A stretch of 64,000 nucleotides of DNA, from NCBI GenBank assembly GCA_033762295.1, contig JANRLW010000043.1:92715-156714 (forward strand). Reading direction: 5' to 3'. Shown piece after piece: positions 1-64,000 of this stretch. The notes under the pieces were generated by a model. The model did no database searches. It was not told the DNA's origin and was given only the letters and a program-made list of their open reading frames with translations. This DNA is from Capsulimonadales bacterium. Lineage in GTDB: Bacteria > Armatimonadota > Armatimonadia > Armatimonadales > Armatimonadaceae. The translations under genes were made by a program, and so were the position numbers. Each line of letters starts with the position of its first letter. The first letter of the stretch is position 1.

Positions 1-3000
1 GTCGAACTGGCGAACGGTCGGCCTGTTTTGCCCTGCGCCGTCGTCGTGATGACGGAACCGGGGGAGGAACCCCTGGCGGTGGAGGCCATGAAACGCGGCG
101 CGCACGATTATCTCGACCGGCTGCGCGCGACTCCGGAGATTCTTTCCCGCGTCATTGAAAATGCGATCCGTCGGTTCGAACTGGGCCGCGAAAACGACCG
201 GCAGCGGAGTATCCTGCGCGAGAACGAGGAACGGCTGAGAATCGCCCTGCAGACCGCCCAGATGGGCAGCTACGAGTGGGACCTCGCCACCAACGTAATC
301 CGCTGGCAGCCGGAATTGGAGCGTCTCTACGGGCTTCGTCCGGGCCATTTCGATGGCACCTACGAGCACTGGGTCTCGATGATCGAACCGGAGGATCTTC
401 CGACACTGGAACGGCTTCGGCCCGAACTCGTCTGGATGGGCGAGACCTCGGGCGATTTCCGAATCCATCGCCCCGATGGAACCGTGCGCTGGATCCATGC
501 CCGTGACAAAATGGTGCGCGACCGTCACGGCACTCCCGAAAGGATCGTCGGCGTTCACGTCGACATCACCGAACGGAAGCAGGCGGAAGAGGCCCAGCAG
601 CGTCAGTTCGAACGTCAAACGCTGTTGCTGGAGTGCTCACGATTGTTGCTGGCGAGCGGACGAGGGGACCGTGAGCGCACCGAGTTGGTGTTCGAACGGA
701 TTCGCGGACATCTGGACGCCGATATCTGTTTCCATTACGAACCCGACCCCGCCAACGGAGACCTTCGCCTGGTCGCCGGTATCGGCATCCCGCCCGAAAT
801 GGCGGCGGAAGCGGCGCGGTTGGGCCTGGGACAGGCGTTCTGCGGGACGGTCGCGGAAACCTCTGCGCCGCTCCGACGGAACGCCGCCGAGGTGGCGGTC
901 GATCCGCAAGGCGCGTTCGTTCGTCGGGCGGGGGGACGGTGTTACGCCTCCCATCCGTTGCTCTCCGGGACCGGCGGGCTGCTGGGAACTTTTTCCGTCG
1001 CCAGTTCGCGACGCGAATCGTTTTCCGACGAGGAGATCGGCTTCCTGCAGACCCTAGCACATCTGATGGCGCTCGCCGCCGAGCGGGAACGGACCGAGGC
1101 CGCACTTCACCTGAGCGATCAGCGATTCCGCCTCGCGTTCGAGCAAGCCAATATCGGAATCGCCTATGTCACCCCGGACGGGCGCTGGCTCCGGGTGAAT
1201 GATCGGCTGTGCGCCATGCTCGGATACGCCTGCGAGGAGTTGATGCGCCTGCCGGCGTCCGCCATGTGGATTGCCGGTGAGGAAGGCGACGACCGGGAAC
1301 TTCGGGAAAAGCTGCTGACCGGGGAGATCGGGTCGTTTGCCCGGGAAAAACGCTACCGGAAGAAAAATGGGGAAATCCTCTGGGTACATCGAACCGTCGC
1401 GCTCGCCCGCGATGCGCAGGGACGCCCGGACTACTTCATTCTGATTGTCGAGGATATCTCGGACCGAAAACGGGCCGAGGAGGAGCGGCAGCATATCGTC
1501 GAAAGCGCCGGATGCCTGCTCTGGTCGTGCGAGGTTCGCAACGACGGCGAGAAACTTCGCTGGGAGACGACCTATTTTGACGAAGAGGCCGCCCAGCGTC
1601 TGGTGCCGATTCGTCCGAAACCCGGCAAGAGATACATCTGGCACTGGCATGATGTCCGGTTCCCGGAGGATCGCGAACGAAACTATCGCCACGGGGAACG
1701 CTGTGTGCGGGCCGGTCAGGACTACCAGGATGAGTTCCGCATGCGGGCCGAGGATGGTTCGGTGCGCTGGCTGCGGGAGGATGTGCGGGTTCGGACGATC
1801 GAGGAAGGGCAACGCTGGAGCCTCGTCGGTGTCTGCACCGATATCACGAGCCTGAAAGCGGCGGAAGCCGAACGGACCTACGTACTCGAAAGCGCCCGCT
1901 GCCTTCTCTGGCACGCGACCGTCCACGATATCGGAACCGACGCGCTGGAGTGGGAAGTCTCCTCACCCTCGGCGGAAAGCGGTAACCGTTTCGTCATCCT
2001 CGAAGTCCCTCCGCACAAAACGTATATGGATATGTTCCACGCCGCCAGGTTGCCGGAGGACCGGGAACGGACGGATCGGGACGGCAACCGTCATCTGCGT
2101 GAGGATCGGGGGTATCAGCAGGAGTTCCGGGTGCGGGCCGCGTCCGGTGAGATACGCTGGGTCCATGAATCGGTCCGGGTGGATGTTCTCGAACCGGGGA
2201 AACGGTGGCGACTGGCCGGGGTCTGTGTCGATATCACCGAACAAAAACGCGCGGAGGAGTTAATCCGTAACGAAAAGGAGCTGCTGAGCCGGGTCGCTGA
2301 GACAGTGCCGGGCGTGGTCTGCGCGTACCGGCTCGATCCGGACGGACGCGTTTCGATGCCATATGCCGCGCCGGGTATCCGCGACCTCTACGGATTGACA
2401 CCGGAGGACGTGCGGGAGGATGCCTCCCGCCTCATGGAACTCTGGCACCCCGGGGACCGTGACCTGCTGATTTCCACCATCGACGAATCGCGACGGACGA
2501 TGGCTCCCTGGCAATGCGAGTTCCGTGCGCTTGTTCCGACGCGCGGGGAGATCTGGGTCGAAGGGCATTCGGTGCCGAAACGGGAGGACGACGGCAGTAC
2601 CATCTGGTATGGCATGCTGACCGAAATCACCGGGCGAAAGCGTGCTGAAGAGTTCGCGTACGGCCATCGTGAGGTGCTGGAACGGATCGCCGACACCGCT
2701 CCGCTGGCCGAAACGATCGACCTCCTGCTGCGACACACGGAGCGGTACTCTCCGGGGATGATCTGCGGCGTGCTGCTGCCCGACGCGGACGGTAAGCGTC
2801 TCCGCCATATCGCCGGTCCGAGCCTTCCGGAGCCGTATGTGCGGGCGATCGATGGTGTGGAGATCGGGCCGAATGCCGGGAGTTGCGGAACCGCCGCCTA
2901 CCGGCGAGATACGGTGTTCGTCGAGGATATCGCCACCGATCCGCTCTGGCAGGATTTTCGGCACCTGGCATTGCCCCATGGTCTCCGCGCCTGCTGGTCG

Positions 3001-5160
3001 ACTCCGGTTCTCGACCGCGACGGCACGGTGCTCGGGACATTCGCCGCCTATTTCCGAAACCCGGTTCTGCCGTCGCCGTCCCATCTGGTTCTGGCGCAGG
3101 ATGTCATTCGGACGCTGACCCTTTGCCTGCGGAGGCATCGGGCGGAACAGGCGTTACGGGAAAGCGAAAACCGCCTGCGCGACCTGATTGAGGGGCTTCC
3201 GCAGCTGGTCTGGACCTGTGAACCGCAGGGAACCTGTGACTACCTCAGTCCGCAATGGGTCGAATATACAGGTGTCCCGATGGTGGAGCAACTGGAATAC
3301 GGCTGGGGTAAGCAGATCCATCCGGAGGATTTACCCGGTCTCCTCGAGGATTGGAAAGCGGTTGTCGACAGCGGCGAACCCGGTCGGCTGTTGTTTCGCA
3401 TCCGTCGGTGGGACGGCGTGTACCGCTGGTTCGACACCCGTGCCATCCCCCTCCGGGACGAGAACGGCCGGGTGATCAAGTGGTTCGGCACCAATACCGA
3501 TATCGAGGATAGCGAGCGTACGAAACAGGCGTTGCGCGACGAGCAGGAGCGATTCACGCGCGTCGCCTCCTCCGTTCCCGGAGCGATCTATTCGTTCCGA
3601 CTCAGTCCCGACGGTTCGATCAGTTTGCCGTACGCCAGTCCGGCACTGCGCGAAATCGTCGGAGCGGACGCGGAGACGTTCCGGCACGACGCCTCGGGTA
3701 TCTACGAAATGATCGATCCCGCAGATATCGATCATTTCCGGTCCTCGATCCTGGAATCGGGACGGACCCTTACCGAGTGGAACTGTGAGTTCCGCCTCCG
3801 CCATCCCCGGAAGGGACTGCTCTGGATTGAGGGGCGATCGACGCCGGTGGCCGAACCGGACGGAAGCATCCTCTGGCATGGTTTTCTTTCGGATATCACC
3901 CGCCGAAAACAGGCCGAGGAATCGGTCATCCGCCTGAATGCCGAACTGGAGAAGCGGGTCCGTGAGCGAACGCGCGAACTCGTCCGGGCCAAGGAGGAGG
4001 CGGAGCGGGAACGCCTGGCCGCCGATGTCGCGCGGCGTGAGTCCGATAAAGCCAACGCCGCCAAGAGCGAGTTTCTTTCGCGCATGAGCCACGAACTGCG
4101 AACGCCGCTCAACAGTATTCTGGGATTCGCCCAGGTGATGGAGATGCAGTCCGCCGACCCCCGGCAGACGGCGCGCATCGGCCATATTCTCAAAGCCGGA
4201 AAGCACCTGCTCCAGCTGATCAACGAAGTTCTGGACATGGCGCGTGTCGAGGCCGGTCACCTGTCCCTGTCCCTGGAACCGATCAACCTGCGCCTGGCCG
4301 TGGAAACCGTGCTGGACCTGATCCGCCCGTTGAGCCAGCAGCAATCGCTATCGGTCGTCCACGATTTACCAGGGACCGACGATGTCTTCGTCCTCGCCGA
4401 TCAGCAGCGGCTCTCCCAGGTGTTGCTGAATCTGCTTTCCAATGCCGTAAAATACAACCGGGTCGGCGGCGAGGTGCGAGTCGGGATCGAGGATGCCGGA
4501 AGGGACCGGGTCCGTATCAACGTTTCGGATACCGGCAGGGGAATCGCCCCGGAGGATCTGAGGCTGCTGTTTTTACCGTTCGAGCGGGTCGGGAACCAGA
4601 TGGAGAACATCGAGGGGACCGGATTGGGACTCGCGCTGTCGAAACGTCTTGTGGAAGCGATGGGGGGAGCGATCGGTGTCGAAAGCGTTCCCGGGAAGGG
4701 CAGTACCTTCCGGTTCGAACTGGTGCGGGCGGCGGGACTCCCCGACCCCGCACTACCCGCCGCGGAGACGGGCTTGCCGTCGGCACCCGAACATAACCAT
4801 ACGATTCTCTATATCGAAGACAATCTGGCCAATCTCCAGTTCATCGAGGAGGTGCTCGCGGATCGTCCGAATATCCGCATCGTCCGGTCCATGCAGGGGA
4901 CCGTCGGTCTGGAACTGGCACGGCAGCGTCCGCCGTCGCTGATTCTGCTGGACCTGCATTTACCGGATCTTTCGGGTGAGGAGGTACTGCGCCGACTGCG
5001 ATCGGACCCGCGAACATGCGACGTGCCGGTAGTGGTGATCTCCGCTGCGGCGATCACCGACAACGGGCGTCGGCTCCGCGAACTGGGAGCCTCCAATTTT
5101 CTGATGAAGCCGGTCGATGTCCGGCAATTCCTCGAGACGATCGCCGATATTCTGCCGTAA
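1..5160 (+). CDS. Hybrid sensor histidine kinase (partial REC, multiple PAS/PAC, 2 GAF, HisKA, HATPase, C-terminal REC); 5' end probably outside window
   Basis: ORF 28..5160 is open back to position 1. H-box FLSRMSHELRTPLN, N-box QVLLNLLSNAVKY, G-boxes DTGRGI and GTGLGL. C-terminal ILYIED...LLDLHLP receiver. Many PAS-ending DITERK motifs. Confidence 0.93.
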   Translation, partial: VELANGRPVLPCAVVVMTEPGEEPLAVEAMKRGAHDYLDRLRATPEILSRVIENAIRRFELGRENDRQRSILRENEERLRIALQTAQMGSYEWDLATNVIRWQPELERLYGLRPGHFDGTYEHWVSMIEPEDLPTLERLRPELVWMGETSGDFRIHRPDGTVRWIHARDKMVRDRHGTPERIVGVHVDITERKQAEEAQQRQFERQTLLLECSRLLLASGRGDRERTELVFERIRGHLDADICFHYEPDPANGDLRLVAGIGIPPEMAAEAARLGLGQAFCGTVAETSAPLRRNAAEVAVDPQGAFVRRAGGRCYASHPLLSGTGGLLGTFSVASSRRESFSDEEIGFLQTLAHLMALAAERERTEAALHLSDQRFRLAFEQANIGIAYVTPDGRWLRVNDRLCAMLGYACEELMRLPASAMWIAGEEGDDRELREKLLTGEIGSFAREKRYRKKNGEILWVHRTVALARDAQGRPDYFILIVEDISDRKRAEEERQHIVESAGCLLWSCEVRNDGEKLRWETTYFDEEAAQRLVPIRPKPGKRYIWHWHDVRFPEDRERNYRHGERCVRAGQDYQDEFRMRAEDGSVRWLREDVRVRTIEEGQRWSLVGVCTDITSLKAAEAERTYVLESARCLLWHATVHDIGTDALEWEVSSPSAESGNRFVILEVPPHKTYMDMFHAARLPEDRERTDRDGNRHLREDRGYQQEFRVRAASGEIRWVHESVRVDVLEPGKRWRLAGVCVDITEQKRAEELIRNEKELLSRVAETVPGVVCAYRLDPDGRVSMPYAAPGIRDLYGLTPEDVREDASRLMELWHPGDRDLLISTIDESRRTMAPWQCEFRALVPTRGEIWVEGHSVPKREDDGSTIWYGMLTEITGRKRAEEFAYGHREVLERIADTAPLAETIDLLLRHTERYSPGMICGVLLPDADGKRLRHIAGPSLPEPYVRAIDGVEIGPNAGSCGTAAYRRDTVFVEDIATDPLWQDFRHLALPHGLRACWSTPVLDRDGTVLGTFAAYFRNPVLPSPSHLVLAQDVIRTLTLCLRRHRAEQALRESENRLRDLIEGLPQLVWTCEPQGTCDYLSPQWVEYTGVPMVEQLEYGWGKQIHPEDLPGLLEDWKAVVDSGEPGRLLFRIRRWDGVYRWFDTRAIPLRDENGRVIKWFGTNTDIEDSERTKQALRDEQERFTRVASSVPGAIYSFRLSPDGSISLPYASPALREIVGADAETFRHDASGIYEMIDPADIDHFRSSILESGRTLTEWNCEFRLRHPRKGLLWIEGRSTPVAEPDGSILWHGFLSDITRRKQAEESVIRLNAELEKRVRERTRELVRAKEEAERERLAADVARRESDKANAAKSEFLSRMSHELRTPLNSILGFAQVMEMQSADPRQTARIGHILKAGKHLLQLINEVLDMARVEAGHLSLSLEPINLRLAVETVLDLIRPLSQQQSLSVVHDLPGTDDVFVLADQQRLSQVLLNLLSNAVKYNRVGGEVRVGIEDAGRDRVRINVSDTGRGIAPEDLRLLFLPFERVGNQMENIEGTGLGLALSKRLVEAMGGAIGVESVPGKGSTFRFELVRAAGLPDPALPAAETGLPSAPEHNHTILYIEDNLANLQFIEEVLADRPNIRIVRSMQGTVGLELARQRPPSLILLDLHLPDLSGEEVLRRLRSDPRTCDVPVVVISAAAITDNGRRLRELGASNFLMKPVDVRQFLETIADILP

Positions 5161-5218
5161 CCTGGAAACCCGGCAGAGACGATGAAAGGCAGGGAGGCTG
5201 AGAAAGGAACTGCGTCCA

Positions 5219-6349
5219 TTGAAACGTCCGCGGAAACCGAACGAAGCCACGCCGGTGAACGAACAGAAAGCGTTGTATGCGGCGGTGCGGAATGCACGGA
5301 TTCTAATTGTCGATGACGAGCCGGCGAATATCGCGGTCGTAACCGACATGCTGATGGATGCGGGTTACGCACAACTGCTCGGAACGGTCGACCCGTTCCA
5401 GGTTCTCGGCGCCACGGAGTCGTTCCGTCCCGACCTGATTCTGCTCGATATGATGATGCCCGGCCTCGATGGCGCGGCGGTGATGGATCAACTGACGGAA
5501 GCGTACGGGGGCAATTTCGAGGTTCCGATCCTGGTTTTGACCGCCGATGCTTCCCTGCGAACAAAACGTTTCGTGCTCGCCAAAGGCGCGAGCGATTTCC
5601 TGACGAAACCCTTTGACGTCACCGAACTCCTTCTGCGGATCGAGAACCTGCTGGAAACCCGATTCCTGCAGGTGCGGCTCAAGGAGCAGAACGATCTGCT
5701 GGAACAACGGGTGCGAGAGCGGACGGCCGAACTGGAAGCGGCGCAGCGGCGGATTGCGGATTATGCCGAGGAACTGGAGGGGGCGTACACCGAAACCCTG
5801 GAACGGCTCGCCCGCGTGATCGAGTTTCGCGACGATGAGACCGGCCAGCACACGCATCGGGTCGGTGTGACGGCGACCATGATCGCCGAACGCCTGGGCT
5901 TCAGCCCGGAACAGGCGCGACGGATCGGCCAGGCGGGTCGCCTGCACGATATCGGGAAGGTCGCCATCTCGGATCAGACGCTTCTCAAACCGGGACGACT
6001 CACCGACGAGGAGTTCGAGGTGATGAAGTCGCACGCCTCGATCGGCGGGGTGCTGTTCGAAGGCGGGCGTTCGGAGATGATCCGGATGGCCTACCGGATC
6101 GCCGCGAGCCACCACGAACGCTGGGACGGGACGGGATATCCGCTCGGTTTGGTCGGGGAGGCGATTCCGATCGAGGCCCGCATTCTGGCCGTCGCCGATG
6201 TGTTCGACGCGTTGACACATGCGCGTCCGTACAAGCCGGCCTGGCCCGTCGCCGAGGCGGTCGCCGAGATCGCACGGCAGAGCGGGCGGCAGTTCGATCC
6301 GAAGGTCGTCGCCGTCTTCCTCGAACTGCCGCACGAAACGCTGGTCTGA
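5219..6349 (+). CDS. Response regulator with HD-GYP c-di-GMP phosphodiesterase domain
   Basis: ILIVDDE...LLDMMMP receiver; LHDIGK and HHERWDGTGYP motifs; AGAAAGGA RBS before the TTG start. Confidence 0.92.
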   Translation: MKRPRKPNEATPVNEQKALYAAVRNARILIVDDEPANIAVVTDMLMDAGYAQLLGTVDPFQVLGATESFRPDLILLDMMMPGLDGAAVMDQLTEAYGGNFEVPILVLTADASLRTKRFVLAKGASDFLTKPFDVTELLLRIENLLETRFLQVRLKEQNDLLEQRVRERTAELEAAQRRIADYAEELEGAYTETLERLARVIEFRDDETGQHTHRVGVTATMIAERLGFSPEQARRIGQAGRLHDIGKVAISDQTLLKPGRLTDEEFEVMKSHASIGGVLFEGGRSEMIRMAYRIAASHHERWDGTGYPLGLVGEAIPIEARILAVADVFDALTHARPYKPAWPVAEAVAEIARQSGRQFDPKVVAVFLELPHETLV

Positions 6350-6358
6350 GCCGGCCCG

Positions 6359-6397
6359 ATCGGACGGATCGGGCGGATCGGCCGGATCGGGCCAATC
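6359..6397. repeat. Short 9-bp tandem repeat (ATCGGNCGG, about 4 copies) between convergent genes
   Basis: atcggacgg atcgggcgg atcggccgg atcgggcca is visible directly in the sequence. Confidence 0.6.
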
Positions 6398-7346
6398 AGG
6401 CGAGCACGGCTTTGATCTCCGCGTGGTCGGCTTCGGAAAGGGTGACACCGGACGCCGCCACGTTATCATTGATCTGGTCCGGGCGCGACGCTCCGATAAT
6501 GACGCTCGAAACTTCGGGACGGCGCAGGCACCAGGCGAGGGCCATCTGCGACAGGGTGATCCCGTTGCGCTGCGCGATCGGAAACAGCCGCTGGACCTTT
6601 TCCAGCAGGTTCTCGTCCAGCTTTCCCCGATTCATCCAGGTGTTCTGGTCCGGGTCCGAGGCGCGGGACCCTTCCGGCAGCGGCATCCCCGGTTTATACT
6701 TGCCGGTCAGGAGACCCTGCGCCAGCGGCGAGTAGACGATCAGCCCGATACCGAGCCGGGCGCAGGTCGGAAGCACCTCCTTTTCAATGTTGCGGTGAAG
6801 AGCATTGTATTGCGGCTGGTTGGAGGCGATCGGGTGAAGGTCGTACTCGGAAACGAATTTATCGGCCTCGTTGAGCTGCGCGGCCGACCACTCGGACACC
6901 CCGTAGTACAGGATCTTTCCCTGGCGAACCAGATCGTCGAAGGCCATCAGGGTCTCTTCGACCGGAGTGTCGTTATCGTAACGATGCGCCTGGTAAATAT
7001 CGATATACTCGGTTCCGAGGCGTTTCAGGCTGGCATGGCACTGTTCGAAGATATGCTTTCGCGAAAGCCCACGGTCGTTCGGGCCGCTCCCCATCGGAAA
7101 ATAGACTTTGGTGGCCAGCACAAAGGAGGAGCGGGGGTAGGCGGACAGCGACTTCCCGACGATCTCTTCGCTGCGTCCGCCCGCATAGGCATTCGCCGTA
7201 TCGAAAAGGTTGACCCCCAGATCGTAGGCGCGTTCGATACAGGCGCGGGCGGTTTCGTCCGCCGAGGCTCCGCCGTAGGTCAACCAGGACCCCAGGCTCA
7301 CCTCCGACACGCGGACGCCGAATTTTCCGAGTTTGCGGTATTTCAA
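6396..7346 (-). CDS. Aldo/keto reductase (Kv-beta/YajO-like)
   Basis: KYRKLGKFGVRVSEVSLGSW, FDTANAY, LATKV, IDIYQAH, YSPLAQGLLTGKY. Start trimmed to TTG at 7346. Confidence 0.92.
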   Translation of the reverse strand: MKYRKLGKFGVRVSEVSLGSWLTYGGASADETARACIERAYDLGVNLFDTANAYAGGRSEEIVGKSLSAYPRSSFVLATKVYFPMGSGPNDRGLSRKHIFEQCHASLKRLGTEYIDIYQAHRYDNDTPVEETLMAFDDLVRQGKILYYGVSEWSAAQLNEADKFVSEYDLHPIASNQPQYNALHRNIEKEVLPTCARLGIGLIVYSPLAQGLLTGKYKPGMPLPEGSRASDPDQNTWMNRGKLDENLLEKVQRLFPIAQRNGITLSQMALAWCLRRPEVSSVIIGASRPDQINDNVAASGVTLSEADHAEIKAVLA

Positions 7347-7488
7347 GGTTTTCGTTCTTCCTGTGAATTGATTTCTCTTCGGGATTCGTTGTGGGAAGGC
7401 CGATTTCCTGTCCGTCCGTCCTTTCCGAACGAGCGGGCAGGAAGGTCCGGAACGGTCGCCGAAGCAAAGAGGGAAGGGAACAACGACC

Positions 7489-8256
7489 ATGCAACTGGGC
7501 ATACAAACGATCATTTTCGGCAAACGCACGGGCGAGGACCTGCCGGGCGTCCTCAGGGATATCAAGGCCGCCGGGTACGACGGGGTGGAGTTCGGCATGG
7601 GCAGCCGAACGCCGGAAGAGGTTCTGACCCTGTTTCGTTCGGAGAATCTGGCGGTCTGCGGCTACCATGCCGGATACAACACGTTTACCGATCCGGAGGA
7701 GACAAAAAAGCAGGGCAAACACCTGGCGGCGGTCGGCGGAAAGTACCTGATGTGTTCCGGGATCGAGGGCTGGCAGAAAGCCGATCGGGACGCTTACCTG
7801 CGTTCGGCGGAAAACTTCAACCGGGCGGGCGCGGCGCTGCGCGAGGAAGGCGTCCATTTCTGTTATCACAACCATAACTGGGAGTTCTTCCCCCTTGCCG
7901 ACGGCGGTAACGGCATGGATCTCCTGATCGCCCACACGGACCCGGAACTGGTGAAGCTCTGCCCCGACGTCTACTGGCTTGCCTGCGGCGGCAACGACCC
8001 GGCGGCCTGGATTCGGCAGAACGCCGCGCGTTGCGTCTACTTCCACTTCAAGGATGGAACCTTCGACGCCGCCACGCAGCAGCCGACGACCTTTACCGAA
8101 CTGGGGCGCGGCGCGGTGGACCTGGTCGGAGCGATCGCCGCCGTTCGTGAACTCAACCCGGAATGGGTCGTTACCGAGCAGGATCGTACCGAAGGCGATC
8201 CGGCGGAATCGGCGCGCATCTCGGCCGAATACGCACGGACGACCCTCGGCATCTGA
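7489..8256 (+). CDS. Sugar phosphate isomerase/epimerase (xylose isomerase-like TIM barrel)
   Basis: AGYDGVE, YHNHNWEF, HFKD, VTEQD motifs. Confidence 0.85.
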   Translation: MQLGIQTIIFGKRTGEDLPGVLRDIKAAGYDGVEFGMGSRTPEEVLTLFRSENLAVCGYHAGYNTFTDPEETKKQGKHLAAVGGKYLMCSGIEGWQKADRDAYLRSAENFNRAGAALREEGVHFCYHNHNWEFFPLADGGNGMDLLIAHTDPELVKLCPDVYWLACGGNDPAAWIRQNAARCVYFHFKDGTFDAATQQPTTFTELGRGAVDLVGAIAAVRELNPEWVVTEQDRTEGDPAESARISAEYARTTLGI

Positions 8257-8278
8257 CACCGCCGGTCCCGCCCCAATT

Positions 8279-8302
8279 GCCTCCCCGCCCGTCCGGGGAG
8301 GC
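8279..8302. terminator. Hairpin between convergent genes
   Basis: gcctccccg...cggggaggc inverted repeat; no clear U-tract. Confidence 0.4.
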
Positions 8303-10552
8303 TCAGGACAGGTCCAGCCTCGGCAGCGAGGCGGCGAGCCGATACCAGCGGCGCGCATGGGTCGCGTGGGCGTACTCCGGGCGAAAGCCCAGTCGTAGAT
8401 AGACTTTGATCGCCGGAACCCGGAAATCGTCCGTATGGAGCACGGCATCGCGGCAGCCAAGGTTCACGAACTCGTGGAGGGTCGCCAGCGATACCAGGTA
8501 GCCCAGACCCTTCCCCCGATGGTCGGGGTCCGCGCCCACCCAGTGAACATACCCCGATTCCGGGAACTCGTCGGGCAGAAGCCGGGCGGAAGCCGTCGCC
8601 ACAACACGCCCATCCTGCTCGATCACGAACACCGATCGAACGCTTTCATCGTCGAATAGCCATTGCTGCGCTTCGGCAATGCCCCAGGTCATCTCCGCGA
8701 ACGCTTTTTGCTGGACCGACGCGATGCCCTCCGCGTCCGACCGAACGGCTTTTCGCAACGTGTACCCTTCGGGCAGTTCGATCGGCGGAAGTCCGTTCAG
8801 GTGCGGGCGGCGCAGCAACAACTGCGGTCGGTCGCCGGTTTCACGGAACAGTCGGCGCAGAACCGATAACGACAGTTTGGAGCGTCGGTCGCGCGCGACG
8901 ACGCCGAACGGAGAGGTGGTGAGCCGGCGAAGCCAGTCGTCCTCGGCCCAGGGATGATCCGCCCAGCACCAGACGGTCGCTCCGGCGACGGAGGGATGGG
9001 ACAGGATCGCCTTCCATTCCGCCTCGATTACCCGCGCCTGCTCGTCCTCGGAGACACCGCCATCGTGGACTCCGGCAATGCCCGGATAACCGAACTCGGT
9101 GATCAGGATCGGCTTCTCCGGATATCGCGCGGCGAGGGAGGCGATTGCGTCTTTCCAGCGGGCGGCGCCGTCCTTCGCCTCGATCAGCGGCTCCCCGCCC
9201 CATTGCCGGGCTCCCCACGTCGGGTATCGGTTGACGCAGCAAACATCGTCGGCGTCGAAATGCGCGTGGTCGGGCCAACGGTCCGAAACATGGACCGCGA
9301 GCCGGGACGGGTCCAGCTGTTTCGCCAGTCGCACGAGTTCGGCGTTGCCCTGCGCGACGAGCCCGTTCGCCTCGTGGGTTTCGTTGGAGACGGAGAAAAA
9401 CACGAGCGACGGGTGGTTGAAATCCCGTTCGATCATCCGGGTCAGTTGACGACGAGCGGCGGCGAGTTTGGCGGCATGGTTCTCCTCGCGGTCGCCCCAC
9501 CAGTACAGCGGAATCTCGGTCATGGCGAGAAGACCGATCTCATCGCACAGGGCAAGCGTCGCCTCATCGTGAGGATAGTGGCAGAGACGAACGAAGTTGG
9601 CGCCGAGGTCCTTCAGGCGCAGAAGATCCTGACGAGCGGCCTCGGGATCGGCGCACAGGGAGGCGTGTTCGCTATCCTCGTGACGATTGAACCCGCAGAG
9701 CAGAAGCGGCTGACCGTTGAGCCTCAGGCGACCACGGAGCGTTTCGATCCGTCGAAAACCGAAACGGATCTCGGTGCGGTCGGGCGTATCGGAGCCGTCG
9801 CGCAATCGCAGGCGGGCGCGATAGAGCACCGGGTTCTCGGGTGTCCAGGGAGTGATTCCGGTGACGCGGCCGGAAACGGTGATCTCGGCGGACTGACGCG
9901 GCGCGACGATACCCGTCTCCATAAAGGCCCCGCGCCAGGAGCTGCGGTCATCCTCGATCACCATGTCGAGGGTGACGCTGGCCGTTTCGGCCCGTCCGTT
10001 TTCCACCGTGGCCTGAAGGACGAAGGTGCCGTCAGGCCAGGCATTCAGCCGTGTTGTCCGGATACGGAGCGGGTCCCCGGCGAGCAAACGAACGGAACGC
10101 AGAATGCCGCCATAGGGCCGCCATCCCCGTTGCGGACCCGGCACCTCCCCGTCCCGCCGGGTGTTGTCGGCGCGAACGACCACGGTGTTCTCCCCGCCGT
10201 ACCGCACGGCTTCGGTGATATCGCACTCGAAGGGGAGGAACCCGTCCGGGTTATCGCCGACGAGGATTCCGTTCAAGTACACCCTTGCGGTATAGTTGAC
10301 CGCGCCAAACCGCAAACGGACCTGCAATCCGCGCCAGTCCTTCGGGACGGCAAAGGAGCGACGGAACCAACCGGTCCCTTCGTAACCGGCCATCCCGGGA
10401 CCGCAGTCATCAAAGACCGACGGAACGCGGACCTCACGCCAGTGCGGAGCGTTTTCGTAATCCGGACCGTTCCATCCCCGTAGTTCGCCTTCGGCGAAGG
10501 GATCGGGAACAAAGCGCCAGATGCCATCGAGAACCAGATCGTAATGCCGCAT
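8303..10552 (-). CDS. Glycoside hydrolase family 2 (beta-glucuronidase/galactosidase-like) fused to a C-terminal GNAT acetyltransferase
   Basis: GFNRHED, NFVRLCHYP, RDFNHPS, SVSNE (acid/base), ITEFG (nucleophile). C-terminal WVGADPDHRGKGLG and AIKVYLRLGF. Confidence 0.88.
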   Translation of the reverse strand: MRHYDLVLDGIWRFVPDPFAEGELRGWNGPDYENAPHWREVRVPSVFDDCGPGMAGYEGTGWFRRSFAVPKDWRGLQVRLRFGAVNYTARVYLNGILVGDNPDGFLPFECDITEAVRYGGENTVVVRADNTRRDGEVPGPQRGWRPYGGILRSVRLLAGDPLRIRTTRLNAWPDGTFVLQATVENGRAETASVTLDMVIEDDRSSWRGAFMETGIVAPRQSAEITVSGRVTGITPWTPENPVLYRARLRLRDGSDTPDRTEIRFGFRRIETLRGRLRLNGQPLLLCGFNRHEDSEHASLCADPEAARQDLLRLKDLGANFVRLCHYPHDEATLALCDEIGLLAMTEIPLYWWGDREENHAAKLAAARRQLTRMIERDFNHPSLVFFSVSNETHEANGLVAQGNAELVRLAKQLDPSRLAVHVSDRWPDHAHFDADDVCCVNRYPTWGARQWGGEPLIEAKDGAARWKDAIASLAARYPEKPILITEFGYPGIAGVHDGGVSEDEQARVIEAEWKAILSHPSVAGATVWCWADHPWAEDDWLRRLTTSPFGVVARDRRSKLSLSVLRRLFRETGDRPQLLLRRPHLNGLPPIELPEGYTLRKAVRSDAEGIASVQQKAFAEMTWGIAEAQQWLFDDESVRSVFVIEQDGRVVATASARLLPDEFPESGYVHWVGADPDHRGKGLGYLVSLATLHEFVNLGCRDAVLHTDDFRVPAIKVYLRLGFRPEYAHATHARRWYRLAASLPRLDLS

Positions 10553-10579
10553 GTGGGTGCCTCCTTTTCGGGTGAACGT

Positions 10580-11734
10580 TCAATCAACGAGAACGGGCGG
10601 TGCGTCGAGCGTGAGCGGGCGTTCGGCGGGATTTCGGAAGTCCGGAAGGCGGATCGGAACGCCGCCGTTTTGGAGGGAGATCGTCGAGCAGAGTCCGGCA
10701 GCGGTCCACTCGAGCGCCTCGAAGATATCGGTGGCCGGCAACTGTTCCCCGCGGCAGGCGCGGACGAAATCCCGTGCCACAAAGAAGTCGCCGCCCCCAT
10801 GTCCCGCCTTCAATGCCGCGTCCGGAGGGTTCCTCCGGTCGTCCGGCAAGTGCTCGTCGAAATCGCTGAGGGGTCGCCACTCGCGGTGATCTCCGTCCCG
10901 ACTCTCACCGATCCAGATCCGGCCGCTGCCGTCGAACCGGGATGTCTCATACACACCGCCTGTCCCTTGAAGCGCATAGTAGGCCATCTGGTGCGGGCGA
11001 TTGCTCATCATGTCGACCCGTACCTTGACCAGTTTGCCCGAACGCAGGCGGCAGAGCAGGATCGTCGTGTCGTCGTGCGGGTGTTCGGGGTCGGTCCGGA
11101 TACCGGTTCCCAGGCAGACCACGCCCTCGATCCGTTCCTCCGGGTCGACCGCCTTGAACCATTGCATGACCGGGCCGAGGGAGTGGGTCGGGTAGGTGCT
11201 GCCCGGCGTGCCGACCTGCCAGTAGTACCGCCAGGTCGGCGAACCGTCGGGGTAGTGGTGCAGGTTGCGTACCTCGTGCAGATATTCGCCTTCCCCGAAG
11301 TAGATTGTCCCGAACAGCCCTTTCCGGCACATCTCCCGAATCAGGACGTTGCTCTGGAGGTAGCAGTAGTTCTCCGCCATGGCGTAGACGATACCCCGGT
11401 CCGCCGCTTTCAGCGCGGCATCGCGCAATCGCCAGCACTCCTCGAGAGTGACACAGGCGGTGACTTCGCTCATCACGTGTTTTCCGGCGTTCAGCGCGGC
11501 GATCGATTGCGCGGCGTGTAACTGCATCGGCGTCGAGACGACGACGGCGTCGACGGCCTCGAGCATTTCGAGGAATGAGGTGAAGCGGTGCGGAATCTCC
11601 AGCGCGTCTCCCTGCCGTTGCAGGGTTTCCGGGTCGATATTGCAGAGCGCGGTCAGTTCCGTCTCGGGCTGAAGGCGAAGCGCGGTGGCGAACGCCGCCC
11701 CACGCTGCCCGGCGATTCCAATTCTGAGAGGCAT
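10580..11734 (-). CDS. Gfo/Idh/MocA family oxidoreductase
   Basis: DAVVVSTPMQLHA, AGKHVMSEV, GEGEYLH, GHGGGD. Confidence 0.88.
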   Translation of the reverse strand: MPLRIGIAGQRGAAFATALRLQPETELTALCNIDPETLQRQGDALEIPHRFTSFLEMLEAVDAVVVSTPMQLHAAQSIAALNAGKHVMSEVTACVTLEECWRLRDAALKAADRGIVYAMAENYCYLQSNVLIREMCRKGLFGTIYFGEGEYLHEVRNLHHYPDGSPTWRYYWQVGTPGSTYPTHSLGPVMQWFKAVDPEERIEGVVCLGTGIRTDPEHPHDDTTILLCRLRSGKLVKVRVDMMSNRPHQMAYYALQGTGGVYETSRFDGSGRIWIGESRDGDHREWRPLSDFDEHLPDDRRNPPDAALKAGHGGGDFFVARDFVRACRGEQLPATDIFEALEWTAAGLCSTISLQNGGVPIRLPDFRNPAERPLTLDAPPVLVD

Positions 11735-11753
11735 TTCGGATTCTCCCCCGGTG

Positions 11754-13043
11754 TCAGGCGCGGAAATAGGCCAGAAGGTCGCCTTCCGCGTCCCAGAGTT
11801 CGTCGAACATCACCCGGAGCCGATCGAGCGAACAGACGGCGCGGGCGAGCGGGTCCAGCAGGACGGCATGGTAGGCGTATTCCCGGTTTCGTTCCTGCAC
11901 CGCCCGGACGGCGAGTTCCTGCGGGGCGATATTGGTCAGGTTCAGGTGCGCCAGTTGGGGCGGCAACGAGCCGACATGGCACGGATGGACTCCCTGTCCG
12001 TCGACGAGGCACGGCACCTCGACACAGCAACCGTTCGGCAGGTTGTCGATCAATCCGTGGTTCATAACGTTGCCCCAGAACCGGAACGGACGGTCGGCGA
12101 CGACGGCGCGGATGATCTGCGAGGCGTACTCGACGGAAACCGTCAGATCGCGCAAGGGGGCGTTCTCCGGGTCCGACAGGTAGGGACGGCGCGCGTAGTT
12201 CGGTTCGGCGGCGACCGTACGTCGGCTCAGTTGAAACTGCTCCAACAGTTCCGGGGTTCGACGGAAGTACGGATGGTACTCCGAGCAATGGACCGTCGAT
12301 TCGGAGACGAAATAGCCGAAATGGCGCATCATCTCAAAACGGACGTTGTCTTTGGCGACCGTATCGGGATCGTTCAGGGCGTTCCGAAGGCGCGGATAGA
12401 CATCCTCCCCCCGGTGATCGAGTTTCAGGAACCAGCACTGGTGGTTGATGCCCGCCGCCAGGTACGACAGCTCCCCGCGCGCAATGCCGATATAGTCCGC
12501 GATCTGGTTCGATGTATGCTGAATGGAATGGCAAAGGCCGACATTGGCGATCCTCGATCCCCGGGAATGCAACCAGGTCAGCATGCACATCGGATTGGTA
12601 TAATTCAGAAGGAGAGCGTCGGGGCAGAGTTCCTCCATGTCCCGACAGATGGCCCATTGGACGGGCGCGGTCCGCAGAAAGCGGAAGATACCGCCGACGC
12701 CGATGGTGTCCGCCACCGACTGCTCGATGCCGTACTTCTGCGGAATCTCGACTTCGATATTATGGGGATAACCGGCGTAGGCCGCACCGCCGACCGAAAT
12801 ACTGGTAACGACGAAATCCGCGCCGTCGAGCAGTTCGCGACGGTCCGTACCGCTGACGATCTTCGCCCCAAGGTGATTGGCTTCGACCACCCGCCGCATG
12901 AAACGGGTAATCGCCGCAAGCCTGCCTTCATGGATATCGCATAGAGCGATGGTCGCGTCCTTGAGTTCGGGGAGGGAAAGGATATCGCACGAGAGTTCCG
13001 CCCCGAACCCGCTTCCCGCGCCGATGATTACGATCTTTGTCAT
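11754..13043 (-). CDS. melA: Family 4 glycoside hydrolase, alpha-galactosidase-like
   Basis: KIVIIGAGS, ADTIGVGG, LNYTNP, VGLCHS, AGINH, VSESTVH. Confidence 0.88.
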   Translation of the reverse strand: MTKIVIIGAGSGFGAELSCDILSLPELKDATIALCDIHEGRLAAITRFMRRVVEANHLGAKIVSGTDRRELLDGADFVVTSISVGGAAYAGYPHNIEVEIPQKYGIEQSVADTIGVGGIFRFLRTAPVQWAICRDMEELCPDALLLNYTNPMCMLTWLHSRGSRIANVGLCHSIQHTSNQIADYIGIARGELSYLAAGINHQCWFLKLDHRGEDVYPRLRNALNDPDTVAKDNVRFEMMRHFGYFVSESTVHCSEYHPYFRRTPELLEQFQLSRRTVAAEPNYARRPYLSDPENAPLRDLTVSVEYASQIIRAVVADRPFRFWGNVMNHGLIDNLPNGCCVEVPCLVDGQGVHPCHVGSLPPQLAHLNLTNIAPQELAVRAVQERNREYAYHAVLLDPLARAVCSLDRLRVMFDELWDAEGDLLAYFRA

Positions 13044-13046
13044 GCG

Positions 13047-13895
13047 CTAAGTTTCAAGCGTCGACGCGAACTCTCCTGCGACCGGTCCATTGTCAGGTTG
13101 GCGGTATGGAGGCGTGATGGAATCGAGGAACCGCAGCGAGGCGGAAACGGCTTGCGATGTCACCTCGAAGGGTAGACCGTCCCTTGCCGCCGCGTCCCGT
13201 ACGCGAGGAAGAACCGCGGCCAGTTCGTCCATCGCCCGTCGGAGGGTCGCGATCTTCTCCTCCGGGGACGGGGTTCGTGGCCCATCGACGTCCGGAAGGG
13301 GTTCGTGTCCGAAGTAGTGCCGGACGGCATTACCCGCGTTGACCACATAGGGAAACAGTCCCATCCGCTCCTCGCCGGGGTTTCGGGCGACATATTTGAC
13401 ACAAACCAGCCACATCAGGAAAAAGAATCGGGTTTCCCGGAGGAGGCATTCCGTTTCTCCGTACTCCGGTTCCGGATTGCCGCCGGTCGTCAGCGGTTCC
13501 GCGCGTTTCGGGAGGTTGCCCCGGTCGAACAGGAGCCGGGCGTCCGTGCCGATCCATGCCGCCTTCCGTTGCCAGAGGGTAAAGTCGACGTTCTGCGCTC
13601 CGGTTTCGCCACCGGGGAAGGCGACATTGAAGGAGGTGCCGCCCGGCGGGCCGTTGGGGGTCTGTTCGAGCACGAACAACGGCGAGAACGGGGCGATGAA
13701 ACCGGCGAAATCCTCACGGATGGCGTCGAAAGGCGGGTCGTCCGTCACCACCCAGAGATCGAGATCGCTCCAATCGTCGCCGGTTCCGCGCCCGAGCGAA
13801 CCCCAGAGCCAGACGGCGGCCACCCGGCGATCGTCCCGGAGAAAACCGACCATCCGCGTCAGCAAGGCATCCCGCTCCCGACGGCGTAATTTCAT
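13047..13895 (-). CDS. Pol-beta superfamily nucleotidyltransferase domain protein
   Basis: LWGSLGRGTGDDWSDLDLWVV signature followed by a helical C-terminal region. Confidence 0.72.
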   Translation of the reverse strand: MKLRRRERDALLTRMVGFLRDDRRVAAVWLWGSLGRGTGDDWSDLDLWVVTDDPPFDAIREDFAGFIAPFSPLFVLEQTPNGPPGGTSFNVAFPGGETGAQNVDFTLWQRKAAWIGTDARLLFDRGNLPKRAEPLTTGGNPEPEYGETECLLRETRFFFLMWLVCVKYVARNPGEERMGLFPYVVNAGNAVRHYFGHEPLPDVDGPRTPSPEEKIATLRRAMDELAAVLPRVRDAAARDGLPFEVTSQAVSASLRFLDSITPPYRQPDNGPVAGEFASTLET

Positions 13896-13925
13896 ACTTC
13901 GATATCGTTCGTCGCGGGCGCGTCG

Positions 13926-15299
13926 TTAAACCGGTCCTCGGCGAAGCGATTCGATGGTTTTCTTTGCCCGTTCGATCACAATCTCCAGACCGCCCGGCGC
14001 GAACGGCGTCTGCCAGACCGGATACATATCCCGATCGTAAAACTCGGCGGGGGGGAGGTAACCCCACCAGCCATTGGTCACGTTCATCACGAGGATCGGT
14101 TGGCCCGGAAAGGCGGCCCGCAACTCCGTCTGCAGGCGGGAGTAGGCTTCGGTCGGCGTCGCGACGACGAAGGCATCGCCGACCTTCCAGACCCAGAGCG
14201 GGAGGGTGGCGGTCGGACGACCGCCGAGGGCCTGTCGGATACGCTGACGCCGCCGCAGTTTTTCGCGGTCCGCCGGTTCGCTGGAGGCGGCCCACCGTTT
14301 TTCCTCGTCGGTTTCGCCCTGCCATTCCGGTTTGAGCGGCAGATCGACTTCCACCAGGGCGGCCCGCAAATCGGACGGGTAGGCGGTCGGAGTCGAGGGC
14401 GGAATCGGTGTCCACTCGGCGAGCGGCGCGCCGGATTCGACCACACGGGTGAAGGCGAGGGCGGTTGCCGGACGCGCGGCGTTCGTGGCCAGTGCGGCGA
14501 AAGCGATCGGCACTCCCGCTTTGTAGGCCGCAAGGTCGAGATCGTCCGGGGTCGTCGGGAGCGGCGAGAGTTCCCCCGAGGCTCCCTGAAGGAACATACA
14601 GAGGCGGAACCACTCGTCCTCGATCCCGATGCGCAGGTCATGGACGAAATCGGCGGAGATCTCGCGATTGTCGTAGTTCATCACGGTCGGGTGACAGGCA
14701 TAGTTGACCAGCAGCGCATCACCGTGGCGGAGTCGGGCGATCAGGAGCGTATCGTCGGCGGGCGCGTGTTCGTTCAGACCGATCACATAACGTTCCCGTC
14801 CCTCCGGGTCCGGTTGATCGCGGTTCACCGCCACCAGGCATTTACCGTAGGCAAATTCCAGGTCGTCGTCCTGCGCCGAGTCGAGAGCGTCGCCAATCGT
14901 GCGAAGGAGCGTCTCGCGGAGGAAATCCAGGTACGGGGCGATCAGATGGCCGCCGGGTCGGTCGGCATCGGCCCGGCAGAGGACCGGACCGGCATGGGTA
15001 TGGGAAAAATTCAGGAGGAAGTTCGCCGGATCGAGGGAAAGGGCGTCGAGAACCGCCGAGCGAACGTACCATTCGTCGGCGGGGTCGCGCCACCAGCCGA
15101 GGTCGGCTGCCGCAAGGACGAGCGGGCCGGGTTCCAGCGTCAGGACGGTCAGCGTCAGGTGAGAGCGGATTCCCTCCGCCTGTTCGTGGTCCGACGCGCC
15201 CCAGTTCCGATGATAGATGCCGACCGGCGGGGTAATGTCGGCGCGGGCGATACCGATGCGACCGGAGAATCCGGGCGGAGAAAAAACGGGTCCTGGCAT
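13926..15299 (-). CDS. Neutral/alkaline ceramidase N-terminal-like amidohydrolase
   Basis: ARADITPP, SHTHAGP, NYACHPT, FLQGASGE, GYLP motifs. Confidence 0.75.
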   Translation of the reverse strand: MPGPVFSPPGFSGRIGIARADITPPVGIYHRNWGASDHEQAEGIRSHLTLTVLTLEPGPLVLAAADLGWWRDPADEWYVRSAVLDALSLDPANFLLNFSHTHAGPVLCRADADRPGGHLIAPYLDFLRETLLRTIGDALDSAQDDDLEFAYGKCLVAVNRDQPDPEGRERYVIGLNEHAPADDTLLIARLRHGDALLVNYACHPTVMNYDNREISADFVHDLRIGIEDEWFRLCMFLQGASGELSPLPTTPDDLDLAAYKAGVPIAFAALATNAARPATALAFTRVVESGAPLAEWTPIPPSTPTAYPSDLRAALVEVDLPLKPEWQGETDEEKRWAASSEPADREKLRRRQRIRQALGGRPTATLPLWVWKVGDAFVVATPTEAYSRLQTELRAAFPGQPILVMNVTNGWWGYLPPAEFYDRDMYPVWQTPFAPGGLEIVIERAKKTIESLRRGPV

Positions 15300-15349
15300 G
15301 ATGAGCGTTTGAAATCCATCGTCAGTACGGATGCCGGTACTATTCGACG

Positions 15350-17116
15350 TCAGACCACGCGATTCTTTCCGGAATTCTTGGCATCATAAAGACGTTTGTC
15401 GGCCGTATTCAGGAGAGCCTCCGGGCTCGCGCCGGGGGCGTCGGCGATTCCGATGCTGACGGTCACGCGAAGCTCCGGGTGGATGTCGTCCCACGGGTAT
15501 CGCTCCACCTCTTCGCGCAGCCGTTCGCACACGTTCCGCGCTTCGGAGAGGGGCATATCGGGGAAGATCAGCGCGAACTCCCCCGCTCCGTACCGGGCGA
15601 CAAGATCGGTTTCGCGGACGTTCATTTGAAAGATCCGGGCGACGGTTCGCAACACGGAGTCGCCGACCCGGTACGAAAAACGGTCATTGACCTCGCGGAA
15701 ATTGTCGAGATCGGCGATGGCGGCGACCGGCGTGGCCTGCGGATCGCGGGGCGTCATCGCCGACTCCAGCCATTCGAAGAGGTATCGCCGATTAAACGCG
15801 CCCGTCCCGACATCCTCGTTCAATCTCCGGGCGAGTTCTCGCAACGCCTGATCCTTTTCGGCATTGAGTTTCGCCAGTTCCATCGCTCGTTCGCGAAGGA
15901 GTTCGGCATCGCGCCGGCCGTAGCTTACCTCCAGTTTGGCGAGACGGAACGCGAGGAGAACGCGGGCGCGTTCCTGATCGCGGAGGCGTTCCAGATCCCG
16001 GAATTCGCGGTATGCTTCGAACGCCGCCCGGTAATCGCCCTCCGCCTCCGCGATTTGCGACCGCAGGGAATGGATACGCGCCAGAAAGTGAGGGCGTTCC
16101 TCCTCGGCCTCGGTACGCAGCGCCTCGGCCAGGATGGTCTTCGCCTCCTGAACCCGACCGTATTTCAAATGGTAGGTCGCGATACTGATCAGCGGATCGA
16201 CGACATCGGCAGGGGACGGCAGACTCCGTGCTTCGTTGAGCGATTTCCGTAGAAGCTTCTCCGCACTCAACGTATCGCCGACCGCATCGAACACCTCGCC
16301 GAGATTGACCAGCGGCAGAATCCGCGCCGCGGAATCTCCGGTGGCGGTCGCGGTGACCAGAGCGCGTTTGGCGATCGGCAGGGCGACTTCCGGCTGTCCG
16401 AGTCGAAGGTAGGTGGCCGCCAGATTGGTAAGGGCCATCGCGAAGGCCGTTGGGAGGTTGGCCGACGGCAATCCGGTTTCCAGATGTCGGATGCTGGCTT
16501 CGAACCGCTGACGCGCTTCGTCCCAGCGTTCCATCTGGTAATACGTATGTCCCAGGTTGACGAGAGTCATGCCGATCAGTTCGTCATCCTGGGCGGCGTA
16601 GGCGTTTTCCAGCGCCTCCTCCTGATAAATCAGGCTCTCGGCGAAATGTCCCTGGTTGCTCAGGTAGCCGGCCAGATTGCACAGACCTTTTCCGAGGCCG
16701 ACCGGGTCGCCGATTTCGCGCCAGATCGGGATCGCCTTCAGGCTGTGTTCGATCGCCGCTCCGTAACCGCCTTCCCGGAACGAGATCAACCCGAGATTTT
16801 GAAGGCACCGGGCCTCCGACCGCCGGTCGCCGACGGTACGCGCGATCTCCAGAGCATTGAGATAATCACCGGCGGCCTCCGTCGTCCGGCCGACGAACAG
16901 GGCGAGATTCGCCCGAACCCGGAGAGCGTTGCCAAGGGCGGAGTCGTACCCGAGGCGTTTCGCCCCTTCGATCGCCTCCTCGATCAGATGGGCGGCAGCG
17001 TCGCGATCCGTATGCTGACTGGCCGTTGCCTGATCGATCATCCGGTCGATTTCTTCGCGACGTCGCGCTTCCGGCGTCGGACTGTGGTTATTCCTGGCGA
17101 TACTGAAATTGAACAA
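15350..17116 (-). CDS. TPR-repeat protein with C-terminal degenerate GGDEF domain
   Basis: NLG-type TPR repeats; DLDNFREVND, RETD...RYGAGEF, TVSIGIA, AKNSGKNRV. Start uncertain (ORF is open to 17224). Confidence 0.85.
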   Translation of the reverse strand: MFNFSIARNNHSPTPEARRREEIDRMIDQATASQHTDRDAAAHLIEEAIEGAKRLGYDSALGNALRVRANLALFVGRTTEAAGDYLNALEIARTVGDRRSEARCLQNLGLISFREGGYGAAIEHSLKAIPIWREIGDPVGLGKGLCNLAGYLSNQGHFAESLIYQEEALENAYAAQDDELIGMTLVNLGHTYYQMERWDEARQRFEASIRHLETGLPSANLPTAFAMALTNLAATYLRLGQPEVALPIAKRALVTATATGDSAARILPLVNLGEVFDAVGDTLSAEKLLRKSLNEARSLPSPADVVDPLISIATYHLKYGRVQEAKTILAEALRTEAEEERPHFLARIHSLRSQIAEAEGDYRAAFEAYREFRDLERLRDQERARVLLAFRLAKLEVSYGRRDAELLRERAMELAKLNAEKDQALRELARRLNEDVGTGAFNRRYLFEWLESAMTPRDPQATPVAAIADLDNFREVNDRFSYRVGDSVLRTVARIFQMNVRETDLVARYGAGEFALIFPDMPLSEARNVCERLREEVERYPWDDIHPELRVTVSIGIADAPGASPEALLNTADKRLYDAKNSGKNRVV

Positions 17117-17259
17117 GGGTGTTTCTCTCCGGTGTTTTCTGCCACTCGAAGAGGAACGGCAAATACCATGCCTGAGCGTCGATCGACCTCGCGCATGGGA
17201 AAAAATCGGAGAGGTGACGATCAACCTGCCCCATCGGAGGAACGGAGAAACTCGCCGGG

Positions 17260-18087
17260 CTAACCTTCCGCCTCGTCCCGAAACTCATCGGCGGCGTCGG
17301 CGGACAGGAAGACCGCCTCCTCCGGGCACAGGATGGTCATGCCGCCATCGGCGCGAAGCGACTGGCCGGTGATGAAGGAGGCATCGTCGGAGGCCAGGAA
17401 CACCGCCACCCGACCGATCTCCTCCGGTCGTCCGACTCGCCGGAGCGGATAGGAGGTGGGGAAGAGCCGCCGGGTTCGCTCGGTATGGATCGCTCGCCAG
17501 CGTTCCTCTCCCATCGACATGATATGACCGGGCAGAATGGCATTGACACGGATTCCGCGCGGGCCCAGTTCGACGGCCAGCGACCGCGTCATACCGATCA
17601 TGGAGGATTTGCTCGTTTGATAGGCGATCCGACCGGTCAGGGCGACCTCTCCGAGAACGGAAGCGATGTTGACGATGGCCGAGCCGGGCCGCAGATAGGG
17701 CAGCGCTTTGCGGATCAACTGGACCGGGGCTTCGACGTTGACGGAGTGCACGTCCCGCCAGTGTTCCGGCGTCGTTTCCTCGATCCGTCGGGTCGTCTGG
17801 TTGGCCGCGTTATTGACGAGGAGATCCGGCCCCCCGAAGCGTTCACGACCGGCATCGACCAGTTTCTGTTGCAGCGTATCGTCGCGGATATCGCCGGGGA
17901 ACCCGAGGACTCGATCGCCGAACCCGGAGCGCAGTTCGTCGACGAGCGAGGCCAGTTCCTCGGCCCGCAGGTCGGTCAGGACGACCCGGGCGCCGTCGCG
18001 CAGGAATTCCCGGGAGATGGCCGCGCCGATTCCGTAGGCCGCGCCGGTAATGATCGCCGTTCGCCCATCGAGTTTCTTGTCCGCCAA
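17260..18087 (-). CDS. SDR family oxidoreductase
   Basis: TGAAYGIG, NNAA, YQTSK, RVNAILPG, ITGQSLRADGG. Confidence 0.92.
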   Translation of the reverse strand: MADKKLDGRTAIITGAAYGIGAAISREFLRDGARVVLTDLRAEELASLVDELRSGFGDRVLGFPGDIRDDTLQQKLVDAGRERFGGPDLLVNNAANQTTRRIEETTPEHWRDVHSVNVEAPVQLIRKALPYLRPGSAIVNIASVLGEVALTGRIAYQTSKSSMIGMTRSLAVELGPRGIRVNAILPGHIMSMGEERWRAIHTERTRRLFPTSYPLRRVGRPEEIGRVAVFLASDDASFITGQSLRADGGMTILCPEEAVFLSADAADEFRDEAEG

Positions 18088-18170
18088 GAACGCACCCTCC
18101 GTCGTTCACCCGCTCCTGCGGGTCAGCACTGTTTCCGGGACGTTCACCGGAGGCCGCTTGAAACCCTTCC

Positions 18171-18200
18171 CCGCCCGCCGGTGAGGGGACCGGCGGGCGG
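18171..18200 (-). terminator. 12-bp stem-loop downstream of the alkaline phosphatase gene
   Basis: ccgcccgccggt / accggcgggcgg inverted repeat. Confidence 0.45.
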
Positions 18201-18208
18201 AATACGGT

Positions 18209-20149
18209 TCAATATCCGCCGAGGGCGGCGCGCATCAGCTTGAAAAAGACGTCCGTGTTCTCCTGGACACCGACGAAGAGATTGCGAACGGCTTCATTCC
18301 GGCTGAACGCCGAGATCGGAATATCGTCGGCGGTATGGTCGGCAGACCCGCGCCCGATCTGGCCGCGAACGAAAAAGCCGGTTTCCTTTTCCTCCCGGTC
18401 GACCGGGGTCGCGGCATACCCGAGGGATGCCAGTTCCTTTTTCAGGTCGGCGGGCAAGGCGCTGTCGATCACCGGTCGCGGCTTGGACAGCCAGTTTTCA
18501 AACCGGTCGGCGTTCGATCCGAATCCGATCAGCAGTTTGCGCGGCGGGTCGAAGGTCGCCGGATACCCGTCAGCGAGAATTTCGTAGGCCGGGAAGGCAT
18601 CCTGATTGATGAGTGTCTGGCGGACGGGTCGGTCCTCCGGTTTGACCTGACCGGCGTCGGACGCCGCGTTACGGGTCTGTTCGGAGGTCGTATCCAGAGT
18701 GCCGATGACGCTGAAGCCGGAGCATTCGTGGTCGGCGACCACGATAACGACGGTGTCGGCATTCCGTTCGGCGAAATCGCGGCAAACCTGCACGGCACGG
18801 TCGAATTCGAGGGTATCGCCGATCACACGGTCGGCGTCCATCAGGTGCGACTGCTTGTCGATATGCGCCCCTTCGACGAGCAGGAAGAAGCCGTTACGGT
18901 TCTTGCTTAGCACCTTGATGGCGGCGTCCGCCATTTCGTCGAGCATCGGCTGGTCGGGGGCGCGGTAATCATCGACCACGCCGCGGACCGTGGGCCGACG
19001 GCGTTTCGCGATCTTATCGAGCGCGGTATTCATGTTGCCGTAGGCGAAGAGTCCGAGGAGTTTATCCGGAACCGCCCCCTGCATCGTCCGGTTCAGTTCG
19101 GTGGCGGTGGCGACATAGGCGAATCCGGCGGTTTTGAAGTCGTTCAGCAGGTCGCGATTGGGGTCGATCGTTCCGGGCGCGATCTTCCAGGCGTCGATCA
19201 GGTCTGACGGCAGCGGGCCGTAATCCCCTTTCTGCGTGCGGGAGGAGCCGAACACGGGCGAACCGTCCGCCCCGGTCTGCGGCAGAAACCAGCGTCGTCC
19301 GCCGCCCATCAGGACGGCGAGGCCGCTGCGCTCCCGTTCATCGAGGAACTGATCGCAGATCCCCGTACCGGCTCCGCGGTCCCCGGTATGCACCGCAGTG
19401 GCGGCGGGGGTAGCATCCTCGATATCGGCGGTGGTGACGACTCCCAGGGACGTTCCCCGCTTCCGGTGCAGGTAGGCGGCCAGATACTCCACGCGCGGAA
19501 AGGAGAAGGGATCGGAGAGTCGTGCCGGATAGACCCCTTCCTGCCCGTTGTTCGCGTGATTCCCGGTCGAATAGCAGGCCATTCCCGGCGCGGAGTCGGT
19601 AATGACGGCGTTCAGCGAGGAGGTTGTCACCATGCCGGTGGCCGGGAAGCGGTCCATCGCCAGGAACCCTCGGGGGCGTCCGCCGTTCAGTCCGTAGCGA
19701 ACGATCCGGGCGGCGGTCCGATGCGCCGTCCCCATGCCGTCCCCGAGGCAAAGAATGATATTTTTGATCGGGCGTTTCCCGCCGTTGCCGCGGATCGCTT
19801 CGATCCGGGCGGTGGTCGTTGTCGTTCCGGAGTCGTCGGTGGCCTTCACTTCCACGACGTGCATCCCCGGCTTGTCCAGAAAGAAGCCGCGCCGGTTGAA
19901 GCCGGACACGCCGTCGCGGGTATCGTTGGACGTGAAGGCGACCGGCTGGCCGTCGACACGAAGTTCGACGTTACGGACGGCTCCTGCGGCGGGCGAAGCC
20001 TCGATACGAAGGTCAAAACGCTGGTCGACCAGGAAACGCGCGCCGTCGGCCGGGAGCACCGTGACGGTCGGCGCGGCGGACGCCGCACCGGGACCGAACC
20101 AGAGAAGCGCCGTCAGCAGCAGGACGGGAGTTATCAGGCGGTAATTCAT
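18209..20149 (-). CDS. Secreted alkaline phosphatase with N-terminal Ig-like extension
   Basis: Signal peptide; GDGMG, ITDSA (catalytic Ser), EGAHIDKQSH, ADHE, HTADD. Confidence 0.9.
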   Translation of the reverse strand: MNYRLITPVLLLTALLWFGPGAASAAPTVTVLPADGARFLVDQRFDLRIEASPAAGAVRNVELRVDGQPVAFTSNDTRDGVSGFNRRGFFLDKPGMHVVEVKATDDSGTTTTTARIEAIRGNGGKRPIKNIILCLGDGMGTAHRTAARIVRYGLNGGRPRGFLAMDRFPATGMVTTSSLNAVITDSAPGMACYSTGNHANNGQEGVYPARLSDPFSFPRVEYLAAYLHRKRGTSLGVVTTADIEDATPAATAVHTGDRGAGTGICDQFLDERERSGLAVLMGGGRRWFLPQTGADGSPVFGSSRTQKGDYGPLPSDLIDAWKIAPGTIDPNRDLLNDFKTAGFAYVATATELNRTMQGAVPDKLLGLFAYGNMNTALDKIAKRRRPTVRGVVDDYRAPDQPMLDEMADAAIKVLSKNRNGFFLLVEGAHIDKQSHLMDADRVIGDTLEFDRAVQVCRDFAERNADTVVIVVADHECSGFSVIGTLDTTSEQTRNAASDAGQVKPEDRPVRQTLINQDAFPAYEILADGYPATFDPPRKLLIGFGSNADRFENWLSKPRPVIDSALPADLKKELASLGYAATPVDREEKETGFFVRGQIGRGSADHTADDIPISAFSRNEAVRNLFVGVQENTDVFFKLMRAALGGY

Positions 20150-20241
20150 TCGCCAATTTCCTTCAAGTGTGCATGATTTCGGAATGTCTTACTGAATGCC
20201 CTGAATCGAACCGGCGGGGCTGGTTCCCCGCCCGGTGGCGA

Positions 20242-21420
20242 CTACCAGTCGCCGATGCTGCCATCCGTGTAGAAGACCCGTTGTGGAATCTCCTGTCGGA
20301 AGGGGTATTTCTTCACCGCCTCCTCGTTGATCTCGATACCCAGACCGGGCTTCGTTCCGGGGCGAACGATCCGTCCTTCGTGTTCGACGGTGAACGTTTC
20401 GGAGCAGACCTCTTCGCGCCAGGGCACGTCGAGGTGAACGGATTCGCAGATGACGTAGGAGGGGGCGGAGAATCCGAACTCAAGCGAGGCGGCGGTGGAG
20501 ACGGGGCCTTGCGGGTTATGCGGCGCGAGGGCGACCCGGTAGGCTTCGCACAGGGCGGCGATGCGCCGGATTTCTGACAGGCCGCCGCAGTGGGTGATAT
20601 CCGCCTGAACGACGGAGCAGGCGCGTTTTTCGAGCAGGTCGCGGAAGTCCCAGAGTCCGACCATTCGTTCGCCGGTGGCGATCGGCGTCGTCACGGACCG
20701 CTGGATCAGGGCGATATCGTCGATGGTTTCGGGCCAGCAGGGTTCTTCGAACCAGTAGAGCCCATAGGGTTCCAGCGCTTTGGCGAACATCAGCCCCATG
20801 CGCGGCGACGGGCGGGCGTGGCAGTCCACCATGATATCGATGCTGTCGCCGACGGCTTCGCGCAGGGCGGCGACACACTTTTCGGCGTACCGGATCGGCA
20901 TCAGCCCTTCGAGCGGCATCGTCGGCGGGACGGCCATCGTTTTGAAGGCGGTGAACCCGTCTTCGACGGCTTTCCGGGCAAGTTCGGCGAAGCGAACGGC
21001 ATCGGCGGGAGCGGTTTCGTAGAAGTCCTCCATTTTGCCGCCTCCGAGGTGGGAGTACAGGCGGATATGGTCCCGAACGGGGCCGCCCCAGAGTTTATGG
21101 CAGGGGACGCCGAGGGACTTGCCGAGGATATCCCAGAGGGCGATATCGATTCCGGAGATGGCGGTTCCGCGGACGATCCCGTTGCCATGCCAGAAGTGCT
21201 GGCGGTACATCATCTGCCAGAGGTATTCGATCCGGGTCGGGTCCTCTCCGAGGAGCAGTTGGGAAAGGTCTTCGATCGCCCCCACCACGGCGCGGGTGTG
21301 CCATTCCAGCGTCGCCTCACCCCATCCCCAGAGTCCCGGTTGGTCGGTGACGACCTTGACGAAGATCCAGTTCCGCATCCGGGCGTTGCAGATGTGCGTC
21401 TCGATCGCCGTGATTTTCAT
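20242..21420 (-). CDS. dgoD: Galactonate dehydratase (mandelate racemase/enolase superfamily)
   Basis: [50 protein letters not shown]. Confidence 0.85.
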
Positions 21421-21631
21421 GCCCTTACCTTCGGTGCGTCCCGGCCATTTCCCTGCCGTTCACAGCGTCCGGCTTTTCCAGCGGTTTCCTGGCCGGTGGT
21501 CGAAAAAGAATCAGGAGGAAGTGGGGACGAACGTCTGTTGATAAAAGGTCTGCTTTACCGGCGATACGCTGGTCGTCATCTTCAGTCCGAACACCCGGTT
21601 TCCAGGCTTTTCGCGATAAAATTCCGATGAA

Positions 21632-21859
21632 ATGATTGATTACTACTCTCGTGTCCGTTTACAATCGGACAGGTTCCTCCACGAAGGACTGGCAATTGGT
21701 GCTCTCGGCTATGTTATCGAAGTGTATGACGATGGGTTCTGCGAGGTCGAGTTTTCGAACGAGCAGGGATTTACTTCCCCTCAAATAGTCGCTCATGAAA
21801 CGGAATTGGAGTTAGTTGAAGAATCACCATGTACGAAAGGTAATGCCGGGATGGGGTAG
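21632..21859 (+). CDS. DUF4926-like small protein (putative immunity)
   Basis: VRL...GLAIGALGYVIEVY...EVEFS...G pattern. Confidence 0.65.
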   Translation: MIDYYSRVRLQSDRFLHEGLAIGALGYVIEVYDDGFCEVEFSNEQGFTSPQIVAHETELELVEESPCTKGNAGMG

Positions 21860-21979
21860 ATGACCGGTGGTGATAGTGAAAGCGTTTTTGGAACTTATTG
21901 GCCACCAGGGGAAAGCTTTCTCGACACACGTGCGCACTCAATTATATGAGTAAATGATTCGGCAAACGCGAGAAAAACA

Positions 21980-22446
21980 TTGACCTTCGATCTTGAGATA
22001 GAACGCAATCCTTCCGGCCACGACGACCTCATTCTGCACTTTGCCGGACGGGCGTGGCCGTGTGATTCATATTATCTTGGACTCGCCCCTGACGTTTTAC
22101 CGGACCAACACGATCGATACAAGATCCGGCTGGTTTTATGTTCGCTGTTGCGACAGTGGGTGGAGACGGTGACAAACCTTTCGGAATCCGGTGGCGTGTT
22201 CTTCCGTACGATTTTTCGGACGAGTACACCGGATGGCTCCAATGCCGGCGCTTCGGTGACTTCGTCGTCTTATGTCGCGGATGGTCAACAATCGAAGGGT
22301 GGAGTATTAACCCCTCTTCTGTCGGGGAATATATATACCATGTTCCGAACTTTCAACCGGATGCCCCGAAACTGGAGGCCAATTTCAGGGAGGTCGTAAA
22401 TACTTGTATGGTATTGCAACGCCGATTCTGTGGCGGCCGTCGGTGA
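21980..22446 (+). pseudogene. Frameshifted immunity-like gene
   Basis: ORF 21980 (…LLRQWVETV…GGVF) continues in another frame as LPYDFSDEYTGWLQC; shift near 22200. Confidence 0.55.
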
Positions 22447-22545
22447 CCCTTTACCATCGGTGAAGTCCGAATCGCGATCTTTGTCGTCCGAAAGACAGGG
22501 AACGGTCCGAGGGGGCCTCCGTAACGTCGCCCTGCCAGAACGCCC

Positions 22546-22712
22546 GCCGTCTCGAGACGACGTCGGAGCCTCCGTTCTTCGTGTCGGGGCTGGGCTGGGT
22601 CCCGGCAGGACTTCTGTCGATCGGGAACGCAATCGTCACGCGGGCCGGTCCGAAGGCGACCGAGCAGACAAGCGCTGTCGCCAAAGTCGAGACCCAGGTC
22701 GGACGAATCCGT
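22546..22712 (+). repeat. HINT repeat copy 1 (internal fragment)
   Basis: Encodes RLETTSEPPFFVSGLGWVPAG...IVTRAGPKATEQTSAVAKVETQVGRIR; near-identical DNA to the other copies. Confidence 0.9.
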
Positions 22713-22896
22713 TTTCGCCGGTAGCCCGATTTTGCCCGACATGTCAAACGCCTGAATAGTTACCTATTAGGAATTTACCGTTCCCACTCCAGGGCTTGCA
22801 ATGCGGGGCGCGCGGCGCGTGGTTACTGGGGCGGGTGGAGAAGTCTACTACACGTACAACCACTACAATTGTTTTGTTCAGTTGTTCAGGATGTGA
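22713..22896 (+). pseudogene. Remnant of RNase Sa/barnase-type ribonuclease toxin with in-frame stops
   Basis: Manual translation: PILPDMSNA*IVTY*EFTVPTPGLAMRGARRVVTGAGGEVYYTYNHYNCF, matching the RNase Sa pattern EYTV.TPG...RG.RR...G...YYT.DHY. Confidence 0.8.
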
Positions 22897-22902
22897 AAAA
22901 GA

Positions 22903-23322
22903 ATGAGTTGGTTTTATGTTGCTGAGAGTGACGTTACGGATCCGGAATCGTCGTCTACACGGAAAACCGTCCGAATAGATGGTAATACCGTTTCGACCAC
23001 GGACGAACTGTTTGACTGCCTTAGCCAATACCTCGAATTTCCGAACTATTTCGGTCGGAACTGGTCTGCGCTAGAGGACTGCCTGGGTGACCTGCAATGG
23101 CTTGGTACTAACGTCATCACCGTCATTTGGTTTCAATGCCGAACGTACTTCCTAAAGAACCCGGAAGACTTTTTAACCTTTCTTGATGTCTTCGAAAATT
23201 CAGCCAGTTGGCACAAACAGGTCGGTGGCGACTTACGGTTGATACTATCAGATGATTATCTGTATCGTGTTTCCTTAGCTCTGAAAAACGCAACGCTTTC
23301 AAACGAGAACAACCATCAATGA
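22903..23322 (+). CDS. Barstar family ribonuclease inhibitor (immunity)
   Basis: IDG...LEFPNYFGRNWSALEDCLGDLQW. Confidence 0.9.
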   Translation: MSWFYVAESDVTDPESSSTRKTVRIDGNTVSTTDELFDCLSQYLEFPNYFGRNWSALEDCLGDLQWLGTNVITVIWFQCRTYFLKNPEDFLTFLDVFENSASWHKQVGGDLRLILSDDYLYRVSLALKNATLSNENNHQ

Positions 23323-23325
23323 ACT

Positions 23326-23973
23326 GTGACAGGCAGGTGCCGATTATGGCAGCATGCCGTCTTCCATAACGGGGATGGCAGCCGTCTCGAGACGACGTCG
23401 GAGCCTCCGTTCTTCGTGTCGGGGCTGGGCTGGGTTCCGGCAGGACGTCTGTCGATCGGAAACACGATCGTCACCCGCGCCGGTCCGAAGGCGACCGAGC
23501 AGACGAGCACCGTCGCCAAGGTCGAGGCCCAGGTCGGTCGCATCCGTGTCTACATTCTCAACGTTGCCGACCTCAATACCTTCTTTGTTCAGGACGCCCA
23601 CCAAAAGGGACTGCCCAAGTGGGTGCATAACGGGTGTAACCTCATCGAAATTGCAGAGGAAGTACATTCCGTTTTGCCTGTCGGTGCCCAGGATTACCGG
23701 ACCACGGCGGCGGTGCGAGCCTGGACCGGGAAGAGTTTCGAAACTGTTGTTGCTTCCAACCGGACGTATCTGTCGCGCCCTCAACAGGCCGTTGCCGAGG
23801 CATACGGAGCGATTTGTGCATCCGGAAAGGGGCATGCCGAGCTGACGGCGATTCGATATGCGCGAAGTCGCGGATGGAAGGTAATTTCCGTTGCTGCATC
23901 GCGACCGATTTGTGGTGAATGTTGGGTAACGATCAAGGATATTGGTGCGTTTGTGTTAACTGTTAGAAGGTAA
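23326..23973 (+). CDS. Orphan toxin module: HINT fragment plus nucleic-acid deaminase-like C-terminus (23632..23973)
   Basis: After WVHN: GHAE...SRPICGEC zinc-deaminase motifs. No convincing native start. Confidence 0.82.
   Translation: MTGRCRLWQHAVFHNGDGSRLETTSEPPFFVSGLGWVPAGRLSIGNTIVTRAGPKATEQTSTVAKVEAQVGRIRVYILNVADLNTFFVQDAHQKGLPKWVHNGCNLIEIAEEVHSVLPVGAQDYRTTAAVRAWTGKSFETVVASNRTYLSRPQQAVAEAYGAICASGKGHAELTAIRYARSRGWKVISVAASRPICGECWVTIKDIGAFVLTVRR
23371..23631 (+). repeat. HINT repeat copy 2 (C-terminal half, ends WVHN)
   Basis: GDGSRLETTSEPPFFV...FFVQDAHQKGLPKWVHN. Confidence 0.9.
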
Positions 23974-23986
23974 AGGTTAGAAATCT

Positions 23987-24295
23987 ATGCATAAATACCG
24001 TGTCCCCGTTAATTGTTACGTTTACATCGAGGCCGAGGACGATACTGAAGCATTGTTAAAAGCACAGAAATGGGCATTATCGGTCTACGCGGAGGAGAAC
24101 AGTCAGGAATCCCCTTGTGAACGTCCCCCTCTGGAAGGTATCTCGATCAAGGTGGATGACAAGCACGTTATGATATTCACCTCGTTTATGGATCGGGAAC
24201 TGCAAAAAGCGAAGGAATACCAGGAAACGTACTTGCTACCGGCTCTGGTGAAAGCGCGAACGGCTCGGCGGAGAAAAACCAGCGAGACGCCGTGA
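23987..24295 (+). CDS. Putative immunity protein for the deaminase toxin
   Basis: 102-aa ORF starting 13 bp after the toxin stop; positional inference. Confidence 0.6.
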   Translation: MHKYRVPVNCYVYIEAEDDTEALLKAQKWALSVYAEENSQESPCERPPLEGISIKVDDKHVMIFTSFMDRELQKAKEYQETYLLPALVKARTARRRKTSETP

Positions 24296-24325
24296 ACGGG
24301 GCAGGAACCCGAAACGTCTCTGCCA

Positions 24326-24910
24326 ATGGCGTCGGCGCCGTTCGCTGGCAACCGGGTTCCGGCGGGCCGGTTGGCGATCGGGAACGCGATTGTCACGCGG
24401 GCCGGTCCGAAGGCGGCCGAGCAGACGAGCGCTGTTGCCAAAGTCGAGCCTCTGGTCGGTCGCATCCGGGTCTATAACCTCAACGTCGCCGACAACCACA
24501 CCTTCTTCGTTCAGGACGCCCAAGGTAAGGGACAACCCAAGTGGGTGCATAATGAGTGTGACCTCGGCCTGTTGACAGGGAAATCGGCAAAAGTGACGCG
24601 AAAAGGCTTGGGAGTTATTGAGGAACATTTAGCACAGTTAGATCACGCGACGTATAATGACGCGATGATTGGACGCCTTCGTTCTGCGATGGCTAACGGA
24701 CAAAAAATATCCGGTGCGGATTTGAGTTTTTATACTCACGAACTGAGCGAAGCGACAATGATGCAGGGCGGTGCATACACTGACGCAGCATATAATGCCG
24801 CTCATGCGGCGCCACTCGCCAAGTATAAAGTCTCCCCATTTAGTGTTTATCATCCTGACGTTATCAGGGCGATGCCGCAAGAATTCGGGCCAGCGTGGCG
24901 TCGCGCATGA
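24326..24910 (+). CDS. Orphan toxin module: HINT fragment plus unassigned helical toxin tip (24554..24910) with HExxE...H motif
   Basis: After WVHN: ...FYTHELSEATMM...YNAAHAA...KYKVSPFSVYHPDVI. Confidence 0.75.
   Translation: MASAPFAGNRVPAGRLAIGNAIVTRAGPKAAEQTSAVAKVEPLVGRIRVYNLNVADNHTFFVQDAQGKGQPKWVHNECDLGLLTGKSAKVTRKGLGVIEEHLAQLDHATYNDAMIGRLRSAMANGQKISGADLSFYTHELSEATMMQGGAYTDAAYNAAHAAPLAKYKVSPFSVYHPDVIRAMPQEFGPAWRRA
24354..24553 (+). repeat. HINT repeat copy 3 (ends WVHN)
   Basis: VPAGRLAIGNAIVTRAGPK...VYNLNVADNHTFFV...KWVHN. Confidence 0.9.
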
Positions 24911-25458
24911 GGTATTCCGTGATTGAAGCCCCTTTTCATAAACCAGGCACCATACGCATTTGGTTCGATGAGGCTAAACCTTATGATTTCGCTCCTGGGC
25001 GGGTTGTGAAGTTTGAGATTGCAACCCAGCCTTCAGCCATCCGAAGAGAGCGAAGGGTAACAGTGGAACTGGTATTGCGTAGGGCTGGTCTTTTCCCATA
25101 TGGGTTGTTAGGCGCAGCGTTCATCCCAAATGTATCGAACGTATTGCAAATCGAAGTCAATTGCGACAGTCAGACCGATGTAATGGTATTGAATAGTTTA
25201 GCCTTGCAACCGGATACCGTTCTGATAGGTCTTCCCTATGAATATGCTCAAGCAGTTTTAAACAGTGTGGCCCACTCTGACATCAGCGAACAATTGGGAA
25301 GTGGTCTTATCCGCTTTGATTGTGCTGCTCACGGTGAGGTCGGCTCATCTTCATCTGCTTTTGTGCGTTTGTCTCTCATCGTCACGCAACTACTTACGTT
25401 AGATGTAACAGAGCGTAGTTACAATGACATTGCTTCTATTCTTACTCAGATTGAATAG
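24907..25458 (+). CDS. Putative immunity protein, EF-G domain IV (S5 domain 2 fold)-like
   Basis: ATGA overlap with the toxin stop; GLPYEYAQAV and CAAHGEVGSSSSAF resemble EF-G domain IV segments. Confidence 0.65.
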   Translation: MRYSVIEAPFHKPGTIRIWFDEAKPYDFAPGRVVKFEIATQPSAIRRERRVTVELVLRRAGLFPYGLLGAAFIPNVSNVLQIEVNCDSQTDVMVLNSLALQPDTVLIGLPYEYAQAVLNSVAHSDISEQLGSGLIRFDCAAHGEVGSSSSAFVRLSLIVTQLLTLDVTERSYNDIASILTQIE

Positions 25459-25749
25459 CAAGCCGTTAAGGGCAAGTGGTCGGGAGGCACTCTATTGCTT
25501 GCCTCGTGTGTAACCGCCCGCGTACCTTATGAGCATCCTTCCAGCACACTCAGAGGCAGGACGTTTTGCTTTCACAAGGGGGATAGTTTCCCTTCCTTCC
25601 GCAGCCGGTCAATTTCCGGACCAGCGGGCAAGTGGTCGAGTGTCCTTCCAGTCCGTCGCCGCGCCCGCAGGGACAGACGAACTCCGAGAGCGGCTTCGGC
25701 GTGCGGCCAAGGTTGCTGATCTTCGTCCCAGTCGTCCCCAACCGGCTTT

Positions 25750-26076
25750 GTGGCAGCCAAACGCGTCCCGGACACGTCGGTTCGGGAAGTGATCTCGACG
25801 ACGGTGTTGACGTTCGCGGACGGCAGCCGGATCGAGACCACGTCGGAGCATCCGTTCTTCGTATCGGGACTGGGCTGGGTCCCGGCAGGTCGGTTAGCAA
25901 TCGGGAACGCGATCGTGACCCGCGCCGGTCCGAAGGCGACCGAGCAGACGAGCGCCGTCGCCAAAGTCGAGACCCTGGTCGGTCGAATCCGGGTTTACAA
26001 CCTCAATGTCGCCGACAACCACACCTTCTTCGTTCAGGATGCCCACGGTAACGGACTGCCCAAGTGGGTGCATAAC
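25750..26076 (+). repeat. HINT repeat copy 4 (longest; retains TTSEHP and WVHN)
   Basis: KRVPDTSVREVISTTVLTFADGSRIETTSEHPFFV...KWVHN. Confidence 0.92.
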
Positions 26077-26412
26077 GGGTGCATCTGGAAAATCAGTCCT
26101 GTGTTCCCTGATTGGGCAGTTAAAGGAGCCCATTTTACGGCCAATGGAATCGAACTCGCTTTGCGACCGGGACGGGGTGGTGCTATGGTTCTAAAACAAG
26201 TGTTTTCCAAAACGCCCGCTCATCTTGTTCGCGAAGCCATTCAGGACGCGCGTCCGCTCTTACAGGACAAAGCATTTCTCCTCAAAATGCTGGATCGAGT
26301 TAAAGAAGCCAAATCATATGTCCTGGAATATCCTAAAGAAGGAGGGATGGGGCGGTCCGCCGAACTCCATTTTCTTGAAGTTGCCCTGAAACGAGCACTA
26401 AACGGACTTTGA
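25750..26412 (+). CDS. Orphan toxin module: HINT fragment plus unassigned toxin tip (26077..26412)
   Basis: After WVHN: GCIWKISPVFPDWAVKGAHF...GRSAELHFLEVALK. Confidence 0.75.
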   Translation: MAAKRVPDTSVREVISTTVLTFADGSRIETTSEHPFFVSGLGWVPAGRLAIGNAIVTRAGPKATEQTSAVAKVETLVGRIRVYNLNVADNHTFFVQDAHGNGLPKWVHNGCIWKISPVFPDWAVKGAHFTANGIELALRPGRGGAMVLKQVFSKTPAHLVREAIQDARPLLQDKAFLLKMLDRVKEAKSYVLEYPKEGGMGRSAELHFLEVALKRALNGL

Positions 26413-26416
26413 GGGG

Positions 26417-26863
26417 ATGATGCAAATTTCTTTACTGGAATTTTTGCGCTACGGACGGACGGCTGGTCTGCATGCGAACCTCTCCAAAGACGATGTCGAA
26501 GCCATTCTCGGAAGCCCGAACGGTACCGGGGGGGAGACCCGGCGGCGAAAGAATCCTTCCATATATAAATACGAAAGCCTGGAAATAATGTTCGCCGAAC
26601 CTGAACGTCAGAATGCCCACCGACTAACCATCAACCCGTATCCGGATGACTTTATGTTCCCTCCTTCCTGGACGATTGACGATTGGTCATTACATCCGAC
26701 GGATTCCGTTGAAGACGTACAACGCTTTTTGGAGGACAACAACCTCTCCTATGAATTTCGTTACCCGGAACTCTCCAACAAGGTATTGGGCGTCGTCGAA
26801 AGCAGTGTCGAAATCTATTTTGACGACGGCCTGTTATGCAGCATCACCAGCCTACTGAAATAG
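26417..26863 (+). CDS. Putative immunity protein
   Basis: GAGGGG RBS, starts 4 bp after the toxin stop; LSKDDVEAILGSP...IYKY pattern (SmpA/BLIP-like, tentative). Confidence 0.65.
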   Translation: MMQISLLEFLRYGRTAGLHANLSKDDVEAILGSPNGTGGETRRRKNPSIYKYESLEIMFAEPERQNAHRLTINPYPDDFMFPPSWTIDDWSLHPTDSVEDVQRFLEDNNLSYEFRYPELSNKVLGVVESSVEIYFDDGLLCSITSLLK

Positions 26864-27074
26864 GGTAACAAGGTTGCACAATGCCTTATCCAGGTTTTTA
26901 CGCCAACAGACAAAGAATATCAATGGGACGGTCTTTGATATGTTGCCTAGGAAAGGCAACGCCGGATCGATTGTTCGAACGAACTTCACTCGATCCGAAC
27001 GACTGAGTGCGTTAGATCAGTTTTATCAGAATTACCAGGGAGGGGCGTATTACAGCAATTCCTCAATGAAGTAA
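26864..27074 (+). pseudogene. Probable toxin C-terminal remnant
   Basis: Short startless frame LHNALSRFL...ERLSALDQFY directly upstream of an immunity-like gene. Confidence 0.4.
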
Positions 27075-27116
27075 TGGTAGCCATCCGAAACGGTTGGGCG
27101 CGCTAGGGTAAGGTTT

Positions 27117-27716
27117 ATGTCAGAGCAATGGTACTGGTTAGTTCCGAAGGATCAGAGACACAATAACTTCGTGTTTTGGCATGAAGGTCCTCCGCGGACG
27201 GTACGGAATTCCTATTTGCATCTTCGGTGTCCGCAATGTGGAAAAATCGACGAAACCAACGCGGTTTTTCTGCCAACAGAGCCAGATGTCAAAATCCGAT
27301 CTCGTAGCGACATCGTTGGCACGGACGATGGCATGCTCTGCTTCAGTCAGCGGGCAAAATCAGTAACAGAGCAAAATGGCATTGGCGGCTTGCGCTTTCT
27401 TCCCGTGGGTTTGAACCACCAGTACTTTATGGTCTGGCCGACAAACTGGGTGCCCGTGGACCTGTCATCCGCAGGCTTCCAGTATGAGGAAGGGGACCGT
27501 TTCTGTTCCGGTTGTGGCAGACCTCGCCGTGGCGCATATGTTGGCCCGTTACGGCAATCCTTTCCTGTTCCGGACGATGCCGCCTTGATTGTCGCGCCGT
27601 CTGCCTGGCGAGAGGGGTATTATACTCGTAACCTCTGGCTACTGGTTAGCGAAAATACAAAGGCCGTCTTCAAGAGGGAAAAGCTCTCGGGAATAGAGTT
27701 TTCGGTTCCGCTGTAA
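27117..27716 (+). CDS. Double-CXXCG motif immunity-like protein (SitI6/Imm11-like)
   Basis: CPQCG and CSGCG motifs; FSQRAK...GLRF and LVSENTKAVFKREKLSGIEF half-repeats. Confidence 0.65.
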   Translation: MSEQWYWLVPKDQRHNNFVFWHEGPPRTVRNSYLHLRCPQCGKIDETNAVFLPTEPDVKIRSRSDIVGTDDGMLCFSQRAKSVTEQNGIGGLRFLPVGLNHQYFMVWPTNWVPVDLSSAGFQYEEGDRFCSGCGRPRRGAYVGPLRQSFPVPDDAALIVAPSAWREGYYTRNLWLLVSENTKAVFKREKLSGIEFSVPL

Positions 27717-27746
27717 CTCCGCCCATAACAACAAACGAAAAACCGG

Positions 27747-28208
27747 ATGAGGAAATACCCGATCCAGCTTAGCGCTGGCGATTTTGAAACCGGAATTTTA
27801 CCAAACGGTAACCAACTCCTGATCGGAAAGCAGATACCCGGGCTCATCGCAGTTCTCTTTTCACCGGACGGCGACTTTATTCAATTGTTGACGAAACCAG
27901 GTTCCCGTCCTTTATCGGTGCCTTACCGAACCTATGAACTCGAGAGCGATCTGATGCATTGGCAAAAGGAGTTACAGGTCATACCCCATGCGATCGGTGT
28001 TCGAAAGTTCATGATCCGGGAGCATACGATCGGGATCCAGGACATTCCAGATCACTTAACGGTGACCGCGATCGAATCTCTGACGGACGAGGACGACCGT
28101 ATCGCAATGAAAAACGAACTGGCATGCTGGAAAAAGAACCGCTGTTTTGTCCTCTGGTGGGCCAAGGATTACTACATGAACCGACGTGGCGGAATCGATT
28201 CGACGTAA
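27747..28208 (+). CDS. Hypothetical protein, orphan immunity-like
   Basis: Intact 153-aa ORF inside the array ending FVLWWAKDYYMN...IDST. Confidence 0.6.
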   Translation: MRKYPIQLSAGDFETGILPNGNQLLIGKQIPGLIAVLFSPDGDFIQLLTKPGSRPLSVPYRTYELESDLMHWQKELQVIPHAIGVRKFMIREHTIGIQDIPDHLTVTAIESLTDEDDRIAMKNELACWKKNRCFVLWWAKDYYMNRRGGIDST

Positions 28209-28290
28209 GGGGAAAATCAGGGCATCACCGGCCCCTTCTCGATTCCGTGCGATCTCCGGGCAATGACAGCAACGCTCGCATCGGAATTTC

Positions 28291-28461
28291 GTCCTTTCGA
28301 AGAGCGCCGCGACCGGCACTGTGGAAGCGAAGGAGGTTCCGGACACGTCGGTTCGGGAGGTGATCTCGACGACGGTGTTGACGTTCGGGGATGGGAGTCG
28401 TCTCGAGACCACGTCGGAGCCTCCGTTCTTCGTGTCGGGGCTGGGCCGGATACCGGCAGGG
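28291..28461 (+). repeat. HINT repeat copy 5 (N-proximal/middle fragment)
   Basis: VLSKSAATGTVEAKEVPDTSVREVISTTVLTFGDGSRLETTSEPPFFVSGLG. Confidence 0.88.
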
Positions 28462-28492
28462 CAACCGGCGCTGACAACAATTGTAAACTGCC

Positions 28493-29083
28493 ATGAAAAG
28501 TACTATCGCACTGTTTCAGGAAGATGAATTACCTCCCAAACATCCGCGGGTTACCGATAAACGTCCGACAAAGGTCGAAACAATCCTGAAGAAAGTCGAC
28601 TGGCATACCTACGAACAAAACGTTCTCACACTGGTCAAGGGGGCAATCACTTCCTTTTCGCAGTCGCCTGAGGTCACTCCGGTTTGTCAGTTATCCCTGT
28701 TGACGGACGCACAGACAGGGCATAGCATTCTCAGCTTTGAGACCCGCAAAAATCGGGCAGATGTGGAGGAAAAGGATAACCACTTTGTGCAAATGGAAAA
28801 AATCGATCGGGTGCCACATACCATTAATGATAATCCGCGCGAGTTTCGCTTCTGGGCGTGGGCGTCCTACTATCATCGGGAACTGGACGGTCTGAATCTA
28901 TTGGATTTCGCTGTTCCTTCCCACAGGCAAGCCGCAGACCGCAGGATCGCCGCTTCGCTGCGGAATGTTATTAATACTTGTTGGGATGGAAATGTTCTCA
29001 TGCCGTTGCCTTTGGACTTGCCCTTTCATATCGGCATCAATGGCGTAAAGGATTGGTTCTGCGTCGTAAAAGTTCTAAAATGA
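28493..29083 (+). CDS. Hypothetical protein, orphan immunity-like (DUF4303-like, tentative)
   Basis: Intact 196-aa AT-richer ORF right after HINT copy 5 with no intervening toxin. Confidence 0.55.
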   Translation: MKSTIALFQEDELPPKHPRVTDKRPTKVETILKKVDWHTYEQNVLTLVKGAITSFSQSPEVTPVCQLSLLTDAQTGHSILSFETRKNRADVEEKDNHFVQMEKIDRVPHTINDNPREFRFWAWASYYHRELDGLNLLDFAVPSHRQAADRRIAASLRNVINTCWDGNVLMPLPLDLPFHIGINGVKDWFCVVKVLK

Positions 29084-29089
29084 CCTTTC

Positions 29090-29516
29090 GAGTAACACAG
29101 CTAAACTGACAGAGCCACAGGTCGCTGTGAAAGCGGACGCAGACCTCGTCGGCTTCGAGGCAGTCGCCCGGAGCGTCGGAGGCGGGGACAACGCTCGCGG
29201 CCAATCCATGGGCTAGTTGCCGTGCGCTTTTTTCCGGATTTTGCGAACGGTCATTCGGCTGACACCGAAGGTACGGGAGATGCCGTACTGAGAGACACGC
29301 TCTGCCAGCGCGTTGAGGATATGTTGCTCCTTTTCGGGGCTGAGTTGCCTGGGGTTCGGGTTCGGCGTAAAGGTCTTCCGGCAGGCTTTACAACGGAGTC
29401 GTGCGGTTCCGCCTCGGTTGGTGCCGTGCTTGACGACGGTGTCGGGTTTGTTGCAGACGGGACAGAGAATCGCGACCATGCGACCATCATACCATCAACG
29501 CATTAAATTCTATAGC
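29090..29516 (-). mobile_element. insA: Truncated IS1-family element (InsA 29213..29479 plus short InsB fragment)
   Basis: CPVC...KHG...RLRCKACRKTF zinc finger and HTH; A6G slippery run at ~29227-29233; the -1 frame reads ...LEADE...LWL before breaking off. Ends approximate. Confidence 0.8.
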
Positions 29517-29541
29517 CACAAAAGCCAACGGGAGTTGTCCT

Positions 29542-29856
29542 TTGAATTCAAGCGAAATGCGTAATTCCGTCACCGATCTTTTGAATCTGGATACCTTGCC
29601 TTCTGGCAACGATTCTACGGAAGATTACGTGGAGAAGTTTTCTCGGTACCTCAGCATGATCGAACCACCTATCACGGACGCTGAATCAATCGAACTCGCG
29701 AGATTGTTCGGACCCGATGACTGCTTCGGCGTTGCTTGGTCACTACTCCATATTCTCGAGACCGCACCTGGATGGCCCGTTGAAGAAGCGTTGTCCGTCG
29801 TTCCCGATTCTTGGCGTTCGATAATCGATGCCCGAGTAGCCAATCGAAGAAAGTAA
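29542..29856 (+). CDS. Small helical immunity-like protein (Imm30-like, tentative)
   Basis: GGGAG RBS; DDCFGVAWSLLHILETAPGWP motif. Confidence 0.6.
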   Translation: MNSSEMRNSVTDLLNLDTLPSGNDSTEDYVEKFSRYLSMIEPPITDAESIELARLFGPDDCFGVAWSLLHILETAPGWPVEEALSVVPDSWRSIIDARVANRRK

Positions 29857-29930
29857 ATCCTCGCGAGTATAAACCGACAAGTCCGTGCCGTCGCGGAGAA
29901 ATGCTCCGATCCATGCCTACGCACGAGGGG

Positions 29931-30128
29931 AACGAGGTTCCGGACACGTCGGTTCAGGAAGTGATTTCGACGACGGTGTTGACGTTCGGAGACGGCAGCC
30001 GGATCGAGACGACGTCGGAGCCTCCGTTCTTCGTGTCGGGGCTGGACTGGGTCCCGGCAGGTCGGTTAGCAATTGGGAACGCAATCGTCACGCGGGCCGG
30101 TCCGAAGGCGACCGAGCAAACGAGCACG
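29931..30128 (+). repeat. HINT repeat copy 6 (terminal, no toxin follows)
   Basis: EVPDTSVQEVISTTVLTFGDGSRIETTSEPPFFV...KATEQTST. Confidence 0.9.
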
Positions 30129-30145
30129 ATGGTGTGGCGTTGGCG

Positions 30146-30178
30146 ACCCTCCGGTATCCTGGGGAACCGGAGGGTTTT
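30146..30178. terminator. Hairpin between the array and the convergent malic enzyme gene
   Basis: accctccggt / accggagggt followed by ttt. Confidence 0.5.
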
Positions 30179-30193
30179 CCTTGGCGACGGCGA

Positions 30194-31486
<1,293 letters not shown>

Positions 31487-31598
31487 CGTTTTCCCTTTCT
31501 TCTCGGTGAAACAGGGCACTTCCGTCCTTTATTGTCTCCACCTCGAAACGGAAGAGAATCCGCGTTATGGGGGATTATTGGGGAAAACCGGAGCGGAA

Positions 31599-31638
31599 CG
31601 GAGCGTCCGATCCGCCGTATGCCGGATCGGACGCTCCG
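31599..31638. terminator. 16-bp perfect stem-loop just downstream of lpdA
   Basis: cggagcgtccgatccg / cggatcggacgctccg. Confidence 0.5.
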
Positions 31639-31649
31639 GGAAACGGGGA

Positions 31650-33119
31650 TTAGCCCTTGTCGATGGCGAGGCCGCGGACGTCCTCGTTGGCGAGACCGAC
31701 CGCTTCCGCCAGCGACGGGTGCGCATGGACGGTCTTCATCAGCTCCTCGACGGTGTTCTCCAGCTGGATCGAGACGACCGCTTCATGGATCAGGTCGGTC
31801 GCGTGCGGACCGATGATATGGACGCCGAGAATCTCGCCGTACTTGTTGTCGGCAACCACCTTGACGAAACCGTCGCGCTGGTTGATCGCCTGCGCCTTGC
31901 CGAGGGTGCGGAACGGCATGGTGCCGATTTTGACGTCGTAACCCCGGTCGCGCGCCTCCTGCTCGGTCAGACCGACCGCCGCCACCTCCGGTTCGGTGTA
32001 GATACAGGACGGAATCGCCTTGTAGTCCATGGTCGCCGGGTGACCGCAGATGTTTTCCGCCGCGACGATGCCCTCCTTGGTCGCGGTATGCGCCAGTCCG
32101 GACCCGGTGACGTCCCCGATCGCATAGATATTCGGGACGCTCGTCTGCATTTTATTATTGACGGCGATGGCGCGTTTGTTCCGCTCGGTGCCGATCTTCA
32201 CACCGACGGCTTCCAGGTTCAGGCCCTCGGTGAACGGGGTTCGCCCGGTGGCGACCAGAACGACGTCGGCGGTCACGGTCTCCTGCTTGCCATCCTTCTC
32301 ATAGGTGACGACCTTCTTGCCGTTCTCGCCGTCCGCAACCGAGACGACCTTCGCGTTCGTCTTGATCGCGATGCCGCTCTTTTTAAGGACTTTTTCCATC
32401 TCGGTGGAAAGGTCGAGGTCCATATTCGCGATCAGGCGGGGCAGGAACTCCAGGATCGTCACCTTCGAACCGAGTCCGTGGTAGGTGAACGCGAACTCAC
32501 AGCCGATGATGCCGCCACCGATACAGACCATTTCGCCCGGAATCTCTTTCGCCGAAACGGCTTCGTTGGACGTCCAGACCTTCCCGGTAGCGAGGGTGCC
32601 CGCCGCGAACCGCTGCTTGACTTCGCTGTTCGGCACCCAGACGTCGGCATCCTGAATGCCGGGGATCGGCAGACGGGTCGGCACGGAACCGGTGGCGATC
32701 ACGATGTTCTCGGCGGTGATTCGTTGCTTGCTGCCGTCGGCTCCGGTCACTTCGACGGTATGCGGGTCGACGACCGATCCGTACCCCTCGATATGGGTGA
32801 TCTTGTGCTTTTTGAAGAGGAAGCCGACGCCGCCGACCAGGGTCTTGACGACTTTCTCCTTGCGGGCCATCAGGGCGGGGAAATCGACGCCCACGTTTTC
32901 CGCTTTGAGGCCGAAATCTTTGGCGGACTTGATGGTATGGAGGGCATCGACCGACCCGATCATGGTCTTGGTCGGGATGCATCCCCAGTTCAGACAGGTT
33001 CCGCCGGGATTGTCCGCCTCGATGACGGTCGCTTTCTTGCCCAGTTGCGAGGCACGGATCGCGCAGGGGTAGCCGCCGGGTCCGCCGCCAATCACTATCA
33101 CATCGGTATCGTAAGCCAT
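31650..33119 (-). CDS. lpdA: Dihydrolipoyl dehydrogenase
   Basis: GGGPGGY, GGTCLNWGCIPTK, ATGS, GGGIIGCE, HAHPSLAE. Confidence 0.95.
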   Translation of the reverse strand: MAYDTDVIVIGGGPGGYPCAIRASQLGKKATVIEADNPGGTCLNWGCIPTKTMIGSVDALHTIKSAKDFGLKAENVGVDFPALMARKEKVVKTLVGGVGFLFKKHKITHIEGYGSVVDPHTVEVTGADGSKQRITAENIVIATGSVPTRLPIPGIQDADVWVPNSEVKQRFAAGTLATGKVWTSNEAVSAKEIPGEMVCIGGGIIGCEFAFTYHGLGSKVTILEFLPRLIANMDLDLSTEMEKVLKKSGIAIKTNAKVVSVADGENGKKVVTYEKDGKQETVTADVVLVATGRTPFTEGLNLEAVGVKIGTERNKRAIAVNNKMQTSVPNIYAIGDVTGSGLAHTATKEGIVAAENICGHPATMDYKAIPSCIYTEPEVAAVGLTEQEARDRGYDVKIGTMPFRTLGKAQAINQRDGFVKVVADNKYGEILGVHIIGPHATDLIHEAVVSIQLENTVEELMKTVHAHPSLAEAVGLANEDVRGLAIDKG

Positions 33120-33227
33120 GATAACTCCTTGGGACAAAGGAACGGGGCGCATTTCACGCGCCCCGAACGGTTCCTATATAAAGTATAGCACAGTTACGGT
33201 CCCGCCGTTCCCGAAGGAAACGGAGAC

Positions 33228-33257
33228 AAAAAAAGCCGCCGGGATGGCTCCCGGCGG
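33228..33257 (-). terminator. Rho-independent terminator
   Basis: ccgccggga / tcccggcgg stem with A7 on the + strand (U-tract on - strand), downstream of the gene ending at 33309. Confidence 0.75.
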
Positions 33258-33308
33258 GTAAGTTCCCCTGTGCGGAGAACGAAGCTTTTCTTCGAGACAC
33301 GAACGACC

Positions 33309-34070
33309 TCAGTAGGGGATGGTGTCCCAGGCGGCGGCATTCACATTGTTGAATTTTATATGCCCGTCGACATAAATGATGTTCGCCCCACGCCGGAAAG
33401 GACGGTTCTCGTCGCTCATCATGAACGAACGGGTGCCGGCGAAGTAAGAGGTCATCTCGCCGTTATGGACCCCCGGCCAGGCGTCCGCGAACGCCCAGTT
33501 TCGCACCGGATCGGTCACATCCGCCAGGCGCGCCCCGATCACCGGCGATGTCCTTTTGCCAACCTCCGCCTGCCGGGAAAGGGCGATGCTGCCTTCCGGC
33601 TGGGTCATCGGTTTGCCGCTGTTGTCCCCGAAATAGACGCGCTTGATGATGTTGTTGCCGTTGCCCAGAGGATTGCCGTTGAACTGGTAGGAGAGGCCGA
33701 ACGGCTGGCCGGTCGTGCGAACGAGCATGTTCGCCAGTTCCGTATCGGATGGGCAGACAAAGATTCCCTGGTTCTTCGTATACGGGGCGAGAAGATCGCG
33801 GGACGAGGGGCCGAAATACCAGTTCGGCGGAAACGCGGCGGGACCGATCCACTGGGCGTTCGGGAACGTTTCATCGTAGTCCTGAGAGTACATCAGGAGC
33901 GCCATCCCCATCTGCCGAAGGTTGGACGCACAGGACGTCTGTCGCGCTTTCTCCCGTGACTGGGAGAAGACGGGGACCAGGATCGAGGCAAGTATGGCGA
34001 CAATAGCGATGACGACGAGTAGTTCGATCAGGGTGAAACCGTTGTGAACGTGTTGGCGAATCGAGCGCAT
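33309..34070 (-). CDS. DUF1559 / prepilin-type N-terminal cleavage-methylation protein with H-X9-DG C-terminus
   Basis: [43 protein letters not shown]. Confidence 0.9.
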
Positions 34071-34180
34071 TCGGGAGTTCCTTTCGTTGGTTCCGGTGTT
34101 TTGAGAGTATCGGGAACGGCCGGGGGGCGGAATCCTCTTTGTGACGGATTTCACCAATTCGGTGCTACAATACGCTACCG

Positions 34181-35680
34181 ATGGGGCGGGAGGTGCCTGT
34201 GGTCCGTCAAGGTTTTGATTACGATCTGGTGATTCTCGGCGGCGGCAGCGCCGGGATCGTCGCCGGGAATGTCGCCGGGGCGCTCGGGGCGCGTGTCGCC
34301 CTGGTAGAAAAGACGCGGATCGGGGGCGAATGCCTCTGGACCGGTTGCGTGCCGTCGAAAGCCCTTCTGCATATCGCCGAGATGGCAAAGGCCATGCGAA
34401 CCGCCCGGACCCTTGGCCTGAAGAACGTTCGGCTGACAAGGGACGATTGCGCCGGGGCGTTCGCCGCCGTACGGGACCGCATCGAGACGACCCGCATCAA
34501 TGACGCGACCGAGACGATGCTGCGCGATTTCGGAGTGGAGATACGGATCGGGGCGGGAGAGTTCGTCCGTCCGCACCTCTTCCGTACGCCGACCGGCGAC
34601 CTGAAATCGGCCCGGTTCCTGATCGCCACCGGCTCGTCCCCGGCAATTCCGAATATACCGGGGCTGAACGACGTCGGTTTTCTCACCAATCAGACCGTGT
34701 TCTCCCTGACCTCCGTCCCCGAATCGGTCCTGATTCTGGGCGGCGGCTATATCGCCTGCGAACTGGGGCAGGCGCTCGTCCGCCTCGGCGCGAAAGTGAC
34801 GATTGTCGAGCGCAACGAACGGCTGCTCAAACGGGAGGATAGCGAAGCGGTCGACCTGCTGACCGAAACCCTGAAGGCCGAAGGAATCACCGTTCTGACC
34901 GGGACGACGGTCGAACGGTTCTCCGCCGGGGAGGGCGACAGGAAAATAGCCGATCTGGTGGCCCCGGACGATCGCCGGTTCCGTGGCTCCTTCTCCGAGA
35001 TCCTTGTCGCGGTCGGACGACAGGGCAATACCGAAGGGCTGGGATTGGAGCGGGTCGGGGTGACGACGGATGAGAAGGGCTACGTCCGCGTCAACGCCGC
35101 CGGACGGACGGAAAACCCGTCGATCTGGGCTGGCGGAGATGTCACCGGCCGGAATCAGTTCTCCCACATGGCGGAGGAGGAGGCAAAAGCGCTGGTCCGA
35201 AACATTCTCTTTCCCGGCGCACAGACCCTCCCGGCGGACCTCGTTCCCTACGCCATCTTTACCGATCCCGAACTGGCGCAGGTCGGCAAAACCGAAGCGG
35301 AAGCCATCGCCGATTTCGGCGAGAAACGGGTGAAGGTCCTCCGACATTCCTTCCGACAGGATGACCGGGCCATCGTCGAGGACCGTACCACCGGAATGGT
35401 GAAGGTCATCACGGTCGGGCCGACCGGAAAGATCGTCGGCGCGACGATTCTGGGACCGCGCGCCGGAGAACTGATTCAGGAATGGGTGCTGGCGATCCGG
35501 CACGGATTGACCGCCGCACAGATCGCCGGAACGGTGCATGTTTACCCGGCGCTCACCGTGAGCAACCAGCGAGCCGCCCAGAAATGGTTTACGGACCTGA
35601 CGGAACACCCGGCGGTTCGCGGCGTTCTGGGGAGCGTGTTCGGCTACGCCCCCCGCGACGGCAAAAGCTTGCACGGCTGA
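34181..35680 (+). CDS. FAD-dependent pyridine nucleotide-disulfide oxidoreductase (MerA/Lpd-like family)
   Basis: [33 protein letters not shown]; lacks the C-terminal CC pair. Confidence 0.88.
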
Positions 35681-35706
35681 TACCGGGTGGCACGGGCGAC
35701 ACCGGG

Positions 35707-36621
35707 TCAGCGCGGCGGATTCTCCAGCGGATAGCGGACGGTATGGTCGGGATACTGGTCGAGACGCGCCCGGCCCCAGCGTAGCCACTTGACATGCCCG
35801 TCCGCATAGATATAGTTCGCGCCGCCGTTGTGGCGATCGTAGCGAATCCAGCCCTGGTCGCCGTACTTGCCGGAACTCCATCGGACGAGCGCCTGTTCGC
35901 CTGCCCAGGTGTCGTAATCGTCCTGACCGACCGAACCGTACTCCTCGTTGTCGGCCCGGTTCATCGCCTCGGAGTTGCGCTCCGAGAACATGATCAGGTT
36001 CGGATCGTTGAGCGAGGCCACCAGGCTGTCGGTGGCAAATCCGGGCAGGATGCCCTCGGTTCCGTAGCGGCAGGATTTGTGCGACCAGATGGAGTTCAGA
36101 AGATAACTGGTGATGGTCCGGTAGCCGGCTTCGGCAAGGGCGAGTTCGGTTCCTTCGGGTGCTTCCTCCTCGGTGCTGGTGATCTCGCCGTTGTAATCCT
36201 GCAGGCTGGTCGCCTGTCGCTCGGAACGGGGAGTCGGATCGGACGGGCAGAAGCCGATCGCGCGGTTCTTCATGTACGGCTGGAAGAAAATGATCCAGGG
36301 CTTTTCGGCATGGCTGTTCCCGTAACCGCCGGTACGACAGCCGTCCGGAGACGACGGAAGCTGATCGACCTGGGTTCCGTCGTCCAGTACCCATCCCTCA
36401 TGATGATGGAACAGTCCGCCGTCGTAGTCCTCCATATACAGGCGGGCGGCGGTCCCGATCTGCCGCATATTCGACAGGCAGGCGGTCTGGCGGGCCTTTT
36501 CCCGCGCCTGGGCGAAGACCGGGAACAGGATCGCCGCCAGGATGGCAATGATGGCGATTACCACGAGAAGTTCGATCAGCGTGAAAGCGGAGGTTTCACG
36601 CGGGGTAATGGTGCGTTGCAT
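35707..36621 (-). CDS. DUF1559 / prepilin-type protein with H-X9-DG C-terminus
   Basis: [49 protein letters not shown]. Confidence 0.9.
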
Positions 36622-36633
36622 AGGGTAGCCTTT

Positions 36634-37749
36634 CTATTCACCGAAAATACGCTGGACAAACCAGACCGCGCCGAAGAAGATGACGGCCAGCGATCCGAAT
36701 TGAATGACCGGACGAACCAAAGACGGACGATAACGAGCGATCAACATCAACAACGGGGCGACCAGGAGAACGATACACGCCTGACCGACCTCAACACCGA
36801 TATTAAAGGCAAAGAGCGACCAGCCGAGAGCGTAGCGCGGGAGTTCGGATTCGCTTAACGCTCCGGCGAAACCGAACCCGTGGATCAGACCGAAGGCGAA
36901 CGCCAGCGGCAACCGAAGGTCCCGCCCTTCCTCCTTCTTCAGCAGAGTGAAGATGCCGACGAAGATGATACTCAGGGCGATGGTCGGCTCGACGACGCGG
37001 CCCGGCAGGTTCACGATCTCCAGAACGGCGAGCGCCAGGGTGATACTGTGGGCGACGGTAAACGCGGTAACCACCTTAAGAAGCGTTTTCAGGTTTCCGC
37101 CGGCCAGCAGGAGTCCGATGACGAACAGGATATGGTCCGGCCCGATGAAGATATGGTGAATGCCGCTGCGAACGAACTCGCGGATCACCTCCGGTATGGT
37201 CTGTTTCCCGCCGACCTTATGCGTCACCGCCGGCTCACTGCGCGAAAGAATCGTTTCCCGTTCCAGCGTTTCGCCCCGATAGAAACTGACCATCATCCGG
37301 TGCCCGGACGCCGTCGGAAACAGGTTGCCGCTCAGCGTCAGAGTCTCCGGAGGCGGCAACGCCTCCCCGCGTTCGCTGCGCCACGGGCAGGAAAGCGTCA
37401 TCTCGACCTTCGGTCCGTCCGCCGAGAGTTCCGTCCGTTCGACCGTGACCGTTTGCGATCCCCGGTCGGTCCGAACCCGTAAACGCTCGGTCACCAGACG
37501 TTCGATTTCGGCCCGGTGGCGTGCGATGGCGTCGGCATCAGGCGATGCGGTCGACCCCGGTCCGCCGAGACCCGCGATATCGTGCCGCAGTCCGGACCAG
37601 GGGATATACATCGTCACGACCGCCTCGTTCCGACCGACCACGACGCGGATATAGGTCATCGGGACCTCATGCGCGAAGGCGCGGCCGGCCGACACAAACA
37701 GGAGTGCGAAGATCAGCAGGAGATACCGGAAGGCGGTGCGCGTTTTCAT
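36634..37749 (-). CDS. HupE/UreJ family membrane protein with N-terminal soluble domain
   Basis: AFAHE signal end; HHIFIGPDHILF, FTVAHSITL, FGLIHGFGFA, FNIGVEVGQ. Confidence 0.88.
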   Translation of the reverse strand: MKTRTAFRYLLLIFALLFVSAGRAFAHEVPMTYIRVVVGRNEAVVTMYIPWSGLRHDIAGLGGPGSTASPDADAIARHRAEIERLVTERLRVRTDRGSQTVTVERTELSADGPKVEMTLSCPWRSERGEALPPPETLTLSGNLFPTASGHRMMVSFYRGETLERETILSRSEPAVTHKVGGKQTIPEVIREFVRSGIHHIFIGPDHILFVIGLLLAGGNLKTLLKVVTAFTVAHSITLALAVLEIVNLPGRVVEPTIALSIIFVGIFTLLKKEEGRDLRLPLAFAFGLIHGFGFAGALSESELPRYALGWSLFAFNIGVEVGQACIVLLVAPLLMLIARYRPSLVRPVIQFGSLAVIFFGAVWFVQRIFGE

Positions 37750-39224
37750 CGCGTCACCTTTCCCGAAACCGGGTCCGCATTCCTCCGCCGGGAGTCTGCC
37801 TGTCGCGAATCGCCGGACGGCGGACGGCCTCCCATCTCCTTCAGGGTTTCGGCGGCCTGTTTCGCCTGAAGTATCTGAAAGTGCGGGTTGCGGGAAAGGG
37901 CGTGGTTCAGGTAGCCGCTCGCCTTTCGCCGCTCGCCGAGTCGGGCATAGATCATTCCCGCCCGAAAATACCGCGCCGGGGAAGACGGCCCCTTCTTCAG
38001 AGCGGAGTCGATCAGGGCCTTCGCTTCGGGTAGACGCCCGGATTTGAAGTGGACCCAGGCGGCGATCTCCTGCTCTGTCGGGCTTTTCGGGGGGCGTTCG
38101 CCGATGATGCGGGTCGCCTGGTCGAGTTGACGGTCGTGGTCGGCGTAGAACGCGGCCATGGGATACGGATCGTGGTCCCCGTGCTGCTGGTGATGCGCGT
38201 TCGCGGTTTCGACCTGCCGGAAGGTTTCCTCCGCCTGCGCCGTCCGACCCTGCGCCAGATACAGGTCGCCGAGGGCGACCAGGGCGGCGTGCTGGGGCGA
38301 GGCCGCGATGGCTTTGCGGTAGGCGGCTTCCGCGCCCCGAAGGTCGCCGCGCGACTGGCGGAGTCGCCCGAGGACGTTCAGCACCTGGTAGTTATCGGGA
38401 GCCTGTTTGACCGCCTCCTTCAGAACCACCTCGGCCGGAACGAGCATGCCGGTCTGCCAGAGCATATCGGCCAGCTGGGCGCGGCACCACGCGCCGTTCT
38501 CGGTATACGGGCCACCTGCCTTGATCGCCAGACTCATCAGGCGCATCGCCTGGGTCGTATTCCCGGTGAGAAACAGCAGGTGAGCGCCACGGCTGTAGGA
38601 GGACGCATCCGGGCGGATATCGAGCATCTTCTGGTAGCTTTCGAACGCCGCGTCGTAATCTCCCATCTCGACCTGAGCGTCGCCGATCAAACCGTAGGGA
38701 GCCGGGCGATTCGGGTCCAGCGCGATCGCCTGGCGCGCGAGTTCGATGCTTTTGTCGAACTGATGCCGGCTTCCGGCGACCCAGGCCATGCCGACGGTGG
38801 CGTCGATATTTTGCGGTTCGTTCTTCAGCGCGATCGCATAGGCCGCGTGAGCGAAATCGTAGCAATGCGGGTCCGACTTCTCCCGCGATTGCTGCATTAA
38901 CGCGTCGCCCAGGTTGACCCAGTGAACGGCGGCCTTCGGTGCGTTTCCGGCTTCGGTTCGCCAGCGGATCACCTCGCGGGCGGACGCGGTTTTCGTTCCC
39001 GGGTCCGGAATCGCTTTGAGAAGGGTCTCCGGTGAAAGCCCGAGCAGCGTTTCCAGGGTCATCATGCCGTCCGGGGCAACGACGGGGGTACGGGTCGGGT
39101 TCGGCGCGGTCGGCTTTCTGGCCGCGCTGCGAACGCTCACCAGTCCGACAACGGCAGCGGCGGCCAGGACGGCAGTGATCGCGACACCGGCATTCAGAGG
39201 GGCGGGGGATTTCGGAGCGTTCAT
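37746..39224 (-). CDS. Membrane-anchored tetratricopeptide repeat protein
   Basis: N-terminal hydrophobic segment and multiple TPRs; 4-bp overlap with the next gene. Confidence 0.85.
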   Translation of the reverse strand: MNAPKSPAPLNAGVAITAVLAAAAVVGLVSVRSAARKPTAPNPTRTPVVAPDGMMTLETLLGLSPETLLKAIPDPGTKTASAREVIRWRTEAGNAPKAAVHWVNLGDALMQQSREKSDPHCYDFAHAAYAIALKNEPQNIDATVGMAWVAGSRHQFDKSIELARQAIALDPNRPAPYGLIGDAQVEMGDYDAAFESYQKMLDIRPDASSYSRGAHLLFLTGNTTQAMRLMSLAIKAGGPYTENGAWCRAQLADMLWQTGMLVPAEVVLKEAVKQAPDNYQVLNVLGRLRQSRGDLRGAEAAYRKAIAASPQHAALVALGDLYLAQGRTAQAEETFRQVETANAHHQQHGDHDPYPMAAFYADHDRQLDQATRIIGERPPKSPTEQEIAAWVHFKSGRLPEAKALIDSALKKGPSSPARYFRAGMIYARLGERRKASGYLNHALSRNPHFQILQAKQAAETLKEMGGRPPSGDSRQADSRRRNADPVSGKVTR

Positions 39225-39263
39225 CCGTGGTTCCTTTTCCGTGTTTCTTTTCCGTGCTTTTTT

Positions 39264-39305
39264 ATCCGGAGACCCGACGGACCAGGGGCCGTCGGGTCTC
39301 CGGAT
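39264..39305. other. 17-bp intercistronic stem-loop
   Basis: atccggagacccgacgg / ccgtcgggtctccggat between the DUF4331 and TPR genes; no U-tract in the sense direction. Confidence 0.6.
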
Positions 39306-39323
39306 TGTCGCAAGGACGGTGGT

Positions 39324-40877
39324 CTAGAGGGAGTCTTTCCGGTTGGACGCGCCGGCATGCGGCGTCGCCGAATAGGGGAAGACCTGATGATAGGGCAGGT
39401 CGTTCATGTCGGCGTTGTCACCGACGATAATCGGGCTGGCGTAGGTCGGGCCGGAAGCGACGGCGGTGAGAGCGATATCGACGACATCATCTCCCAGGCG
39501 TCGTCCGTTCGGCCATCCGCCGGAGCGTACCTGGCCGCCCGGTTCGGACACCGTATCGCCCCCGAGGAAGCCGAAGCGACTGAAGCCCGCCGTGCCGGGA
39601 AGCCGGACGGGGTCGGTCTGGGTACTGACACGCAGGACGTCCGGGATATAGACCGCCCGCAGGTCGGTTCGTCCGGAGATCGCGAGCGGCGTCGTTCCAT
39701 CGGTGCCGAACAGCAGGGCGTTGATGCCGACCGCGACCTCCGGGTTCAGAGCGTACGTTTCAAAACCGTTAGCCACATCGTCTCGGGGCTGCGTCCGGTT
39801 GAACCGATCCTTGTCCCGCAGCGCGACCAGAACTTCGTTGAACAGCGGGTTGCCGAGTCGGTTGACCTGGACCCAGGCGCCGGTGCTGACCGGTGCGCCG
39901 ATCTCCGAACGCAGGGTGATTCTCGGGCGAGAGACCGTAGCGAAAACGCCGACGCCACGGGTCGCTTCCGCGCTGGTGCCGAACGCACCGGCGAAGACCG
40001 GGGTGTAGGAGATGGCGGGCAGGTCCGAAATCGGAATCTGGATCGCATAGACGAGGACATTGAATCCCTTGAAACCGTCCACGCCACCGCCCCGCTGACC
40101 GAGGGTCGGCAGTCCGCCCAGGTTGCCGAACGCAAAACCGTTCGTCCGGTCGGTGTCGTTATCGACAATACGGGAATCCAGCAGGTCGAAGATTCCGGGT
40201 GTGTCCGCGAAGAAGCCGTCGTCGCGCGGTCCGGCGAAAACGACTTCCCCGGTCGGAAGTTCGTGGACCGCGTTGCGGGTGTAGACGTCCAGTCCGGCCT
40301 CGGTCGCCGCGCCGGAGACGGCGAATCCGTCGGTATCGTTGTATTCCGGGGTGGTGTTGCGACCGACGTTCGGCGGCGGGGTCAGCAGGTCCGAGCCCAG
40401 GGTGCTCGTGCGAAACCCGCTCGTGCGGAACACGGAGTAGACCTGCGTATAGTTACGTCGCTGCGACACATTATCGAGGATCGGGCCGATCTCGTTCGCG
40501 CGACCGTAGGAGAAGATCGTATCCCGGTTCTTCAGGTCCTCGCTCGGGCCGGAGAATCGGAAGTCGTACCGGCGAAGTTCCTGCCCGGTGTTCGGGTTCG
40601 CGATATGGATGCTATAGCGAGCATCGTCGCTGAACTTGTCGTAAATCACGCCGTCGCCGGGTTCGCAGAACGGACGCACCGCGATGACGACGTTCAGCAC
40701 CCGGATGTTCGGATTGTTGTACTTGGTGCCGACGAACGAATAGACGTCGGTCAGGTTGGCCTGCGGGTCAAGTTTGATCAGCGGGGCGTCGCTGTGCGAG
40801 GACGCCAGCGCGGTTCCGGTCAGGGAAACCGCGACCGTGATGCCGCTGAGAAGTCGGGCTACACGTCCGAAATACAT
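39324..40877 (-). CDS. Secreted DUF4331 family protein
   Basis: ASSHSDAP, TDVYSF, FAGPRDDGFF, QVNRLGNPLFNE, GWPNGRRLGDDVVD, FPY. Confidence 0.88.
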   Translation of the reverse strand: MYFGRVARLLSGITVAVSLTGTALASSHSDAPLIKLDPQANLTDVYSFVGTKYNNPNIRVLNVVIAVRPFCEPGDGVIYDKFSDDARYSIHIANPNTGQELRRYDFRFSGPSEDLKNRDTIFSYGRANEIGPILDNVSQRRNYTQVYSVFRTSGFRTSTLGSDLLTPPPNVGRNTTPEYNDTDGFAVSGAATEAGLDVYTRNAVHELPTGEVVFAGPRDDGFFADTPGIFDLLDSRIVDNDTDRTNGFAFGNLGGLPTLGQRGGGVDGFKGFNVLVYAIQIPISDLPAISYTPVFAGAFGTSAEATRGVGVFATVSRPRITLRSEIGAPVSTGAWVQVNRLGNPLFNEVLVALRDKDRFNRTQPRDDVANGFETYALNPEVAVGINALLFGTDGTTPLAISGRTDLRAVYIPDVLRVSTQTDPVRLPGTAGFSRFGFLGGDTVSEPGGQVRSGGWPNGRRLGDDVVDIALTAVASGPTYASPIIVGDNADMNDLPYHQVFPYSATPHAGASNRKDSL

Positions 40878-40926
40878 ACGCAGAGATCCTTTCGGGAGTT
40901 GAATGGCGATGACGGCAAATCGTCGG

Positions 40927-41493
40927 TTACGCTCGTCTTCGGCGGACGTAACCTGCCAGGGTCAGACAGGAAGCGAGAAACAGCGCCGACGCCGGTTCCG
41001 GCGCGGCCGAGAGGCTGACCGATCCGCTGAAGGCGGTGAACGTGCCGTCGTTGAAAAAGCCTTCGAACTGCATGTTTTCCAGGAGAGTGTCGCTGGTGAA
41101 GGCGAACGTTCCGACGGTGGAAAAGGGGCCGAAAGCGGTTCCCGCGTCGAGATCGGTCAGAAAGTCGAGATAGCCGTCGGGGACCCCGTTGTCATCTCCG
41201 TCCGCGACGCTGTAATTGAGGAGAAAGCCGCCGGGGGCGGTCGGGTTGTTGACCGCGAACGTCGTATCGGGGAGGCGGGCGGAGATGAGAGCGATTTCCG
41301 TCGGCGTGTTATTGATCACCCGGAAATCGTAAGTGTAGACGTTATTGAAAACGGCGTAGGTCGCGATGACGTCTACCTGAGCGTTCGCCGGAGCGGAGGC
41401 GCCCGCCACCATCGTCAGCGCGATTCCGGCGACGAACGACAGGCAACGCGCGAGAGATGCGACGGACCGTCCCGAACGGGGGCGGTGGGGCAT
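40927..41493 (-). CDS. PEP-CTERM sorting domain protein
   Basis: Signal peptide; C-terminal APEP + hydrophobic helix + RRRR. Confidence 0.82.
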   Translation of the reverse strand: MPHRPRSGRSVASLARCLSFVAGIALTMVAGASAPANAQVDVIATYAVFNNVYTYDFRVINNTPTEIALISARLPDTTFAVNNPTAPGGFLLNYSVADGDDNGVPDGYLDFLTDLDAGTAFGPFSTVGTFAFTSDTLLENMQFEGFFNDGTFTAFSGSVSLSAAPEPASALFLASCLTLAGYVRRRRA

Positions 41494-41649
41494 AGCTGGA
41501 ACCATCCTTTCAGCAGGGATTCGGCGACGTGGACAGTCCTCCGTCCGCATTGCCGTTCCGTGGAGGCGGGCAACGCGCGGAAGCGCATCGTCCTCCTCCC
41601 TCCAATACATCGTCGGGGGCGGGGAAAAAGGTTGGTTCGGGCGGATCGA

Positions 41650-42591
41650 TCAAACGGACGTCACGGTAACGTCGGGCAAAAGGCGTTTCACCACGGAGGG
41701 GTCAACGACGCCGGACGTCGGAGTCAGCGCGTTGGCGGCGGCGCAGGCCGTGCCGAACCGGAGCGCATCGACCGGGGGCAGATCGCGTACGAAGCGCGCC
41801 TCGATAAAGCCGGCGCAGAGCGAGTCGCCCGACCCGATGGGGTTGACCGCCTCGAGAGCGGGTGGAGCGACCAACCACGTGCGGTTTCCGTCTCCGAAAA
41901 GCGCACCGGCTTTTCCCAGGGAAATCAGCGCGTTCCGGGCTCCTGCGGCCCTCAGTCCGTCGAGTGCGGTTCGCGCATCCTCCGGAGCATTGCCGGTCAG
42001 GCGCATCCCGAGGGTGGCGGCCGCTTCCTGAAGGTTCGGTTTGACCAGGTAGGGGTGTTCCGAAAGAGCCGCCCGCAGCGGTCCCTTTTGAGCGTCCAGG
42101 ACCACCGGGATGTCGAGCCGGTTCGCCTCGCGGGCGACCTGCGCGTAGAAGTCCTCCGGGACGTCCGGCGGCAGCGATCCCGAGCAGCAAAGGACGCGCG
42201 AGGTCAGCAGAGCGTTCCGTGCGGATGCGAGCAGAAGCCGAACATCGTGGAGTCCGACCGCGGGAGCTTCCTCGACCAGTTCGGTGGTAACCCCGCCGTC
42301 GGTAAGAATCGTCGTGCAGGTGCGGGTCGGCGCGTCGTCCTCATGCCAGACCGTCATCGGGTGAATCCCCTCGGACTCCTGCATCCGGGCGACGTATCGT
42401 CCGGAGTCACCCCCCAGAATCTGGACCAGGGTCGCATTGGCTCCGAGGACGACGAGGACACGGGCGACGTTCGCGCCCTTCCCCGAAGCGGTGACCAGCG
42501 TCCTTCGGGAACGATTCACCTCGCCGACGGCAAAGTTGGTAAAGAAGAGAGTCCGTTGAACGGTCGGAGTGAGTCCGAGAACGCAGATCAT
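41650..42591 (-). CDS. PfkB family hexose kinase (1-phosphofructokinase/tagatose-6-P kinase-like)
   Basis: SGKGANVA, TRTCTT, GSLPP, VKPNLQE, NPIGSGD. Confidence 0.88.
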   Translation of the reverse strand: MICVLGLTPTVQRTLFFTNFAVGEVNRSRRTLVTASGKGANVARVLVVLGANATLVQILGGDSGRYVARMQESEGIHPMTVWHEDDAPTRTCTTILTDGGVTTELVEEAPAVGLHDVRLLLASARNALLTSRVLCCSGSLPPDVPEDFYAQVAREANRLDIPVVLDAQKGPLRAALSEHPYLVKPNLQEAAATLGMRLTGNAPEDARTALDGLRAAGARNALISLGKAGALFGDGNRTWLVAPPALEAVNPIGSGDSLCAGFIEARFVRDLPPVDALRFGTACAAANALTPTSGVVDPSVVKRLLPDVTVTSV

Positions 42592-42630
42592 AACGACCTG
42601 TTCGACGCCGTAAGGAAAACTCCCTGTTCG

Positions 42631-43818
42631 TCAGCGCAGTCGATAGAGATGGACGTCCTCGGTTTGGAAATCGTCGGTAAACGTCCCGGCCTGAACCGGA
42701 ATGCTTCGCGATTCGCCGATCACGTCCGCTACCGCGCGTTGAGGAAGTCCCCGGATCGTCCACCGTACACGCGCGGTTCGTTCGGGCATCCCTACCGCGA
42801 ACAGATAGGTCCACCCGTCGTGTTGTTTCACCATGAAATCTATTGGTGTGTCGGGCGGGTCCGGAACCGCCGTCGCTACGCCCGCGATCGTGGGACGGTT
42901 AAGCACGGGAGCCAATTCGGCAATACGCCGGTTTGTCGCCGTCCATTCGGCGAGCAGAGGCGGGTCATCCAGGATCGCATGCTCATTGAACTTTGGCGCG
43001 AACTGATGGGTGAAGTAGATTAGCCCACGGGAACCGTGCGTGATGGACAGCCATATCTCGGCACGGAGTTGCCGGGGGGTGACTTTGCCGGTCCCCTGAA
43101 TCGCGCTGCACTCAACACAGTTCCAGATCGGTTTTTTGCCATCCGTCCAGGCGACCAGACGGTCTATCCCGGTGGTCAGGGTTCGAAGGGGGAGCCCGGT
43201 AGCGATCGGGTAAACGTCGAAGGAAACGATATCTCCGCCCTGAACGTAGGTCCGGTAGTCGTCGAGTTTCGCGCCCGGACCGCGACCGATCCACCGGTCG
43301 TTTGCGACCCCCTGTCCGAGATTCAGAAGAACCGGTCTGGTGGTGTCGGCCTCCTTCAAACGGCGATAGCGGGAAACGACCTCCGACGGCGGAACACACG
43401 GTCCATATCCTTTCCGGCCGGTCTTCGGATCGGTGACCGGTTGCGCGTTATCGGGTTCATCGTCCTGCAGCCAGCCGGCAATCATCGGGTCTTTCGCGTG
43501 CGCGATGCCGACCGCATTTCGGTGACATATGACAGGCATCCTCGCCGCTTTCAGGGCGGCCAGTTGATTTTCCGTCGGACCTTCCCAGAGACCGACGTAC
43601 AGGTTCACCCCGGCGGCCCGATACCGGGCGGCATTGGCGGGGGATTGTAGCCAGACCGCCAGCGGAAAAAAATCGGGGCGGTTGAAGGGGGCGATTAATC
43701 CGTTTCCTAACACGTTTCGATTCCTTTTGGGATCATTTTCGCTTTCAGGGCTTCTCCCACCTTTCGATTCGCGGCCCGATCCGTCGGGACGTTGGAACTC
43801 CGGCCACATCGTTGACAT
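42631..43818 (-). CDS. Putative glycoside hydrolase-like TIM-barrel protein
   Basis: GWLQDDEPDN, DIVSFDVYP, PIWNCVE, GLIYF motifs; start uncertain. Confidence 0.6.
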   Translation of the reverse strand: MSTMWPEFQRPDGSGRESKGGRSPESENDPKRNRNVLGNGLIAPFNRPDFFPLAVWLQSPANAARYRAAGVNLYVGLWEGPTENQLAALKAARMPVICHRNAVGIAHAKDPMIAGWLQDDEPDNAQPVTDPKTGRKGYGPCVPPSEVVSRYRRLKEADTTRPVLLNLGQGVANDRWIGRGPGAKLDDYRTYVQGGDIVSFDVYPIATGLPLRTLTTGIDRLVAWTDGKKPIWNCVECSAIQGTGKVTPRQLRAEIWLSITHGSRGLIYFTHQFAPKFNEHAILDDPPLLAEWTATNRRIAELAPVLNRPTIAGVATAVPDPPDTPIDFMVKQHDGWTYLFAVGMPERTARVRWTIRGLPQRAVADVIGESRSIPVQAGTFTDDFQTEDVHLYRLR

Positions 43819-43870
43819 CCGCCCACGCCCGTGTTAGGATAGACTGTAATTCCAATCCGGTTTGTCGGAA
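43812..43870 (+). promoter_or_regulatory. Sigma70 promoter with downstream imperfect palindrome
   Basis: TTGACA (43812)-17 bp-TAGGAT (43835) with extended TG; TTCC-N13-GGAA at 43850-43870. Confidence 0.65.
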
Positions 43871-43894
43871 AAGTCAGGTTTATTGGGACTCCCT

Positions 43895-45523
43895 ATGAAC
43901 AAGGTCGAAAAGATCAAGCAGGAAAAGGACGGGCTCGATGTCTGGGCCGATGTCCTCCGCTACGCGGCAGACGGGTACGCTGCCATCGCCGAGGATGATT
44001 TTGTCCGGATGCGCTGGTACGGCATCTACCAGCAGCGGCCGAACGAAGGGCATTTCATGATGCGCATCAAACTGCCCGGCGGGATCGTGACCGCCGAACA
44101 GTTGCGCGTGATCGCCGATCTGACCGAGCAGTATGCCCGCGGCATCGCCGATGTCACCACACGGCAAACGTTCCAGTGGCACTGGCTGACCATTCATGAC
44201 TTTCCCGATATCGTCGATCGCCTGAACCGTGTCGGCATCACGACGATGGGCGCCTGCGGCGATATCCCGCGCAACCTGGTCTCCTGTCCGATTGCCGGCC
44301 TGCATCCGGAGGAGTACCTGGACTGCCGACCCGCAATCCGGGATATCCATCAGCTGTTCGTTGGTAATAAGGAGTTCTCCAATCTTCCGCGAAAGTACAA
44401 ACTCTCCGTTTCCGCGGACCCGGAACAGTGCGTCCAGCCGGAGATTCACGATTTTTCGTTGATCGGTGTTCCGAACGAGAAACTCGGCATCGCCGGTTAC
44501 GGCCTGCGCGTCGGCGGCGGTCTGTCGACGCAGCCGCACTTCGGTCCCTGGATCGACGCCTTCTTCCTTCCGGAACAGGCGGTGGATGTCGCTCGCGCCG
44601 TCACGGCGATCTTCCGTGACTTCGGCTACCGTGAAAAACGGACGCATGCCCGACTGAAATTCCTGGTGGCCGACTGGGGACCGGAGAAGTTTAAGGAAAA
44701 ACTCGTCGAGTACCTGGGATACGAACCGCATCCGGGCGTTCCCGATCATTCGCCGCCGAATCTCTATCGCGACCATGTCGGCGTTCATCGGCAGAAGCAA
44801 AAGGGCCTGAACTGGATCGGTTTGACGGTTCTGACCGGGCGTGTTCGCGGTGAACAACTGAAGAATCTCGCCGAAATTGCCGACAAATATGCGGGTGGGG
44901 AGATTCGAACGACCCATATGCAGAATCTTTTATTGCCGAATGTCCCGGATGAGAACCTGCCGGCGGCGCTGGACGCTTTAAAGGCTTCCGATTTCCGATG
45001 GGAAGCGCATTCGGTTCGTCGGGGAGCGATCGCCTGCACCGGAAACGAATTCTGTAATCTCGCGATCACGGAAACCAAAGCCCGAATGATCGGGATCGTC
45101 AACCATCTGGAGAATCGGGTGGCATTCGACCGAAATCTGCGAATCAATATGACCGGTTGTCCGAACTCCTGTGCCCAGCACAGCGTCGGCGATATCGGTC
45201 TTCAGGGGTGTAAGGCGCGGGTGCCCGGTCAGGCCGAGCAGGTGGAAGCGTACGACATTCATCTGGGCGGTGCATTGGGACGAAATCGGTCGTTTACGCG
45301 GGCGATTCACCGGAAGGTCCCGGCCGAGAAGGTGCAGTTCGCGCTGGAGAATCTGCTGCAGGCGTTTAATCGGACTCATAACGACGGTGAGGAGTTCAAC
45401 GATTGGGTCCGGCGTCATACCGATGCCGAACTCGATGCCTACCTCGGAGTGGAGACGATTATCGGCCCGCCGGATGTCAAGGAACCGTCCACGGACAGAT
45501 CCGCGATACCGGCCGGCGCATAG
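43895..45523 (+). CDS. Ferredoxin-dependent nitrite/sulfite reductase (siroheme, 4Fe-4S)
   Basis: FMMRIKLPGG, TTRQ, NLPRKYK, ACTGNEFC, TGCPNSCAQH. Confidence 0.92.
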   Translation: MNKVEKIKQEKDGLDVWADVLRYAADGYAAIAEDDFVRMRWYGIYQQRPNEGHFMMRIKLPGGIVTAEQLRVIADLTEQYARGIADVTTRQTFQWHWLTIHDFPDIVDRLNRVGITTMGACGDIPRNLVSCPIAGLHPEEYLDCRPAIRDIHQLFVGNKEFSNLPRKYKLSVSADPEQCVQPEIHDFSLIGVPNEKLGIAGYGLRVGGGLSTQPHFGPWIDAFFLPEQAVDVARAVTAIFRDFGYREKRTHARLKFLVADWGPEKFKEKLVEYLGYEPHPGVPDHSPPNLYRDHVGVHRQKQKGLNWIGLTVLTGRVRGEQLKNLAEIADKYAGGEIRTTHMQNLLLPNVPDENLPAALDALKASDFRWEAHSVRRGAIACTGNEFCNLAITETKARMIGIVNHLENRVAFDRNLRINMTGCPNSCAQHSVGDIGLQGCKARVPGQAEQVEAYDIHLGGALGRNRSFTRAIHRKVPAEKVQFALENLLQAFNRTHNDGEEFNDWVRRHTDAELDAYLGVETIIGPPDVKEPSTDRSAIPAGA

Positions 45524-45568
45524 GGGCGTTCGATTCTGCCTGACCGTGCGAGACAACGAGACACTTGG

Positions 45569-45596
45569 GCCCGACGGACTCCGTCGGGCTTTTTTT
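45569..45596 (+). terminator. Rho-independent terminator
   Basis: gcccgacgg-act-ccgtcgggc followed by T7. Confidence 0.85.
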
Positions 45597-46399
45597 CACG
45601 TCGTCTCGTCCGAACCGGTGAGAACCGCGTAGGCGGCCTGCAATCCGATCAGCGGGAGTTCGGCCTCCACCCGGTGAAGCGGGCGAATCCGATCGAGCAC
45701 GACCGATAGCGCGCCGCCCGTGCCTACCAGGAGAAGTTCCCTTTCGCCGCCCACCGCGCGGGAATAGCGTTCGATCATTCCGTCGATCTGGGCGGAAAAA
45801 CCGTGGATGATCCCGGCCCGCAGGGCATCGCGTGTGTTGGTGGCGATCAACGGCGCGTCCACCAGTTCGAAATCGGGCAACTGGGCGGTTCGCGCGAGGA
45901 GCGCTTCCCGTGAAATGCCGATCCCCGGAAGAATCGACCCCCCTTCGAAGAGTCCGTCGCGGGTGACCAGGCCGAAGGTGGTGGCCGTTCCGCAGTCGAT
46001 GACCAGGGCGCGGGTGAAGCCGTGCGCCGGGCCAAGGAAACGTCGCCACACCGCAAAGGCGTTGATGAAACGGTCGCTGCCCAGGCTTTGCGGCGGGTCA
46101 TAGCGTACGGTCATTCCGAGGGGCGACCGCGCATCCACGACCAGGGGTTCGACCCCGTTCAGGACCGCCGGAAGGGCGACCAGAAGACGTTCGGTAATTA
46201 CCGGGACGACCGACGCCAGCACGATCGCCGAGATCGGATCGGTGTTTCCGGATTCGGCGAGAGCGGACTCAATTCGCTCCATCCACCCGTCCGACGTCAG
46301 CCCTCGTTCGGAGGGAAGGCGGAAGACGTCTCCGGGACGGTCCGTCTTTCCGATGCCGAAAATGGTCCGGGAGTTGCCGACACTGACGGTGAGAAGCAT
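45596..46399 (-). CDS. coaX: Type III pantothenate kinase
   Basis: VGNS, ASVVP, LGSDR, IDCGTATT, GGSILPG, GTGG. Confidence 0.88.
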   Translation of the reverse strand: MLLTVSVGNSRTIFGIGKTDRPGDVFRLPSERGLTSDGWMERIESALAESGNTDPISAIVLASVVPVITERLLVALPAVLNGVEPLVVDARSPLGMTVRYDPPQSLGSDRFINAFAVWRRFLGPAHGFTRALVIDCGTATTFGLVTRDGLFEGGSILPGIGISREALLARTAQLPDFELVDAPLIATNTRDALRAGIIHGFSAQIDGMIERYSRAVGGERELLLVGTGGALSVVLDRIRPLHRVEAELPLIGLQAAYAVLTGSDETT

Positions 46400-46407
46400 G
46401 GGGTCCC

Positions 46408-47787
46408 TCAGACGCCAAGAGTCGATCGGATGGCATCGGCGACGAGATCGGTCAGGTGCGCGACCTCGTCCGCATCCGGCCCCTCGACCATGACGCGGAT
46501 TTTCCGCTCGGTTCCGGACGGGCGGACATTGATACGACCGCGTCCCTCGATCTGACGTTCCGCCGAGCGTATAGCCCCGGCAATGGCCGGAACGACTTCC
46601 CATCCCTCCCTGGTTCGGACCGGAATGCTGACCAGTTTCTGCGGGAATTCGTGCATTTCATCGTGCCATTGAGCCAGCGTCCGCCCCGATTCGCGGCAAA
46701 GGCGAAGCATCTGCAGGGCGGTAAGGAGCCCGTCTCCGGTGGGCGACAGGTCCGTGAACAGAATATGGCCGGATTTCTCTCCACCGACGCTCGCGCCGTG
46801 TTTTGCCAGTTGTTCGGCGACGTAACGGTCTCCGACCGCCGCCCGAACCAGGCGGATACCATGACGTTCCAGCGCTTTTTCCAGCCCGAGATTACTCATC
46901 ACCGTCCCGACGACCGTATCGTTGGGCAGGTTGCCGATCGTTTTCCGACGAATGCCGACGGCACACAGGATACGATCGCCGTCGACGAGTCGTCCCTGCT
47001 CGTCGGCCAGGATAACGCGATCGGCATCGCCATCGAAGGCCAGTCCGGCATCCGAATGGGTCGCTCGAACGGTCTCCGCCATCGCTTCGGGATGGAGCGA
47101 GCCGCAGTTCTCATTGATGTTGATACCGTTCGGTTCGGAGGCCAGAGGAAACACCTCCGCGCCGAGTTCGCGCAGAAGACGTGGAGCCAGGGAGAACGCC
47201 GCTCCGTTCGCGCAATCGACCACCAGGCGCAATCCGCGCAGGTCGGTCTCGCCCATGGACGCCGTCAGTTCGGCCAGGTAGTCGTCGACCGGCGCGTCGG
47301 TTCGGGTAAGGCGACCGACCTCCGCTCCGGCGGGGCGAGGCCGCTCCTGCCAGTCCGTGATCGCGCGTTCGATCTCGGCTTCGGTAGCATCGGGCAGCTT
47401 TTTCCCGTCCGGACCGAAAAATTTGATCCCATTGTCGGCCATCGGGTTGTGGGAGGCCGAGACGACGATTCCGGCGACGGCATTTCGCTTTCGCGTGATG
47501 CAGGCCACTCCCGGAGTCGGAACCACGCCGACGGATAGAACATCGACCCCCTGCGACAGCAGACCCGCCGTCAGCGCGGCTTCCAACAGATCGCCGGAAA
47601 GGCGGGGATCACGACCGAGGACCACGGTGCAGCGTGCCGACGCGTGCTCGCGAAAGACATGGGCGGCGGCGGCTCCGAGGGCCATGGCGAGGGTCGGGGG
47701 AAGTTCGGTGTTGGCAATGCCGCGAACGCCGTCGGTGCCGAAGAGATGGCGGACAGCGGACGAGCCGTGAATGGGCGGATCGGTCAA
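46408..47787 (-). CDS. glmM: Phosphoglucosamine mutase
   Basis: LFGTDGVRG, SASHNP, FDGDADR, GGEKSGH, RPSGTE. Confidence 0.95.
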   Translation of the reverse strand: MTDPPIHGSSAVRHLFGTDGVRGIANTELPPTLAMALGAAAAHVFREHASARCTVVLGRDPRLSGDLLEAALTAGLLSQGVDVLSVGVVPTPGVACITRKRNAVAGIVVSASHNPMADNGIKFFGPDGKKLPDATEAEIERAITDWQERPRPAGAEVGRLTRTDAPVDDYLAELTASMGETDLRGLRLVVDCANGAAFSLAPRLLRELGAEVFPLASEPNGININENCGSLHPEAMAETVRATHSDAGLAFDGDADRVILADEQGRLVDGDRILCAVGIRRKTIGNLPNDTVVGTVMSNLGLEKALERHGIRLVRAAVGDRYVAEQLAKHGASVGGEKSGHILFTDLSPTGDGLLTALQMLRLCRESGRTLAQWHDEMHEFPQKLVSIPVRTREGWEVVPAIAGAIRSAERQIEGRGRINVRPSGTERKIRVMVEGPDADEVAHLTDLVADAIRSTLGV

Positions 47788-48887
47788 TTCGGAAGGGCCT
47801 CCTTGGGCAGATTGGCGGTGTCCGGTCGGGATTCAGGCGCGCCGGATCCGCTCGGGGTCGGGATGGGTGTGGCGGTGGGAGCCGGACCCGTTTTGGGCGA
47901 TGCCTGCGGGCTCGGAACGATCGGCGACGGCGACGGAAGCAACGGCGGCGGTGAAATGCGTTCCATACGTTCCATCTCCAGACGGATCGTCACCCGGTTG
48001 GAATTCCGATCGGTACGTGCGACTCCGGGGGGCAGTGTCAGCGAAACGGTCCGCTGTTCGCTGGCGGTTATCCCTTGAATATTGATCGGCACCTCGATCG
48101 CGGTCAGGTTGGCAAGCTGATTGACCGGTCCGGAGACCGCGATGGTGGCAGGGGAGAAGACATATCGTCTCATCGCGTAACCGGGGGCCGGGGAGCCGGA
48201 AATGTTGGCGGAAAGCACGAGGAGCTTGGTCGCCGGAGCCTTCTTGAGCTGGAGAACGACCGCCACACGCCGGGGGTCGAGTTCGATATTTTCCACCGGC
48301 TCCTCACGGTCGGTTTCCGCCACCACGTCGACACTGGCGTTCAGTGAACCGCCATTGACGGGGTTCTGCAGGTTGCCGACGACCCTTCGGACTTTCGCGA
48401 CCTCCGACTCCGGACCGATGACGTTCACGGTGGGCGGCGTGGCCGTCGGTTCCGAATACACATAACCGGGCGGCGGTGTTTGATTGTAACGGACCACCAC
48501 CGAAAACGACTTTCGTACCTTCCGGGCGATCTCCACCTCCGCTGTCACCGGGACCAGAACCTCGGCCGGGGAGTCGGTCGGAAAGCGAAGCGGCGCACGG
48601 TATTTACCGACCTTGGCACGGGAAAGGTCGAGGAACGCCTTGATCGGTTGCATGCGAAAGGCTTCGATGGATGCCATGGGCCCCTGGACGGTGACACCGA
48701 TCGATTGCGGACCGGATTTCAGATAAAGGTCGCCCGGCGGGTTCCGAATCTGGATCGCGTCCGGAGGGATGACGACCTCCCGCGTGACGCGAGGATTGTT
48801 CTGGACGAACGCGATCCCGTACAGGAGGATGCCGATCGCCAGCGACAGCAGTTTGTAACCGAGGTTTCGCCGCAACAGGGAGATCAT
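47784..48887 (-). CDS. cdaR: CdaR/YbbR-domain protein
   Basis: N-terminal KLLSLAIGILLY anchor, repeated P..V.V.GP YbbR units, located between cdaA and glmM. Confidence 0.82.
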   Translation of the reverse strand: MISLLRRNLGYKLLSLAIGILLYGIAFVQNNPRVTREVVIPPDAIQIRNPPGDLYLKSGPQSIGVTVQGPMASIEAFRMQPIKAFLDLSRAKVGKYRAPLRFPTDSPAEVLVPVTAEVEIARKVRKSFSVVVRYNQTPPPGYVYSEPTATPPTVNVIGPESEVAKVRRVVGNLQNPVNGGSLNASVDVVAETDREEPVENIELDPRRVAVVLQLKKAPATKLLVLSANISGSPAPGYAMRRYVFSPATIAVSGPVNQLANLTAIEVPINIQGITASEQRTVSLTLPPGVARTDRNSNRVTIRLEMERMERISPPPLLPSPSPIVPSPQASPKTGPAPTATPIPTPSGSGAPESRPDTANLPKEALPN

Positions 48888-48899
48888 GGGCGCCTCGTC

Positions 48900-49751
48900 T
48901 CAGGAAGTCTCCCGCCGTCGGGGAAAGAACAGGTGGACGTTGGCCCGTCGCATAGGGTTACGCGCCTTGCCAAAGGCTTCCAGAAGCTTGTTGCGAAGTT
49001 CGTCCGGCGGGATTCCGCGCCGCATTCGGCCGTTGAGTACGAGGGAGATCGTTCCCGTCTCCTCCGAAACGACGACCACGACCGCGTCCGAGGTTTCTGC
49101 CAATCCCAGAGCCGCCCGGTGGCGCATATGGACGTTACCGGCGATATTGGGCGCATCCGAAAGCGGAAGACGACACCCGGCGGCCGCAATCCGACCGCCG
49201 CGCAAAATGACCGCACCGTCGTGCAACGGCGTTCCGTTAAAAAAGATCGTGCTCAATAACTGGTGCGTCGGAGTTGCGTCCAGCGGCGTTCCGGTCGCCA
49301 CAATATCGTCCAGCCCGATTTCCCGCTCCATCACCATGATCGCTCCCGTCTTCAAAGGCGAAAGAAGCCCGGCGGTTCGGACGACGACATCGATCGTTTC
49401 CTCGATATTGGAAAGGGAGGCGACACGCAACGGCGCGCCGAGGAACTCACCGCGCCCCATCTTTTCCAGCAACTCCCGCAATTCCGGGTAAAAGAGGATC
49501 ACGATGGCGACGGGTCCGAACGGAAGCACCTGACGAAGGAGCCAGTTGACCGCGATCAGTCCGAACAGGTCCGACAGAAGGATTAACGCGAAGAAGACGC
49601 CCAGACCGATCAGGATCCACCAGGCGCGGCGGCCCTTGGCAAGAAGGATCACGCGGTAGGTGACATACGAAACGAACGCGATCTCGATGACGGCGCGAAA
49701 CACCAGGCCGAAATCGAGGGATCTCAGGATGTCGGGAAAATGGACTGGCAC
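48900..49751 (-). CDS. cdaA: Diadenylate cyclase
   Basis: Three TM segments; TPLHDGAV and MRHRAALG DAC motifs; VSEETG. Confidence 0.93.
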   Translation of the reverse strand: MPVHFPDILRSLDFGLVFRAVIEIAFVSYVTYRVILLAKGRRAWWILIGLGVFFALILLSDLFGLIAVNWLLRQVLPFGPVAIVILFYPELRELLEKMGRGEFLGAPLRVASLSNIEETIDVVVRTAGLLSPLKTGAIMVMEREIGLDDIVATGTPLDATPTHQLLSTIFFNGTPLHDGAVILRGGRIAAAGCRLPLSDAPNIAGNVHMRHRAALGLAETSDAVVVVVSEETGTISLVLNGRMRRGIPPDELRNKLLEAFGKARNPMRRANVHLFFPRRRETS

Positions 49752-49870
49752 GGGCGTTCACCCTTGGCCGAAATTCCGGTCGCTCCGGGCGATCCGTTTC
49801 GGCGCAAACTAGTATAACATGGGCCACCCGTCCGAACAACGGCAGGTCCGTGCCGGTTTGTGACGCCGGG

Positions 49871-50383
49871 TTACGGCGCGCCGAAATCTCCCGGCGGAAG
49901 CGGGGGCAGGTTGGGAACGGAAACGATGCGCCAGTAAGGTTCGCGGAAAACCAGGAAGACCGGGCGGGATTCCTTTCGCATCACCAGAGCGACATCGCCG
50001 GTTCCCCAGAGGTCGCTTCCCGACCCGGTCTCGAATACGGAGAGACGGCTGAAGACCAGTCGTTCGTTCGGGTTACCTTTCGGGGACGGAAGGATACGCG
50101 GTCGGGTCACCTGCGCATCGAAATCGGTTCCCCGACCATCCCGGAGCGAGCGTGCCACCTGGAGATAAAGGCGTCGTCGGTTCCAGAGGCCCGCCTGGAA
50201 ATCCTCCGAAATCACCTCCATGATCTGTCGGGCGGAACGGTTTTTCGCCCCCTGTTCGGCGTTTCGCAGGGCGCGAGTAATCAGGGTTTCGGCCGACTCT
50301 TCCGGGCGACGCAGAAGCAGCAGGCTGCCGATACCGATCAGCAGGACCGCGAGGACAAGGGCGATTTTCGAGGAGGTTCGCAT
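49871..50383 (-). CDS. Hypothetical membrane-anchored protein (NTF2-like fold possible)
   Basis: N-terminal TM helix, 170 aa, co-oriented with neighbours. Confidence 0.55.
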   Translation of the reverse strand: MRTSSKIALVLAVLLIGIGSLLLLRRPEESAETLITRALRNAEQGAKNRSARQIMEVISEDFQAGLWNRRRLYLQVARSLRDGRGTDFDAQVTRPRILPSPKGNPNERLVFSRLSVFETGSGSDLWGTGDVALVMRKESRPVFLVFREPYWRIVSVPNLPPLPPGDFGAP

Positions 50384-50426
50384 CCGTGGACTTTCCAGAG
50401 GAGATAACGCGTCCCTCCGTGTGGAT

Positions 50427-53285
50427 TTACGGACGTTTCCCGCCCGGAGTTTCGACCGGTGCGTTCCCGGCCACGGCGTTTTCGAGTTGCCGGAGGGTCC
50501 GTCCCAATTCCTGGCTCAGCCGTCCGTACGCCGCGAAATCTCCGCCGCGCAGGGCCGCCTGAGCACGATCGTAGAGAGAGTTCGCCCGGCGAATGAGCGG
50601 GGCGCCGTCGGAGATCGGCGACCTGGCCGTAATCGGGGGTGGGGGCAACAGCGTGCGGAACGCTTCCCGCACGGTCGGTGCGAAACCCGAAGTCGAGGGG
50701 GTCGCCACGGCAATCTGCCGGAGCTGGGGAGGTGTCGCGGTCGTCGTATCGTCGGAATCGGATGGATTCGGCCGGATAAACAGCCCCTGGAGATAGTACA
50801 ACCGCTTCCCGGCGACCGGAATCACCCGGACCGAGCCGAACTCCATGTCGCCCATCGCCGTCCACTGGGGAGGTGCCGGTGCGACGGGCGGCGCGGTCCT
50901 GATCCGTCGGGCGATCTGCTCCGGACCCGGCGTTACCCGACGGCTGCCGAAACGGTAGAGAATCAATTCGCCGAAGTGAGGTTCGTCCGACCGCGCCACA
51001 AGCAGGGCGGTCAGATTGGATTTTCCCTCCGGAGTAAAGGGTGTGAGGGCCACGAACTCCGGCGGACCGTTCTCCTCCAACCGGGTTAGCCCGAAATAAG
51101 GTCGTTGTTCGGATGTCACCCCGGACACTGCGGACGCCCCGGCCGCTCCCTTGCCCGGTTCGCGCTGACGGATTTCCGTCTGTGGCAACCGCCAGATATT
51201 GGTACGGCTGTAAAAGGCGACCGGGTCCGCCGAATGATACTCCGTCAGTATCCGGCGTTGGGCAAGAAACAGATCGCGCGGGTAACGACGATGGCGGCGC
51301 AATGCGGTCGGCATTTCCGAAAGCGGACGAAACAGGTTCGGGAACGTTCGTTGATACGAGCGCAAAATCGGGTCCTGTTCATCCGTCACGTAGAGGGTAA
51401 CTTTCCCGTCATAGCCATCGATAACCGCCATGACGGAGGGACGAATGTAATTGTAAAGGGACGCCGGACTGACGTTATCCCGACCCATACTGAATGCGGA
51501 ATACGGATAGGCGTTGGTGGTCGTAAAGGCGTTCTGAATCCAGACTAACCGGCCGTCGTAGATGACCGGGCAGGACGTGCTGTCCAGCAGAAGGAACGGC
51601 GCGATCTTTTTCAGACGGAAGGCGATGTTTCGGTTGAACAGAAGCCGGGATTGGGCGGTTACCTCCCGCGAGAGAGCCAGGGAGAGCGCCGCGTAACGGA
51701 CCGCGAACGCGATCCGCGTGAGCGGGGTCAGGCGGATGCCGGCGGTTCCCGCGTACCGGTGGGGCTCGTCCGAGGCGGACGACGACGCCCCGAAAGCGAG
51801 TTCCGGCAGCAGGGCGTTGACAACGACGTAATCATCCAGGTTGGCGGTGTTGCCGAAATACAGATGCGGTTCGGTCAACGTCAGTTCCGAATGGGCGGAG
51901 ATCGGCGGAAGACCGCTCAACAGGTAATCGGGCGTTCCACCGGCGGCGGTTCCGGCCGCGACGACCGCTCCCATGCCATGCGTATACCGGAGATGAAGGT
52001 TCGTCCAGGTATAGGCGCGCGGGTCGAGTTGGGACGAGTTAATCTCTCGGGTGGCAATCTGAACCGTCGTCTCCCGGCCATCGATCCGGTAACGATCCGT
52101 TCTCGGCTGGGAAAAGGCGACAAAACGGCGGAAACCCTGGTTGGCCGATAGTTCCTCTGCGAGTATTTCCTCCTCCCGAACCGGAAAATTGGCCAGCAGT
52201 TCGTCATCCGATGCCTTTACGGCGGGGGACTCTTTCGCCTCCCATTCCCGGACCTGAATCCGATCCAATCCGTAGGCGGTCTGCGTTGCCCGCAATGCGC
52301 GGGAAAAGTAGGGCGCTTCCAGAGCCGCTTCATTGGGTATGACCTGAAGCCGGTAGAAAATCGGGGGCCAGAGGGTGCTCAATCCCTGAAACCCGAGCCA
52401 GACCACAAGGGAGACCATCGGTATATAGAGGGTTCGCAGACGAAAATTGACGAAAGACGCCACGGCAGCCAGAATCGCGATCACGCACATCGCCTGGTAA
52501 AGCGGCAACTTGGCATGAATTTCGGTGAAAAACGCTCCGACGACGCTGCCGTAATTCACCAGAAGGGCATAACGGTCGAGAAGATGCCCGATCGCCTGCA
52601 GAAGAAACGCAATACCGACAATCACCGAAAGGTGACTCCGGACGTGAGGCAACACGATCATATTCCCGGACGCCCGGTTGATTCCCTGCTGGTAAAGATA
52701 GACGAGGGCTACCCCGGCGCCGATCAGCAGGGTAATGGTCAGCGACCAGCCCTGTACGAACCGGAGAAACGGCAGAGTGAAGACGTAAAACCCGATATCG
52801 TGACCGAATTGCGGGTCGGCGACGTGAAACGGTTCCGGATGGGTGAAGCGGAGAAACTCATCCCATTGCTCCTGGGCGGAGAAGCCCGCGAAAACGGCGA
52901 AGACAAAGGCCCCGACCAGCAAGAGGGCGTCGAGAACGTAGCGGAGTCCGGAAAGCGTCCGCATCGTCCGTCCGATCGGTTTGCCGTCGGATACCGGGAA
53001 AAGCGCGGCCTTGCCGCCGGTCGGGACGCTCGACGGGGGCGATATCCGATCCGCCAGCCAGACGTTGAAATAGGCGAGGGCGAACGACGTGGCCCCGAAG
53101 ACGCAAAACAGGAAAACGCGCGTCCCGTAGACCTTCACAAAAACGGATTCCGTCGCCAATTCCCGGAACCAGAGCCAGTCCGTATACGTGACGGCGATCC
53201 GGTGGGAAAAGAACAGAAAGACGACGAGGAACCCGGCCGCAATCCATGCGGACCGCTGACGCAATTTGCCGCGACTTTCTTTCAC
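50427..53285 (-). CDS. UPF0182 family membrane protein
   Basis: TDWLWF, DPQFGHDIGFYVFTLP, HLRYTHG, YPYS, NYIRPSV; GTG start after a GAAAGGAG RBS. Confidence 0.9.
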   Translation of the reverse strand: MKESRGKLRQRSAWIAAGFLVVFLFFSHRIAVTYTDWLWFRELATESVFVKVYGTRVFLFCVFGATSFALAYFNVWLADRISPPSSVPTGGKAALFPVSDGKPIGRTMRTLSGLRYVLDALLLVGAFVFAVFAGFSAQEQWDEFLRFTHPEPFHVADPQFGHDIGFYVFTLPFLRFVQGWSLTITLLIGAGVALVYLYQQGINRASGNMIVLPHVRSHLSVIVGIAFLLQAIGHLLDRYALLVNYGSVVGAFFTEIHAKLPLYQAMCVIAILAAVASFVNFRLRTLYIPMVSLVVWLGFQGLSTLWPPIFYRLQVIPNEAALEAPYFSRALRATQTAYGLDRIQVREWEAKESPAVKASDDELLANFPVREEEILAEELSANQGFRRFVAFSQPRTDRYRIDGRETTVQIATREINSSQLDPRAYTWTNLHLRYTHGMGAVVAAGTAAGGTPDYLLSGLPPISAHSELTLTEPHLYFGNTANLDDYVVVNALLPELAFGASSSASDEPHRYAGTAGIRLTPLTRIAFAVRYAALSLALSREVTAQSRLLFNRNIAFRLKKIAPFLLLDSTSCPVIYDGRLVWIQNAFTTTNAYPYSAFSMGRDNVSPASLYNYIRPSVMAVIDGYDGKVTLYVTDEQDPILRSYQRTFPNLFRPLSEMPTALRRHRRYPRDLFLAQRRILTEYHSADPVAFYSRTNIWRLPQTEIRQREPGKGAAGASAVSGVTSEQRPYFGLTRLEENGPPEFVALTPFTPEGKSNLTALLVARSDEPHFGELILYRFGSRRVTPGPEQIARRIRTAPPVAPAPPQWTAMGDMEFGSVRVIPVAGKRLYYLQGLFIRPNPSDSDDTTTATPPQLRQIAVATPSTSGFAPTVREAFRTLLPPPPITARSPISDGAPLIRRANSLYDRAQAALRGGDFAAYGRLSQELGRTLRQLENAVAGNAPVETPGGKRP

Positions 53286-53585
53286 GTCACTCCTTTCCCA
53301 CGTTCGCTCCGGAACCGTGCGCCGTCCGACGGTGATGTTGGTCACCGTTGGGAACGATCCAATCGCCGAACGGACGCCGAAAACGATCGCCCGGGGGGCA
53401 TTCCGCCGGCGAAAACCCGTGCCATCCCGGGCGAGCGGAACCGCCAACGTCACCACGGCGTCCCTGCCGCCTTGAAGGCAACCGAGAGGTTTTCCATCCC
53501 ATTATATGTCACGCGGAACCTTTTGAAACGGGCGCGGTCGGTCAACCGGTGCGCGGGGTGGGGCGGAAAGGAAGGCGGAAACGTT

Positions 53586-55001
53586 ATGACGGCGATGAGC
53601 GAGGAAAATGCCGGTACGACGCCGGACCGGGGTCGAAACATTTTCGGTTCTCCGGAGGACAATGTCGGGCACCGACTGGGAGTCGGAATCGCGGTGTCCA
53701 TCGGACTGAATTCGATCCTGGTTCTGGGTTTGCCGAAACCGCCCCCCCTGCCCCGATCCTCTGCCGCCGCCCGTCTTCTTCGACCTGCGAACCCTCCGGA
53801 GACGACCGTCGGTCGGCGCGTGGAACCGTTAAGAGTCCTCGTGCCACGTCCCATGGTGACGCCGATGCCTCCGCACAAGACGTTCCGATCCCGGGTAAAC
53901 CCTACGTTGCAGGTCCGATCCGCGTTGACGGACCCGGCCCGCCCGGAGAGCGCTTCGGGAAAGCCGCCGCGCGTCGTCATCGTCCCCCGCGCATCCCCGA
54001 CGCCGACTCCGAAGGCGACGCCGACGGACCCGACCCGCGAGACCACAACCGAAATCGGCCGGGCGATCTCCCTCGGAGCGCTTGATCCGGCGATTCGTCT
54101 CTTGCGCCAGCGGGGGAGCGCGGCCGATCCCGGCGAACCGGCCGCTTATCCGGGGGAAATCCGCTCGTTCAGCGAACCGATCCGGTCGGGACTTCCATCG
54201 CCGGTGACATCCCGTGGCGAAAGCACGACCGCTGACACGGTTCGGAGGGATACGGAAGCAAACGGCATCGGCCCGGCGGTCTACGGTGTCGAAAGTCGAA
54301 TTATGGCCTGGATCGCAGGAATTCCGGGGAGCGGGTCCCGGACCCCGCAGGGAGCGCCCGAGAAATCCTCCGACGGGCCAATCGACCGATGGGGGGCGGT
54401 CCGGAACGGAGAGGCATCTCCCGAGGTTCGGGGGGGTGGTCGACACTCGGTTGTGGAAGGGATCGGCGACGGGGGAAACGCCGCCCGATCCACGGTCGGC
54501 GGCGCGGGGGAGCCAATGACGGAGTCGGGAACGCAGGACGGAGCGGTACGGGTCGGGAAAATCGGAGGGGAGGAGATTCCCCTCAGCAGTTCGGGGTCGT
54601 CCGACCCGGGAGCGGTCGCGCTTCGAAAAGGACACGGTGGGAACGATCCGTTCGGAGGGGGACCGCTCGGAATCCGCCGTACCGTCGCGGAACGACCCGA
54701 TCGGCCGTGGATGGAGCAACCGGAGGAACCGGTCTTCTCGGTCAATGCGCCCCATCCGGTGCATAAACCGGTCTTCCGAACGCCGGAGTCACTGCGTCGA
54801 CGGAGAGTCCGCGGGATACTGGAGGCGCGAACGACAATCAAAAAGAACGGTCGGACGGAGATAACGCTTCTCAAAAGCAGTGGCGACCCGGAAGCCGATC
54901 AGGTCGTGCTGGAGTATTTGCGTGGCTGGACCTGGGAACCTGCCCGGCAAAACGGCGAAGCGATCGACTGCGTTCGATTGGTTCGGTTCCGCATCGAATA
55001 A
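53586..55001 (+). CDS. TonB-like energy transducer (TM helix, long low-complexity linker, TonB C-terminal domain)
   Basis: Hydrophobic segment IAVSIGLNSILVLGL; C-terminal KSSGDPEADQ...WTWEPARQNG...VRF. Confidence 0.72.
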   Translation: MTAMSEENAGTTPDRGRNIFGSPEDNVGHRLGVGIAVSIGLNSILVLGLPKPPPLPRSSAAARLLRPANPPETTVGRRVEPLRVLVPRPMVTPMPPHKTFRSRVNPTLQVRSALTDPARPESASGKPPRVVIVPRASPTPTPKATPTDPTRETTTEIGRAISLGALDPAIRLLRQRGSAADPGEPAAYPGEIRSFSEPIRSGLPSPVTSRGESTTADTVRRDTEANGIGPAVYGVESRIMAWIAGIPGSGSRTPQGAPEKSSDGPIDRWGAVRNGEASPEVRGGGRHSVVEGIGDGGNAARSTVGGAGEPMTESGTQDGAVRVGKIGGEEIPLSSSGSSDPGAVALRKGHGGNDPFGGGPLGIRRTVAERPDRPWMEQPEEPVFSVNAPHPVHKPVFRTPESLRRRRVRGILEARTTIKKNGRTEITLLKSSGDPEADQVVLEYLRGWTWEPARQNGEAIDCVRLVRFRIE

Positions 55002-55060
55002 TGCCGGGGACGTACGTGCCGCCCTTCCCGCCCAATGGGACGGAAAGGGCGGCGTTCGGG

Positions 55061-56191
55061 CTAATTACTGGCCTCGGCGAGGCGGATACGCAGCGTTTTC
55101 TCGCCGTTCGGGCGCAGTACCTTGACGGAAACCGTATCCCCCGGTGACTTCGCCCGGAGAATGCGCTGGAACGTCCCACTGCCATCCACCGATTGACCGT
55201 CGATTTCCGTGATGATATCGCCCGGACGAATGCCCGCAACGAAACCGGGCGCGTTTCGGAATACCCCTCGAACGATCAGGCCCTGCTGAACCGGCAGATC
55301 ATAGTACTGTGCGATCTGCGGATTGTTATTGGCGTATTCGATGCCGACCAAAACCCGTCGGATACGGCCGGTGGTCACCAGTTGGTTGGCGACGTCCCGG
55401 GCGACATTGATCGGGACCGCGAAGCCCAGTCCTTCCGCGCCACCCCGCAGCACCGCCGTGTTGATTCCGATGACCCGACCCTGCGAATCGAGGAGGGGGC
55501 CGCCGGAGTTACCCGGGTTGATGGCGGCGTCGGTTTGAATGAAGCCTTCCACATCGTCCTGGCTGATCCTTCGATTGAGGGCGGAAACCACTCCGGTAGT
55601 GACGGTTTGATCGAGGCCGAGCGGGTTTCCGATCGCGATCGCATTCTGACCCACTTCGATTTTGTCCGAGTTGCCCAGCGCCGCCTGCGGAAGGTTGGTC
55701 GCCGTCACCTTCACCACCGCGATATCGACCATCGTATCCTTGCCCAGAACCGTACCGCGAAGTTCCTTGGCGTTCTTCAGCTTGATGCCGACCGTCCGGG
55801 AGTCGCCGACGACGTGGGCATTGGTCAGGATGATTCCTTTACGGCTGTCGATGATGACCCCGGAACCGAGTCCCCGCTCCGGAAGCACGGTAACCACGGC
55901 GGGCGACACCTGTTTGGCGACGCGGATCGTACTCTGCTCCTCGGTCGTAATCGCTCCGACGGTGGAGTTATCGACCGAACCGACCGCCGAGGTCGTCACG
56001 GCGGAGACGGTCGCGGGAGTGGCGGCGGGCGTTTCCGCCGGGGCCTGAGCGACGGCGGGCGACCGGTCCGGCGCGGTCAGGTTTTCGCCGATGCCGAAAC
56101 AGGCGCCGAGGAGCAGGCCGCCAATCCCGAGAGCGACGGTTTTGGCCAGGAAAGAACGGACATTATGGAAGGGTTCGTTGTTTAGGTTCAC
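55061..56191 (-). CDS. HtrA/DegP-like serine protease with PDZ domain
   Basis: LTNAHVV, DIAVVK, IQTDAAINPGNSGGPL, GIRPGDII. Confidence 0.93.
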   Translation of the reverse strand: MNLNNEPFHNVRSFLAKTVALGIGGLLLGACFGIGENLTAPDRSPAVAQAPAETPAATPATVSAVTTSAVGSVDNSTVGAITTEEQSTIRVAKQVSPAVVTVLPERGLGSGVIIDSRKGIILTNAHVVGDSRTVGIKLKNAKELRGTVLGKDTMVDIAVVKVTATNLPQAALGNSDKIEVGQNAIAIGNPLGLDQTVTTGVVSALNRRISQDDVEGFIQTDAAINPGNSGGPLLDSQGRVIGINTAVLRGGAEGLGFAVPINVARDVANQLVTTGRIRRVLVGIEYANNNPQIAQYYDLPVQQGLIVRGVFRNAPGFVAGIRPGDIITEIDGQSVDGSGTFQRILRAKSPGDTVSVKVLRPNGEKTLRIRLAEASN

Positions 56192-56373
56192 GCTGCCTGA
56201 TACCTTTCGGGAGGTTCCGCTTGTTTCATACGGGCGAAACCCCGGAAAAGTTCACCCCGAATTAGGTGTGGACGCCGCCGAAACCCGTATTTCTCCGCGT
56301 ATCATGAGGGGCGGACGAACGGCAACACTACCGGGGAATATGGTGGCGATTTTGTCGATTGAGGGAAGGGACC

Positions 56374-56871
56374 ATGAGAAAGACGGTTTATCGGATCGGG
56401 ATGGGCGCGGTATGGACCGCGATGCTGGCCACGTTCGGCTGCTCGCCGGAAACGGTCGAGTCGGCGAAGCGAGACATCGATCGAAATACGACCACGCTGC
56501 GAGAAACGACCCGCGAGATCGAGCGAAAGGCCAAGCCGGTGCTGGAAGCCGCCAAACCGGTGACGAACGCCGTGAAGAAAGAGGCGGATCAGAAGGTGGA
56601 ACAGCTCAAGATCGGCGTTCGAGTCACCGCCGCGTTGAAGGCGAACGAAAACCTTCCGTCAACGATCCGTGTCGACGCCGGACCGGACGCCCAGCGAGTG
56701 ACGCTTCGAGGCACGGTCGCGACCGCCGAACAGAAAGCGTTGGCCGAACGGATCGCGCGGGAGACGGTCGGGAAGGGTAAGGAAGTCCGCAATGATTTGA
56801 AGGTGGATGCCGGGGCGGAGCGGGAAGACCGAAACGAAGCGAAAGATTCTGTGAAGTCGTCCAAAGAGTGA
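56374..56871 (+). CDS. BON domain lipoprotein
   Basis: Lipobox-like TFGC; VTAAL...IRVDA...VTLRGTV...VRNDLKV. Confidence 0.82.
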   Translation: MRKTVYRIGMGAVWTAMLATFGCSPETVESAKRDIDRNTTTLRETTREIERKAKPVLEAAKPVTNAVKKEADQKVEQLKIGVRVTAALKANENLPSTIRVDAGPDAQRVTLRGTVATAEQKALAERIARETVGKGKEVRNDLKVDAGAEREDRNEAKDSVKSSKE

Positions 56872-56949
56872 CGCGAACCCTACAGGCGCGTCCTCCGTCG
56901 TGTGTGCGAAACACCTGCGTCAATGCAGGCAAGACGGAGGAGTACACCC

Positions 56950-57435
56950 ATGAAAACACAGTTCGGGCCGTGGGCGTCGTTCGCGGTCCTGACGTTGATG
57001 CTGACCGTGACCGGATGTCAGAATACCGCTGAGGGCATCGCCCAGGACACCAACCGGAACACGCAGGTGGTCGCTGAGGAGACCCGCGAGGCGGGTCAGA
57101 AGATCGAGGAAGGCGTCGAACAGACCGGGGCGGCGGTCAAGGAGGGGGCGGAAACCGCCGGGGCGGCGGTTGTTACCGGTGCCAAGAAGGCGGGTGAAGC
57201 GGTCGAAAACGTCGGCGAGCGCTCCGAGGATCTGACACGTGTCAAAGCGGCATTTGCCGCTAATGCCAAACTGAGCGCATTTCAAATCGATGTCGACACC
57301 ATGGCCGACGGAACCGGCGTCGTCCTGAAGGGCAGCGTCGCCACCGCCGAGGAGAAGGCGCTGGCCGAACGTGTGGCGAAGCAAACTCTGGAGCAGGGCA
57401 AGAAAGTCCAAAATCAGCTGACCGTCGGACGATAA
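56950..57435 (+). CDS. BON domain lipoprotein
   Basis: VTGC lipobox; IDVDT...VVLKGSV...VQNQLTV. Confidence 0.82.
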   Translation: MKTQFGPWASFAVLTLMLTVTGCQNTAEGIAQDTNRNTQVVAEETREAGQKIEEGVEQTGAAVKEGAETAGAAVVTGAKKAGEAVENVGERSEDLTRVKAAFAANAKLSAFQIDVDTMADGTGVVLKGSVATAEEKALAERVAKQTLEQGKKVQNQLTVGR

Positions 57436-57552
57436 TCGACGGCAGGATGACGTGTTCTCGTCAACGGGCGGGGAGTTCCGAAAAGGGGACTGCCCGCCTT
57501 TTTCCCGTCGGAACACGGACGTTTTGGGATCGTTTTCAGGCATAATGCAGGT

Positions 57553-58431
57553 ATGCGGAAGATCGGATTTATCGGCCTGGGGCTGATGGGCTACCCCATG
57601 GCGCTGAATATCGCCCGCGCCGGGTTTCCACTGACGGTTTTCAATCGGACGCGCGTCAAGGCCGAACGGCTGGCGCAGGAGGCGAACGCGGATGTCGCGG
57701 AGACGCCGCGCGCGGTCGCCGAACGCTCCGAGGTGGTGATCACCATGGTTTCCGACGTCCCCGATGTCGAGGCGGTCTACCTGGGGGCGGACGGCATTCG
57801 GGAAGCCGCTCGTCCGGGGCTCGTTTGCATCGATATGGGAACGGTCGGGGCGGACTGCGTCCGGCGCGTGGGCGCGGCGCTGGCCGAACACGGGACCGGG
57901 CTGCTGGACGCGCCGGTCTCCGGTGGCGTCTGGGGAGCGCAGCAGGGAACTCTCTCGATCATGGCGGGCGGATCGGACGACGATTTTCATATCGCCCTTC
58001 CCGTTTTCGAGGCGATGGGCAAGAAAATCGTCCATTGCGGCCCCCTCGGCACCGGTCAAACCACGAAACTGGTCAATCAGGTTGTCGGCGCGGTCAATCT
58101 GGAGGCGGTCTGTGAGGGAATGAAACTGGCGGAAGCGTCCGGCGCGGACGTCGGCAAGGTCATCGAGGCGGTCGGCGCGGGCGCGGCGGGGTCCTGGGCC
58201 TGGTCCAACCTGGGACCGCGTATCTTGAATCGGGATTTCGAACCAGGATTCAAAATCGCCCACCAGATCAAGGACCTCCGGCTGGCGCTGGAGGCGGCGG
58301 AAGCCGCCGGTATATCCCTGCCGGGCGCTCGTCTCGTGCTCGAGCAGATGCGAATTGCCGCCGCGACCCTTCCGGACGGCGAGAACCGTGGGACGCAGGG
58401 GATGTACCTGGTCGTCGGAGCGAAGGAATAG
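57553..58431 (+). CDS. 3-hydroxyisobutyrate dehydrogenase/tartronate semialdehyde reductase family
   Basis: IGFIGLGLMGYPMA, LDAPVSGG, KLVNQ, KDL. Confidence 0.9.
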   Translation: MRKIGFIGLGLMGYPMALNIARAGFPLTVFNRTRVKAERLAQEANADVAETPRAVAERSEVVITMVSDVPDVEAVYLGADGIREAARPGLVCIDMGTVGADCVRRVGAALAEHGTGLLDAPVSGGVWGAQQGTLSIMAGGSDDDFHIALPVFEAMGKKIVHCGPLGTGQTTKLVNQVVGAVNLEAVCEGMKLAEASGADVGKVIEAVGAGAAGSWAWSNLGPRILNRDFEPGFKIAHQIKDLRLALEAAEAAGISLPGARLVLEQMRIAAATLPDGENRGTQGMYLVVGAKE

Positions 58432-58438
58432 GCCGAAC

Positions 58439-59455
58439 ATGAGCATCGACGGAGCGCCGGTTCGCTGGGGGGTTCTCGGTACGGCACGGATCTTCGAACG
58501 AAGAATGGCCCCGGCCTTTGCCGCCGCCCGCAACGCCGAACTCATTGCCATCGCCTCCCGTTCCGAGGAAAAGGCGGCGGCCTCGGCTCAGCGCCACGGC
58601 ATCCCTCGCGCTTTCGGCTCCTATGATACGCTTCTCGCCGACGACGAGGTGGAGGCCGTTTATATTCCGTTGCCCAACGACCAGCACCGGGAATGGACTC
58701 TGCGCGCCCTGGAAGCCGGAAAACATGTCCTCTGCGACAAACCCGCCGCCCTTACCTACGCCGATGCCGCTCTGATGAGCGATACCGCCGCCGCGAAGAA
58801 CCTGCGCCTGATGGAAGGGTTCATGTGGCGGCACCATCCGCAGCACGCGCGTATCCGTGAAATCATCGAGGGGGGCGAACTGGGAACGATCGTTCACTTC
58901 CGGGGAGCGTTCACCTACCCGGCGGTGCGTGACCGGAATAACATCCGCTGGCAGGCGGCCGGTGGCGGCGCGTTCTGGGATGTCGGCGTCTATCCGGTCA
59001 ACGCAGCGCGGTTCCATTTCGGCGGGGAACCGGTCGCCGTTCAGGCGGTCGCGCGCCGGGACGACGAAACCGGGATCGATCTGCATACGGTCGGGATTCT
59101 GGAGTGGGCCGAAGGCCGCACGGCGTCGTTCGTCTGCGGGTTCGATCAGGCCTTCGCGTCCACCTATACGGTTATCGGGGACCGGGGCAGCGTCACCGCC
59201 GAACGTGGCTTCCAGATCGGTGAATCCGGCGTCGACCTGACGATCCGCATCGGCGATTCCGAAATCCGGACGGAGCATTTCCCCCACCTGCTACAGTACG
59301 CGCGGGAAATCGAGGACTTTTCCGCGTGCATCCGCGATGTTTCCCTTTCCCTGACACCGGGAGAGGACGGTCGCGCTCAGGCGGCGGTCACGGAGGCGCT
59401 GGCGCGTGCCGCCCGCGAACGACGAACGGTTGAAATCTCCGAGATCACCGGGTAA
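58439..59455 (+). CDS. Gfo/Idh/MocA family oxidoreductase
   Basis: RWGVLGTARI, VYIPLPN, GKHVLCDKP, GGAFWDVGVY. Confidence 0.9.
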   Translation: MSIDGAPVRWGVLGTARIFERRMAPAFAAARNAELIAIASRSEEKAAASAQRHGIPRAFGSYDTLLADDEVEAVYIPLPNDQHREWTLRALEAGKHVLCDKPAALTYADAALMSDTAAAKNLRLMEGFMWRHHPQHARIREIIEGGELGTIVHFRGAFTYPAVRDRNNIRWQAAGGGAFWDVGVYPVNAARFHFGGEPVAVQAVARRDDETGIDLHTVGILEWAEGRTASFVCGFDQAFASTYTVIGDRGSVTAERGFQIGESGVDLTIRIGDSEIRTEHFPHLLQYAREIEDFSACIRDVSLSLTPGEDGRAQAAVTEALARAARERRTVEISEITG

Positions 59456-59465
59456 CCTTTCCAGT

Positions 59466-60002
59466 GTGAACGAGCAGACCCAACTCATCGTCTACGCCTG
59501 CCCGACCGGTTCTCTAAGCGAGCGGATCGAGGAGTATTACGCCCGAACCGAACGGGATTTCGGTCGGAACAAAGCGCACGACTACATGCCGCATATCACC
59601 CTGACCGGCTTTTTCCGGGACGATGCGGCGGCGATTCCCCGGTATGTGCCCGCTCTGGAACGCGCGGTCTTTGACCTGCCGTCCGAACCGGTCGTCGTCA
59701 CCATCACCGGGATGCTCCTGTTGCCGGACTTCATCGGGCTGACGATCGAAGCGGAGGATCTGCGGGAGCGGATCGCGGGTTTCTCCCGTCTCGCCGTGTC
59801 GCCGACCCGTACCGAGGCGATCCGGCTGAAGGACAACCTGCACGTCAGCCTGGCCTACGGTTTTCCGGAGACGCAGTTTGACGCGCTGTCCGGTCTGGCC
59901 ACCGCGATGGTCGATCCGACCCAACCGGTCGCCTGGGACCTGCGCTTCTACGAACGGCGACCGGGGAACGAATGGCTCTGCCACTACTCCCGGCCGCTCT
60001 GA
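59466..60002 (+). CDS. 2H phosphoesterase superfamily protein
   Basis: Two HxT/S motifs: PHITL and LHVSL. Confidence 0.75.
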   Translation: MNEQTQLIVYACPTGSLSERIEEYYARTERDFGRNKAHDYMPHITLTGFFRDDAAAIPRYVPALERAVFDLPSEPVVVTITGMLLLPDFIGLTIEAEDLRERIAGFSRLAVSPTRTEAIRLKDNLHVSLAYGFPETQFDALSGLATAMVDPTQPVAWDLRFYERRPGNEWLCHYSRPL

Positions 60003-60625
60003 GGGTCGCCGCCCCGACGTAACGCGCGACCGGGATTACCGACAATCACCGTTCCCGGCGGAACGTCACGAAGGACGACGCTCCCCATACCGATCACGCT
60101 GTGCCGACCGATGCGAACGTACTGGCGCACGGTGCACGATTGACCGAGGTAAACGCCCTCCTCGACGAACACGGAACCTGCGAGGGAAACGTCGCTCGCG
60201 AGTACCACCCGATCCTCCAATACGACGTCGTGGTTGATGACGCACCCGCTCAGACAGAAAGTACGGTTCCCGAGACGGGCGTTCAGGCCGACGAAACCGT
60301 GCGGATAGAGAACGCTTCCCGCGCCGATCCGCGCCGTTCGGGAGACGAAGACGCTCGGATCGATCAGCGAGACGAGGCGGTCGCCGGGAATGTCTTCGTG
60401 CCGCCATTCGTTGTCGGGGACCAGGAACGCCTCCGGATAGTCGTCGAGAACGGTGCGCGGACCCAGAACCGGGTAGCCGTTCCGTTCACGCTCCGTCGGT
60501 ATTTCCCGGCCGGTCACATACCCGAGAAGGTTCCACGTCGGCGTCGTGCGGTTGATCCGTTCGACGATTTCCGCCATCTCCGCCCCGTGGACACCGTCGC
60601 CGAGAAGGATCAGGTCGCGTGGCAT
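59984..60625 (-). CDS. PglD/NeuD-like hexapeptide-repeat acetyltransferase
   Basis: Hexapeptide repeats, INHD, IGMGSVVLRDVP, GNPGR. Confidence 0.85.
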   Translation of the reverse strand: MPRDLILLGDGVHGAEMAEIVERINRTTPTWNLLGYVTGREIPTERERNGYPVLGPRTVLDDYPEAFLVPDNEWRHEDIPGDRLVSLIDPSVFVSRTARIGAGSVLYPHGFVGLNARLGNRTFCLSGCVINHDVVLEDRVVLASDVSLAGSVFVEEGVYLGQSCTVRQYVRIGRHSVIGMGSVVLRDVPPGTVIVGNPGRALRRGGDPQSGRE

Positions 60626-60675
60626 GGAATAGAATAGAGACGAATTCGGGATCGTGTCAAGGGAGGGTTGGGGCG

Positions 60676-61452
60676 ATGAGGCTGACGGACGAGCAGGTGA
60701 GTGCCTTTGACGAGCAGGGGGTGGTCACGGTCGACACGCCACTGACGGAGCAGGAGATTGCCGATGCCTGCGCGGCGATGGACCGACTACTGCCGTTCGA
60801 CGGCAGGAATCCGCGTCCGAGTCGGACCTGCGACTATTTCGACCCGGCTCTGGTCGACCTGTTGCAGCATCCGTTTTTCGAGGAGGTCGCCCGGCAGGTC
60901 CTTCGGGCGGACCGGGTGTTCTTCTTTCAGACGGCGATTTTGAATGCCTATCCGGAGCCGGAAAAACCGTTCGGATTCTGGCAGCACGTCGACCTGCAGT
61001 ACCGTCGTTCCGATTTCGAGTCGACCCCGAGGAACCTCCTTTGCAGTTTCTTTCTCTGGCTGACCGACGTCAATGAACAGCGTGCGCCGATGATGGTTCG
61101 CCCGGGGAGCCATCTTCTGCTGGCCGACGAAAACGAAAAGGACCAGGATTGGCCCGCCGTGCCGATGGTCGCGCCGGTTCCGGAGGCGAACCTGCCGAAA
61201 CTCCCGTATGCGGACCCGATTCCGCTCGTTGCCCGCGCCGGTCAGGTCAGCGTTCTGACAACGGCGACCGTGCACGGCGCATCGGTCAATGTCGATACCG
61301 AACGTCGGCGCAACTTGGTCCTCACATTTCATGCGGACAGCGTGACCATCGGATTGCCTGCGGGGGAGGAACAGCAGAAGCGCGATTACCATCGCGCCCT
61401 GCGCCCGCTTTTTCGTCCGGAACGGGTCGGAATTCTCCCTGAACCGGAGTGA
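60676..61452 (+). CDS. Phytanoyl-CoA dioxygenase (Fe/2OG) family
   Basis: LTDEQV..FDEQG, HVD, PGSH, VHGA..N...R. Confidence 0.85.
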   Translation: MRLTDEQVSAFDEQGVVTVDTPLTEQEIADACAAMDRLLPFDGRNPRPSRTCDYFDPALVDLLQHPFFEEVARQVLRADRVFFFQTAILNAYPEPEKPFGFWQHVDLQYRRSDFESTPRNLLCSFFLWLTDVNEQRAPMMVRPGSHLLLADENEKDQDWPAVPMVAPVPEANLPKLPYADPIPLVARAGQVSVLTTATVHGASVNVDTERRRNLVLTFHADSVTIGLPAGEEQQKRDYHRALRPLFRPERVGILPEPE

Positions 61453-62165
61453 TACCGTCGGAAAAGATCGGAGGGACACCGATGACGCGAAAAGGTGGGG
61501 CGCTCATTGCCGATCGTGTCGCGGTACCGCTTGCCGGAACGAACGCCGGAGAAAGGGGCCGTCGTCCGACTGAATTTCTCCCGGCTATGTCTCTGGCGCT
61601 CGTGGCTGGCTGGCTCGCCGTCGCCATGCCGTCGTCTCGCGCCGAACCGCCGCAGGAAGTCTCGCTCGGTCTGGCCCACCGGAAGCCGGTCGTCGCCCGA
61701 ATCGAGCGAAAGGCGGTACCTGACGCTCCGGTCGATATCCGAACCATCGCCGTTTCTTTCCGCATCGGTAACGGCGCGCGAGCGGTCCGCACCTCCTCTT
61801 TCGACGTCGGGGAAACCTACCTTCGCGAATTGCGCTTCGGGGCCTATCCGTTTACCGATCGCCATCATCAGCAACTCTTTATCACCGTCACGCTGGGGCG
61901 TGTGCAGACCTTCGTCCTGGCCCCGGCCAACGGCTCGGTACGGAAGCTGTACGCCCGTACGGGGGGACGCGTTGTCGTAAAGGTCCGACGCGCCCGTTCC
62001 GGAACCTGCAACCTTGAGGAACACTGGCCGCGGCAACAGTGGGAGGATTTTGAGGACCTTGGACCGGGGCGTTTCGATCCGGCGACGGGATCCGTTCGAC
62101 GGGTTCTGCGCTGGAACGGGCGGGGGTTCGTTCCTATCGCGCCGGAGCGCCGATCAGGTCGCTGA
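61449..62165 (+). CDS. Hypothetical, probably secreted protein
   Basis: Fills the gap between genes; signal-like segment SLALVAGWLAVA; start uncertain. Confidence 0.45.
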   Translation: MIPSEKIGGTPMTRKGGALIADRVAVPLAGTNAGERGRRPTEFLPAMSLALVAGWLAVAMPSSRAEPPQEVSLGLAHRKPVVARIERKAVPDAPVDIRTIAVSFRIGNGARAVRTSSFDVGETYLRELRFGAYPFTDRHHQQLFITVTLGRVQTFVLAPANGSVRKLYARTGGRVVVKVRRARSGTCNLEEHWPRQQWEDFEDLGPGRFDPATGSVRRVLRWNGRGFVPIAPERRSGR

Positions 62166-63603
62166 CGATCTCACCCGAAATCAGCGACGGGGGGACGCCG
62201 GGACCGGGAACGGTCAACTGGCCGCAGTAGTACAGGTTTGAAACCTTCCGCGGCTTCATCGTCGGCTTGAAGAACGCCGTCTGGTTCAGGGTGTTGGCGA
62301 GACCGTACGCGTTGCCTTTGTACGAGCGGTAGTCGGCGACGAAGTCGTTGTGAGCGTAACTGCGCTTCACCGTGACATGTTCCCGAATCGATTGCCGGGT
62401 GATCCGTTCCAGACGTTCCAGGATCAGATGGTAATAGCGTTCGCGCGTTTCCCCGGTGTCGGTCAGTCCGGGCGCGACCGGCATCAGCAGGAAAAGGTTT
62501 TCGCACCCCTCCGGAGCGACCGACGGATCGGTCTGCGTCGGACAGCAGGCGTAGAACAGGGGTTTCGTCGGCCAGCGAGGCGTGTCGTAGATCTCCCGTG
62601 CGTGCTGTGTCAGACCTTCGTCGAAAAAGAGATTGTGATGGAGCAGACCGGAGAGACGCCGATTGACCCCCAGATAGAAGAGTAGCGAGGATGGAGACAG
62701 CAAACGCCGATTCCAGTAGGTTTCATCGTAGGTTCGATACTCCGGTTCCAGCAAATGCTGTTCGACATGGTGATAGTCCGCTCCGGCCACGACGACGTCC
62801 GCCGGGTAATCCGTTTCCGCCGTGCGAACCGTGACCGCTTTCCCGTTGCGAACAACGATTCGGAGCGCCTCGGCCCCGGTGACGAACCGGACTCCCAGCG
62901 ACTCCGCGAGAGCGATGATCCCATCGATCACCCGGCGCAGACCGCCCATCGGATACCATGTTCCGCCGACGATATCCGCATAGTTCATCAGGGAGTACAT
63001 CGCCGGTATCTCCTTCGCCGTACCGCCCAGAAACAGCACCGGAAACTCCATGATACGGCGCAGACGGTCGGTTTTGAAGTATCGACGCAGGTGCTGATCC
63101 ATCGACTGCACCATCTGCAGGCGAGCGGATTCGTAGACGATCCGGGCATCCGCGAACTCGGTGAGCGACAGCGAGGGACGCCGAACATAGTCGTTCATGC
63201 CCACACGGTATTTGAACTCGGCCTGGTCCAGGAAGGTGCGCAGCGTGGTGCCCGCGCCCGGCTCCAGCGTTTCGAAAAGGGCGCGCAGTTCCGTGCGTGA
63301 GGCGGGCAGATCGACGACGTCCTCCGCGCCGAAAAGGACCCGATACGACGGATCGAGACGAACGAGGTCGTAGTAATCCGACGGTTTCCGGTCGAACCGG
63401 GCAAAAAACGCCTCGAAGACATCGGGCATCCAGTACCAGGACGGCCCCATATCGAACGTGAAACCGTCGGTCTGCCAGACTCGGGCGCGACCGCCAAGTT
63501 GGTCATTCTTTTCGAGTACGGTCACCGACCAACCGGACTTCGCCAGGCCGCAGGCCGCCGCCAGTCCGGCGAACCCGGAACCGATCACCACCGCATCAGT
63601 CAT
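62134..63603 (-). CDS. crtI: Phytoene desaturase family
   Basis: IGSGFAGL, GGRA, FDMGPSWYWMP, YPMGG, GNAYG, TVPGPGVPP. Confidence 0.9.
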   Translation of the reverse strand: MTDAVVIGSGFAGLAAACGLAKSGWSVTVLEKNDQLGGRARVWQTDGFTFDMGPSWYWMPDVFEAFFARFDRKPSDYYDLVRLDPSYRVLFGAEDVVDLPASRTELRALFETLEPGAGTTLRTFLDQAEFKYRVGMNDYVRRPSLSLTEFADARIVYESARLQMVQSMDQHLRRYFKTDRLRRIMEFPVLFLGGTAKEIPAMYSLMNYADIVGGTWYPMGGLRRVIDGIIALAESLGVRFVTGAEALRIVVRNGKAVTVRTAETDYPADVVVAGADYHHVEQHLLEPEYRTYDETYWNRRLLSPSSLLFYLGVNRRLSGLLHHNLFFDEGLTQHAREIYDTPRWPTKPLFYACCPTQTDPSVAPEGCENLFLLMPVAPGLTDTGETRERYYHLILERLERITRQSIREHVTVKRSYAHNDFVADYRSYKGNAYGLANTLNQTAFFKPTMKPRKVSNLYYCGQLTVPGPGVPPSLISGEIVSDLIGAPAR

Positions 63604-63726
63604 GTCGCTTTTAACCCTCGACGGTTGTACCTGATTCCCGAAAATTCGCGAAATATGCGCCTCCGGACGAGCAACTTTTGCATGGTACAATGGCGTAGAA
63701 GGGACGGTAGAACGGAACCTCCGAAG

Positions 63727-64000
63727 ATGAACCCATTATTCAATCGCCTGGTCTTTATCCTCTCCTTGATCGGTCTCTTCGTCGCCGGGTACCTCTGGTA
63801 TATGCATGCCAACCCGCAGGACATTCCCTGCGGCGGTTCGCATGGCTGCGCGGATGTCGCCAACAGCAAGTACTCCCAGTTCCCCTGGGGCATCGGTCCT
63901 CCGGTCGCGGCTTGCAGTACGAAGGCTCCCTCCGCCCTGCCCCCTTCCGACAGCCGCCCTCCCTCATGCTCTTCGACATCGCCTTCGCCGCCGATAGCGA
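63727..64000 (+). CDS. Vitamin K epoxide reductase (VKOR) family N-terminus, partial
   Basis: Manual translation MNPLFNRLVFILSLIGLFVAGYLW...IPCGGSHGCADVANSKYS...PVAA; similarity is lost after ~63913. Confidence 0.65.
   Translation, partial: MNPLFNRLVFILSLIGLFVAGYLWYMHANPQDIPCGGSHGCADVANSKYSQFPWGIGPPVAACSTKAPSALPPSDSRPPSCSSTSPSPPIA

Follow-up and report, generated by a model that had tools for sequence, protein, structure and literature searches.

The window analysed here is a 64,000-nucleotide stretch of contig JANRLW010000043.1 (C43) of a Capsulimonadales bacterium, and it contains a low-GC island of small genes situated between an enolase-superfamily dehydratase gene and a malic enzyme gene. 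Within the island there are six HINT-homologous segments, all on the + strand, with a GC content of 0.63-0.67, compared with 0.51 in the rest of the island and 0.63 in the flanks. The features of the region, in window coordinates, are listed below.

20242..21420 (-): left flank, enolase-superfamily (MR_MLE) dehydratase gene (Pfam MR_MLE_N/C), divergent from the array
21632..21859 (+): DUF4926 ORF, the first island gene (PF16277, 33.5 bits, cut-off 29.1)
21980..22446 (+): frameshifted small gene with a break near 22200, immunity-type by position
22540..22712 (+): HINT copy 1, a middle fragment, tipless, block-B His changed to Pro
22903..23322 (+): Barstar-family immunity ORF (PF01337, E = 4e-22), with no barnase-like toxin alongside
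23370..23973 (+): HINT copy 2 and tip 1; the HINT part is at approximately 23370-23631, with the block-B His and the block-F Asn/His gone
23632-23973 (+): tip 1, predicted to be a Zn-dependent deaminase (motifs HAE and PxCxxC)
23987..24295 (+): 102-aa ORF of no family, starting 13 nt past tip 1 and predicted to be its immunity gene
24354..24910 (+): HINT copy 3 and tip 2; the HINT part, at approximately 24354-24553, is the C-terminal half
24554-24910 (+): tip 2, predicted to be all-helical, in which HExxE and AH are conserved
24907..25458 (+): ORF predicted to confer immunity to tip 2; its predicted fold resembles EF-G domain IV
25622..25744 (-): remnant of a small CxC...H...CP gene, with two further copies in the island on contig C64
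25741..26412 (+): HINT copy 4 and tip 3; the HINT part, at approximately 25741-26076, makes this the longest copy
26077-26412 (+): tip 3, full-length
26417..26863 (+): 148-aa ORF, predicted from its position to be the immunity gene of tip 3
26859..27074 (+): headless toxin remnant, without a HINT and without its N-terminal half
27117..27716 (+): Imm11-like zinc-ribbon ORF, partner of the headless remnant (weak PF07791 match, E = 0.02)
27747..28208 (+): open 153-aa ORF, immunity-type by position, with a homologue in L055 (E = 2e-14) that lies close to a HINT match
28312..28460 (+): HINT copy 5, an N-proximal fragment, tipless, His changed to Pro
28493..29083 (+): open 196-aa ORF of no family
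29213..29479 (-): IS1 InsA-like fragment (PF03811, E = 1.6e-6), with an 82% DNA match on contig C2
29542..29856 (+): open 104-aa ORF, immunity-type by position, with homologues (hypothetical proteins) in 16 plasmid records
29937..30125 (+): HINT copy 6, broken off within the domain where the island ends on the right, with Pro in place of His
30194..31519 (-): right flank, maeB-type malic enzyme gene, cut at the linker to the C-terminal domain

The flanks had been described as the housekeeping genes dgoD and malic enzyme; the second assignment holds, albeit for a truncated gene, whereas the left-hand product can be placed in the MR_MLE family but not named dgoD. Orthologues of this left-flank gene (73-83%) are present in five relatives, and in the four that were fetched the neighbourhood contains no match to the island genes. 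The maeB open frame encodes 444 aa, compared with 604-1167 aa in all 29 of the other matches among 301 genomes of the phylum, and its alignment to the 764-position MaeB model spans positions 9-421; the C-terminal half known from relatives was not found in this genome (G000). The right boundary of the island evidently cuts both HINT copy 6 and maeB, and a hairpin can be read from the sequence between the two, at 30146-30175. Orthologues of the dgoD-like and maeB genes are never together on one contig among 31 genomes of the family. An alternative frame past the maeB stop bears a weak likeness to the MaeB linker.

The original prediction held that the six segments are near-identical parts of one HINT domain, that three of them end in WVHN and run in frame into unrelated C-termini each followed by a small ORF, and that no RHS-type N-terminus lies between the flanking genes. 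Six homologous segments of one domain are indeed present, copies 2, 3 and 4 have the WVHN ends and unrelated in-frame tips, with an ORF 0-14 nt after each, and the interval contains no RHS-type N-terminus. The copies are not near-identical, sharing 82.5-93.5% identity in the 14 of 15 pairs that overlap, and the longest exact run common to any of them is 55 nt. Copies 2, 3 and 4 score 38.1, 31.2 and 51.9 bits respectively against PT-HINT (PF07591; curated cut-off 27.7), copy 6 falls under the cut-off, and copies 1 and 5 are detected solely by DNA similarity and a custom profile. The HINT N-terminus is absent from all six, the best copy beginning at position 24 of the 137 in the profile; three (copies 1, 5 and 6) have lost their tips, and one tip remnant has no HINT.

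No copy contains the complete PT-HINT/A-type BIL catalytic set of block A Cys, block B Thr/His, block F His and terminal His-Asn (roles as in the block assignments given in PMC7765530). Block A is missing throughout, and the block-B His is a Pro in four of the five copies covering the position, being kept only in copy 4; it is present in 21/21 HINTs from outside the array (13 by pattern and eight read from alignment rows). The block-F His, also present in all 21, is absent in copy 2 and kept in copies 3 and 4, and the terminal His-Asn is found in copies 2, 3 and 4. Copy 4 has blocks B, F and G intact and lacks the N-terminal Cys block; cassette 4 is intact in everything it still retains, which counts against decay. 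Across all 14 overlapping pairs dN/dS is 0.03-0.36 (pS 0.20-0.42), and the HINT segments were evidently under purifying selection in their past history. The copies are mosaics and have therefore recombined with one another. The proposal that these are orphan toxin/immunity cassettes with the HINT DNA as their common segment is supported.

The tips of the array are found elsewhere as the C-termini of long secreted proteins. Tip 1 shares 31% identity (E = 6e-9) with the tip of the RHS-HINT protein P0022 and has a weak Pfam deaminase match (E = 0.15), and tip 3 is 54% identical to the tip of P0185, where it follows a complete HINT of another lineage. Tip 2 belongs to a family with 547 cluster representatives at E<=0.001, and its homologues form the C-terminal ends of proteins of 1737-3745 aa; the tip 2 encoded here has, within a helix, a Pro that is seen in none of 135 matched homologues and is missing the family's final Trp. 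The headless remnant at 26859-27074 resembles the end of a G001:C298 HINT toxin (56% over 62 aa). NCBIfam and PHROGs provide no name for any tip or unknown ORF. Toxin-then-immunity pairs are formed by the three cassettes and the one remnant, and two of these pairings, those involving tip 2 and the remnant, are seen in other genomes too: the tip 2 partner comes directly after a tip 2 homologue in both of the other loci examined, and the Imm11-like ORF has 45% identity to the gene after the matching toxin in G001:C298. Among 250 other genomes of the phylum, 9 encode homologues of the tip 3 partner.

All ten immunity-type ORFs are on the + strand and separated by short gaps. Nine are open (~3.8 kb), several are full length relative to their homologues, and the damage in the island is located mainly in the HINT segments and tips and not in these ORFs; five have been assigned an immunity role from position alone. 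The frameshifted gene has an intact 167-aa homologue in G103 that aligns over its two frames (E = 1e-17). No toxin precedes the DUF4926 (PF16277) ORF at 21632..21859, which is predicted to be an orphan immunity gene without its toxin. There is no clear promoter upstream of this first island gene (8 sites, with 5.0 +/- 1.9 expected), and promoter and terminator scans are at chance level. The CxC...H...CP gene was considered as a cassette-linked mobility marker and rejected, as HINT or RHS sequences are nearby in none of 13 outside loci.

An unlinked parent gene carrying this HINT had been postulated, but searches of the assembly (132 contigs, 94.5% complete) with blastn, tblastn, Pfam and a custom profile run over all six frames detected no copy of this HINT on any contig other than C43, and no full-length gene containing it. 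The sole intact RHS-HINT toxin of the genome, on C4, is 3759 aa long and has a different HINT and two orphans of its own; it was rejected as the parent, its HINT having ~42% protein identity to copy 4 and DNA matches of only 33 nt, as were C64/C59 and C102, where the HINT types differ. The C4 parent is 90.5% and 81.6% alike to its two orphans, the same range as seen among the C43 copies, and C43 thus looks like such a tail without its head, whereas C4 keeps its parent. An RHS gene at C65:24102-28529 encodes 1476 aa and is interrupted by the end of its contig immediately past the RHS core. The nearest outside protein to the C43 HINT is 55-57% identical, with no close relative in a comparison set drawn from other genera, and the best loci reach 49% in genome_contigs and 58% over 31 residues in metagenome_contigs. 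Parentless HINT cassettes are also present elsewhere in this genome and in relatives: G001:C234 contains three HINT copies without RHS, of which the first is nearly whole yet interrupted by an internal stop, and its genome lacks a cognate parent; the cassettes of G014:C240 and of the C64 island in this genome likewise have no parent upstream. At the level of titles, we found nothing in the literature on parentless HINT arrays or Armatimonadota toxin loci.

The array resembles the orphan modules of polymorphic toxins (Zhang et al. 2012, PMC3482391; Jamet and Nassif 2015, PMC4436062) in its toxin-then-immunity order, its lack of a trafficking N-terminus, its shared 5' segment and its strings of leftover immunity genes, but it lacks an upstream full-length toxin gene, and the assembly contains no such gene with this HINT. 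Neisseria mafB-CT cassettes headed by HINT/BIL are already described, and in the account of class 1 maf islands by Jamet et al. (2015, PMC4287609) an A-type BIL/PT-HINT heads each cassette, as here, and the BIL segment is marked as potentially involved in variation. Those cassettes sit after a full-length mafB with the domain nearly whole (7 residues missing), whereas the C43 pieces are shorter, more damaged and parentless. The Salmonella LT2 rhs orphan, as reported by Koskiniemi et al. (2014, PMC3967940), is similarly a silent tip without an export signal, together with an immunity gene, and is usable only via recombination with the main gene; in that case the main gene is a neighbour and swapping was demonstrated, whereas the C43 array has the HINT as its shared segment and no main gene was detected for it. 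The heterogeneous polyimmunity loci of Zhang et al. (2012, PMC3482391) also contain many unrelated, co-oriented and closely spaced immunity-type genes, but these loci are by the definition given there free of toxin cassettes, and the immunity-type genes of C43 are interrupted by three HINT-tip cassettes.

Because the assembly contains no matching full-length toxin gene and the HINT segments are damaged, we regard the array as likely to be an immunity bank rather than a working weapon library. Of the silent warhead library and immunity bank originally envisaged, the orphan cassettes and the mostly open immunity-type ORFs are supported, and a working library for an unlinked parent is not. The lack of a full-length gene with this HINT in the assembly corresponds to one half of the outcome that had been named in advance as refuting the original idea. 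The account we favour, with moderate confidence, is that the island is an ordinary polymorphic-toxin orphan array from which the head was deleted, and that it probably persists mainly as an immunity bank while the toxin side decays. Each cassette would once have been the 3' end of a secreted parent gene, in which the HINT would cleave after the His-Asn and free the tip; cassettes may have accumulated behind the parent via recombination through the HINT DNA, with the 5' part of the parent deleted later, and continued DNA exchange among the copies could have spread the His-to-Pro change. The co-oriented immunity genes, if transcribed, would still guard against the toxins of neighbours. Several points count against this account: the assembly is incomplete and cuts the C65 RHS gene, relatives of that gene can carry a HINT, one of them with a tip 1 homologue, cassette 4 is intact in what it retains, five of the ORFs owe their immunity role to position, the first gene has no clear promoter upstream, and open frames are not proof of selection.

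We consider it rather unlikely that the array is a working library after all, with a parent in an assembly gap – such as the 3' end of the C65 RHS gene – taking tips by gene conversion through the HINT DNA. The HINT copies do recombine, cassette 4 is intact, and tip 2 DNA is also present in the C64 island (92% over 79 nt), indicating that pieces move between distant sites; the C65 relatives P0022 (30% over 1411 aa) and G021:C776 (34.5% over 1164 aa) both extend further, with a PT-HINT and a toxin after the RHS part. However, these relatives came from HINT searches and thus show only that the family can carry a HINT, and in a tree whose deep forks are unsettled their HINTs are placed apart from the C43 copies. 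The apparent orphan of C65 lies on C87, a contig without a HINT, and the segment it shares is the end of the RHS core (90% over 130 nt). A repeat-rich parent should also have linked orphans, but the assembly contains no further C43-type copy, and the His-to-Pro and block-F changes would pass to the parent unless crossovers lay beyond them. A frameshifted gene, an IS1 fragment, many internal deletions and promoter-like sites that are not in excess would all suit a pure relic, in which the entire island including the immunity genes is silent and decaying and the open frames reflect limited time; this seems unlikely given where the damage lies and the number and length of the immunity-type ORFs still open.

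Two further explanations are very improbable. Translation of the cassettes alone as short HINT-tip proteins, as proposed for Neisseria mafB-CT genes whose start is located inside the BIL domain, is compatible with the GTG or ATG codons that open frames 2, 3 and 4 and with the mafB-CT cassettes with start codons described in PMC4287609, but there is no clear ribosome-binding site before these starts and no export signal, and at least 23 profile positions are missing here, compared with the 7 residues given for the Neisseria cassettes (PMC4287609). An assembly artefact, with mis-joined repeats and a parent collapsed out of the contig, is no more credible: although the assembly is a draft and the join of copy 6 to the truncated maeB is abrupt, exact shared bases between copies number at most 55, which makes repeat collapse unlikely, the differences are mostly synonymous, and both island ends are unique-sequence junctions in a contig of 156.7 kb.

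The island extends a known system, the HINT-headed orphan polymorphic-toxin cassette, to the little-studied phylum Armatimonadota. It would represent a late stage, with no parent, decaying handles that recombine together and antidote genes that remain open, and it suggests a plausible path from toxin loci to polyimmunity loci. Were a distant parent to come to light, it would demonstrate that tips are swapped across the chromosome.

Tip 2 and its partner are of interest in their own right. The structure model of tip 2 has a pLDDT of 95.9 and no clear match in fold searches (Foldseek best E 1.5; VIA best Z 5.1, rmsd 3.5 over 96 residues), although a missing match for a predicted structure does not demonstrate a new fold. 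Nothing on EF-G-domain-IV-like immunity was found in literature listings or in the main text of PMC3482391. None of six aligned members of the partner family matches PF03764, and there is no PDB sequence match. The Atlas model of the partner has a TM of 0.51-0.55 to rows bearing EF-G domain IV, and one neighbouring cluster has 18% PF03764, below the bar for family naming. It is a long shot that tip 2 represents an undescribed but widespread family of toxins whose all-helical fold has no counterpart in the PDB, that its partner is a stand-alone EF-G domain IV decoy and that the target is EF-G; if true, tip 2 would be a bacterial parallel to the toxins that attack eEF2 domain IV. The pair offers a convenient case in which to test for a new toxin family and possibly for target-mimic immunity.

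In the window (G000:C43:92715-156714), the dehydratase and malic enzyme genes flank an island of GC 0.53 (compared with 0.63 in the flanks) containing six homologous PT-HINT segments, all on the plus strand and with GC of 0.63-0.67. Copies 2, 3 and 4 pass the PT-HINT Pfam cut-off, and each ends in WVHN and runs into an unrelated toxin C-terminus (tips 1, 2 and 3).

20242-21420, minus strand, MR_MLE dehydratase gene, left neighbour of the island
about 22540-22712, plus strand, HINT copy 1
23370-23631, plus strand, HINT copy 2, followed by tip 1 (23632-23973)
24354-24553, plus strand, HINT copy 3, followed by tip 2 (24554-24910)
24907-25458, plus strand, predicted immunity partner of tip 2
25741-26076, plus strand, HINT copy 4, followed by tip 3 (26077-26412)
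26859-27074, headless remnant of a fourth toxin
28312-28460, plus strand, HINT copy 5
29937-30125, plus strand, HINT copy 6
30194-31519, minus strand, malic enzyme gene (maeB), right neighbour of the island

The array is real, as originally predicted, and its repeats are homologous but not near-identical, with pairwise identities of 82.5-93.5% (14 of 15 pairs overlap) and a longest common exact run of 55 nt. The HINT N-terminus is absent from all six copies, and the closest named relatives of the array HINTs and tips are Armatimonadota records, which makes Armatimonadota the likely phylum. The array is probably in decay.

The original prediction supposed a parent gene elsewhere, but no full-length gene with this HINT is present in the assembly (5.16 Mb, 132 contigs, 94.5% complete). 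Blastn and tblastn searches of the whole assembly with copy 4 give high identity to the six copies on this contig (C43) alone, Pfam identifies eight PT-HINT places in the genome, and a custom HINT profile in six frames detects, besides the six on C43, three copies on C4, single ones on C64 and C102, and a short remnant on C59; the array is therefore parentless in the assembly. As candidate parents, the C4 RHS-HINT toxin was rejected with a HINT ~42% identical to copy 4, and C64/C59 and C102 as other HINT types. In a tree of 40 HINT rows, the three from C43 group by themselves, with support and on a long branch, the deeper forks being left open. The one remaining candidate is an RHS frame of 1476 aa on C65 (L021:5572-9999; G000:C65:24102-28529) that is open at the contig end, running off just past the RHS core. 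Relatives of its protein can carry a HINT, but these came from HINT searches and have HINTs that fall apart from the C43 copies in the tree. Its core-end fragment recurs (90% over 130 nt) on C87, which has no HINT; the low-GC toxin/immunity stretch at the start of that contig (G000:C87:1-3700), which includes this fragment, may be the downstream array of the C65 gene. A parent inside an assembly gap is possible but unsupported.

Differences among the HINT copies are mostly synonymous (dN/dS 0.03-0.36 and pS 0.20-0.42 in all 14 overlapping pairs), indicating that the segments diverged while belonging to working genes. Divergence of the same extent separates the C4 parent from its orphans (90.5% and 81.6% identity), so that the C43 array resembles the tail of a locus of this kind. 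The copies have a mosaic structure. In one quartet out of five, a first grouping is backed by eight informative sites and a different one by the three that come after (2 of 165 orderings by chance). Against codon-aware shuffles, four of the six groupings, all picked after the data were seen, show longer identity tracts (p = 0.003, 0.013, 0.03 and 0.04; 0.11 and 0.82 for the other two). A 34-nt tract common to copies 1, 2, 5 and 6 contains a His-to-Pro change in block B. This His, required for the first cleavage step according to a review (PMC7765530), is intact throughout the 21 outside HINTs in the profile set; an extra tree row (P0026) has Leu. Copy 2 has lost both block-F Asn and His, the latter present in 21 of 21 outside HINTs.

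The HAE and PxCxxC motifs typical of Zn-dependent deaminases are present in tip 1, although its Pfam deaminase match is at an E value of 0.15 only; it shares 31% identity with the tip of the RHS-HINT protein P0022. Tip 2 belongs to a family of 547 cluster representatives, many C-terminal in long proteins, with invariant HExxE and AH. It is confidently modelled as an all-helical domain (pLDDT 95.9), for which fold searches of the PDB gave no clear match; it has Pro at a position with Pro in none of 135 matched homologues, and lacks a terminal Trp motif present in 136 of 149. Its partner has a homologue downstream of a tip 2 homologue in both of two other loci, from distant genomes (G070 and a Methylosinus plasmid). 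Tip 3 is full length relative to P0185, where its homologue comes after a complete HINT from a different lineage, and copy 4 with tip 3 is the sole cassette undamaged in what remains of it. The headless remnant and the Imm11-like ORF paired with it correspond to a HINT toxin and its partner in a relative (G001:C298). All ten immunity-type ORFs have the same orientation and nine are open, the other being frameshifted near 22200; DUF4926 and barstar ORFs are the Pfam-named members, three have homologues adjoining toxins or HINTs elsewhere, and five are assigned by position alone.

The island begins at its left end with an immunity-type gene without a toxin, and at its right end copy 6 breaks off mid-domain, with the stop of the malic enzyme gene ~70 nt away. 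The maeB frame is 444 aa, whereas the 29 other matches from 301 genomes of the phylum all span 604-1167 aa (at least 756 aa in 28), and its missing half was not found in the source genome. In the 764-position MaeB model it covers positions 9-421, being cut at the linker to the C-terminal domain, with the malic domain open and a hairpin after the stop. That copy 6 and maeB are both cut at the right junction fits the expectation for a deletion.

We lean towards the array being the tail of a HINT toxin locus. Cassettes would have piled up behind a secreted HINT toxin gene via recombination through HINT DNA, the head of that gene would have been deleted, and the silent copies would have gone on converting each other and decayed while the immunity genes were retained. 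A working library serving a distant unassembled parent, for which the C65 frame is the candidate, is unlikely, and a pure relic somewhat more so. Self-expression of the cassettes is highly improbable, as is misassembly, against which neither island end is a repeat junction. Published accounts describe standalone toxin-immunity cassettes, HINT processing, strings of leftover immunity genes and polyimmunity loci (PMC3482391), a definition of orphan modules (PMC4436062), BIL-headed mafB-CT cassettes with BIL marked as a potential variation region (PMC4287609), and an rhs orphan swapped in vivo (PMC3967940). The array works like these systems, but falls outside the definition of a polyimmunity locus in PMC3482391. 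The literature searched, which included few subscription papers, gave nothing relevant on parentless HINT arrays or Armatimonadota cases.

In its Atlas model (pTM 0.86), the tip 2 partner matches EF-G-domain-IV-bearing rows at TM 0.51-0.55, and PF03764 is assigned to 18% of one neighbouring cluster. With a score of 0.90, a cluster of formaldehyde-activating enzymes matches too, so the likeness may be no more than a shared fold. Sequence searches of Pfam and the PDB lent no support to EF-G domain IV in this protein, and no EF-G-domain-IV-like immunity protein was found in the literature searched, including the main text of PMC3482391. The modelled partner is possibly a target mimic; that it would be a decoy, with EF-G the toxin target, were the likeness functional, is doubtful.

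Twelve of the 31 other genomes in the family have PT-HINT matches. Upstream genes were judged by eye at 15 fetched HINT loci. At two of them an RHS gene is clearly absent from the upstream part of the contig (three copies at G001:C234, one copy at G014:C240). RHS sequence runs in frame into HINT at five, another type of N-terminus is present at three, and the remaining five lie too close to a contig end to call. In G001, a genome 92% complete, no parent matching the C234 array is present; the first cassette of that array is a HINT that is nearly whole but contains an internal stop. The source genome contains a second parentless island (L002:7400-12000; G000:C64:51400-56000), with another HINT type and an SMI1/KNR4 gene, that has in common with the array ~170 nt upstream of copy 4 and 79 nt of tip 2, the latter joined to a different tip in a chimeric remnant. 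Parentless cassettes are thus recurrent and not unique to the array. Small genes with a CxC...H...CP motif (window 25622-25744, minus strand; G000:C64:51482-51700 and 52876-53043) lie inside toxin islands on the opposite strand in all three source-genome copies; this gene family was found in 7 of 32 genomes of the taxonomic family, as well as on a single viral contig.

The C4 toxin (L001:2942-14221; G000:C4:25113-36392) is intact, with 3759 aa comprising ice-binding-like adhesive, Ig/Fn3-type and DUF6531 domains, RHS repeats, PT-HINT and a tip that is presumably GIY-YIG-like; insertion sequences and its own orphan cassettes extend 3' to the contig end. The 414-aa C102 HINT toxin (L003:12185-13429; G000:C102:22184-23428), with a partner downstream, has a short hydrophobic N-terminus in place of RHS and is possibly an RHS-free delivery type; HINT in G011:C257 is preceded by an N-terminus like this one, and the C64 island contains a fragment of it. 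Further RHS-core-end or HINT-end cassettes (L024:1338-4031 on C22; L023, C46:13457-16579; L022:1-621 on C130; G000:C59:28700-30928) lie on contigs that have no full-length parent. At window 1-5157 (plus strand) an open frame of >1700 codons enters from the left window end.
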